IMG/VR virus record: IMGVR_UViG_3300032327_001521
DNA: 25,964 bases
Reading direction: 5' to 3' (one strand)
DNA from: a virus
Lineage: Duplodnaviria > Heunggongvirae > Uroviricota > Caudoviricetes
Shown: positions 1 to 25,964 of the stretch, piece by piece
Position numbering within the stretch: position 1 is the stretch's first letter
How the letters are laid out: every line of letters starts with the position of its first letter
Made by a program: the position numbers and the translations under genes
The notes under the pieces: model-generated
Seen by the model: the letters and a program-made list of their open reading frames with translations, nothing else
What the model was told of the DNA's origin: nothing
Databases searched by the model: none

Positions 1-3
1 AGG

Positions 4-12
4 GTTATTTAT
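4..12 (-). promoter_or_regulatory. Putative late promoter ATAAATAAC for the next gene (outside window)
   Basis: Same 9-mer as found upstream of several gene starts; lies just after the capsid terminator; resembles T4 late promoter TATAAATA. Confidence 0.5.
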
Positions 13-36
13 TTGAACCCAACTCAATAAAAAGAA

Positions 37-63
37 AAAAGGCTCCCTTATGAGGAGCCTTTT
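37..63 (-). terminator. Rho-independent terminator downstream of major capsid gene
   Basis: Minus strand reads AAAAGGCTCC-TCATAAG-GGAGCCTTTT followed by TTCTTTT, about 20 nt after the capsid stop codon. Confidence 0.88.
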
Positions 64-85
64 GGAAAAACTAAATCTAATTGAA

Positions 86-1816
86 TTAGTATGTGTAGCT
101 AGCAGATGGTCTGTAAGAACCAGTAAGAACGCCTAGACCGTTTACAGTCATGGTGATGTACTGAGTTTCTGGATGCCAACCGGCTTCTGTGATAGCATAA
201 CGAGACTTCATACCAATCTTTGGAGAGAATGTTCCCTCTGCGATTGTTTGAAGAGACTCAGCCATGATATACGGCAAGAACTTAACACCAGGCTCCTCAT
301 CAGCTCCCTTACGACCGATGTGGATACGGTTATCAGAGAATTTCAGATTAGGATCAACGAATACAGTCAAACCGTGTACTTTACCAGCAGGGTAAAGACC
401 TCCAGCAGTAGAAGGCATATCATTGTTGAATGGTGCAAAAGAGTAACCAGCAACGTCAGCAAGAGCAGAAGCTACGCGACCGTTAGTTACAATGTATGTA
501 CCAGCTCCAAAACGACCTCTATGATAGATCAAGTTAGCCATTTCAAGAATCTTGGTTACAATTCTACGCTGTAGAGTTGAGGTGTTCTCAAAACCAGTTG
601 AACCAACTGTTAGATCAACGGTAGTAAGTGATCCAGCTGCGCCGTATGCTCCACCGTTTCCTTCAACTGATTCGATAGTTGTAGCGTGAGCCTTACCAAG
701 GGCAAGAACACGGTCAACTAGTTTCTTGTTGATAGACTGAGCAAGTTCGTTAACTGCTACGTTCTCAAGCATTGAGATAACGTCAAAGTTCCAAACTCGG
801 TTCAAATCCTGGATTTGCTCAACTGTAGCAGAGATTGACACTTGGTCGCCTTTTGCCTCAATGAACTTAGTAAACATACGAAGACCCATTTGACGGAACT
901 TAGAGTTCTCAGCTGTAGCACGAGTCATTCCTTCTACTTCATAACCGGAGTTAGAGTTTAGGAAAGGTCCCTGTAAAGTTCCATCTGCTGAATCCCAATC
1001 AGTATCACTAATTGAAGTAAATCCAGAAATATGATTCTCAAGAGCAGATACTAATTGCACAGCAGCTGCTGTGAAAGTTGTATTAGCTGCACCAAGTCCA
1101 TCAAGCGGAGCAGCATACGTACCTGCATCAGATCCAATTGCAGTTGTTGCAATCGCCTCAAGAGCAGCACCTACTGTATAAGTTGCGCTGTCTGAACCAG
1201 TTACAACTTTAAGTACAGGAAGTCCGCTTACGCGAGATTTACCAACATATTGGAATTTAAAGTCAGAGTAAGTTCCTCCAGACTGTGCAATATACTTACC
1301 TACCGCAATAGCTGGATCAATGGTTGGGATCGTAACTAGGAAGGGCTCATATTGAGTACCTGTGTTACCACCTTGATAAACGTAATCTAGGTAAGGAAGA
1401 AATCCAACTGGAGAATCCATAGGAACAACACCAACTAGGTCGAAACCAATAGTTTTAGCTGCAACTTGAATAGCTACAGGAAGAAGGCTTGGGAATTTAT
1501 CACCAGAGCCTGATACATTAGCACCATATCCACCTTTAGTAAGAGTTCCAGTCCCAAGACCAGAGAATGGAGTTTGCTGGTACGTTGGAGCTACAATAGA
1601 GCCCATAGCGCTAATTGAACCTGGCTGCTGAAGGAAAAGTCCTGGAGCGGCAGCGGCTTCGTTGATTGAGCCAGAATTATCGAAAATAGCGTGGTTGTGA
1701 GCGTAATCAACCAACCAAGGGCGAGATGATACGTTAACACCATAGCTTTCCAACACCGGTGACCATGTTTCAGTTACTGAAGCATCGTTCAGCCTTTTGA
1801 AAATTTTAGTTGCCAT
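86..1816 (-). CDS. gp23: Major capsid protein, T4 gp23-like
   Basis: gp23-family motifs: IGFDLVGVVPMDSPVG, ATVEQIQDLN, NELAQSINK, RRIVTKILEMANLIYHRGRFG, VFVDP, FLPYIM, FSPKIGMKSRYA; N-terminal propeptide ending SINE; lies next to prohead protease. Confidence 0.93.
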   Translation of the reverse strand: MATKIFKRLNDASVTETWSPVLESYGVNVSSRPWLVDYAHNHAIFDNSGSINEAAAAPGLFLQQPGSISAMGSIVAPTYQQTPFSGLGTGTLTKGGYGANVSGSGDKFPSLLPVAIQVAAKTIGFDLVGVVPMDSPVGFLPYLDYVYQGGNTGTQYEPFLVTIPTIDPAIAVGKYIAQSGGTYSDFKFQYVGKSRVSGLPVLKVVTGSDSATYTVGAALEAIATTAIGSDAGTYAAPLDGLGAANTTFTAAAVQLVSALENHISGFTSISDTDWDSADGTLQGPFLNSNSGYEVEGMTRATAENSKFRQMGLRMFTKFIEAKGDQVSISATVEQIQDLNRVWNFDVISMLENVAVNELAQSINKKLVDRVLALGKAHATTIESVEGNGGAYGAAGSLTTVDLTVGSTGFENTSTLQRRIVTKILEMANLIYHRGRFGAGTYIVTNGRVASALADVAGYSFAPFNNDMPSTAGGLYPAGKVHGLTVFVDPNLKFSDNRIHIGRKGADEEPGVKFLPYIMAESLQTIAEGTFSPKIGMKSRYAITEAGWHPETQYITMTVNGLGVLTGSYRPSASYTY

Positions 1817-1837
1817 TTTGTTAAAAATGTTTTTTTA

Positions 1838-3109
1838 TTATGCTCTTCTTTTAAGAGCGTCCAGATAATTACTTGAGTAACCTCTTAGACTTTCGTTCAC
1901 TTGTTCTAACGAAATATAACCCTCTTTACCTTGGCCTTCGTTAATAACTTTTTTATTTATATCGGCTTGTTGTGCAATTCTTTCATTAATTCCTCTTAAA
2001 TCGCGCGAATCCCAAAATGTTTTTGCTTGATATGGAGTATTAATAACGACAGTTGATGCTTGTGAAGCAATCCAATTACGCTCACGATCAGTCATGCTTT
2101 CAAAAAGGTTCTTGTATTTCTCTGGCATAAACTTAACGTATGCTGGAGTATTTTCAACCTCTTTATTCATAACTGCCTCCATGATATTGATAACCTCTCC
2201 TTCTGTGAAGAATATGGCCCCTTTCATGGTCTCAACAATTGCAGACTTAGTAGACTGCTCAAGAGAATAGAATTTTTGCTTGTTTGATTCACTAAGCAGT
2301 TTTAAGAACGGGTACTTATTTTCAAGAACCGCATTTGCTGAATTTGATTTAATGTGAGATAGGATTCCGTCTACTGCACTTGCTAGCTCATCAACTCCAG
2401 ATGTTTCAGAAACTTCAAAGCGTGCGCTTTCGTTAAGCTTCTTAACGTCAGAAAGAAGTTTTCGAGTTTTAAGATTTGTATTTGGAGTAAGCTTTTCATT
2501 CATAGCCTCTGCGATATACTCGGAATAGGCAATTCCCTTTTGAAGATTTTCGCCAAGATACTCAGAATACTTGATAGCTGCATCAAGATTTTCAGCAAGA
2601 TAGTTTGAGAATTTAATACCCTTTTCAGCACTTTCAGCAACATACTCGGAATACTGGATTCCTTTGTCAACGTTTTCTGCAAGGTAGTTAGCATAGGCAA
2701 TATTCTTTTCTACTGCTTCGGCAATGTATTCGCCATAGTTGATAGATTGATTTACCTTTTCGCCTAGATAGTCGGAATATTGAATATTCTTTTGGATTTT
2801 TTCGCCAAGATAATCAGAGTAGTCAATTACGTTGTTAACCTTTTCGGCAACGTGCTCAGTATAGCCAATTCCCTTATTCAACATTGTTGAAAGGTAGTTA
2901 GAATACCCGACCATTTTCTCTAATTCTCCAGCTAGGTAGTTTACGTACTCTACTAGTTTATTGTTTACGTCTGCGCTCCCAGAATTTTCATTTAAGGATT
3001 TTAGACCGGCATTGTTTTTCGAGAGGCTTTCCTGAAGAGAATCGAATTTCTTCTTCACCAACTGCGAATACTGATTCATTTCCTCTCTAGATACAAAGTC
3101 ATTAGCCAT
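1838..3109 (-). CDS. Putative nested in-frame scaffolding protein starting at internal Met236 (MANDFVSREE...)
   Basis: In-frame ATG at 3107-3109 preceded by A-rich ACAAAATAATAACAAAAAC and by ATAAATAA at 3144-3151, at the protease/scaffold boundary. Confidence 0.55.
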   Translation of the reverse strand: MANDFVSREEMNQYSQLVKKKFDSLQESLSKNNAGLKSLNENSGSADVNNKLVEYVNYLAGELEKMVGYSNYLSTMLNKGIGYTEHVAEKVNNVIDYSDYLGEKIQKNIQYSDYLGEKVNQSINYGEYIAEAVEKNIAYANYLAENVDKGIQYSEYVAESAEKGIKFSNYLAENLDAAIKYSEYLGENLQKGIAYSEYIAEAMNEKLTPNTNLKTRKLLSDVKKLNESARFEVSETSGVDELASAVDGILSHIKSNSANAVLENKYPFLKLLSESNKQKFYSLEQSTKSAIVETMKGAIFFTEGEVINIMEAVMNKEVENTPAYVKFMPEKYKNLFESMTDRERNWIASQASTVVINTPYQAKTFWDSRDLRGINERIAQQADINKKVINEGQGKEGYISLEQVNESLRGYSSNYLDALKRRA

Positions 3110-3814
3110 GTTTTTGTTATTATTTTGTGTTGGAATGTCAGAATTATTTATTCTGTATATTTTCACAGAATCCTCAAAGTTAAAACTCTCGGAAATCTCT
3201 GTAAGAGTATTTGTAATAGCTGTGCTCTTTAATCCGTCAAGCGATTCGAATAGCATTGAGTAATTGGAGCCTAGGCTCTCAGAAACCTGGCTAAGAGCAG
3301 CTTGTGAGAAACCTGGTTCAGCTACTAGATCATATGTGAAGATTTTCTGTAACTTTACTTTGCCGCCTTCCATTACTTGACCTGCAGCTCTAGACGAGGT
3401 TGAGATTGTACAACCTGACTCAACTAGAGTCTTTGCAATTCTTCCGCATGGCGTGTCTAGTACCTTAAGTTTAATTCTAACGGTATTTGATGACTCATCA
3501 TACTTTAATGACTCAACAACGTGAGACACATTCTTTAGAGAAACATCAAAGCTTTGTGGATGATCCATCTCGCCAAAAAGTTGACCCTTATTGATTTTTT
3601 CATTAAGGTAACTTAGATGAGGTAAGTATTCCTGCTTCTCGTAGATTCTGTTGTTTTCATTACGTTGTCCGAAAACAGCGCAAATACCTTCAAGGATAAG
3701 CGTCCCGTCATTCGCCTTTGAAACGTTCAACGCTTCATTAACCCTCTCAATGATGAACACATTGTTATCAGGGAGGCTCGTACTGTGCAATAATTTTGGT
3801 TTAGCGCTAGTCAA
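1838..3814 (-). CDS. gp21: Prohead core protease (T4 gp21-like) fused to a gp22-like scaffolding region with 14-aa repeats
   Basis: N-terminal ~170 aa have LEGICA, NENNRIY, GEMDHP (catalytic His), VSH, DTPCG, STSSRAAG (catalytic Ser), TYDLVAEPGF; the rest is coiled-coil-like with YSEYLAE-type repeats; TTG start. Confidence 0.9.
   Translation of the reverse strand: MTSAKPKLLHSTSLPDNNVFIIERVNEALNVSKANDGTLILEGICAVFGQRNENNRIYEKQEYLPHLSYLNEKINKGQLFGEMDHPQSFDVSLKNVSHVVESLKYDESSNTVRIKLKVLDTPCGRIAKTLVESGCTISTSSRAAGQVMEGGKVKLQKIFTYDLVAEPGFSQAALSQVSESLGSNYSMLFESLDGLKSTAITNTLTEISESFNFEDSVKIYRINNSDIPTQNNNKNMANDFVSREEMNQYSQLVKKKFDSLQESLSKNNAGLKSLNENSGSADVNNKLVEYVNYLAGELEKMVGYSNYLSTMLNKGIGYTEHVAEKVNNVIDYSDYLGEKIQKNIQYSDYLGEKVNQSINYGEYIAEAVEKNIAYANYLAENVDKGIQYSEYVAESAEKGIKFSNYLAENLDAAIKYSEYLGENLQKGIAYSEYIAEAMNEKLTPNTNLKTRKLLSDVKKLNESARFEVSETSGVDELASAVDGILSHIKSNSANAVLENKYPFLKLLSESNKQKFYSLEQSTKSAIVETMKGAIFFTEGEVINIMEAVMNKEVENTPAYVKFMPEKYKNLFESMTDRERNWIASQASTVVINTPYQAKTFWDSRDLRGINERIAQQADINKKVINEGQGKEGYISLEQVNESLRGYSSNYLDALKRRA
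1953..1961 (-). promoter_or_regulatory. Putative late promoter TATAAATAA for major capsid gene, embedded in the scaffold 3' end
   Basis: Exact T4 late consensus TATAAATA about 137 nt upstream of the capsid ATG. Confidence 0.55.
2495..2947 (-). repeat. About 11 tandem 14-aa (42-nt) repeats, consensus YS(E/D/N)Y(L/I/V)(A/G)ExxxKxIx
   Basis: YVNYLAGELEKMVG / YSNYLSTMLNKGIG / YTEHVAEKVNNVID / YSDYLGEKIQKNIQ / YSDYLGEKVNQSIN / YGEYIAEAVEKNIA / YANYLAENVDKGIQ / YSEYVAESAEKGIK / FSNYLAENLDAAIK / YSEYLGENLQKGIA / YSEYIAEAMNE. Confidence 0.95.
3144..3151 (-). promoter_or_regulatory. Putative internal late promoter ATAAATAA for nested scaffold
   Basis: Motif about 35 nt upstream of internal ATG 3109; encodes INN in the linker. 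Confidence 0.5.
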
Positions 3815-3831
3815 TTTGATACGACTTTTTT

Positions 3832-3841
3832 GTTATTTATA
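3832..3841 (-). promoter_or_regulatory. Late promoter TATAAATAAC upstream of prohead protease
   Basis: Exact T4 late consensus in the intergenic gap, 18 nt before the TTG start; a second ATAAATAAC at 3876-3884 overlaps the dnaJ stop. Confidence 0.7.
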
Positions 3842-3880
3842 TAGCAGCTTCGCCTAAATAGCTGACTATACTAACGTTAT

Positions 3881-4750
3881 TTATCCCATTGCCGTAAGGA
3901 TTTTGCTTAGCGCATTTGACTCTTCTTCTGAAAGCTTGGTTATGTCAGGTTTAGCCACCTTAAGTTCAAAAAGGTAGGCTCCACGATTTCCATTTTGTGA
4001 CATTAGGCCTTGACCTTGAACTTTAACCCGAATATCCGATAAATTACCTGCTACAATTGATGTTATCTTATACTTTTTACCTAGCGGATTCTCCAATATA
4101 ATCTCATCAGAGAAAAGAATTTGTTGCAGACTCACATCAACTCGCTGTACTAAATCTAGGCCACTCATTGTTATGCCCATCATATCAACCAGAACACGTA
4201 TTATGAGATCACCAGTTGAGCTTGTTTGGGTTGGTCTGCCGAAGAAATCATTTCTTTCAAACACCATGCTTGATCCTCCGCCTCTAACTCTTAACACAAT
4301 AGCATCGTGATTTCTAACCTTTGTAAATGGATACTCACTCTTGCTCAAGTCAATTTTAACCTTTACTGACTTGTTTTCAAAACCTGAGGTTGACAGCCCT
4401 GATTTTGAAATTCTATAATCAATTGTGAACTCTAGGCCAGCCATTAGCTCAGCCAGGCTAAACCGGCGTTCCACTTGAATATTAAGGTGAGACGTGTCCC
4501 GCATATCAAATGAGAAATCATGAAATGCTGTAAATGGGTCAAATTGAGGATTTGACCTTGGGTTATCGTATTGCGCTCTCTTGTCTGGGTCACCGAGTAC
4601 TTCATATGCTTCAGCTATCTCTTTAAACCTGGCCTCTCCATCCGGGTTTACGTCAGGGTGAAACTTTTTACTTAGATTACGGTAAGCTTTTTTTATCTCT
4701 TCTTGGCTAGCCGACTTGTCCATGCCAAGTATTTCATAATAATTTTTCAA
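3881..4750 (-). CDS. dnaJ: DnaJ/CbpA-like J-domain co-chaperone lacking the Zn-finger
   Basis: NYYEILG...[20 protein letters not shown]...[22 protein letters not shown]-domain with HPD; C-terminal GDLIIRV and VQGQGL...RGAYLFEL; no CxxCxGxG repeats; TTG start. Confidence 0.92.
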
Positions 4751-4834
4751 AACCGAAATCTAATTTTTAGTGTCTAGTATAGTACTTTTTATATGCCTAA
4801 AGTTTAGCTGGGCTTAACAAAACTTATATGTAAG

Positions 4835-6874
4835 GTGACATCAGCCCTATTTACGTACTACACAACTGATTTAGAAGAAGTTTTCCTAGACAACGTTAAT
4901 TCCCTAATTAAAAATTCTGACCAAAAGTACGATACTATTGTGATTTGCTCAATGGTTAGTATACCTGCTCGCATTAGTGCAGACCTTTACAGAAACCATC
5001 GAGTAGTTAGAGTCTATCCAGATCACCGAGGTAAACAAATGCTGGATCAATTACAGCGCGGAGATAAGTTTGTACTGCATCCATTTTTCTTAACTGCAAT
5101 CGCCTATCGTGGTGCAAACATAGTCACTATTTTTGATTCTAGACTATTTGTAATCAATAGAGTCCCAGCATTTAATGGTGCAAACCTATTTTATAAGACT
5201 CACACTGATCAAATTAGCCCAGGGCTTTTTACCATTCGGCCAACACCTGAGCTAACTGATATGTTGATGACAGCGTTTGTTGCAACAGACTTTAGGGATC
5301 AGCTATTGACTAATCGTTTTAGCTTTATGGTTGCTAATGCCCTAGCTGCTAGACCGTATTCAATAGTTGGCGACAAGTTTGTATTCTCCAATCCGTCTGA
5401 TTCTGCTCAAATTCGGCAGGACAAATTAATAGCGCTAGACTTCTCTAATCTAGACAAATCACGGCCAGTCTACAAACATGCCCTAGCTATTAAACAGGCA
5501 ACTCTGCCAAAGATCACTACTTTAACTAAAATAAAGAAAGCAGTAAAGTCATCAGCCAAAGTAATTGATAGAGCTATTTCAAAGATTGATATGATGCTAG
5601 CCCCTAGTCTAAATTATAGAATCTTATTTAAGTATACTTCACGAAGTCGCCCAGATCTATTTCACCGTGGTCTCTCAAGTATATTCAATAATTGCGAAAG
5701 TCAAAACTTTATGGTCTTGTGCTCTCTAGACACAGATGATGAGACCCTACCAGAGTATACAGCTGCTATTAAACAATTTCCATCCAGTCATATTAAAGCG
5801 GTATATGGAACTAGTAAGAATAAGGTAGATGCAATTAATCGAGACCTAAACTCATATAAGGGTCGATGGGATATCGTGGTTAATATGTCAGATGACATGA
5901 TATTTACCGAGTATGGATTTGATATAGTAATACGAACTGCTTTCGGAAATGACTTAGATCAGTTTATTCACTTTAATGATGGCATACAGTTTGCAAATTT
6001 ATGCTCAATGACAATCGAGGGTCGACCTTATTATCAGCGCTTTAATTACATATACAGCCCAACGTATACAAGTCTTTGGTGTGACTCTGAAGCACAAGAA
6101 GTAGCAATCAACCTGGGTAAATATAAGTATATGGGAGATGATATGTGTATCTTAAAGCACCTTCACCCAAGTGCTGGCTTTGCTGAATTTGATGACCAAT
6201 ACAAAAAAACTGAGGACCGCGCTATTTGGGCAGAAGATAAGAGAACCTATCAAATACGAAAGGCATCAGGCTTTAAGGACCCAAATCCAATAAAACAAGC
6301 CGGCTATCAGCCAAAATTATCAATTCTAATTCTTACAATCAATAGTCGAATTGATCAGTTTGCATCTCTTCTTGAAGAATTTAATGTACAAGTCAATAAA
6401 TATGATGGTAAATGCGAGATTCTATGGGAATTAGATAATGGGGAAAGAACTACTGGCGAAAAACGAAATTCTCTATTGGAGAGAGCTACTGGAGAATATG
6501 TCGCCTTTTTCGATGATGATGATTGGCCAGCTCCAAACTATGTAAGTTCAATCCTATCTGCAATTAAGTCAAAGCCAGACTGCTGCTCTCTTCTTGGAGA
6601 AATGACTACTGATGGAACAAATCCAGAGCTATTTGAGCATAGTCTAAAATATCGAGAGTGGAAAACTAATCCACATAGTCACATTCGATACGAGCGTAAT
6701 CCAAACCATCTTAATGCAATTAAATCAAGTATTGCCAAACAGATGAAATTTCCAAATATAACTTTTGGAGAAGATAAAGCCTGGTCGGATTTGCTGGCAA
6801 AAAGCGGATTACTTAAAACTGAATCAACAATTGATACTGTAATTTATTATTATCGGTATATAACTCAAAAATAA
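4835..6874 (+). CDS. Multidomain glycosyltransferase: degenerate GT8-like N-domain plus two GT-A/GT2-like domains
   Basis: Middle domain KYTSRSRP...AINRD...VNMSDDM...HLHP; C-domain LSILILT...GEKRNSLLERATGEYVAFFDDDDW...FGEDKAW; N-domain IFDS...ISPGLFTIRP is only weakly GT8-like; GTG start uncertain. Confidence 0.82.
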   Translation: MTSALFTYYTTDLEEVFLDNVNSLIKNSDQKYDTIVICSMVSIPARISADLYRNHRVVRVYPDHRGKQMLDQLQRGDKFVLHPFFLTAIAYRGANIVTIFDSRLFVINRVPAFNGANLFYKTHTDQISPGLFTIRPTPELTDMLMTAFVATDFRDQLLTNRFSFMVANALAARPYSIVGDKFVFSNPSDSAQIRQDKLIALDFSNLDKSRPVYKHALAIKQATLPKITTLTKIKKAVKSSAKVIDRAISKIDMMLAPSLNYRILFKYTSRSRPDLFHRGLSSIFNNCESQNFMVLCSLDTDDETLPEYTAAIKQFPSSHIKAVYGTSKNKVDAINRDLNSYKGRWDIVVNMSDDMIFTEYGFDIVIRTAFGNDLDQFIHFNDGIQFANLCSMTIEGRPYYQRFNYIYSPTYTSLWCDSEAQEVAINLGKYKYMGDDMCILKHLHPSAGFAEFDDQYKKTEDRAIWAEDKRTYQIRKASGFKDPNPIKQAGYQPKLSILILTINSRIDQFASLLEEFNVQVNKYDGKCEILWELDNGERTTGEKRNSLLERATGEYVAFFDDDDWPAPNYVSSILSAIKSKPDCCSLLGEMTTDGTNPELFEHSLKYREWKTNPHSHIRYERNPNHLNAIKSSIAKQMKFPNITFGEDKAWSDLLAKSGLLKTESTIDTVIYYYRYITQK

Positions 6875-6887
6875 AAACACACTCTAC

Positions 6888-7475
6888 ATGTACAGTCAGA
6901 ATAACGAAGAAGAAATTATATTGACCTATTTTAGGGATTCACCAAGCGGTAAATTTATCGACATTGGCGGGTTTCATCCAACTCAACTTAGTAATACTCG
7001 ATGCCTTGTTGAGAGAGGTTGGTCAGGCGTATATGTTGAACCATCGCCGGTTTGTATGCCAGCTTTTACTGAGGCATATTCAAATAATTCAAATATCACA
7101 CTTATTCAAAAAGCAATTACCTCAAAGTCTGGTATTGCAAAATTCTTTGAATCAAATGGGGATGCAGTAGGTACTCTAAGTGAATTGCACCGTCAACTAT
7201 GGTCAACCGCAATAAATTTTACTGAAACAGAGGTTGAAACTCTTGCAATGTCGTCCTTTTTAGAAGACCATTTTGCAGATACAGACTTCATGTCAATTGA
7301 CGTTGAGGGTACTAATCTTGAACTATTTAACCTATTACCGGATTCAGTTCTTTCTCAAATTAAAATGTTATGTATAGAGCATGAGGGAAACCACGAGTAT
7401 ATAGAAAATCGGTGTAAGGTGTTTGGCTTTAAACAGCTGCTTTGGAATGCAGAAAACATCATTCTTGCCAAATAA
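6888..7475 (+). CDS. FkbM-family SAM-dependent methyltransferase
   Basis: YSQNNEE, FIDIGG, SNT, GWSGVYVEP, DFMSIDVEG, CIEH are typical FkbM motifs. Confidence 0.9.
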   Translation: MYSQNNEEEIILTYFRDSPSGKFIDIGGFHPTQLSNTRCLVERGWSGVYVEPSPVCMPAFTEAYSNNSNITLIQKAITSKSGIAKFFESNGDAVGTLSELHRQLWSTAINFTETEVETLAMSSFLEDHFADTDFMSIDVEGTNLELFNLLPDSVLSQIKMLCIEHEGNHEYIENRCKVFGFKQLLWNAENIILAK

Positions 7476-7484
7476 TAAAATAGT

Positions 7485-8222
7485 ATGGAAAAATTAAAAC
7501 TTCCAAATGTAACTCTTTTGTGTATTGATTGCGTAAATGTGACTCGTGCAATTAATGTAGTTGAGAAATGCAAATCAGTTTGTGAATTTGGTGCAGTTAA
7601 GCTATTGACAAGTATTCCAACTGATTATCCTGAAGCAATCGAAATTATGCCTCTAAAATCCCTAGTTGCATATTCAATATTTATGCTAACTGATTCCTAT
7701 AAGTACATAGATACTTCACATGTCTTAATTGTTCAACGGGACGGTTGGATCTTAAATCCTAGTGCTTGGAAGGATGAATGGCTTAACTATGACTATATCG
7801 GACCACTCTTTATTCAATATGATCATGTAGGCAGCGGAGGCTTTTCTTTGAGAAGTCGAGCTATAATGGAATCAGCTGCAAATCTTCTCCCTATATGGAA
7901 TGGAACGCAAGAGGACGCTGATCTGATTCAGGAAAAGGTTGGATTTTACGAAGATGGATTTCTTGCATTTAGCATGATAGATCAAGGTTTTAAATATCCA
8001 TCTGCCACTGAGGCTTCATTTTTTGCGCAAGGCGGCAATGCAAATTCTGCCTATTACCAAAGCAGGCCATTTGGTTTTCATGGAGCTATTCAAAACATCG
8101 ACCACACAACCGGTGAGGTTAGTCGAGTATGTGTTCATCAAATAGCCAATCAATTATGTGAATGTAATGCTGATCATTTAAAATATATGACCGACCTGGA
8201 AACCTGTATAAAAAAATTTTAA
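7485..8222 (+). CDS. DUF5672-like putative GT-A glycosyltransferase
   Basis: LPNVTL, YIDTSHVLIVQRDGWILNP, YDYIG, VGSGGFSLRS, ED, PFGFH. Confidence 0.75.
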   Translation: MEKLKLPNVTLLCIDCVNVTRAINVVEKCKSVCEFGAVKLLTSIPTDYPEAIEIMPLKSLVAYSIFMLTDSYKYIDTSHVLIVQRDGWILNPSAWKDEWLNYDYIGPLFIQYDHVGSGGFSLRSRAIMESAANLLPIWNGTQEDADLIQEKVGFYEDGFLAFSMIDQGFKYPSATEASFFAQGGNANSAYYQSRPFGFHGAIQNIDHTTGEVSRVCVHQIANQLCECNADHLKYMTDLETCIKKF

Positions 8223-8228
8223 CACATA

Positions 8229-9110
8229 ATGAATAACTACGTCTACATAGAAAAGACCGATATCGGAGCAACCCTTACTACTTGGATCTATTGCGGATTC
8301 TGGCAAATGTGGTCTGCTGAAAAAATGGGATTAACACCATACATTAATTGGCCAAATGGATTTAACCCACCCCGTGCGCTAGAACCATATCATGATTTAG
8401 ATCAATTTTCAAAGGTCGAAAATATGTTTGATTGGTATTTTGAACAGCCCTTTGTAAATAATCCTCCACCTAGAGGAGAATGCCCGATTTGGACATGGGA
8501 AACTTGCGAAGAAGCTGGAAAATTCCCATTAATGAGCGAGCCTCTATCGGTAATCCGTGAGTATTATCAAAAGCACCTTAAGTTTAAGCCAGAAGTAAAT
8601 TCTCGCGGCCAGGCTCTAGTTGATAAGTATGGAATAGATTTTGAGAATACAATTGGCATAACATGGCGAGGCACTGATAACGTGACAGACGGCAGACCGC
8701 GCTTACCTATTGAGCTATACTATCCATTTATTGATGATATTCTTGCTGATAATCCAAACATGCGTATCATGTGCACAGCTGAAGAAACTGAGATTCTCAC
8801 CCCGCTTCTTAACCGTTATCCGCAAGCCTTTGTAATTGAGGAATTTTTCTCATCACCATTAGGTCATATGCATAATCCGGAGAGATTTAGTCCATTCTCC
8901 GGTTACGAAAGGGGTATGCAACCTGCGCTAATGGTTTGGTTATTCAGTAAATGCGCTCACTACATAAAAAACAGATCAAGTACTGGTGCAGTTGCTAGTT
9001 GGTTATCAACTGGTCGGATTGTATGCCTAGCTCACCCTGAAAATTTAGGTTATGAGCAATTACCTGATGAAGTTGAGATTGCGGGAAAAAGATACCCATT
9101 ATACCGGTAA
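8229..9110 (+). CDS. Putative fucosyltransferase-like GT-B enzyme (NodZ/GT23/GT11-like)
   Basis: NMFDWYFEQP; IGITWRGTD resembles the GxHxRGTD GDP-sugar motif; LFSKCAHYIKNRSS resembles the LSxCxxLIxxxS motif. Confidence 0.65.
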   Translation: MNNYVYIEKTDIGATLTTWIYCGFWQMWSAEKMGLTPYINWPNGFNPPRALEPYHDLDQFSKVENMFDWYFEQPFVNNPPPRGECPIWTWETCEEAGKFPLMSEPLSVIREYYQKHLKFKPEVNSRGQALVDKYGIDFENTIGITWRGTDNVTDGRPRLPIELYYPFIDDILADNPNMRIMCTAEETEILTPLLNRYPQAFVIEEFFSSPLGHMHNPERFSPFSGYERGMQPALMVWLFSKCAHYIKNRSSTGAVASWLSTGRIVCLAHPENLGYEQLPDEVEIAGKRYPLYR

Positions 9111-9136
9111 TACTTTTACAAAATAAAAATTAAGAT

Positions 9137-9706
9137 ATGGAAACTTTACAAAGAATCTATGATAAACATATTGGACCAGGAGGATTTCCAGATAAGGGTA
9201 CAGTTCATTCGTATATTGAAGAATATTCAGCCCGACTTGAACCATACCGCTTTACAGCAAAGGCTGTTCTTGAGATTGGTATATTTAGTGGAGAATCGCT
9301 AAGAATGTGGGAAGAATATTTTGAAAATGCAGAAGTTCATGGAATCGACTGCTCTGATCAGCCGCATGGCGGAATGGTTGACCTACGGCCAATGATCGCT
9401 GAAGGCACTCATAATATTTCAATAATTGACGCAACCGATTTATCTCAAGTCAAAAAGACCTTTACCGGAAAAAAGTTTGATGTTATAATTGAGGATGCAA
9501 GTCACCAATTGGCTCATCAGCTTGGAATCTATCAAATTTTTAAGAACTATCTAAACGACGGCGGTATCTACATAATTGAGGACGTCGATAAGCTCGATGA
9601 AGTTAGACATCTATTTGAGAACCTTGATCCAAGTAAAAAGATTGAAATCCTCGATCGCCGTTCAATAAAGGGCAGATTCGATGATGTCCTAGTAGTCATA
9701 TCCTAA
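9137..9706 (+). CDS. Class I SAM-dependent methyltransferase, probably sugar O-methyltransferase
   Basis: DKGTVHSY, VLEIGIFSGESLRMWEEYFENAEVHGID, FDVIIEDASH, LNDGGIYIIEDV. Confidence 0.88.
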   Translation: METLQRIYDKHIGPGGFPDKGTVHSYIEEYSARLEPYRFTAKAVLEIGIFSGESLRMWEEYFENAEVHGIDCSDQPHGGMVDLRPMIAEGTHNISIIDATDLSQVKKTFTGKKFDVIIEDASHQLAHQLGIYQIFKNYLNDGGIYIIEDVDKLDEVRHLFENLDPSKKIEILDRRSIKGRFDDVLVVIS

Positions 9707-9713
9707 AACTCTT

Positions 9714-10544
9714 ATGAAACTTGCAGCTGGATACGTAGTCTTCGATGGGTTGGAAACCCTAGAGGCATCAATTAGGTCAATTAGGTCAAATGTTGACCTT
9801 GTAATAGTATCATACCAAACAATATCATGGGCCGGCACAGAGCCAACCGGCAATTTAGTGCCAACTCTGCATGCTCTTAGGAAAAAAGGGCTAATTGATC
9901 ACATAATGGAATTCACTAAATTCATACCGACTACTCTGGCTTCACCAGAATCGGTTATGATGGCCAAGCAATTTGAGCTCAATAAGCGACAAAGTTGTCT
10001 AGACTTGGCTAAACAGCTTGGAGCAACTCACTATATGTCAATAGATGCAGACGAGTTCTATCGTGAATCTGAATTTGCATGGGCCAAGCAAGAAATTGAA
10101 GAGCATGGACTTGATGCCACTGCTCTGCACTATATTAACTATGTGACACCTTCACTGCACCGTGGCCATTCTAGATGGAAGATTCCATTCATTTATCGAG
10201 TCACACCAAACTGCCGACACTATGCAGCTCAACATATATTTACAGGAGTTGATCCAACCAGAGGCCTAACAGATGAGTCATATCACAAGACCAGAATATT
10301 TGAGAGAGACCGCCTCTCAATGCATCACATGGAAATGGTAAGAAAGGACCTGACCAGCAAATACCGGGCTTCAAGTCGATACTTTCTAGATCGCGAACGT
10401 GTTACTGATATAGCACGTGATGTTGAAACATCAATTAATACTGGTGTACTTGAGTTTAATGGACTACACCTTGGCGATAGCGATAAACCTAATGAACCAG
10501 TCAAGTTAATTCGTTGTTCAAACGAATTTGGGATTAAGTTTTAG
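9714..10544 (+). CDS. GT2-like glycosyltransferase
   Basis: VFDGLETLEASIRSIR, KRQSCL, HYMSIDADEFY (DxD motif), MHHMEMVRKD. Confidence 0.8.
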   Translation: MKLAAGYVVFDGLETLEASIRSIRSNVDLVIVSYQTISWAGTEPTGNLVPTLHALRKKGLIDHIMEFTKFIPTTLASPESVMMAKQFELNKRQSCLDLAKQLGATHYMSIDADEFYRESEFAWAKQEIEEHGLDATALHYINYVTPSLHRGHSRWKIPFIYRVTPNCRHYAAQHIFTGVDPTRGLTDESYHKTRIFERDRLSMHHMEMVRKDLTSKYRASSRYFLDRERVTDIARDVETSINTGVLEFNGLHLGDSDKPNEPVKLIRCSNEFGIKF

Positions 10545-11344
10545 AATTTACCAATTGTAACTGATCTGGACAATACCATTGGCTTAGCAGCCTCAACTGC
10601 CTGGGCAATAGCACCAGCAGTTGACGGTATTTTAGCATCAATTGCAGTTGCCAAGATCTTAAGAATTGCAAATAAGGGCTCGCCTAGCACTGCCGAGTTT
10701 TGCACAGGGCTTGCTCCAACCAGTGTATTATTGCCCTTAATATGAACTGTCTTTGCAGTAATTGTTGCTTTTGAGCCGGTTGTTACCTGCACCTCTGAGT
10801 CAGAGACAATTCTGATAACATTGCCTTCAAGCGCAATAGCTGATAGGTTATCTTTGTGCTCAATAAGCACATTTGAGGTTGCATTATCGATACGAATGAA
10901 CGACTTTTTGAGCTCCATTTGTAAGCCGATTTGCCTATCAAACCAGAATTTAATCTCCTCATCTCCATCAAATAGTATAAAATGAGCACCCGCGTATTTT
11001 TTACCACCTTTTCTAAGCTCTTGTTTAATATCATCACCTATCTCCTGAACCTGTGAGTATTCTGGAGCATAGATATCACCGTTACTAAACTTGATCCGGA
11101 CTATTGCCCCGACCTTTGGGATAGAGATTGACCCAGCTCTGGCATCTTGACCAAAGAAAGTCGGCTTGCCATACGGTACTGCCCATGGCAAATCCTCAAC
11201 ATCAATATCATCAAATAGTGAGAAAACTCTCACTCTGCATCGACCCTCAAACAAAGGATCTGTAATATCTTCAACTCGTCCTATGTAGGACGCGGTAAAT
11301 TCTTCCTCGCCGGAATTTGGCTTAATGTGTTCGTTCCAGTTCAT
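10541..11344 (-). CDS. gp5: Baseplate central spike, T4 gp5/VgrG-like OB-fold plus short beta-helix, no lysozyme domain
   Basis: YIGRVEDITDPLFEGRCRVRVF...LPWA...SIPKVGAIVRIKFSNGD is the gp5 OB signature; beta-repeat stretch; AVLGE tail. Confidence 0.85.
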   Translation of the reverse strand: MNWNEHIKPNSGEEEFTASYIGRVEDITDPLFEGRCRVRVFSLFDDIDVEDLPWAVPYGKPTFFGQDARAGSISIPKVGAIVRIKFSNGDIYAPEYSQVQEIGDDIKQELRKGGKKYAGAHFILFDGDEEIKFWFDRQIGLQMELKKSFIRIDNATSNVLIEHKDNLSAIALEGNVIRIVSDSEVQVTTGSKATITAKTVHIKGNNTLVGASPVQNSAVLGEPLFAILKILATAIDAKIPSTAGAIAQAVEAAKPMVLSRSVTIGKF

Positions 11345-11376
11345 TATCTATGTTATACTATGCTTTATGATTTGGA

Positions 11377-12867
11377 TTATGGATATACATCTCCAATCTC
11401 ATTAACTGGCGGAGTAGGCTCAATTGGCGGATATAAGTCACCAATATTTGTAACTGGCGGAGCCGGCGTAATCGGAGGATATTGGTCACCAATGTTTGTA
11501 ACTGGCCGCGGCGGGCCAATTAGCGGATATAGATCTCCAAGCTCTCTAACTGGTCCTACTGGACCGGCTGTTGGATATATGTCCATCTCAGTTAAGTCAC
11601 CAGATTTGTCACTTAGTGCTTGTGCTCTAACCTCAGCCTGAGTGCTCCACCATGTCTTACCGCCATTTGTGACCCTGCTACCTGGATAGACTGGCGTGTT
11701 TGTTGAGTCAACGATTTTAGGTCCAACTGGTGCTTGCCTGCCGGTTATTGATGCTCCAAATTTGTTAATTGCATTGCTGATACCATTAAGACCGCCTGTA
11801 TCGTATGCATTACCGAGCGCAAAGCCAGTTAATTTACTTTGAATGCTGGCAGCAGCTGACCCAACTAATACATTTGGCAAATTTGATATTGCACTAATTG
11901 CATTACTTAGTCTATTACTAAGAGCATTAAATGCACCTGACAGTATTCCACTTTGCCTAATATCCTCAGTGTCTCCATCTAGTATCTCGTCCTGTATGAC
12001 CCAACCGACATTAACCTTGAAACTCGGGGTAAATGCCTTGTCTGGCGTTGATATTGTAAATTCGGTAGTAGAACCTGTGCCGGCTAGAAATTCTGAAAAG
12101 TCAAATTCGCACATTTTACACTTGAACCGAATCACCTTAAGTCCACTAGTCACACGACCTTGAGAATCCTTTTGAAATAGATCATTTTCATTATTTCCGC
12201 CAAATATCAATGATGCAATACTAAATCCTGAACCATGGTCAACTAGATTACGTGCCTCAATTAGATGGATATCCATATCAAACCATCTTAGGTTATCGGG
12301 TAGTCTGTATGAGAGTCTCTCACTATCATATACGGCATATCGATAGTTTTCAGCAATATCAGTTAACGGCTGTCTAATTGATTCAAGACAATTGAATGTT
12401 AGAGTTGCTTTCATATTACCCTCCTTTATGCGATGAGCCTGCTTCCATAGATCAGGAATTCCTTGTATTGACTGAAAATACCATGGAGAACTTTGAAGAG
12501 CCTGTAGTCCAGTAATCACTCTAAGCAGAGCTGTTGCTGGATGAGGCTGTCGGCTATTAAACATTGAATTGTATTTGGGTCCATAGTAGTCCCATAGCCA
12601 ATCGTATGCTGCATACTCAACAGTTGAGTTAGGATTTGTATTATCAAAGCTTGATCGAGTATGAATTGTATCGCTGGTAATTTCATCACCGGTTACAGCC
12701 GGTGCCACTAAAAGGTTATTATTAGTTAAACCATCGTATCTAGGAAATTCTTCTCTGATTGGAAAAAAATCCAGGTCAAATGTCAGAAATATTGGATCCT
12801 GCAGGTCAGCATGTGAAGACTTTATGAATAGGTCCGTTTTTGTTAGTTTTGAATTGCCGTATGCCAT
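11377..12867 (-). CDS. Putative baseplate/tail-tube-fold protein (gp54/gp19-like) with Pro-rich C-terminal repeats
   Basis: Lies between spike and hub; QDPIFLTF, PWYFQSIQGI, LTFNCLESI, LPDNLRWFDMDIHL, CEFD; fold call is inference from context. Confidence 0.5.
   Translation of the reverse strand: MAYGNSKLTKTDLFIKSSHADLQDPIFLTFDLDFFPIREEFPRYDGLTNNNLLVAPAVTGDEITSDTIHTRSSFDNTNPNSTVEYAAYDWLWDYYGPKYNSMFNSRQPHPATALLRVITGLQALQSSPWYFQSIQGIPDLWKQAHRIKEGNMKATLTFNCLESIRQPLTDIAENYRYAVYDSERLSYRLPDNLRWFDMDIHLIEARNLVDHGSGFSIASLIFGGNNENDLFQKDSQGRVTSGLKVIRFKCKMCEFDFSEFLAGTGSTTEFTISTPDKAFTPSFKVNVGWVIQDEILDGDTEDIRQSGILSGAFNALSNRLSNAISAISNLPNVLVGSAAASIQSKLTGFALGNAYDTGGLNGISNAINKFGASITGRQAPVGPKIVDSTNTPVYPGSRVTNGGKTWWSTQAEVRAQALSDKSGDLTEMDIYPTAGPVGPVRELGDLYPLIGPPRPVTNIGDQYPPITPAPPVTNIGDLYPPIEPTPPVNEIGDVYP
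11380..11586 (-). repeat. 4-5 tandem 16-aa (48-nt) Pro-rich repeats GD(L/Q/V)YP...PPV(T/N)xI
   Basis: TAACTGG recurs at 11403, 11451, 11499 and 11547; MDIYPTAGPVGPVREL / GDLYPLIGPPRPVTNI / GDQYPPITPAPPVTNI / GDLYPPIEPTPPVNEI / GDVYP. Confidence 0.93.
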
Positions 12868-12873
12868 GGTTAA

Positions 12874-14391
12874 TTATTGTTGATTTGTTGGGCTCTGTAG
12901 CAGCCAGTGTCTACGAGATAGAGTCATCTCAGTATGAAATTTTCCCTGGTTATAAATGTACTTTATGGCAGACACATAATAAAAACCACTTAATGCTTTA
13001 TCTAGAACTTGACCGAGTGCCGAATCAATATTTTCAGGATTTTCTTTATCTATTGAATCTGGTACTTTGTCTAAATCTTCAATCTTAGCTCTTGCAGCTG
13101 CCGCATTTGAAGCAGAATACTTTTCTAAAAAGAGGGCAACTGCAACCCGAGATCCACGTAAAACATTTATGTTAAAACCAGGCAGGGATATCTTGAGCTG
13201 GTTCTTTTTTGTCTCTAACAAATTATGATGATTTACTAGATTTGAAAATTTATATGCTGCATGTGCATTGCCGTAATCAATACCGCTCCATATACCAGTT
13301 GAAGACTGTGCACTACTGAAATCTGTTACTGTAGTAGTTTGCGGCCTGAGCCCATCATTTGCGATTGGTGTTATAATTGGCTCGGTAAAGTGATCAATAA
13401 AATTAACGGAATCAAGTTTAGCTGGATCTCTGTTTTGACCGTGGTCATACCAATAAGCATGCTTTCGTAAACCGTGATTAGCTAAGACTTCTCCATGGTG
13501 CCCAAATAATGAAAAGTCAGATATGTAGAACTCTGAGCCTTTGGTTGAAACATGGTTACTTAGCACAATATCAATCTCATCAGTTGACTCATTTACTCCA
13601 TTGTCACTGCCAAATCGACGCTTGTCTATCACAGTTTGAGTAAGAGCTAAAAATCCCTTATCTAATTCTGGATCCTGCGAAAACATCTTTTCAACATTTA
13701 TAAAATTTAGAATATAGTATCGATCAATAAAACAGTCAAAAAAGTTAGAATCATCACGGTAAGCCATTTTTTTAATGTGATGTATTAGTGACTTGTATGA
13801 ATAATTCGGCATAAGCCATGTCATTCGATCATTTGTATTGTCTGGCTGGTTGTCAGCAAATCCTAATTGTAGATCGTCTGCTACCCGCTTAAGAGCCTCA
13901 AGCGATGTCATCTGTTTAAATGACTTTGAAAAATTTCCATGTAATTTTGGCACATGAAGCTCGCCAACTAGCGTGTATACTGTTGCATTTGAGTTTGGGA
14001 TATTAACTGACGCAATTGAAGTTATTAAATAGTCAGCAGACAAGGACTTTAATGCCTGATTTTTTGATTTAACAAAAACACTGGCTAGGATATTCGCAAT
14101 TGGATATGCCCCTGCTCCAAAAACTGACTCTGTATCAGTAATTGTTATTGATATATGTGGCAATAGATCCTCTTGCCATACAGTCATTGACCGAATTGAT
14201 TCTTCTGGTATTCGGGCTCCGCCTATTATAACAATTGGTGTAACCTCTCCCTTTCTAGCAGCATAACCAGATTGTGATGAGTCCGGCGAAAATGCCAAGG
14301 TTTTAGAAACTCCAATCGGGCTATCGATATCAAGAACAGATATTCTAGTTGGAGTAATCTTTGGTGTGGACCGGATTAATATTCTATCCAT
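12874..14391 (-). CDS. Putative baseplate hub protein (T4 gp27/P2 gpD-like)
   Basis: TSLEALKRVADDLQLGFADN, DRMTW, FIDRYYILNFINV, LKISLPGFNINVLRG, LSGFYYVSAIKYIY...EMTLSRRHW (hub-type C-terminus); baseplate context. Confidence 0.68.
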   Translation of the reverse strand: MDRILIRSTPKITPTRISVLDIDSPIGVSKTLAFSPDSSQSGYAARKGEVTPIVIIGGARIPEESIRSMTVWQEDLLPHISITITDTESVFGAGAYPIANILASVFVKSKNQALKSLSADYLITSIASVNIPNSNATVYTLVGELHVPKLHGNFSKSFKQMTSLEALKRVADDLQLGFADNQPDNTNDRMTWLMPNYSYKSLIHHIKKMAYRDDSNFFDCFIDRYYILNFINVEKMFSQDPELDKGFLALTQTVIDKRRFGSDNGVNESTDEIDIVLSNHVSTKGSEFYISDFSLFGHHGEVLANHGLRKHAYWYDHGQNRDPAKLDSVNFIDHFTEPIITPIANDGLRPQTTTVTDFSSAQSSTGIWSGIDYGNAHAAYKFSNLVNHHNLLETKKNQLKISLPGFNINVLRGSRVAVALFLEKYSASNAAAARAKIEDLDKVPDSIDKENPENIDSALGQVLDKALSGFYYVSAIKYIYNQGKFHTEMTLSRRHWLLQSPTNQQ

Positions 14392-15008
14392 TATCCACCG
14401 ATTCTATTTTTAAGTAGAGTCTCTTTAAGCTTGGTCCTAGAAATTGGATCAGGGCAATCCTCCTTTTTAACATTTGTGACATCTGACCCAAATATAATTT
14501 GACCATTTGCAATCTTAACACCATTATCTAGTGCAACATTAGGCTGTACAGGTGGTGCACCAAGACCTCCTCCACCAAGACCTCCTCCACCAGCATTTGC
14601 CTTTTTAAGTAGGTAATCAATTCGTCGTTGATCTTTTTTGGATTTTGGTGCAAATACTACATTTGCTCTCTTTTTTCTTGATGCCCCTAGCTCTGCTAGA
14701 TTAGGCTGTGCTCCAAACTTGTTTAGAATATCCGAATCAGGAATCCTAAAGATATCATTTATGTCTATCGCAAATGGATTAGAATACCCATTATACTTTA
14801 GTAGAAGATCAAGATAATTTGAACTACCATAGAAATAGTTTGAGATAAGATCCGGTCGCATAACAGTTTCTTCATTTACTCTATAATATTGACCGACCGC
14901 TGCCTTGATATTTAGGAAAGACACAGCTCGCCTAATTAAATCAAGTACAACATCTCCATTTGGTTTTGTGAATGTTAATTTATTTGCTAATGTCCGTAAT
15001 TGTATCAT
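14391..15008 (-). CDS. gp53: Baseplate wedge protein, T4 gp53-like (LysM-like)
   Basis: RPDLISNYFYGSSNYLDLLLKYNGYSNPFAI...IFRIP gp53 signature. Confidence 0.82.
   Translation of the reverse strand: MIQLRTLANKLTFTKPNGDVVLDLIRRAVSFLNIKAAVGQYYRVNEETVMRPDLISNYFYGSSNYLDLLLKYNGYSNPFAIDINDIFRIPDSDILNKFGAQPNLAELGASRKKRANVVFAPKSKKDQRRIDYLLKKANAGGGGLGGGGLGAPPVQPNVALDNGVKIANGQIIFGSDVTNVKKEDCPDPISRTKLKETLLKNRIGG
14558..14592 (+). repeat. 15-bp tandem duplication encoding GGGGL x2 in the gp53-like linker
   Basis: CACCAAGACCTCCTC repeated twice plus CACCA. Confidence 0.9.
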
Positions 15009-15017
15009 ACTATCAAA

Positions 15018-17030
15018 TTATGTTTTATCCTGACCTCTATCAAAGTACAGCCATAATAAGGAATCATCAAATGGCCTACTTGTATCTCTAGCAGTTGCCT
15101 GTGAATCACCATACTTATAAGCTTTTCTTATCCTATTTCTATAGTTGATAAACGTTGCCTTATCTTCGGTATTTTGAGATTTTTCAATCTCAGCAATGGT
15201 TTCTGGAGTTATTCCCTTCTGTAGACTAGACCAGGCAGTATTATTTGTAGTATCAAAGGTATCATTAGCAGAAGATGGATTTCTGATCTTAGACCTCATC
15301 ATTTTACTCTCGCCTAGGTTAAACATTCTTTCGATTGCAACTTTATCACGAGGTTTACCCTGTTGCAAGCTAACCGTAAATGTTACACCGGTTGGGAAAT
15401 CGTCAGGTCCCATTTCCTCATCAAATTTCATTGTGCAACCTGAGCAAACCAGGTCTCCCATCACCATTATTGGATTTAGTGGATTTCCGACTACTAGGTG
15501 CCATTCGCCAATTGGCCTATCCGATAGAGCTGATCTCATTGATATAAAATCTGGGATGGCATTAGCCAATAGGGTCATAGCCTCAGCCTGAAGAAGCTTT
15601 AGCCCAACGTCTTTGGCCTCTTGCGTATTGCCTTTTGATGCTTCCTTGGCTATTCGAATACCCTCATTAGTTGCAGCTTGTATTGTATTTAGTAACTTTT
15701 GTACTAGCCCAAACATTTGCGTGCTATTGCTTGTTGCAAAAGATGTTGCAAATTGCGTAAGCAGATTACCGATTTGTTCGTTAACCGTAGGCTCAAATTT
15801 TAGTCCAGGCTTTGCAAAATACCTAGATAATTGTCCTAAAAATGGTGCATCATTATATGTGAGATTTAAAAAGCTTGAGATTAAGTCTAGTGCTACAATC
15901 TTTGGGCTAAGCCCATTAAATGATCTAAATGAATAGTGAAAATTAAGAGTAAATGGTGTATTCCAGCCATCTTGCATACCCCGTTCACGTCTAGTTGACT
16001 CATGTATTACGTTGACCGGCCCATATACTCTATTCCAAAATGGACCATTTGGCTCATATAGTTTTTTAAGATAGTCTTGCATTTTTCCCTCTATGCCTGT
16101 AATCTGCTGCAAATTTGCATCATTTGCGGTCAAGGCAGCATTTAGAACACCCAATTGATTGGCTAAGCCTTTAAACTTATCACCAGCTCCATTAAATACT
16201 TTTAATAGGTCACTAATTAGCACTTCGTTACCTCTTATCTCTTGGTATTTAACAGGCAAAGTTGTCCATTTAAGATTCCATTTCATTACACCAATATTTG
16301 CTAGTGCATTTTGAGTATCTCCACCCCACCAAGTAACAGCTTGTGCAATTGGAATTGGCTGATTTTTACCATCTACTGCTAATCTGTCGTCTACTGGAAA
16401 TGGATACCGACGTAGGGTTATTAAACGATTGTTTGGAATTTTACCGTAGTTTTTACAAAACATAAAGTCAGTCATTGCATACGGCTGAAAACCAACGCTG
16501 GTTAGAGTAGATTCGGTGCTTGCCCAATTGATAATATTAGAGGCAGTTGGATTAGCTAGAGTTGACTGATTCTTAATTGCCCAAGCTGCTGCATTTTTAC
16601 GAGCTGCTTCAATTCTTTCTCTAGCCTCTAGTACTGCAGCATTAGATGCAGCATACTCTTTCCGGGCTGTTTTTGAACCAGCCTTTCCTTTACCGTTTCC
16701 AATTAGATCATTAGCTTTCTCTTTTCGAGAACTTTCTTCTCTTTGTAGTGCTTGTGCATCTGCATCATTGGCTTCAGTAAGCCCATCATATCGATCTTTT
16801 ACACTATATCCAATAAAATGCTGGCCTGGTTCATATCTTGCACCTGACACAAATTTTGAGTATGTGAAAGTTGAAAACTTATTAAAGATTGAATCAGGTA
16901 CATTCTGTATAAATCCGCCACCGTATGGCTTGGCTATACCTAACTCAGTAATCTTGGACTTCGATAAGTCTTCTAAGTAGTTGGTACCCGAAAAAAAATG
17001 TTCAACTGATAACCTATTGCCTACCGCCAT
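15018..17030 (-). CDS. Putative baseplate/tail-tube initiator protein (gp48-like)
   Basis: DFMFCKNYGKIPNNRLITLRRYPFP, YGPVNVI, FHYSFRS, WHLVVGNPLNPIMVMGDLV...GPDDFPT...PRDK; first gene of the baseplate operon; function inferred from context. Confidence 0.5.
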   Translation of the reverse strand: MAVGNRLSVEHFFSGTNYLEDLSKSKITELGIAKPYGGGFIQNVPDSIFNKFSTFTYSKFVSGARYEPGQHFIGYSVKDRYDGLTEANDADAQALQREESSRKEKANDLIGNGKGKAGSKTARKEYAASNAAVLEARERIEAARKNAAAWAIKNQSTLANPTASNIINWASTESTLTSVGFQPYAMTDFMFCKNYGKIPNNRLITLRRYPFPVDDRLAVDGKNQPIPIAQAVTWWGGDTQNALANIGVMKWNLKWTTLPVKYQEIRGNEVLISDLLKVFNGAGDKFKGLANQLGVLNAALTANDANLQQITGIEGKMQDYLKKLYEPNGPFWNRVYGPVNVIHESTRRERGMQDGWNTPFTLNFHYSFRSFNGLSPKIVALDLISSFLNLTYNDAPFLGQLSRYFAKPGLKFEPTVNEQIGNLLTQFATSFATSNSTQMFGLVQKLLNTIQAATNEGIRIAKEASKGNTQEAKDVGLKLLQAEAMTLLANAIPDFISMRSALSDRPIGEWHLVVGNPLNPIMVMGDLVCSGCTMKFDEEMGPDDFPTGVTFTVSLQQGKPRDKVAIERMFNLGESKMMRSKIRNPSSANDTFDTTNNTAWSSLQKGITPETIAEIEKSQNTEDKATFINYRNRIRKAYKYGDSQATARDTSRPFDDSLLWLYFDRGQDKT

Positions 17031-17051
17031 ATTGGTTTACTGTAATTTTAG

Positions 17052-17060
17052 GTTATTTAT
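17052..17060 (-). promoter_or_regulatory. Putative late promoter ATAAATAAC for baseplate operon
   Basis: Intergenic, 22 nt upstream of ATG 17030. Confidence 0.65.
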
Positions 17061-17194
17061 TAGCGAGCCACTCATGTGATACCCAAATCGCCTCAACTTC
17101 TAATGATGAGACATGTGACACAGGATGTGACCTAACCCGGAAATGAATTAGCTATTGATTGACCTCTTTAAAATCAGCCAGGTGATCTGAGTAA

Positions 17195-17653
17195 TTAACT
17201 AAAGGGATCGAGTGATGGATTTGGAATAGCTTTCCATATCTTCTCGGAATTTGTACCCTGACCTCTAGCTATCTGTACCTCTTCAGCATAGTCTTTTATT
17301 GCAATAAGAGACTCTACGTACTCACCATCAGCTAGCAATTCTTCAACCATATTGGCCAAATCATCTGACATCTTAACTCTATACACAACTGGATGGCGCT
17401 GCGAATTAAATTTACAGCGCATCATCATCATACCCAGGTTACCACCATATGCCTTCTTTTCAGGCTCAGCCTCTCCGCCCTGATCGCTCAAGCCAAGTGA
17501 CTTAAGCTTGTCCATATTATCCGCCCTTGATAGATCAGGCTCTTTTATGAAAGACTCTACACCATGGCAGTCTGCAATACCGTAATACCAAGAGGACTCT
17601 CCTCTGCTACGGCTTTCATTAAAAGTTTCAAATGATGATATGTGATTCTTCAT
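17195..17653 (-). CDS. Hypothetical protein, probable internal head protein
   Basis: N-terminus MKNHISSFETFNE resembles the T4 capsid-targeting sequence MKTYQEFIAE. Confidence 0.7.
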   Translation of the reverse strand: MKNHISSFETFNESRSRGESSWYYGIADCHGVESFIKEPDLSRADNMDKLKSLGLSDQGGEAEPEKKAYGGNLGMMMMRCKFNSQRHPVVYRVKMSDDLANMVEELLADGEYVESLIAIKDYAEEVQIARGQGTNSEKIWKAIPNPSLDPFS

Positions 17654-17665
17654 CTCTAGTATAAT

Positions 17666-17926
17666 TTACATTTTTAAGATCTTTACGGTCAAGTTGCCGG
17701 TTCCTTTTATTAGACGATGCCACTGGTGTCTTGCAATATTGATTTTGCCAACAATTTCTCTAGGCAGCTCATCTTCAAGTTGAATTAACCAGTCTGTCTT
17801 GTCAACCGATTCAATGATTCGGTCTTCATCATCTCGATGCCACATAAGCTCAATTGGATCAATATTCTCTGAAAAGATCCGAATGACATCACTATCGACT
17901 TGATTTTCAGTATAGGGTAGAGTCAT
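17666..17926 (-). CDS. Small cupin-like protein
   Basis: ELMWHRDDEDR ... INIARHQWHRLIKG cupin-type His pattern. Confidence 0.6.
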   Translation of the reverse strand: MTLPYTENQVDSDVIRIFSENIDPIELMWHRDDEDRIIESVDKTDWLIQLEDELPREIVGKINIARHQWHRLIKGTGNLTVKILKM

Positions 17927-18423
17927 TACCCTCGAACCTTTTTTGCAAGATCTTTATCTGCCTTACCCCAAGTACCTGAAGATTTGGTTACAAATGAATT
18001 TACTCGAGCATGGGCCCATGCCTCTTGGCTTTGGCCCGGTCTGTGCCCAGTTTTCCAAGCAGCCATACCTCGGTTAAAGACCTGCTTAAGAACGCCTAGT
18101 GGCATCTTGTACTTTTCGGCCTTTTTCTTTAGCGATGTCACAGCAGCAGCACTCATTTCATTTACGGCTTCCCAGTCCGAAAACTTAAGAACTGTTGATT
18201 CACTTAGGTCCTGATTGACCTTTTTGGTAGCCGCGCTCTGCACCCTAGCCCCTTTAAATTTACCAGCCTTGTCCAGGTCTCCAGCCATTGGCTTATATGC
18301 AGTAGGGTCAGAGTCCTTCATTTTAGCCTGACTCTTCATCTGCTTTTCCTTTTTGTTCTTTTGTTCAGCCGATAGACCCTTAAAATACGGTCCAGATCTG
18401 CCAGTTACCTTTGCTTCTTTCAT
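17926..18423 (-). CDS. Basic virion-type protein resembling DUF5824; true start likely ATG 18423 (MKEAK...)
   Basis: LKQVFNRGMAAWKTGHRPGQSQEAWAHARVNSF motif; ATG directly follows the upstream stop at 18425, which removes the overlap in the ORF track. Confidence 0.72.
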   Translation of the reverse strand: MKEAKVTGRSGPYFKGLSAEQKNKKEKQMKSQAKMKDSDPTAYKPMAGDLDKAGKFKGARVQSAATKKVNQDLSESTVLKFSDWEAVNEMSAAAVTSLKKKAEKYKMPLGVLKQVFNRGMAAWKTGHRPGQSQEAWAHARVNSFVTKSSGTWGKADKDLAKKVRG

Positions 18424-18424
18424 A

Positions 18425-18973
18425 TTACCAAAATCCAGGATATGTTTTTCCGCCCCATAGATGAGCGTATCTATTGATTCTGCATGCCCAATAGCCGGCT
18501 TTTGTCTTGTCCTTTTTAAGATGACATTGATGGCGAGCCGCAAATGAGGCTCTAGCCTTGGAGTTGCTCACCTTTGCCGTAAGACCTCCATGTACATCGC
18601 CAAATGAAATCTTTTTGATATTTCCCGTTTTGGGATCCTTTATGTATACATGATACTTTTTAAGACCGCCACGCTGAGGATATCCAAGTTTGACCTCTTT
18701 ATTGTGATACTTTGCTTCAGTTAACTCTTCAATTGGAAAGTCTAACGGTACAACTGTACCCTCATAAAGACCGCTCTTACCTAATTCTGTTTCAATAAAC
18801 AGGATCTGGTCTATCCCGGTAAAACCCATTTCGCCTTGGTCAAATTTATATCGGGCCTCGGCTAGTAATTGAATGTGAGCTAGGCTGCCTGGCCTAAAAA
18901 TAGACTCAGCAACGGATAGCCCACGATCAATGTGGTATTGCAGGTTTTCAGATATTAACGTAAGACTTTTCAT
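18425..18973 (-). CDS. Hypothetical phage protein with basic C-terminal domain (KKISFGD...SFAARHQC...AGYWAC)
   Basis: Intact ORF in operon; ISE/LTE candidate cleavage sites separate an acidic N-part from a basic C-part. Confidence 0.75.
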   Translation of the reverse strand: MKSLTLISENLQYHIDRGLSVAESIFRPGSLAHIQLLAEARYKFDQGEMGFTGIDQILFIETELGKSGLYEGTVVPLDFPIEELTEAKYHNKEVKLGYPQRGGLKKYHVYIKDPKTGNIKKISFGDVHGGLTAKVSNSKARASFAARHQCHLKKDKTKAGYWACRINRYAHLWGGKTYPGFW

Positions 18974-18982
18974 ACTAATCTT

Positions 18983-19408
18983 TTATTGAATGTTTCCTCC
19001 GCATTCGCACATCATGTCTTCATTGCACTCAGCCTCTTCGTACATGGTACCGCACTCATTACATGTATAACCTTCTGACATTGTCATTTGGTGATCCTGC
19101 TCATTGTGATCCATAGAGCCTTCACCTAATTCATTGATTAGAAAGTTTGCAACCTCTTCAATGTCATCTTTAGACGTAGCAATATGGTCAACTGCCCAAT
19201 TGTGGCCATCTTTAAGAATTGAGTCCACTTCATTGGGATCCATTTCAAGAATAATGCCCGTTAATCTATGGATTGTTTCAATATTACCAAAGAACATATA
19301 GTTCTCAGCTCTATGATCATCGTGATCTACTTCCAAATGCGGCTCATCATGGCCAGCTACAAAATCATCAAAATTAAAACCTTCAAATGTTTTTACAAGT
19401 TGTTTCAT
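18983..19408 (-). CDS. Hypothetical acidic protein with CTS-like N-terminus and C-terminal Cys cluster
   Basis: MKQLVKTFEGF start; NYMFF, GHNWAVDH; CNECG...C...CECGG. Confidence 0.75.
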   Translation of the reverse strand: MKQLVKTFEGFNFDDFVAGHDEPHLEVDHDDHRAENYMFFGNIETIHRLTGIILEMDPNEVDSILKDGHNWAVDHIATSKDDIEEVANFLINELGEGSMDHNEQDHQMTMSEGYTCNECGTMYEEAECNEDMMCECGGNIQ

Positions 19409-19417
19409 TCTATTTTA

Positions 19418-20941
19418 TTATTTTAGGAACCTGTTGACAAAATCATTAAACTCAAGCACGCGCTTGTCCTTTTTGTCATTTTTCTTTTTGCGAGGTGGAT
19501 TAAAGTTATCGCCTGACCCAATTGAAGTTGGGGTTGGGGCAACAATTGCTCCCATTCCACCAATTGATCCAGGGGCTTGTGCTGATAGACCTGGTGCAAC
19601 TGCGTCCTCAAATGTTGCACCTTTCTTTTTATCAATTACCTCAGTATTTGGAATAAACATTCTGGATATTGCATCGGCCTTCATCTCACCTTCTCGACCT
19701 TTTAAGAGTCGACCGGTTGCTTTAGCTGCGGTATTTAAAGTTTTTGCATAGATATCATGAACCCGCTTGCCTAAATCAGCCCAAGCCTGTCCAGCTGGAG
19801 TAATTGGTGCGCCTGCGCCGCTTAGAAATAGGTCAAGTAACGACTGCATGCCTTTTCGGAGTTTCATTACAGTAGACTCATCCGCTATCTGCTTGCCAGT
19901 TACTGGTAGCTCAACTTTCTCATATAGCTTAAGCTTGACATTAAAGTCAAAGTGAATGCCTTTGGCTCGGTCAACCTGAATTGACTTGTCCTGTATGCGC
20001 TTTAATATGACTGCCTCAGCCTGATCAACTAGAGTATTCATGTACTTAATTGTTTCAGGTCTAGACTCAACTCTAACCTTGGAAGAACCATGTAGAGCAT
20101 TGATCTTGGACCGAATGTCTGCAATCTCAGTTTCAAACTCCTTTTGTGTAGTAAATGTTGTGTAGTTGAGTTTCACAATTCGATTTAGCAGAACAGCCTC
20201 TTCTCTATCAAATCCACCGGCTTTACTTATTTCAGCAAAGGCCTCATCTCCAATATTTGACTTTATCTTATCTTCATGATAGGATTCATCCCTGCTAATC
20301 TGTTCCTGTGTTTCATCAGGTAAGTTAGTAGCAATCTGTTCAATTAGATCAAATCGACGAAGAATCTCTGCGGCCTGAGCCTTTTTTTCAACTGGATCAG
20401 CCGTTTGGCTCTCAACTACGGCTAACGATTTCTTATTTTGCTGTGCAGCCGCAGCCAGTGGTGTCTCGTACGATTTTATAAACAGGTCTTTGATACTCTC
20501 AATTTGAGATGATATTGACTCCGCTAACCGCTTAAGCTCCTCATTTTCTCTAGCCTTTGCTGCTTGAAATATTTGGTCAAGTAGATCAATTCTTTTGGCA
20601 AATCTGCCCTGATCTACAACTAATTGTTGCACCTTTACGGTTGATGGGTCGGCCTGTAAAAGCTCGTCAGTTAGAGCTTGGGTTATTTGAGCAAGTCTTT
20701 CTTGACAATATTTAAGGTATGTTGCAACGGTTTCAGCACGCTCAATTAAAAATTGGTCTTCATATATATCGGTAGGAATTGCTCTATCCACAAATCCATC
20801 AAGTAACTCGTTATACATTTCATTTTCAGTAGGCTTAGTATTAGTATCTTCATCAGAGTTTTGATCGCCAGTTGCAATTAGGTTGGCCTCAGCAATGAGG
20901 TCCTCCAAATACTTAAACCGCTTTACCTTTATGAACGACAT
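19418..20941 (-). CDS. Helical putative internal head protein with capsid-arm-like C-terminal segment; true start likely ATG 20941 (MSFIKVKRF...)
   Basis: ATG directly follows the upstream stop at 20943; LIAE candidate cleavage site; C-terminal APGLSAQAPGSIGGMGAIVAPT...GSGDNF matches the capsid N-arm. Confidence 0.78.
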   Translation of the reverse strand: MSFIKVKRFKYLEDLIAEANLIATGDQNSDEDTNTKPTENEMYNELLDGFVDRAIPTDIYEDQFLIERAETVATYLKYCQERLAQITQALTDELLQADPSTVKVQQLVVDQGRFAKRIDLLDQIFQAAKARENEELKRLAESISSQIESIKDLFIKSYETPLAAAAQQNKKSLAVVESQTADPVEKKAQAAEILRRFDLIEQIATNLPDETQEQISRDESYHEDKIKSNIGDEAFAEISKAGGFDREEAVLLNRIVKLNYTTFTTQKEFETEIADIRSKINALHGSSKVRVESRPETIKYMNTLVDQAEAVILKRIQDKSIQVDRAKGIHFDFNVKLKLYEKVELPVTGKQIADESTVMKLRKGMQSLLDLFLSGAGAPITPAGQAWADLGKRVHDIYAKTLNTAAKATGRLLKGREGEMKADAISRMFIPNTEVIDKKKGATFEDAVAPGLSAQAPGSIGGMGAIVAPTPTSIGSGDNFNPPRKKKNDKKDKRVLEFNDFVNRFLK

Positions 20942-20942
20942 C

Positions 20943-21362
20943 TTATTTAAGTTGCAATAGGTATTGAACCTTGTTTTTAAGATCTGTGATTCCATCTGCT
21001 AGGTTAAATAGTTCAGAATCTTTTTCTCGATCAAATAGCTTACAGAAATTTTCAGTTAAAGCCTCGTCTACCAGATCAAAAAATACCTGGCGAGCCATGC
21101 TATAGTCGTAAATTTGAATTGAGGCTTGGCCAAATTGCAGTTGATCTTTGCCATACTTACCAGCAATGGACTCAATAAGAGTGTCCATCTGCTCAATAAA
21201 CTCTTCATAGAACATGCCAAAATGACGGTGCTCAGTGTCTAAACCGGTCTGCCAGTGTAGAATTTTAGCCTGGTCAGCAATCTGCATTAGTGATAGCATA
21301 AAATAGGCAATTGAGACATCTTGGCCTCCTTGTGGTTCTGTTAGGTCATCTAGTCCAAACAT
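20943..21362 (-). CDS. Ferritin/Dps-like four-helix protein (DUF5856-like)
   Basis: KILHWQT...EHRHFGMFYEEFIEQMDTLIESIAGKYG...ELFNLAD...NKVQYLL. Confidence 0.8.
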   Translation of the reverse strand: MFGLDDLTEPQGGQDVSIAYFMLSLMQIADQAKILHWQTGLDTEHRHFGMFYEEFIEQMDTLIESIAGKYGKDQLQFGQASIQIYDYSMARQVFFDLVDEALTENFCKLFDREKDSELFNLADGITDLKNKVQYLLQLK

Positions 21363-21544
21363 TATGATTTACGTAATTTTTGTTTCTTTTCCCAGGACTT
21401 AAACGGCGTCACCCAAAAGTTTCGTTCAATATTCTTCTTGAGATAGTTGTATACATCATTTCCGGTAGGGTGTTGCATCACCGCATTCTGTAAAGGCTCT
21501 TTGCCCTTTGCCCAATTTTGAACGTTTTTGTGTGTTGCTTCCAT
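21362..21544 (-). CDS. Small hypothetical protein (60 aa)
   Basis: ATG 8 nt after promoter motif; stop overlaps next ATG (TAATG). Confidence 0.7.
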   Translation of the reverse strand: MEATHKNVQNWAKGKEPLQNAVMQHPTGNDVYNYLKKNIERNFWVTPFKSWEKKQKLRKS

Positions 21545-21551
21545 AGGTATA

Positions 21552-21560
21552 GTTATTTAT
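21552..21560 (-). promoter_or_regulatory. Putative late promoter ATAAATAAC
   Basis: Intergenic, right after the terminator and just before ATG 21544. Confidence 0.62.
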
Positions 21561-21565
21561 TAACG

Positions 21566-21591
21566 AAAAAAGGATCGCTTTTGGCGATCCT
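21566..21591 (-). terminator. Rho-independent terminator after 946-aa gene
   Basis: Minus strand AGGATCGC-CAAAA-GCGATCCT followed by TTTTT. Confidence 0.85.
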
Positions 21592-21615
21592 CACATAATA
21601 TGGGTTAGGGTAAGA

Positions 21616-24456
21616 CTAATACTCTTCAATAGTGTCCTCTAGATCTTCTTCAAGTTCTTCATTTAGCCCTGCTGTGACTAAGTTACACCTAGGAACAGAA
21701 TCTGATGCAAGTTTAAATGCAAGCTTACCATCCTCAACTGCTGTTTTAAATTCATCAGCTGTTTCAATTAGGCTATACCTATCTCGATCAAGGCCTATAA
21801 ACATAAGGCTTTTGCCCTTTCCGAGAGTCTTTAAGTACTCCATGCCTAGTGCAATACCTATTGACTTGTTTATTAAGACTGCACTGCTCCAATCAATTTC
21901 ATCAGATGATTTGAATAGACCAGGGTACAGATCACTTATAAAATCAAATGCCATTTCTCTTGCTTCTGGGTCGGTGTCTGGTGAAACAGCAAATAGCATC
22001 TTTGCCCACGGTCCGCCAGTCTTAACATCAAGTATGTCACCATACCTGTCAATTAGGGCTTGACCTGCTTTTGATTTAAACATTGCCTCCTTTTTTGCTC
22101 TTGATGAATATGCTGCACTTGCGAGCTGCGCGCCACTCTTACTACTCATCTTAACCTCAATTAGTTGAGATTCAATATAGACGTCCCCATTTTTATCTTG
22201 AGTATTAATGCGACCGTCTTTTAAGAAAACTGCAATTGGGATTTCGCCTGGCCCCATTGATACATTTGATCGAGTATCAGTCAATGCCATAATCTCGTCT
22301 TTTAATTCATCACTAATTGGGACCTCACTAAATAGCTCACTCAGCGACCCTTTAGAGGTAAGGTCGTCTAGTGTAACAGTTGGATTTTCTAAATAGTCAA
22401 GCAGTTCATCTTCTTGACCTAGCACCTTTGCATCATGAATAATTGACTTAACTGAATTAATTGGAATATTCTTGTCAGTTAGGAGAGATTTAATCCCCTT
22501 ATCTGATTTACGTGATGAGTGCTTTGCCTGTTTTAATAGAGCTGAAATTACAGCCTTGCTCAGGTTAGGTAGGATCCTGGTCAATTCATCAATATCAGGC
22601 GCAGTCTCTACTGCACTGTCTGTCTCGACCGACTCATTGAGCTTCTTGCTAACATCACGATTTAAGTTAAAGAACTCGGAATGAATTGGAGCAGGCGTAT
22701 TGGCCTTAAATCCAATATAGTCGCCATTACGAATTGAATCCATAATAGATGTTTTGGTTAAACTAACCGGCAATTCAATTAGTTTAAGATCCTTTCTAAA
22801 ATTTAGGTCTCTTGACCGTTTTTTAGCCAGTTCCATCTGCATTGCAATATCCTTTACTCGGCTCTTTGTTCCAGCTATTACAACTGGTTCAAAATCTGGC
22901 TTTACTGCTCGGAGAAGGCTTTCAACCTCGCCATCTGCTACAACCCTGTGGCCAACCATTGTACTTGGATTATGACCAGTTAACTTGGTTAGGCAATTTT
23001 CAAGTGTGCCCTTTGCAATTGGCTTGCCTTTTGTGGTTTTACCATTGTGCACGCAAATGAGTAAACTTGGAAAACCGTTTGACTCAGATAACTTTTGGGC
23101 AGCTTTAACATGACCTGGGTGAATTGGCTGAAAGTCAGAAACAATTAGGTTTACACGCTTAACCGCTCTCTCCTTTTCAGGCACATTTGCAAATGTCTCA
23201 AAGTATCCCGGCTCATCACTGTCTCCAACAAATTCATTAAATGTCGGAAAGTAATTTTCAAATACGGCATCTCCCATTATTACTTTGCTAATTTTATCAA
23301 TCTGTGCATTGAGGTTGTCCTTCATCTGCTTGGTAAACAGTGTTGAATTTACCCGAGTCTTCTTTTTACGAAAAACATTTAGTAAAATTCGATAGATCTC
23401 CTTGAAATTTGTATTGGACTCAATTGTTTTTATAACCTTTGGGTTCTTAACCAGATCAAAGTTAACTCCAAACTCAGCACGTGTCAAGAATTCCGGTATT
23501 TGGATATCCAGGTCAGAGTATTTTTCACCAAATTCTGAAATAAAATCCTGGTAGATATGGTTAATTAGAGAAATATACTTCTCCTCATATGAATTGCCGC
23601 TTAGCTTAATATCACGAAGCTCAGCAATTGAATACCTCTCAATAAAATTCATTAGGTCAATTGCAATAATCCAAATATAATCATCTGACTTTTTCTGGAC
23701 CTGATCCTTGGCCTTTTCTTTGGCCCTTGCTTGAAAGACTGGATCAACCAGTTTAGCTAAGAATACTGAATCCTCGTCATCTGAGTTTGGATCATAAAAC
23801 CTAAATACTAGACCCTCGATATCCTTGTCCAGCGTATCTCTAAGAAACGAGGCCCGCATGTCTGGATTAAGGACTGACATAATATATCGAGTAAAAGATG
23901 AGGTCTTAAATTTATCAATCAGCTCTTCAGCTGGCGTGTACGCAAACTCTTGTATCTTTTCTTTTTGAGCGGATGACAGTTTGCCTTGAAAAACAATAGG
24001 CGGCCGCTCTATTTCAAGTAGATCAGCCCATTTATCAAGGGTTCCTTTATCTTGAATGGTTTCAGCAATTTCACCTTTTTCATCAAGCACGTGAATATAG
24101 CTCAGGATTAAGCCGTTTTTAGGTAGTCGATCATATGCTATGGTCTGAGCCTTTGGGCTAGTAAACCATTCCATACCAAAATGGTAGTTTTCAGGAATTT
24201 GCTCTACTGTATCAGGCCCAAGATTCTCAAAATGACGTATAGCCGGTTCGAAGTAACGACTGAGAACACGATCAATGTACGTAATCTCAGCATTACGCTT
24301 AAAAAAACGAAATTTACCCGTTTCGGAATCCTTCTGTGCACCAAAGAAGGCTCCATCCATCTTTTCATTGACAATTACTGTTTTATTTAGTAGACCTGTT
24401 AAGAAGTCTTTTCCGCGTTTATCATAAACGTCTCGTAAGTGTGATAGTCCTGGCAT
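21616..24456 (-). CDS. Multidomain protein: RNA-ligase-like nucleotidyltransferase + HxGH cytidylyltransferase-like domain + PD-(D/E)xK nuclease-like domain
   Basis: Ligase motifs I VNEKMDG, III GMEW, IV IEGLV, V LAKLV; FQPIHPGH (HxGH); MGPGE...GDVYIESQLIEVK; acidic tail. Confidence 0.72.
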   Translation of the reverse strand: MPGLSHLRDVYDKRGKDFLTGLLNKTVIVNEKMDGAFFGAQKDSETGKFRFFKRNAEITYIDRVLSRYFEPAIRHFENLGPDTVEQIPENYHFGMEWFTSPKAQTIAYDRLPKNGLILSYIHVLDEKGEIAETIQDKGTLDKWADLLEIERPPIVFQGKLSSAQKEKIQEFAYTPAEELIDKFKTSSFTRYIMSVLNPDMRASFLRDTLDKDIEGLVFRFYDPNSDDEDSVFLAKLVDPVFQARAKEKAKDQVQKKSDDYIWIIAIDLMNFIERYSIAELRDIKLSGNSYEEKYISLINHIYQDFISEFGEKYSDLDIQIPEFLTRAEFGVNFDLVKNPKVIKTIESNTNFKEIYRILLNVFRKKKTRVNSTLFTKQMKDNLNAQIDKISKVIMGDAVFENYFPTFNEFVGDSDEPGYFETFANVPEKERAVKRVNLIVSDFQPIHPGHVKAAQKLSESNGFPSLLICVHNGKTTKGKPIAKGTLENCLTKLTGHNPSTMVGHRVVADGEVESLLRAVKPDFEPVVIAGTKSRVKDIAMQMELAKKRSRDLNFRKDLKLIELPVSLTKTSIMDSIRNGDYIGFKANTPAPIHSEFFNLNRDVSKKLNESVETDSAVETAPDIDELTRILPNLSKAVISALLKQAKHSSRKSDKGIKSLLTDKNIPINSVKSIIHDAKVLGQEDELLDYLENPTVTLDDLTSKGSLSELFSEVPISDELKDEIMALTDTRSNVSMGPGEIPIAVFLKDGRINTQDKNGDVYIESQLIEVKMSSKSGAQLASAAYSSRAKKEAMFKSKAGQALIDRYGDILDVKTGGPWAKMLFAVSPDTDPEAREMAFDFISDLYPGLFKSSDEIDWSSAVLINKSIGIALGMEYLKTLGKGKSLMFIGLDRDRYSLIETADEFKTAVEDGKLAFKLASDSVPRCNLVTAGLNEELEEDLEDTIEEY

Positions 24457-24466
24457 AGTTATTTGA

Positions 24467-25156
24467 TTAATCTAATGGTCCGTATTCTCCGCTCGCTATT
24501 CGGTCACCTAATCGAATAGATTCTGCCGAGCTTGCAGATATCTGCAATGTTGTAATCAACTGACAGTATTCCGGGTTTTCAGTCAAAAATTTTAAAACTT
24601 CACGTGTATCATAGTCTTGATATGATCGCTTTGGAATTGCAACATACTTTTGTATGGTTGTTCGCTGGGCACTAATATCCCATAGCTTAAGTACATATTC
24701 ATCAGTTGAGTCAAGTCGATTTAACTCATCAATCATTTCCTTTATTCCATTAGCCTTTGCTTCACTTGCTTCAAGTTTTAGGTCCGCAATCTCCTCCTCA
24801 GTAAACTCTTCTAGGCCAATTTGCCTTACTAGAGCGTCACGTTCATCATACTTATTATCATATGTTAACCTGTTTAGCTTAGCCTTAATCTCAGGTGTAA
24901 GTGCTCCAATTGATATTAGTCGCCTCCATAATAAGTTAAAGAATAGAGCTTCCTCTTCTTCTATTGGAACAGATCTAGAACCAAGCAAACCGCTTGGGTA
25001 AGTTATGTACTTTAAGTTTGGACACAGCTCAATAATCTTTTCTACATCCCTAATTAATATAAAGTTTTTTGATATGAGCCCAAGTCGGTTAAGTTCATAA
25101 GCTCCATCGTTTTCATTAACGAATTTTAAAAAATCCTTGATATGGTTCATTGCCAA
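24467..25156 (-). CDS. Hypothetical protein, probable internal head protein
   Basis: N-terminus MNHIKDFLKFVNE is CTS-like; preceded by ATAAATAAC. Confidence 0.72.
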   Translation of the reverse strand: MAMNHIKDFLKFVNENDGAYELNRLGLISKNFILIRDVEKIIELCPNLKYITYPSGLLGSRSVPIEEEEALFFNLLWRRLISIGALTPEIKAKLNRLTYDNKYDERDALVRQIGLEEFTEEEIADLKLEASEAKANGIKEMIDELNRLDSTDEYVLKLWDISAQRTTIQKYVAIPKRSYQDYDTREVLKFLTENPEYCQLITTLQISASSAESIRLGDRIASGEYGPLD

Positions 25157-25165
25157 TTCTTTCTT

Positions 25166-25174
25166 GTTATTTAT
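25166..25174 (-). promoter_or_regulatory. Putative late promoter ATAAATAAC
   Basis: Overlaps the kinase stop, 10 nt upstream of ATG 25156. Confidence 0.55.
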
Positions 25175-25775
25175 TAGGCTTAATGCCTAAAAGTCCATAA
25201 CAAGCGGCCTTAAACAGGTCAACTGAGGCCTGATCAAATTTGTTTTGAACAATTGTTCCATCGTTTAATCGTTCACTGCTGCCTATTAGATCAAATCCTA
25301 AACTAAAGAAATGGCTAAGATGATCTGTTTCTTGCACAGTAGAATGAGCTCCATCCCAAGTATCCTTGACGCGGGTTGTATCCGCTGTCTGTCGATCAAC
25401 TGTAACATACAGGGTTTTGCAATTCTTGAATAGGCTAGACTCAAGCACCTTCATATACTCTTGGCCAGCCGCTTCAAGATCTAATCGCTTTCTAAGAACT
25501 GCCCAAGTATAGGCTGAGATTAGGGCTCTATCAAATAGCCAAATCTTGTCCTTATACTCTGGTCGCTGATTCATTTCGAGAATTGTCATAATATTGCCTA
25601 GGCTATAATAGTGCAGGCTTGGATCAGAATCACGAGCAGCAAGGCCTAGCCACTTTACATGATCAGCAAAGTAAAATTTGTAGTACTCAAGACGCGGGTC
25701 CTGGCACTCTTCGAGAAACTGATTAATTAGAAAAGTTTTGCCGCAACCGCGAGGCCCTTCAATAAAGAGGATCAT
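25167..25775 (-). CDS. P-loop kinase, thymidylate/dNMP-kinase-like
   Basis: ILFIEGPRGCGKT Walker A; LFDRA (DR motif of TMPK-like kinases). Confidence 0.78.
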   Translation of the reverse strand: MILFIEGPRGCGKTFLINQFLEECQDPRLEYYKFYFADHVKWLGLAARDSDPSLHYYSLGNIMTILEMNQRPEYKDKIWLFDRALISAYTWAVLRKRLDLEAAGQEYMKVLESSLFKNCKTLYVTVDRQTADTTRVKDTWDGAHSTVQETDHLSHFFSLGFDLIGSSERLNDGTIVQNKFDQASVDLFKAACYGLLGIKPNK

Positions 25776-25963
25776 ATGAGTTCAATTCGTTCAAATTCAA
25801 TGGTATCTGCTAGTCTAAGCGCTTCTGCCCAGTCTATATAGATTAATTTACTCTTATCTACAAAAACAAACTTGACATCCTGGGATATTTTTGCATCTTC
25901 AAAAATTCTGGCATAGCTTATGATTTCCCAAAGAGTGTCCTCATATACAGTTATTGACTCAAT
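25772..25963 (-). CDS. Partial (3' end) ORF, possibly a HAD-superfamily phosphatase
   Basis: Not in ORF track; translates to IESITVYEDTLWEIISYARIFED...FERIELI*; ITVYED resembles HAD motif IV; TGA overlaps the kinase ATG (ATGA). Confidence 0.5.
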   Translation of the reverse strand: MESITVYEDTLWEIISYARIFEDAKISQDVKFVFVDKSKLIYIDWAEALRLADTIEFERIELI

Positions 25964-25964
25964 A

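Follow-up and report, generated by a model that had tools for sequence, protein, structure and literature searches.

T4-type N-terminal tags predict head packaging of proteins in an uncultured jumbo phage

Introduction

The capsid targeting sequence (CTS) of the phage T4 internal proteins IPI, IPII and IPIII was described by Mullaney and Black in 1996 (reviewed in PMC9026906 and PMC3012670), and mutagenesis has assigned targeting to its residues 4 and 7 and processing to residues 8 and 10 (PMC9026906). IPII and IPIII begin MKTYQEFIAE and IPI has the form MKTFKEFT...ITE. The T4 late promoter reads TATAAATA (PMC1524935). Our literature search found no report linking the CTS to metagenomic jumbo phages. 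To our knowledge, the lineage described here has no cultured member and no virion proteome.

Here we analyze 25,964 nucleotides of DNA (the window) from the virus IMGVR_UViG_3300032327_001521, an uncultured jumbo phage of about 250 kb that builds its head in the T4 way, using a gp23-type capsid protein together with a repeat scaffold to which an S77/S80 protease is fused. It is likely, in our judgment, that a subset of its late proteins begins with a propeptide of 10-18 residues that is the counterpart of the T4 CTS, and that this tag drives packaging, cleavage and ejection. The phage would thus probably package and inject many proteins.

Results

Head machinery

The head genes of the window comprise the following features.

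86..1816, minus strand: gp23-type major capsid protein (MCP; Pfam Gp23, 2e-40)
1838..3814, minus strand: prohead protease (S77/S80) fused to scaffold (phrog_207, 1.9e-34; Pfam S80, 3.2e-8, and S77, 1e-7)
2498-2959, minus strand: eleven scaffold repeats of 14 residues each, with Y..Y[LIV][AG]E in 8 of the 11

These Pfam matches identify head machinery that fits the T4 model invoked in an earlier note on this DNA. The likely maturation site predicted in the capsid protein is SINE/AAAAPG (1658-1669; slashes mark known or predicted cuts). The capsid proteins of the relatives G1 and G2 conserve (I/L)NE and, past a variable linker, APGLFLQQPGS; the scaffold repeats are conserved in both as well.

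A block of putative late genes between head and tail genes

The tags that we describe below were found in a block located between head and tail genes.

17195..25150, minus strand: block of ten genes, all in one orientation and divided between two putative late transcription units
25167..25174, minus strand: ATAAATAA, late-promoter-like motif 17 nt upstream of the p227 start
21570..21592, minus strand: terminator-like hairpin 3' of the 946-aa gene (9-bp stem, 5 GC pairs, T-run)
21553..21560, minus strand: ATAAATAA, late-promoter-like motif 9 nt upstream of the 60-aa gene

The earlier note had inferred late expression of the block; its genes lie behind motifs that resemble the T4 late promoter and are putatively late. 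The copy at 21553..21560 likely starts the second transcription unit, which runs from the 60-aa gene to p152. All eight copies of the motif in the window are on the gene strand, and it stands upstream of protease, scaffold, tail and tagged genes. Of 42 tagged genes, 22 have a copy in the 80 nt upstream; for untagged genes the figure is 88 of 578 (Fisher 1e-7).

N-terminal tags of T4 CTS design

Four of the ten block genes encode an N-terminal tag. Copies were scored with a gapped PSSM trained on the tags of relatives, at a threshold of 4.5 bits.

25112..25150, minus strand: p227 tag, MNHIKDFLKFVNE (gene 24467-25150; 16.5 bits, p per position 3e-5)
20888..20941, minus strand: p507 tag, MSFIKVKRFKYLEDLIAE (gene 19418-20941; 10.2 bits)
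19376..19408, minus strand: p141 tag, MKQLVKTFEGF (gene 18983-19408; targeting half only; 9.7 bits)
17615..17653, minus strand: p152 tag, MKNHISSFETFNE (gene 17195-17653; 15.1 bits)

The N-terminal consensus is M-K-x-(I/L/V)-K-x-F-x-x-(F/W)-(I/L/V)-(N/T/S/A)-E, a geometry like that of the T4 CTS MKTYQEFIAE, in which an aromatic residue at i and another at i+3 are followed by hydrophobic-x-Glu. F or Y at i and F or W at i+3 are present in p227, p152, p141 and p507 and in 31 unique tags in relatives. Relatives have, for example, MKTFSQFINE, MKSFKQFLNE and MKNLKGFTEFIAE. The propeptide most often ends (I/V/L)-N-E; the hydrophobic-x-Glu end is VNE in p227, FNE in p152 and IAE in p507. By inspection of the sequence the p141 tag has no Glu at the cut position, and only the first, targeting half contributes to its PSSM score. 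Agreement with the mutagenesis-defined positions (PMC9026906) and with the IPII and IPIII sequences upholds the view that these peptides share the T4 CTS design.

Orthologues retain the tags. Those of p227 in G1 and G2 begin MKNLKGFTEFIAE and MKNLKGFTDFISE, and the p227 tag is kept in 8 of 8 homologue clusters. Because all eight homologues begin MNHIKDF, the start of p227 is ATG 25150, not TTG 25156 as had been annotated. Orthologues of p507 begin MFLKVKRFKHIEDLLTE and MFLKVKRFKHLEDLLAE, those of p141 MKNLVKTFEAFEQ and those of p152 MKYANSFKSFNE. Most of 210 p152 homologue clusters have no tag and begin at the Y.GIADCHGIESF domain, and about 140 of 150 clusters in the p152 family are short and untagged; in tagged or fused forms the tag stands immediately before the domain. 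S77 and Gp23 were both present in two 253-kb genomes with a tagged p152 homologue and both absent from two 36-38-kb genomes with an untagged one, a small sample.

Judged by domain assignments, the tag is portable, being carried by unrelated proteins outside their fold. Tagged proteins in relatives have CHAP, lysozyme, PG-binding or NTP_transf_2 domains, or belong to no known family. One further tagged protein of a relative is HAD nucleotidase-like by motif only, with no Pfam match.

Abundance of the motif

All eight peptides quoted in the earlier note are present where it placed them, and the shared motif exceeds chance for N-terminal copies, with a mixed outcome for internal ones. Gene calls followed a greedy ORF heuristic, and the counts that follow are approximate. 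The loose motif [VI]..F..[FW] sits at residue 4-5 in 3 of 26 window proteins versus 0.09 expected (P ~1e-4), and in two 253-kb relatives it starts no later than residue 9 in 16 and 18 proteins, where about 1 is expected. A strict core, [FYW]..[FW][ILVMFTN].E starting within the first 12 residues, was found in 14 and 20 proteins of two 253-kb relatives, where 1.0 and 1.3, respectively, would be expected (Poisson 7e-12 and 1e-17), with 0.4-0.6 at N-termini in shuffles; in T4 this pattern picks 4 of 269 ORFs, IPII and IPIII among them. Inside proteins the loose motif is at chance (26 versus 24.9 and 29 versus 24.8 in shuffles) and the strict core is about twofold over shuffles (22 versus ~10.7). 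The tags are not peculiar to the block; in relatives they are dispersed genome-wide over 17-25 or more genes. Packaging of all of these would far exceed the T4 set.

Copies at module junctions

Copies away from the N-terminus differ in quality.

23221..23250, minus strand: FPTFNEFVGD, linker in the 946-aa protein (gene 21616-24456), preceding the HxGH nucleotidyltransferase domain
21392..21412, minus strand: VTPFKSW in the 60-aa ORF, a chance-level match
19532..19612, minus strand: copy of the MCP N-arm in p507 (FED/AVAPGL...GAIVAPT), found by BLASTP
19430..19459, minus strand: VLEFNDFVNR, tag-like C-terminal copy in p507, with no Glu (5.8 bits, p per position 7e-4)
18157..18192, minus strand: VLKFSDWEAVNE, internal tag of the DUF5824 protein (gene 17926-18423, with ATG 18423 adopted as the start), between a basic module and the C-terminal domain (15.6 bits, p per position 3e-5)

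Of the proposal that tags also occur in mid-protein and at C-termini, the mid-protein part held for joints between modules in two families, DUF5824 and p152. The internal DUF5824 copy, which ends VNE, equals the top N-terminal tags in score, and close homologues retain it as F-x-[ED]-W-x-x-[VI]-N-E. Residues 71-90 have an AF2 pLDDT of 55-56 and are flanked by two confident modules. Tag location differs among DUF5824 members, the motif being N-terminal in P0053, P0082 and P0113. A fused relative, P0145, consists of a p507-like part (38% identical to p507 over residues 3-481), a small module and a p152-like part, with tags at both joints. The junction SFSAFINE/S inside P0145 is positionally equivalent to the C-terminal copy of p507, for which orthologues have ILEFSDFINQ and ILEFSDFLKQ. 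At the N-terminus of p507, the tag closes with LIAE/A, like IAE/A in T4. By BLASTP, MCP residues 40-78 match p507 residues 432-470 with 51% identity (E 4e-7), and the G001 orthologue of p507 is matched as well. No sequence relative of p507 was detectable in T4.

The proposal did not stand for the remaining two copies, both of which scored below 4.5 bits and were rejected as tags. Across 13 homologues of the 946-aa protein, ENYFPTFxEFVG is almost unchanged but the would-be cut residue that follows varies among E, D and T; this is a conserved linker, with an AF2 pLDDT below 50 over residues 395-431. The copy in the 60-aa ORF is of the loose type that is not enriched inside proteins. Nor is the block a uniform cargo set: beyond the four N-terminal tags and the internal DUF5824 tag, the PSSM scan found no tag in five genes (946 aa, 60 aa, DUF5856/Dps-like 139 aa, p182 and p86).

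Discussion

A packaging pathway modeled on that of T4 would begin with binding of the tag by the scaffold core during prohead assembly. The protease would then cleave after the tag Glu, as at (I/L)NE of the capsid protein and within the scaffold repeats, and the freed protein would be retained in the head and enter the next host with the DNA. Candidate cargo or core proteins are p227, p152, p507 and, probably, p141. With its tag, coiled-coil-like body and copy of the capsid N-arm, p507 is probably a head-associated protein. Since its tag lies between two modules, the DUF5824 protein would probably be cut in two. The five untagged block genes, including that of the ligase-nucleotidyltransferase enzyme, need not encode packaged products.

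There is an even chance that the block is mainly a cytoplasmic module for nucleic-acid repair or nucleotide metabolism, with enzymes acting in the infected cell and tagged ORFans merely interspersed. Its members would be a HAD phosphatase lying just past the end of the window (in L001, a HAD-like ORF occupies the equivalent place), a P-loop kinase, the protein with RNA-ligase, HxGH nucleotidyltransferase and C-terminal domains, the DUF5824 protein and p182. For a heal-and-seal RNA repair module of the T4 Pnkp/Rnl type, in which a kinase, a phosphatase and an RNA ligase jointly treat cleaved tRNA, the candidate parts are the P-loop protein, the HAD-like ORF and the RNA_ligase domain. The 946-aa protein has an RNA_ligase Pfam match (6.7e-7) and the HxGH motif, and the neighboring 202-aa protein has a P-loop; the 946-aa, p182, p86, Dps-like and 60-aa proteins have no N-terminal tag. 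Pelagiphage HTVC008M gp129-gp134 are a row of such genes, with the families and gene order of the block's untagged portion. They encode a kinase, a cytidylyltransferase-DUF5824 fusion, a p182 homologue and a nucleotidase; the DUF5824 match has 43% identity and covers 93% of the query. There the nucleotidyltransferase and DUF5824 form one chain, an RNA-ligase domain is lacking, and none of the proteins has a tag-like motif. A repair module leaves unexplained, however, the tags on p227, p152, p507 and p141 and inside the DUF5824 protein, and its genes follow late-promoter-like motifs in a region flanked by head and tail genes. Repair and packaging are compatible, and the block can be a mosaic of both.

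Other accounts address the tag itself. It is improbable that the common N-terminus serves as a leader recognized by a partner other than the prohead, such as a modifying enzyme, the phage DnaJ chaperone or an oligomerization helix. A DnaJ gene (3881-4750) does lie directly upstream of the protease gene, and six transferase-type genes at 4835-10544 form a glycosyl- and methyltransferase island, but the motif reproduces the targeting and cutting positions defined in T4, ends in hydrophobic-N-E like the capsid protein's own site and, in the small sample above, accompanies S77 and Gp23. We consider it highly improbable that the motif has no sorting function and is a by-product of AT-rich starts, of a translation-initiation preference or of a common amphipathic helix. 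AT-rich codons do specify the tag residues K, F, I, N and E, the most frequent start is MK, and a roughly twofold excess of the strict core inside proteins is what helices would give. Fixed spacing and order, and 14-20 N-terminal copies against about 1 expected, argue otherwise, as does synonymous codon variation among tags, which indicates selection on the peptide. The element is also found at internal joints of fused proteins, distant from start codons, and is missing from most homologues of the same p152 domain.

Packaging by a T4-type tag may have a wider form, possible in our view though we lean against it. The tag could be a general plug-in address on roughly one-tenth of genes that works between modules too, such that multi-module proteins are loaded by way of at least one tag and cut apart at the tag Glu by the prohead protease, with cargo fused, split or swapped at tags. 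It might even be a free copy of the 14-residue scaffold repeat, which it resembles at pattern level only (hhalign P 0.18), and dock in a helical bundle of the scaffold. In this wider form, the DUF5824 variants, the P0145 fusion and the C-terminal relic of p507 would represent cargo exchange at tags.

Comparison with known systems

The tags resemble the T4 CTS as putative N-terminal propeptides of 10-19 residues that begin MK, are carried by otherwise unrelated proteins, and belong to a phage with gp23-type and gp21-type head genes and with promoter-like motifs of late type. Residue P2 is mostly Asn here and Ala or Thr in T4; many tags have 13 residues rather than 10, and each genome has about 17-25 or more genes with a tag, compared with a handful in T4. 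Most of the tagged proteins are acidic, with a median pI of 5.2, unlike the basic IPII and IPIII, and cargo would include cell-wall hydrolase and nucleotidyltransferase domains. Copies also occur here at internal module joints. Like the T4 scaffold gp22, which begins MLKEQLIAE and has 20 [LIV]xE sites and which gp21 cuts up along with other prohead core proteins, p507 and the repeat scaffold are rich in hydrophobic-x-Glu sites, whereas the scaffold here is fused to the protease and built from eleven regular repeats.

T4 Alt is an enzyme packaged in the head, as tagged enzymes here would be, and is trimmed at both ends, at ITE-6 and LTE-619 (PMC5694885). SPN3US propeptides exceed 100 residues, with several sites and cuts away from the extreme N-terminus (PMC5694885). 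SPN3US and phiKZ belong to a different capsid lineage, without a T4-like short CTS. In Alt, SPN3US and phiKZ-type phages the recurring elements are cleavage sites rather than repeats of a whole targeting motif; here, the full tag recurs between modules.

Head genes and gene order

All long ORFs of the window lie on the minus strand except those at 4835-10544, where six co-oriented glycosyltransferase and methyltransferase genes, the sole plus-strand genes, form an island inserted between head and baseplate genes. The minus-strand order is capsid protein, protease-scaffold, DnaJ, baseplate and tail genes, and then the block of ten genes at 17195-25150.

Head genes of the window and the adjoining chaperone gene
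86-1816, minus strand: gp23-type major capsid protein (Pfam Gp23, 2e-40)
1838-3814, minus strand: prohead protease fused to scaffold (phrog_207, 1.9e-34; Pfam S80, 3.2e-8, and S77, 1e-7)
2498-2959, minus strand: scaffold region of the protease ORF, built of eleven regular repeats of 14 residues, K-G-I-x-Y-S-E-Y-I-A-E-N-x-x
3881-4750, minus strand: full DnaJ gene (J domain and DnaJ_C), directly upstream of the protease-scaffold gene

The closest GenBank relatives of the capsid protein belong to uncultured 460-735-kb phages and Lak phages (29-37% identity), followed by T4-like phages. T4-like structural genes, DnaJ and glycosyltransferases are also described for aquatic 'moraphages' (2025 paper). 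Megablast of the block against GenBank phages gave no match. Two IMG/VR records, G001 and G002 (252.6 and 253.1 kb, CheckV 93-94% complete), carry the block in unchanged order at 55-79% protein identity, and their scaffolds also have eleven repeats.

A T4-like tag at protein N-termini

The earlier note described the block as a late cargo set sharing a (V/I)xxFxx(F/W) tag. All of its peptides were recovered at their positions, with the start of p227 corrected to the ATG at 25150, in agreement with the starts of 8 of 8 homologue clusters. In the G001 and G002 orthologues, the N-terminal motif is retained and the remaining residues vary (e.g. MKNLKGFTEFIAE, MKYANSFKSFNE, MFLKVKRFKHIEDLLTE, MKNLVKTFEAFEQ). 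The motif also occurs on neighboring genes of these genomes that have no counterpart in the window, such as MKIIKGYTQWLNE and MVKTFTQFITE. Synonymous codons differ between tags; thus, it is the peptide that is conserved.

N-terminal tags were clearly above chance. The strict core, [FYW]..[FW][ILVMFTN].E, was found within the first 12 residues of 14 (G001) and 20 (G002) proteins, against 1.0 and 1.3 expected from the internal rate and 0.4-0.6 from shuffling (Poisson, 7e-12 and 1e-17). The looser motif of the earlier note, [VI]..F..[FW], started within the first 9 residues of 16 and 18 proteins versus approximately one expected. These genome-wide counts describe G001 and G002 rather than the window's own phage, and are approximate because genes were called by a simple greedy ORF rule. 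Near-misses found by inspection place the true number at roughly 17-25 or more tags per genome. As a control, the strict core matched 4 of 269 T4 ORFs, two of them the experimentally defined IPII and IPIII. Apart from these, two small T4 ORFs on the minus strand of NC_000866 (18966-19130 and 20112-20408) have starts resembling the capsid targeting sequence (CTS; MKTFKEFIKE and MTRKYVKWIAE). Inside proteins, the loose motif was at chance level; the strict core was about twofold above shuffles, and part of this excess could reflect ordinary helices.

The consensus of 31 distinct tags, (I/L/V)-K-x-F-(T/S)-(Q/D/E)-(F/W)-(I/L/V)-(N/T/S/A)-E-(S/N/A), has the same geometry as the T4 CTS, and the relatives even show MKTFSQFINE and MKSFKQFLNE. 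In NC_000866, IPII and IPIII start MKTYQEFIAE and IPI starts MKTFKEFT...ITE. Residues 4 and 7 of the T4 CTS are needed for targeting and residues 8 and 10 for processing; Asp at position 10 stops cutting and leaves targeting unaffected (PMC9026906). Compared with G001 and G002, the window capsid protein displays a conserved (I/L)NE that is followed, after a variable linker, by a further conserved segment. Asn at P2 is the commonest choice in tags too. The capsid cut site was placed from this conservation; aligning the capsid N-terminus to T4 gp23 with MAFFT proved unreliable. The T4 gp23 propeptide ends FGSFLTE|A, with the cut after Glu65. A related pattern, Y..Y[LIV][AG]E, occurs in 8 of the 11 scaffold repeats. 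These repeats were not scored by the gapped tag model (PSSM) trained on the relatives' tags. An hhalign profile comparison of the repeats with the tags was not significant (P 0.18), so the likeness holds at the level of pattern only. It is from this pattern that the idea of the tag as a scaffold repeat, which may be correct, draws its support.

Internal and C-terminal copies

The mid-protein and C-terminal copies proposed earlier fared unequally. The internal copy of the DUF5824 protein, VLKFSDWEAVNE, scored as high with the PSSM as true N-terminal tags and is conserved in close homologues. Among 2056 DUF5824 homologues, other members have the motif at the extreme N-terminus, ahead of the same C-terminal domain, and still others place a tag before the basic module instead. 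An AF2 model puts VLKFSDWEAVNE in a low-confidence stretch with a confident module on either side; Foldseek of this model against the PDB returned no match at E <= 0.001. We read this copy as a real junction tag.

P0145, a distant fused relative, is a chain of 793 residues. Its first part matches p507 at 38% identity across residues 3-481 and is followed by a basic stretch; after this come SFSAFINE|S, a small module, IREFNE|S and finally the p152 domain. The C-terminal copy of p507 scored weakly and lacks the Glu, yet it is kept in orthologues and its position is that of the first P0145 junction tag. It probably represents either a relic or a docking element that cannot be cleaved. The copy in the 946-aa protein did not hold as a tag. 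ENYFPTFxEFVG hardly varies across 13 homologues, but the residue after it is E, D or T; the window has Asp here, a residue that prevents cutting in T4. We treated this copy as a conserved linker. The AF2 model of this protein is poor (mean pLDDT 50) and tells no more than that the linker preceding the nucleotidyltransferase domain lacks a confident fold. A search for stand-alone nucleotidyltransferases starting with the linker motif, as expected of a 'fossil N-terminus', yielded mostly fragments of the same fusion, leaving that reading unsupported. VTPFKSW in the 60-aa protein was likewise discarded as a chance-level match.

A mosaic block and a portable tag

The block is a mosaic. Its tagged members are p227, p507, p141, p152 and, by an internal tag, DUF5824; the 946-aa ligase-nucleotidyltransferase, the 60-aa protein, the DUF5856/Dps-like protein, p182 and p86 are untagged. 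A copy of the capsid N-arm (51% identity across 39 residues, E 4e-7) ties p507 to the head. The copy spans 19532-19612 in p507 and 1583-1657 in the capsid gene, starts immediately after an acidic residue in each (FED| and INE|), and is kept in P0145. The product of p141 (18983-19408) is very acidic (pI 4.2) and His-rich, with a C-terminal Cys cluster (C-x2-C ... C-x-C-G-G) resembling a small zinc ribbon. No usable lead on p227 came from the ESM Atlas.

Pelagiphage HTVC008M, by comparison, carries consecutive genes for a P-loop kinase, a cytidylyltransferase-DUF5824 fusion, a p182 homologue and a 5'-3' deoxyribonucleotidase (L046, 105463-112005) without any tag. This kinase-to-nucleotidase string is conserved between the T4-like pelagiphage and the window's jumbo phage. 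The HTVC008M-like part of the block may be an ordinary intracellular enzyme module.

The p152 domain (gene at 17195-17653) is a small, widespread phage domain starting Y-x-G-I-A-D-C-H-G-I-E-S-F, mostly on marine contigs of 30-40 kb, and matched no Pfam or PHROG family. It has 210 homologue clusters. Approximately 140 of the best 150 are short, untagged and begin directly at Y.GIADCHGIESF, and about nine family clusters have an N-terminal tag. Longer members, such as P0144 and P0153, place a tag-like peptide with a terminal NE or E immediately before the domain. The untagged clusters sampled came from contigs no longer than 42 kb, and the tagged ones from contigs reaching 161 kb. S77 and Gp23 had no match in two 36-38-kb IMG/VR genomes with an untagged p152 homologue; both are present in G001 and G002. 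This tag-protease link covers a small sample of four genomes, with the context of untagged homologues taken from one family in IMG/VR. Tagged proteins of the relatives include CHAP, phage lysozyme, PG-binding and NTP_transf_2 domains, and the majority have no known family. A module of about 90 residues starting M-x-F-K-(V/I)-G-D-x-V is the first module before tag-plus-cargo in the DUF5824 and p152 families (P0007, P0139, P0144, P0146, P0153, P0158); in G001 it is a free-standing 110-aa gene (L001, 16424-16756).

Late-promoter-like motifs

ATAAATAA is similar to the late promoter of T4, TATAAATA, in which the first T is poorly conserved among T4 relatives (PMC1524935). It occurred within 80 nt upstream of 22/42 tagged versus 88/578 untagged genes (Fisher, 1e-7), its end mostly 15-25 nt ahead of the ATG. 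G001 also has it ahead of the scaffold start, the homologue of the 670-aa tail gene and many very large genes. All eight window copies are on the gene strand, with copies upstream of the protease, an internal scaffold start, the 670-aa gene, the 60-aa gene and p227. A terminator-like hairpin lies 3' of the 946-aa gene. Together, these features make the block look like two putative late transcription units. The copy at 3144-3151 falls inside the protease ORF and is followed 35 nt later by an in-frame ATG at 3109, and the scaffold start is called at the equivalent Met in G001 and G002 (MANDFVSREEM); the scaffold may therefore also be made alone.

Comparison with known systems

If the tag works as in T4, the delivered protein set of abundant uncultured aquatic jumbo phages could be read from sequence, providing a list of candidate first-strike effectors, with many unknowns beside cell-wall hydrolases and nucleotidyltransferases. 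Tags at junctions would reveal how phages build and reshuffle their cargo in the form of polyproteins cut by the protease. The tag might also serve to load foreign proteins into such capsids, for which T4 is a precedent.

Our literature search found no paper linking the CTS to metagenomic jumbo phages. Cutting at sites remote from the N-terminus has precedents: both ends of T4 Alt are trimmed, and the long propeptides of SPN3US head proteins contain several sites (PMC5694885). The CTS principle, known since 1996, and its diversity are established for T-even phages; the advance is therefore one of breadth and variation rather than of principle. Compared with the T4 CTS, the tag family of the window's lineage is greatly expanded, has Asn at P2 and is present at module joints, and the predicted cargo is mostly acidic and partly enzymatic.

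Follow-up and report, generated by a model that had tools for sequence, protein, structure and literature searches.

Counterpart of the major capsid protein's N-terminal arm in the tail of a helical protein of an uncultured T4-type phage

The window analyzed in this study is a stretch of 25,964 nucleotides from a tailed phage of the class Caudoviricetes (IMG/VR record IMGVR_UViG_3300032327_001521). It encodes a gp23-type major capsid protein and a prohead protease of the gp21 type (S77). A further protein, encoded 17.6 kb away from the capsid gene, has a C-terminal tail resembling the N-terminal arm that the capsid protein is predicted to expose upon maturation (Table 1). Why should a non-capsid protein, here called the carrier, hold a copy of the capsid arm? 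The initial annotation, in which the similarity had been noticed, gave positions, motifs, a spacer of 4 aa in the carrier compared to 24 aa in the capsid protein and a Glu preceding both segments; re-translation of the two genes reproduced all of these exactly.

Table 1. Position of the capsid, protease and carrier features in the window.
Feature	Position	Strand	Description
Major capsid protein, gp23 family, 576 aa	86..1816	minus	PF07068, E 2e-40
Original segment of the capsid protein, E53-F108	1493..1660	minus	Predicted maturation site INE↓A and N-terminal arm
Prohead protease, S77/S80	1838..3814	minus	PF03420/PF20034, phrog_207
Carrier gene	19418..20941	minus	Product of 507 aa (P0001), predicted all-helical body and disordered C-terminal tail
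Longer version of the carrier, 525 aa (P0003)			Begun at an upstream ATG
CTS-like N-terminal leader, 18 residues, MSFIKVKRFKYLEDLIAE	20888..20941	minus	Ends in a T4-type L/I-x-E site
Capsid-arm copy E445-F480, E↓DAVAPGLSAQAPGSIGGMGAIVAPTPTSIGSGDNF	19502..19609	minus	BLASTP, shuffles, tail profile
Lys-rich tract NPPRKKKNDKKDKR	19460..19501	minus	Directly after the arm copy
C-terminal amphipathic CTS-type helix VLEFNDFVNRFLK	19421..19459	minus	Helix 516-524 in the AF2 model

Similarity of the carrier tail to the capsid arm

The carrier and the capsid protein were aligned by BLASTP with 20 of 39 residues identical (E 1e-9 with composition adjustment). The Smith-Waterman score was 90, compared to 38.5 ± 5.3 for whole-protein shuffles. 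When both proteins were shuffled in blocks of 40 aa, which keeps the local Gly/Ala/Pro bias, the maximum was 73 and none of 2,000 shuffles attained the observed score; for the two segments alone it was attained in none of 20,000. Thus, the similarity, for which the initial annotation had proposed a shuffle-based alignment, is significant and not a matter of Gly/Ala/Pro composition. A profile built from the tails of 56 orthologues alone scored capsid proteins with 30-39 bits.

At the DNA level the aligned stretch is 55% identical, and the third codon base is common to 7 of the 20 identical residues. This argues against a recent duplication or gene conversion and for selection on the protein, by which the segment is maintained.

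Within the carrier family this segment is also conserved best. It is present among the 57 orthologues, where its absence had been named in the annotation as a refutation. P, G, Q, PGSI, MG, PT and GSGD.F are invariant or at least 90% conserved, and the mean column identity is 41% in the tail compared to 22% in the whole carrier. In 52 capsid proteins E53, PGLF, QQPGS, G72, P77 and GSGDKFP are invariant; the original segment extends to the start of the conserved GSGDKF-PSLLP helix, and P109 corresponds in the alignment to residue 28 of mature T4 gp23. The nearest capsid proteins in GenBank belong to phage LR756500 and the Lak phages (36-37% identity). Profile, shuffles and conservation together identify the carrier segment as a true conserved counterpart of the N-terminal segment that follows the capsid cleavage site.

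Three relatives with genomes of 250-270 kb (93-100% complete) were searched over their whole length. The tail profile matched only the tail of the orthologue and the capsid gene, and the capsid protein as query matched only itself and the tail, so that the motif is found in exactly two places per genome. Additional arm copies were not found in the window, nor was a gp24-like capsid paralogue found in the three relatives. The carrier itself was rejected as a gp24-type paralogue, since its similarity to the capsid protein spans 39 residues only, PF07068 is not matched and the model is all-helical.

The carrier and its putative processing by the prohead protease

The start codon of the carrier was placed at the ATG at position 20941, matching the 507-aa orthologues. 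The members of the family are about 490-560 aa long, and most begin at the position of MSFIKV/MFxKVKR. In the AF2 model (mean pLDDT 68) helices extend from 57 to 447 and the pLDDT is below 50 over 457-516, describing an elongated, all-helical protein, a shape expected of scaffolds. As sole scaffold adjoining the capsid gene the carrier was rejected, because the two genes lie far apart (17-22 kb in relatives keeping the gene order) and scaffold-like repeats are already fused to the protease.

No match to the carrier was found in Pfam, PHROGs or the PDB. A Foldseek search of its model against the PDB returned zero matches at E ≤ 0.001 and thus no known fold, and the matches in BFVD were uncharacterised proteins of uncultured phages only. 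The tail profile gave nothing meaningful among PDB sequences, where no solved structure contains the motif. Likewise, tblastn against 50,697 GenBank phages with the carrier, its tail or the N-terminal form of the module gave no match. Related loci in viral contigs were retrieved with the capsid protein as query and not with the carrier.

At the N-terminus a leader ending in DLIAE at residue 18 (507-aa numbering) was found, and [LIV]xE occupies this column in 56 of the 57 orthologues. In T4 the CTS (MKTYQEFIAE), a short amphipathic tag with L/I-x-E at its end, delivers proteins to the scaffold core and is removed by the prohead protease (PMC9026906). Judged by its sequence, the leader is a terminal amphipathic targeting sequence of this type, with a putative cut at its L/I-x-E. 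Conserved [LIV]xE sites are located at residues 36, 359, 463 and 515 (525-aa numbering, used below).

The tail is arranged in the order Glu, arm copy, Lys-rich tract and (V/I)LEFxxF helix. The annotation's reading that the segment directly follows a Glu holds for the family, in which E463 is at least 90% conserved and part of [LIV]xE in 38 of 57 orthologues; the carrier of the window has TFE at this site instead. The basic stretch and CTS-like motif described downstream also agree with our results. Behind the copy, poly-Lys is found in the orthologues, in T4 gp61.1 and in most of 99 module matches from a library of 1.84 billion proteins. The VLE of the C-terminal helix is a possible second cut site; 30 of the 57 orthologues have [LIV]xE there and many of the others LG or LD. 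The motif VLEFNDF follows a (V/I/L)xxFxxF pattern that is also present at the N-termini of the ORFs 17195-17653, 18983-19408 and 24467-25156, so that an FxxF tag is common to the starts of neighboring ORFs. In the fused orthologue P0034 the junction lies in this tag: the helix reads LLEFSEFINE↓ENEEE and leads directly to a sequence homologous to ORF 17195-17653.

The protease gene adjoins the capsid gene, and TATAAATA is found immediately upstream of it at 3834-3841. Its product, which presumably cuts both the capsid protein and the carrier, has a long scaffold-like C-terminal extension, encoded at 1838-3100, with about eleven repeats of 14 aa (YSxYLAE). These contain about eleven (L/I/V)(A/G)E sites, none with an arm-like sequence, which indicates that cutting does not depend on the motif. 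The carrier is probably a head-internal protein of an uncultured T4-type jumbo phage of about 260 kb.

Lineage-matched copies in other phages

Copies of the own capsid arm were identified on non-capsid ORFs in five other lineages. The similarity to the own arm reached z 9.5 in Lak-C1, 13.9 for ORF-299 of the cultured Tenacibaculum phage PTm1, 14.9 for a 94-aa ORF of LR745206 and 16.6 for a 140-aa ORF of LR756500, the latter two being the megaphages of more than 450 kb. In T4, the gene 61.1 product matched gp23 with 17 of 37 residues identical (E 1e-9), and in a search of the T4 genome gene 61.1 was the sole match other than gp23 (E 7e-6). Each genome, searched whole or to the extent of the record, contains a single copy. 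No match to the module was found in Sphingomonas phage PAU.

The capsid proteins of the other lineages are at most about 37% identical to that of the window where measured, and are only distantly alignable to T4 gp23. In a 6x6 matrix the copies scored 73-109 with their own capsid protein, compared to 19-53 with the capsid proteins of other lineages and 20-53 among carriers; the diagonal sum was attained by the identity permutation alone (1/720). Such tracking of the capsid arm in six lineages is expected of a mimic sharing its binding site. The third codon base is common in only 35-59% of the identical residues across the copy/capsid pairs, which again points to selection on the protein sequence rather than recent conversion. 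The carriers of different lineages differ completely, and the copies may have arisen by repeated independent capture of a capsid fragment.

These data bear on the simplest reading, in which the resemblance has no function and is either a compositional coincidence or a neutral remnant of duplication or gene conversion. Gly, Ala and Pro are indeed abundant in both segments. However, shuffles keeping the local composition never attain the score, the segments are conserved across 57 carrier and more than 100 capsid homologues, the third-base data oppose recent conversion and the six independent pairs are lineage-matched. Refuted by the shuffles, tail profile, third-base data and 6x6 matrix, this reading is considered extremely improbable.

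Co-variation of the segment with each genome's own capsid arm, named in the initial annotation as a check, was thus found between the six deep lineages, but is not clear on a fine scale within the clade of the window, where tail and arm are simply both conserved in 13 genome pairs. In a clade with capsid proteins 60-62% identical to that of the window, GSGDKF is kept in the capsid arm, but the tail has diverged to GGMDxFxxLGPG and lacks GSGD; a match over the full length is therefore not obligatory. As a side observation, both partners have an aromatic residue five positions after PG in two sub-clades, which is only a hint, with one counter-example.

In PTm1 and T4 the residues immediately before the Glu are also alike between copy and capsid protein. 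The copy could accordingly be directed at the protease, which would treat this combination of capsid cleavage site and primed side like the capsid protein; it would then be a competing pseudo-substrate, a timer or an activator of maturation and not a ligand of shell or scaffold. The start of the similarity at or before the scissile Glu and the retention of this Glu in both proteins fit this idea, and co-evolution with one enzyme groove would yield lineage matching as well. We nevertheless regard such a decoy as unlikely: the copy extends over 30-45 residues to GSGD.F and exceeds what a protease groove reads, L/I-x-E suffices for T4 gp21 (PMC9026906), and the sites in the protease repeats do without arm-like sequence.

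The position of the module differs between proteins. It is found at the N-terminus of unrelated proteins of 300-750 aa and at the C-terminus of others, the N-terminally tagged forms deriving from IMG/VR records that are 26-66% complete and without capsid gene. This variable position, the bounding protease-type sites and the attached CTS-type helix would suit an address label, which only serves for targeting and cleavage and by which the actual effector, a helical carrier, is loaded into the head. Yet in T4, Lak-C1 and LR745206 the module makes up almost the entire protein (54-94 aa), leaving no cargo. One copy per genome is unlike a general tag, neighboring genes are already addressed by the short FxxF tag, and a label need not track the capsid arm. 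A pure label is therefore judged quite improbable. With counterparts in five other lineages including T4, the arm copy appears to belong generally to T4-type head assembly, as a component so far unstudied. The carrier gene of PTm1 is located between the portal and protease genes, which is the slot of the T4 core genes 67 and 68.

Proposed role and comparison with known systems

The explanation we prefer, with about even confidence, is that the copy is a protease-processed peptide of the prohead core using the site otherwise occupied by the N-terminal segment of the capsid protein. The CTS-type sequences (N-terminal LIAE, C-terminal VLEFxxF helix) and the Lys-rich tract would bring the carrier into the acidic scaffold core, where the prohead protease would cleave it after the conserved Glu residues. 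This would release a basic peptide of about 52 residues, D446-E497 in the 507-aa numbering, of which the N-terminal 35 copy the capsid protein from its maturation site up to where the conserved PSLLP helix begins. With a sequence and a new N-terminus that both match those of the capsid segment, the peptide is proposed to take the binding site held by this segment while still inside the prohead. Candidates for this site are the scaffold core, the inner shell face or the capsid arm itself, and the peptide may compete with, replace or pair with the arm in core-shell contact and maturation. In T4, the homologous residues 66-105 of gp23 are disordered inside the unexpanded head, where they probably touch the scaffold core, and relocate to the outer surface on expansion; the head-length mutations A66D, A94V and G97S map to this segment (PMC9546572).

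The initial annotation had instead placed the copy in the mature lattice, docking after cleavage at vertices or the portal where an arm is lacking and anchoring the carrier or a released peptide. Lineage matching and a Lys tract that could contact DNA agree with this, as do the internal proteins DarA/Hdf of P1, which are anchored at penton-hexon junctions (PMC12810830). On the other hand, the mature arm and N-fist of T4 lie on the outer surface after expansion, beyond the reach of a core-delivered peptide (PMC9546572), so that an internal copy could not simply replace a missing arm of the mature shell. The premise of a missing neighboring arm at the vertices is also unsupported in the three near-complete relatives, which have no separate vertex paralogue. 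The T4 structures thus speak somewhat against vertex docking, which we consider improbable.

The prohead-core reading can be extended tentatively, and with considerable doubt, to the claim that every T4-type phage, from T4 to megaphages of more than 500 kb, has a single peptide of this kind, which is delivered to the core, co-evolves with the arm and works in head maturation. In one version the peptide would occupy the internal site vacated by the arm at expansion and thereby fix the expanded state or determine the size of the head, its poly-Lys tail switching from the acidic scaffold to packaged DNA. Few assembly pathways have been studied as thoroughly as that of the T4 head. The copied segment is the one that carries the T4 head-length mutations and changes from the inner to the outer side at expansion; a second protein, probably delivered to the core, bounded by protease-type sites and matched to this segment in six lineages, points to an unrecognised player in shell-core communication, the setting of head length and the timing of expansion. 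The copy also offers a practical marker for head-internal proteins where huge phages are uncultured, and might be used to load cargo into capsids. T4 (61.1) and the cultured PTm1 are directly testable systems.

Several known head proteins resemble the carrier in part. DarA/Hdf of P1 are protease-trimmed internal head proteins on the inner capsid surface that touch DNA (PMC12810830); they bind through folded domains, and no copy of the capsid arm has been reported for them. In the T4 system of gp21-processed internal proteins (IPI-III and Alt), the counterpart of the leader and C-terminal helix of the carrier is the CTS. With its 10 residues, the CTS is unlike the gp23 arm except for the F..F(L/I).E context before the cut site, whereas the carrier module has 50-60 residues with the arm copy and a poly-Lys tract. 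The small T4 core proteins gp67 and gp68 are cut by gp21, and an influence on head size has been suggested for them (PMC9026906). An INE site and, behind it, a very basic tail are present in gp68, but no arm-like segment was detected in this protein (z -1.5). gp67 resembles only the gp23 propeptide, upstream of the cut, and only weakly (z 3.2, 16/2000 shuffles).

The C-terminal tails of the scaffolds P22 gp8, 80alpha scaffold and SaPI1 CpmB bind the capsid N-arm. Like the carrier, these are helical proteins with a C-terminal element contacting the capsid. The 80alpha scaffold and SaPI1 CpmB have a common C-terminal motif for one capsid site; in the phage of the window, the second bearer of the motif is not another scaffold but the capsid protein itself. 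In the 80alpha/SaPI1 system, two proteins are competing scaffolds (PMC5644958). In contrast to all three, the carrier is encoded far from the capsid gene, and the scaffold-like domain is fused to the protease.

The closest counterpart is the T4 gene 61.1 product (NP_049649, 54 aa), which is annotated as "hypothetical protein" and for which incidental mentions only were found in the literature. The initial annotation knew of no described case of such a copy, and a published description of one was not found in the literature either; T4 itself, however, holds a counterpart in this uncharacterised gene. gp61.1 has the order CTS, Glu site, copy and KKKK, and copies about the first 28 mature residues of the T4 capsid protein, matching gp23 residues 57-93. 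The carrier shares with it the similarity to the own capsid protein from the maturation site to the helix start, the preceding Glu and the Lys-rich tract behind, although no homology between the two sequences was detectable (score 45, background level). From these features the carrier may work like gp61.1, which is free-standing with the CTS in front, whereas in the carrier the copy lies in the tail of a helical protein of 507 aa, ahead of the CTS-type helix.

Likeness of the carrier tail to the capsid arm

The initial annotation had reported a copy of the capsid arm in the tail of a 507-aa protein (the carrier), and its coordinates and residue strings for both segments were found to be exact. 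BLASTP with composition-based statistics revealed 20 identities over 39 residues between the arm copy and the capsid arm (E 1e-9). The Smith-Waterman score of 90 was reached in none of 2000 whole-protein shuffles (mean 38.5, sd 5.3). Block-wise shuffling of both proteins (40 aa per block), which preserves local Gly/Ala/Pro richness, gave a maximum of 73 (0/2000 reaching 90), so the similarity holds against this compositional bias. For the two segments alone, the observed score was reached in 0 of 20000 shuffles. The DNA identity over the aligned stretch was 55% and the third codon base was common to 7 of the 20 identical residues, which argues that the likeness is kept by selection on the protein. 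Chance and a neutral relic are both refuted as explanations. A third copy of the arm was not found in the window.

Features of the window discussed in the text (a slash in cut sites marks the cut)
Feature	Position	Strand	Remarks
Major capsid protein, gp23 family	86-1816	-	576 aa; PF07068, E 2e-40
Capsid arm	1493-1660	-	E53-F108
Prohead protease S77/S80	1838-3814	-	long C-terminal extension, about eleven 14-aa YSxYLAE repeats
TATAAATA site	1954-1961	-	T4 late-promoter-like
Protease C-terminal extension	2495-2947	-	units Y-S-x-Y-L/I-A/G-E-x-x-x-K-x-I
TATAAATA site	3834-3841	-	T4 late-promoter-like
DnaJ-type co-chaperone, complete gene	3881-4750	-	J domain (E 9e-26) and DnaJ_C domain
Neighbouring ORF	17195-17653		homologue fused in orthologue P0034
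Neighbouring ORF	18425-18973		homologue fused in orthologue P0034
Carrier	19418-20941	-	507 aa
Arm copy	19502-19609	-	E445-F480

Across a diverse set of 52 capsid proteins from this family, the invariant positions are E53, P58-F61, Q63-S67, G72, P77 and G103-P109, and the counterpart of P109 in mature T4 gp23* is residue 28. The copied stretch accordingly covers the variable arm in full, beginning at the predicted maturation site (I-N-E/A) and ending where the conserved helix starts.

With a profile of the carrier tail only, capsid proteins scored 30-39 bits with E-values down to 5e-5 (database size 1.84 billion). IMG/VR includes relatives with 60-78% capsid identity (records of 250-271 kb, completeness 93-100%). 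In the whole genomes of three relatives this profile matched exactly two places, the orthologue tail and the capsid gene, and the capsid protein as query matched only itself and the orthologue tail. No gp24-like paralogue was detected in these genomes at E <= 0.01 with the latter query. Docking of the copy in the mature lattice at vertices or portal, as proposed initially, is unlikely, since this vertex paralogue was not detected in the three relatives and the arm is externalised in T4.

In a clade with capsid proteins 60-62% identical to that of the window (L113, L114 and L112 from IMG/VR genomes G012, G009 and G011), the tail reads ..PGxxFDTPQSxAGGMDxFxxLGPG, a Lys run and IISFxxF. Its first half parallels the clade's own capsid arm (APGLFFQQPGSV); GMGxIxxPT and GSGD are lost, while the capsid protein retains GSGDKF. 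In G011 the module is located on an 88-aa ORF.

Matching of copy and capsid arm across lineages

A search of whole records with a broader module profile located the non-capsid ORFs of four further lineages, one per genome and each far closer to its own capsid arm than to other modules. PTm1 is a cultured Tenacibaculum phage, whose ORF-299 lies between portal and protease. In the T4 genome, gene 61.1 was the only other match to the gp23 arm (E 7e-6); gp61.1 (MKTFKEFIKE/DMVAGDSGGNPENISIGTTSGAVVNKGPEQIPKKKK...) shares 17 of 37 residues with gp23 residues 57-93 (E 1e-9).

Arm-copy ORFs of four further lineages compared with their own capsid arms
Lineage	ORF	Own capsid arm	z
Lak-C1	small ORF, NTIGVGDPVPFG...GSGDRF	NTLGVGDPVPAG...GSGDKY	9.5
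PTm1	ORF-299, LLE-SYGQQ..VGMGAVELPKVS..(11 aa)..RGSGD	INE-SYGSQ..PGMGAVKLPSVS..(11 aa)..RGSGD	13.9
LR745206 (635 kb)	94 aa, ..YKKFIE-NADGSSTSGMGAVSSAQPGGLAGTT..GSGDLG, then KKEKRKK		14.9
LR756500 (462 kb)	140 aa, ..NVNGIGSVKLPGDPDLSTNFSKQILGSGD, then KKKK and FIKTFNEF		16.6

The carriers of six lineages were scored against the capsid N-termini in a 6x6 matrix. The diagonal ranged from 73 to 109 and all off-diagonal values from 19 to 53; the diagonal sum was reached by the identity permutation only (1/720). In these lineages the copy tracks each genome's own capsid arm. Carrier-versus-carrier scores were between 20 and 53. Third-base identity at identical residues was 35-59% in five pairs (T4 left out), which makes recent gene conversion unlikely. 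Either the segments co-evolve, or the copy is occasionally renewed from the capsid gene and then retained; either case implies that selection acts on how closely the copy resembles the capsid arm of its own phage. That the copy serves as an address label only is very improbable, as this need to track the capsid arm, the single copy per genome and cargo-less forms of 54-94 aa are hard to reconcile with it.

The Lak-C1 ORF (L127 MK250029, 1471-1713) is 62 aa long by table 11 and 80 aa with TAG as a Gln codon. Immediately upstream of it is a 377-aa protein (183-1316) that resembles, by eye, a TnpB/OrfB-type transposon protein.

Carrier protein, module and window

A search of 5.8 billion proteins identified 57 carrier orthologues, mostly 490-560 aa in length; relatives were not found in Pfam, PHROG, PDB folds or GenBank phages. 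The arm segment is retained in the orthologues, the C-terminal 80 residues being the best-conserved part (mean column identity 41% versus 22% overall). The tail consensus is ..E-[ED]-x-x-A-P-G-V-S-x-Q-V-P-G-S-I-G-x-M-G-P-I-x-P-P-T-x-T-S-x-G-S-G-D-N-F-N-P, followed by a Lys run and I-L-E-F-x-x-F. An AlphaFold2 model with the orthologue alignment as input predicts long helices (57-447), a disordered tail (457-516) and a short last helix (516-524).

The tripeptide [LIV]-x-E, the cut motif of T4 gp21 (PMC9026906), is conserved at four alignment columns: in the leader (...DLIAE, residue 18 of the 507-aa form; 56/57 orthologues), in the linker (46/57), directly before the arm copy (38/57, the Glu itself being at least 90% conserved) and as VLE in the last helix (30/57). 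The leader is much like the T4 capsid targeting sequence (CTS) MKTYQEFIAE. The last helix shows a (V/I/L)xxFxxF pattern, as do the N-termini of three neighbouring ORFs. In P0034 it continues (...LLEFSEFINE/ENEEE) into homologues of two window ORFs, so it appears to act as a tag of the CTS type, placed between the units of a chain that the protease would cut. These features would fit a head-internal, protease-processed protein. A decoy directed at the protease would account for the copying of the cut-site context as well; it is nevertheless improbable, because the copy is much longer than a protease groove and scaffold repeats rich in cut sites lack any arm copy.

Some orthologues (P0034, P0026, P0055) are 770-814 aa long; P0055 carries about 130 extra residues between helical body and module, and more residues after the module. 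The long forms suggest polyprotein and split versions of one head-internal gene set.

Against 1.84 billion representatives the tail profile gave 99 matches at E <= 0.001, in four groups: orthologue-like proteins (490-640 aa, module C-terminal), free-standing proteins (56-150 aa), proteins with the module N-terminal (300-750 aa; e.g. MKELEENI-TPxxIGGMGxISLPTxTxxGSGDVP-Lys run-xxFxSFExY) and one capsid fragment. By this distribution, arm-like core, poly-Lys and FxxF helix form a modular unit. Genomic contexts, where observed, were phage. In P0260 a DUF3008 domain (E 1e-9) precedes the module; the LR756500 carrier (L144 1501-1920) begins MPSTSVKQRAFF, and by eye its N-terminus may be of the same type.

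The window belongs to an uncultured jumbo phage of the T4 type and spans a head and baseplate region. Its closest GenBank phages by capsid identity (36-37%) are LR756500 and Lak megaphages. The DnaJ-type gene, which immediately precedes the protease and capsid genes, may encode a folding helper for head proteins. Most 14-aa units of the protease extension carry a (L/I/V)(A/G)E protease-type site, like the T4 CTS end (EFIAE), and the extension looks like a scaffold made for cutting into 14-mers. Exact TATAAATA occurs only twice in the window, not above chance; one of the two precedes the start of the protease gene by 20 bases.

Proposed role and relation to known systems

In T4, the corresponding gp23 segment (residues 66-105) is internal and disordered before expansion and probably contacts the scaffold core. 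On expansion it moves to the outer surface, where it makes up the arm and N-fist, and the head-length mutations A66D, A94V and G97S fall within it (PMC9546572). We consider with moderate confidence that the arm copy acts at this segment's internal, prohead-stage site. CTS-type tags and the poly-Lys tract would bring the copy into the core, where the protease that cuts the capsid protein would also give it the same new N-terminus. Candidates for this site are the scaffold, the inner face of the shell and the capsid arm itself; there the copy could compete or pair with the arm or take its place. The PTm1 carrier gene occupies the gene 67/68 slot, which by analogy would agree with a core role in head shape.

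T4 gp67 residues 2-48 weakly resemble the gp23 propeptide 19-67 (L158 NC_000866, 2282-2524 versus 4446-4650; score 47, z 3.2, 16/2000 shuffles), and both stretches end at a cut site (LIE/G and LTE/A). Here gp67 may represent an older, second instance of likeness between a core protein and the N-terminus of the capsid protein; T4 gp68 showed no likeness to the gp23 N-terminus.

A literature search found no report of such an arm copy; gp61.1 came up in two incidental mentions only. The nearest known systems are the uncharacterised T4 gp61.1, the T4 CTS with the internal proteins, and the core proteins gp67 and gp68. By its sequence features, the carrier is classed with the protease-processed prohead core proteins.

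Follow-up and report, generated by a model that had tools for sequence, protein, structure and literature searches.

A jumbo-phage protein combining an RNA-ligase-type enzyme, a diverged NMNAT-like domain and a restriction-enzyme-like nuclease module in a putative end-healing and sealing cassette

Introduction

RNA repair is a known answer of phages to host nucleases that cut tRNA. T4 Pnkp heals the ends for T4 RNA ligase after host nucleases have cut tRNA, and in this Pnkp and Rnl1 healing-and-sealing system a HAD phosphatase with a DxDxT motif, a P-loop kinase and an ATP-type ligase are encoded together. To our knowledge, phage RNA repair so far rests on few enzymes (T4 Pnkp, Rnl1, Rnl2 and RtcB). 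T4 RNA ligase 2 (Rnl2, gp24.1) and the Pfam family PF09414 are characterised by the KxDG lysine and motifs Ia, III, IV and V. The archaeal NMN adenylyltransferases (NMNAT; MJ0541, 1f9a; M. thermoautotrophicum, 1ej2/1m8f), NadM and NadR have in common the Rossmann fold of HIGH nucleotidyltransferases and the signature FQPxHxGH, and the arginines of the Gly-Arg and SxTxxR motifs of archaeal NMNAT clamp the ATP phosphates. NAD+ and the ligation intermediate AppN have a common A-5'pp5'-N linkage; we know of no role of an HxGH domain in end repair. PD-(D/E)xK enzymes usually have DNA as their target and produce ligatable 5'-P/3'-OH ends, and superfamily members such as HhaI (6uke), HinP1I (1ynm) and MspI (1sa3) carry the residues E...D...ExK on a helix followed by strands. 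Finally, virion-packaged effectors, including T4 Alt and the polyvalent proteins, are multi-enzyme chains encoded near structural genes (Iyer et al., 2017; PMC5512222).

In this study, we analysed a single protein of 946 aa from an uncultured jumbo phage that brings three of these enzyme types together. It is encoded in a stretch of 25,964 nucleotides, which was analysed as a whole and is called the window below.

Results

The open reading frame at positions 21616-24456 is intact and encodes the 946 aa in one chain on the minus strand, as do all features below. A preliminary description had divided the chain into a ligase, an HxGH nucleotidyltransferase and a PD-(D/E)xK-like nuclease, and this division was borne out by a Pfam match, an NMNAT fold match and conserved residues in the tail. 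The coordinates of the reading frame and of all motifs quoted there agreed on recomputation, and the ligase, HxGH and tail motifs exceed chance. The chain is thus supported as an RNA-ligase-type enzyme combined with a diverged NMNAT-like domain and a restriction-enzyme-like nuclease module. The whole protein had no match in the PDB by sequence, and in the phage collection the ligase core matched metagenomic huge phages only and no cultured relative. Literature searches turned up no published description of a ligase-NMNAT fusion. Aquatic jumbo phages with genomes of ~215-270 kb make up the lineage that keeps the fusion (more than 250 protein clusters), and its capsid is nearest in likeness to LR756500 and the Lak megaphages.

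The N-terminal part (aa 1-256; 23689..24456) matched PF09414 (RNA_ligase) with 30 bits at a cut-off of 27, covering aa 26-236 and profile positions 2-170 of 171, and PHROG 548 with an E-value of 4e-7. Relatives, scored independently against PF09414, reached 33.6-39.9 bits, all above the cut-off. The ligase motifs follow each other in the order common to Rnl2 and PF09414: motif I NEKMDG (K32; EKMDG at 24352-24366), Ia DRVLS, III FGMEW (E96; 24166-24180), IV EGLVFRF (E214; EGLV at 23806-23817) and V LAKLV (K235; AKLV at 23746-23757). In an alignment of 20 homologues K32, G35 and K235 are invariant, D34 is nearly so, and the positions of E96 and E214 vary conservatively between E and D; 118 of 121 homologues have a KxDG-type motif. 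The distance from motif I to III and that from IV to V are similar to what we take to be typical of Rnl2. Compared to Rnl2 and PF09414, the match of this domain stays at 30 bits and motif V has a single Lys (LAKLVD). A sequence profile of aa 1-425 retrieved no ligase among its PDB matches, and hhalign gave no signal between the ligase region and the neighbouring Rnl5 ligase of a relative. Based on the 30-bit HMM match and the motifs, assignment of aa 1-256 as a putative Rnl2-like covalent nucleotidyltransferase of the PF09414 RNA-ligase family is supported.

The nucleotidyltransferase core is followed by a helical domain and not by an OB fold, which is a further likeness to Rnl2. This domain (aa 257-395; 23272..23688) consists of helices throughout in the model (pLDDT about 70-88), is highly conserved in sequence and corresponds in position to the helical C-domain of Rnl1/Rnl2-type ligases; the structural matches listed for this model were taken up by the HxGH domain. 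A conserved aromatic connector (FENYFPTFNEFVG...PGYFETF; aa 396-430; 23167..23271) comes next, with FPTFNEF at 23230-23250. Its residues E400, F403, P404, F406, F409, G411 and F419 are invariant, and one subgroup (P0112/P0117/P0118) has Gln in place of E408, the Glu of FNEF. In a model folded without the ligase domain, pLDDT falls below 50 at aa 396-404 and 419-423. Unlike Rnl2, the ligase continues into an NMNAT-like domain and a nuclease-like module. The genomes of relatives also encode a PF01068 DNA ligase and an Rnl5-type RNA ligase. Because standard ATP-dependent PF01068 ligases are present there, an identity of the fusion protein as the replicative DNA ligase was ruled out. No NAD+-dependent LigA was found in the relatives.

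The middle domain (aa 431-614; 22615..23166) has a predicted HIGH-type (HxGH) nucleotidyltransferase fold. It contains SDFQPIHPGH (aa 440-449, with HPGH at 446-449; FQPIHPGH at 23110-23133), a conserved basic helix ELAKKRSR and IHSEF (aa 591-595). With VIA-align, the model matched 4rpi with a Z-score of 14.3 and 1f9a with 14.1 (rmsd 2.5 over 151 of 164 residues), so that the per-domain fold search returned the NMNAT fold for this part; Foldseek returned 1m8f/1ej2 at TM 0.70-0.73. The sequence profile matched archaeal NMNAT with an E-value of 0.03, and a divergent family member aligned along its whole length to the MJ0541 NMNAT (E 8.7e-5). HxGH is found in 94 of 121 homologues and T or S variants in the remainder, the first His being lost in ~20%. 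The earlier observation that Ser-Asp replaces Gly-Arg before FQP was correct and holds generally: the dipeptide in 119 homologues is SD (77), SE (37) or DK (5) and never GR. The archaeal SxTxxR motif aligns to KTSIMD, while the divergent member P0352 retains both motifs. Both NMNAT phosphate-clamping arginines are therefore gone, in line with the doubt about the activity of this domain that had been raised before. Pfam PF01467 gave 14.6-16.4 bits, below its cut-off of 21. In place of the lost motifs, the domain has a new invariant set, the KKRSR helix and HSEF, and we propose that it descends from an archaeal-type NMNAT and has been remodelled since.

Beyond the HxGH domain, a linker (aa 615-645; 22522..22614) that is variable in the alignment after LNES and of low pLDDT at the model ends leads to the tail module. 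Its front part (aa 646-725; 22282..22521) is helical in the model, with pLDDT above 90 from aa 655 (model residue 31) on, and is common to both tail classes and to free-standing family members. In the core (aa 726-932; 21661..22281) a helix with GPGE (E738; 22243-22254) is followed by a strand with GD (D758; GDVY at 22177-22188), a strand with IEVK (E767, K769; 22150-22161), a helical insert and four further strands; the model places the helix at 738-744 and strands at 748-750, 759-761 and 764-770. Conservation was assessed in 45 distant family members and 16 fused tails. In the 45 distant members G735, E738, D758 and E767 are invariant, G757 is nearly so, and K769 is conserved in at least 90%. 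The residues E738/D758/E767/K769 and the modelled order of the secondary-structure elements fit a PD-(D/E)xK-like core, as in HhaI, HinP1I and MspI, from which it differs by the large helical insert and the helical front domain. For the proposed nuclease the fold search gave weak structural matches: HhaI (Z 3.7), HinP1I and MspI (Z 3.4) as well as PvuII, MutH, Hjc and ThaI lay below the noise level of the tool. Foldseek found no match of the tail model in the PDB and only uncharacterised phage proteins matched in BFVD; by sequence, the tail family had no match in Pfam, PADLOC, PDB or PHROG. The chain ends in an acidic disordered segment with an aromatic last residue (LEEDLEDTIEEY; aa 933-946 and stop; 21616..21660; pLDDT <50), and GLNE is located at 21658-21669; such acidic ends are present in all class-A tails. 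The tail family comprises 333 clusters (50% identity), is restricted to phages and consists mostly of free-standing proteins of ~360 aa. A word-index search for short free-standing copies returned contig-end fragments only.

A survey of homologues agreed with the suggestion of a swappable C-terminal part. The commonest form is the ligase and HxGH core of ~610 aa, homologues of this short form terminate near aa 615-645, and most family members are without the nuclease tail. The tail is regarded as accessory because the genomes with the short form lack the module altogether. P0352 had been considered as an HxGH domain with tail and without ligase; this was rejected, since the contig ends while its frame is still open, and its upstream residues match the region of ligase motif V.

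Upstream of the fusion lie a gene for a P-loop kinase of nucleoside/nucleotide type (202 aa; 25167..25775), identified by its P-loop and a profile match, and a gene for a HAD-like phosphatase that is truncated at the end of the window (last 63 aa; 25772..25963). The HAD fragment is homologous to the C-terminus of a 179-aa protein of a related locus (L003), which has DFDETL; motifs I-IV (DxDxT, T, K, ED) are invariant in 12 homologues. The nearest solved relative of the kinase is the deoxynucleoside kinase 6ybh (profile E-value 0.0056), and weak AAA matches occur at its Walker A end. The sole Pfam hint for the HAD gene is a 5'-nucleotidase, and its profile had no match in the PDB. A 229-aa reading frame without family match (24467..25156) is inserted between the kinase and ligase genes and is restricted to this sub-lineage, being found in L002 and in 2 of 62 IMG/VR loci. 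The order HAD-like phosphatase, P-loop kinase and ligase fusion on the same strand is conserved, with the HAD gene in 52 and the kinase in 60 of the 62 loci and the fusion as last member of the cassette. In phages with the short form, the cassette adjoins genes for DNA polymerase B and helicase.

Discussion

Like T4, this lineage encodes an ATP-type ligase together with a P-loop kinase and a phosphatase that has a HAD DxDxT motif. In contrast to T4 Pnkp, the phosphatase and kinase are separate genes and the nearest solved relative of the kinase is a deoxynucleoside kinase; in contrast to T4 Rnl1, the ligase is Rnl2-like and has extra domains. The cassette mirrors T4 Pnkp and RNA ligase, and therefore healing and sealing of broken nucleic acid ends is the best reading. 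Starting from the identified domains and their conservation, the history of the modules and the gene cassette, we propose with moderate confidence that the fusion is the sealing enzyme of a conserved end-healing and sealing phage cassette and acts in the infected cell. We infer RNA to be a more likely substrate than DNA, and each activity, as well as what the HxGH domain does, is read from the sequences in the same way. Potentially, the HAD and kinase products ready the ends by removal of a 3' or cyclic phosphate and phosphorylation of the 5'-OH, and the Rnl2-like domain with its helical partner domain would take AMP on Lys32 and join 3'-OH to 5'-phosphate ends. The HxGH domain probably still binds an adenine nucleotide and may help the ligase rather than make NAD+. 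The PD-(D/E)xK-like module would be an optional add-on from a free-standing phage gene family that supplies metal-dependent cutting or trimming and leaves ligatable ends. Since the kinase is close to a deoxynucleoside kinase and the HAD gene has a 5'-nucleotidase hint, the pair could serve nucleotide metabolism instead.

Because DNA polymerase and helicase genes neighbour the short-form cassette, the substrate could also be DNA. The protein might then be an enzyme of DNA strand-break repair or replication, in which the nuclease nicks or trims DNA, the ligase reseals it and the HAD and kinase proteins clean the ends. The usual DNA cutting by PD-(D/E)xK enzymes with its ligatable ends would suit such a role, and the weak matches of the tail model are DNA restriction enzymes, MutH and Hjc. 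However, a standard ATP-dependent DNA ligase is already present in the phages, the ligase domain matches the RNA-ligase family and not PF01068, and most family members function without the nuclease tail. We consider such an enzyme of DNA repair or replication unlikely.

The nearest relatives of the HxGH domain in fold and sequence are NMNAT, NadM and NadR, and the kinase is labelled 'nicotinamide riboside kinase' in some sources. In a phage NadR, a HIGH nucleotidyltransferase is joined to a P-loop kinase (PMC9503650). The HxGH domain could be a working NMN adenylyltransferase that, together with the kinase as nicotinamide-riboside kinase in the manner of a split NadR, rebuilds NAD+ drained by NADase defences of the host, while the ligase repairs RNA independently; the chain would then carry two functions against host defence. 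NAD+ synthesis is doubtful, however, because the Gly-Arg and SxTxxR motifs are lost (the former in 119 of 119 homologues) and the Pfam scores stay below the cut-off. The first His of HxGH is dispensed with in part of the family, Nampt is encoded in only one of five relatives' genomes, and a HAD partner of 5'-nucleotidase type would undo the kinase step. Tpt1/KptA, another link to NAD+, was found in none of the five genomes. Altogether, rebuilding of NAD+ appears improbable.

Returning to end sealing, it is tempting to speculate that the HxGH domain no longer acts on free NMN but on the 5'-phosphate ends of polynucleotides, in cis with the Rnl2-type ligase, although we regard this as quite improbable. 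In such a role it would pre-adenylylate 5'-phosphate ends, or reverse abortive AppRNA/AppDNA with pyrophosphate, and the substrate change would be marked by loss of the NMNAT arginines and gain of the invariant basic KKRSR helix.

According to a further suggestion of the preliminary description, the chain is a late protein that enters the prohead, is split there by a T4-type protease (gp21) at (L/F)NE sites to give a ligase, a transferase and a nuclease, and is injected along with the DNA. Packaging of an enzyme has a precedent in T4 Alt (PMC5512222). The same-strand block that contains the gene is long and extends into tail and baseplate genes, and a T4-type protease and a capsid gene are located within the window. 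Candidate sites fall at domain borders of low model confidence, and [LIVM]xE followed by a small residue (here LNE before S; KKLNE at 22633-22647) is kept after the HxGH domain in 95 of 121 homologues. Some free-standing genes of the tail family occur among head genes, in the portal-protease interval of one contig and near the terminase in others. However, the LNE closes the last helix predicted for the HxGH domain, and LNES is retained in forms of 602-626 aa that have nothing downstream to release. FPTFNEF is a strongly conserved aromatic segment whose Glu is replaced by Gln in one subgroup, and [LI]xE is common (18 observed versus 12.3 expected). An N-terminal targeting peptide is lacking: [LI]xE occurs for the first time at residue 87, and residues 1-35, with the active-site K32 among them, belong to the conserved ligase sequence. 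The short-form gene abuts replication genes. A T4 late-promoter motif is absent near the gene and was found in the window only before the protease and capsid genes, at chance frequency. Compared to the packaged effectors, which likewise are multi-enzyme chains near structural genes, the protein has no peptidase, MuF or portal fusion (PMC5512222). Cleavage by gp21 and injection found no positive evidence here, and we consider a capsid-processed polyprotein very doubtful.

Conclusions

In summary, this lineage of jumbo phages keeps an arrangement that differs from T4, with separate phosphatase-like and kinase genes and a ligase permanently fused to a remodelled NMNAT fold. The tail module defines an unannotated nuclease-like family that is found only in phages. 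If the HxGH fold indeed works on the ends of nucleic acids or supplies the ligase, this would be a new chemistry for the HIGH nucleotidyltransferase superfamily.

Results

The ligase fusion is encoded on the minus strand by an intact ORF of 946 aa (21616-24456). Since M1, G3 and L4 are kept in the alignment of its homologues, the start of the ORF is right, and the recomputed coordinates of every motif quoted in the preliminary description agree. The window is phage DNA; it harbors genes for a T4-type major capsid protein (86-1816) and a head-maturation protease (1838-3814), along with baseplate and sheath-like genes. The exact T4 late-promoter motif TATAAATA has only two copies in the window (1954-1961 and 3834-3841), just upstream of capsid and protease genes, a count that lies at chance level. 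Compared with deposited phages, the capsid protein most resembles those of the uncultured 462-kb phage LR756500 and of the Prevotella Lak megaphages, sharing 36-37% identity with them. In LR756500, a ligase+HxGH homologue is encoded as well (residues 1-562, 27.7% identity). IMG/VR records related to the window are 214-270 kb long.

Residues 26-236 match the whole profile of Pfam RNA_ligase PF09414 with 30 bits (cut-off 27 bits), and PHROG 548 'RNA ligase' is matched with an E-value of 4e-7. The ligase domains of relatives clear the Pfam cut-off independently (33.6-39.9 bits). In 20 homologues, K32 and G35 (NEKMDG), K235 (LAKLV) and DRVLS are invariant, while E96 and E214 are either E or D; of 121 homologues, 118 have a KxDG-type motif and three do not. 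Searched against the PDB, a profile built on residues 1-425 retrieved no ligase, and hhalign of the ligase region with a relative's Rnl5-type ligase gave no signal. We infer an RNA-ligase fold for aa 1-256 from its PF09414 match and its motifs. Residues 257-395 are predicted to be all-helical and presumably occupy the position of the helical C-domain in Rnl1/Rnl2-type ligases.

The HxGH domain (aa 431-614) was modelled with 40 homologues at a pLDDT of about 90. The top 16 VIA-align rows were NMN/NaMN adenylyltransferases, NadM, NadR and PPAT, with 4rpi as best match (Z 14.3) and Methanocaldococcus jannaschii NMNAT 1f9a at Z 14.1 (rmsd 2.5 over 151/164 residues). Foldseek was in agreement (M. 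thermoautotrophicum NMNAT, TM 0.70-0.73), and the sequence profile meets archaeal NMNAT at FQPxHxGH only (E 0.03). The divergent family member P0352 aligns with MJ0541 over residues 4-160 of 168 (E 8.7e-5) and retains GRYQPFTNGH and ISATKVR, which is the SxTxxR motif. P0352 was also considered as an HxGH-plus-tail protein without ligase, which was rejected because its gene is cut by the contig end. Both NMNAT motifs are altered in the window's lineage: the residue pair before FQP is SD in 77 homologues, SE in 37, DK in five and GR in none, and KTSIMD stands at the aligned SxTxxR position. R11 and R136 of archaeal NMNAT, mutants of which are present in the PDB, bind the phosphates of ATP. About one homologue in five has T or S instead of the first His of HxGH; FQP, the second His, the KKRSR helix and HSEF are strongly conserved. 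Thus, the early doubt about the activity of this domain is well founded, as the NMNAT motifs are changed. The domain is an NMNAT-derived fold under selection, and is probably not a standard NMNAT.

The model of the tail (aa 646-932; pLDDT 84.5, pTM 0.77) runs from a helical front through the GPGE helix, three strands with GD and IEVK and a helical insert to four strands, the order expected of a PD-(D/E)xK core. Exhaustive searching with a profile yielded a family of 333 clusters at E up to 0.001, most members being free-standing (median 359 aa). In 45 distant members, G735, E738, D758 and E767 do not vary, and G757 and K769 hardly do. Structural matches to HhaI (Z 3.7), HinP1I and MspI (both Z 3.4), PvuII, MutH, Hjc and ThaI are weak and all lie under the level that the tool names meaningful, although they agree in direction; by sequence, no match was found in Pfam, PADLOC or PDB. 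We accept the tail as 'PD-(D/E)xK-like' because of its motif, its conservation and its topology, not because of structural score. The three domains of the preliminary description are confirmed.

Class-A tails have a disordered and strongly acidic end, with an aromatic residue close to the terminus (…LEEDLEDTIEEY; window 21616-21660). This recalls single-strand-binding proteins, which recruit partners through acidic C-termini. Many free-standing members of the tail family, including P0248, P0251, P0256, P0258 and P0259, share a conserved N-terminal motif of roughly 40 aa, (I/V)xxEWSYRCxxGxPDxNN, which the fused form does not have.

The suggestion of a swappable C-terminal part was borne out by the homologue survey. 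Sixty-six of 121 close homologues are short (602-687 aa) and consist of ligase and HxGH domains only, and 50 have at least 900 aa. The tails have their front half and catalytic motifs in common, but their far ends divide them into two classes. In long-form genomes, the tail family is represented by the fused domain only. No tail-family copy was found in G003, a complete short-form genome, so the core works without the tail, and the nuclease module is an optional part. Other T4-like phages have tail-family genes that stand alone, adjoining terminase and portal genes in Flavobacterium phage immuto, lying between portal and prohead-protease genes in one contig, and adjoining ferritin/DUF5856 genes elsewhere.

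In 62 related IMG/VR loci (L005-L066), the one-strand order is HAD (52/62), kinase (60/62) and ligase fusion, the pair standing directly upstream of the fusion. In the window, the P-loop kinase gene (25167-25775, 202 aa) lies upstream on the same strand; among solved structures, its product is closest to a deoxynucleoside kinase (E 0.0056). The HAD-like gene, also on this strand, is cut by the window end, leaving its last 63 aa (25772-25963). A full-length homologue has 179 aa and starts ...FDFDETLF, and the DxDxT, T, K and ED residues are invariant, as is typical of HAD phosphatases. Between kinase and ligase genes lies an ORF of 229 aa (24467-25156) that starts with TTG and matches no family; as it is present in locus L002 and in only two of the 62 loci, it is a recent insertion in the window's sub-lineage. 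A DUF5856 gene follows the fusion in 51 of the 62 loci (DUF5856/ferritin-like small gene in the window, 20943-21362). Such genes accompany both the fusion and free-standing tail-family genes: in L080 one is two genes upstream of the tail-family gene, and in L081 a Ferritin-family gene is directly upstream.

Discussion

The preliminary description proposed that the fusion is a polyprotein loaded in the head and matured by the prohead protease. Candidate cleavage sites do fall at domain borders and some free-standing tail-family genes sit among head genes, but beyond position the claim found no support. The fusion has no N-terminal targeting peptide, and 18 [LI]xE sites were observed vs 12.3 expected. 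FPTFNEF is part of an invariant aromatic segment, in which one subgroup has Gln in place of the Glu, LNES closes the last HxGH helix and is retained in short forms, and the T4 late-promoter motif stands only before protease and capsid genes. We rate maturation in the head as improbable.

A role as replicative ligase was rejected, since relatives already carry a standard DNA ligase (PF01068, in 4/5). Relatives also encode a free-standing NgrRnl-type (Naegleria/Deinococcus Rnl5 type) RNA ligase (E 1e-72 to PDB 5cot); these extra ligases were found in L075 (genome G001) and L076-L078. With the fusion, relatives thus carry three ligase-type enzymes, and the fusion is an extra, specialised ligase. 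Neither LigA nor Tpt1 was found in the relatives' genomes, and Nampt is present in one of five.

No published description of a ligase-NMNAT fusion was found in the literature. The cassette follows the same logic of HAD phosphatase, P-loop kinase and ligase as T4 Pnkp and RNA ligase. We give an even chance to what we consider the best reading, in which fusion and cassette form a system that heals and seals the ends of broken nucleic acid in the cytoplasm; RNA would be the likelier substrate.
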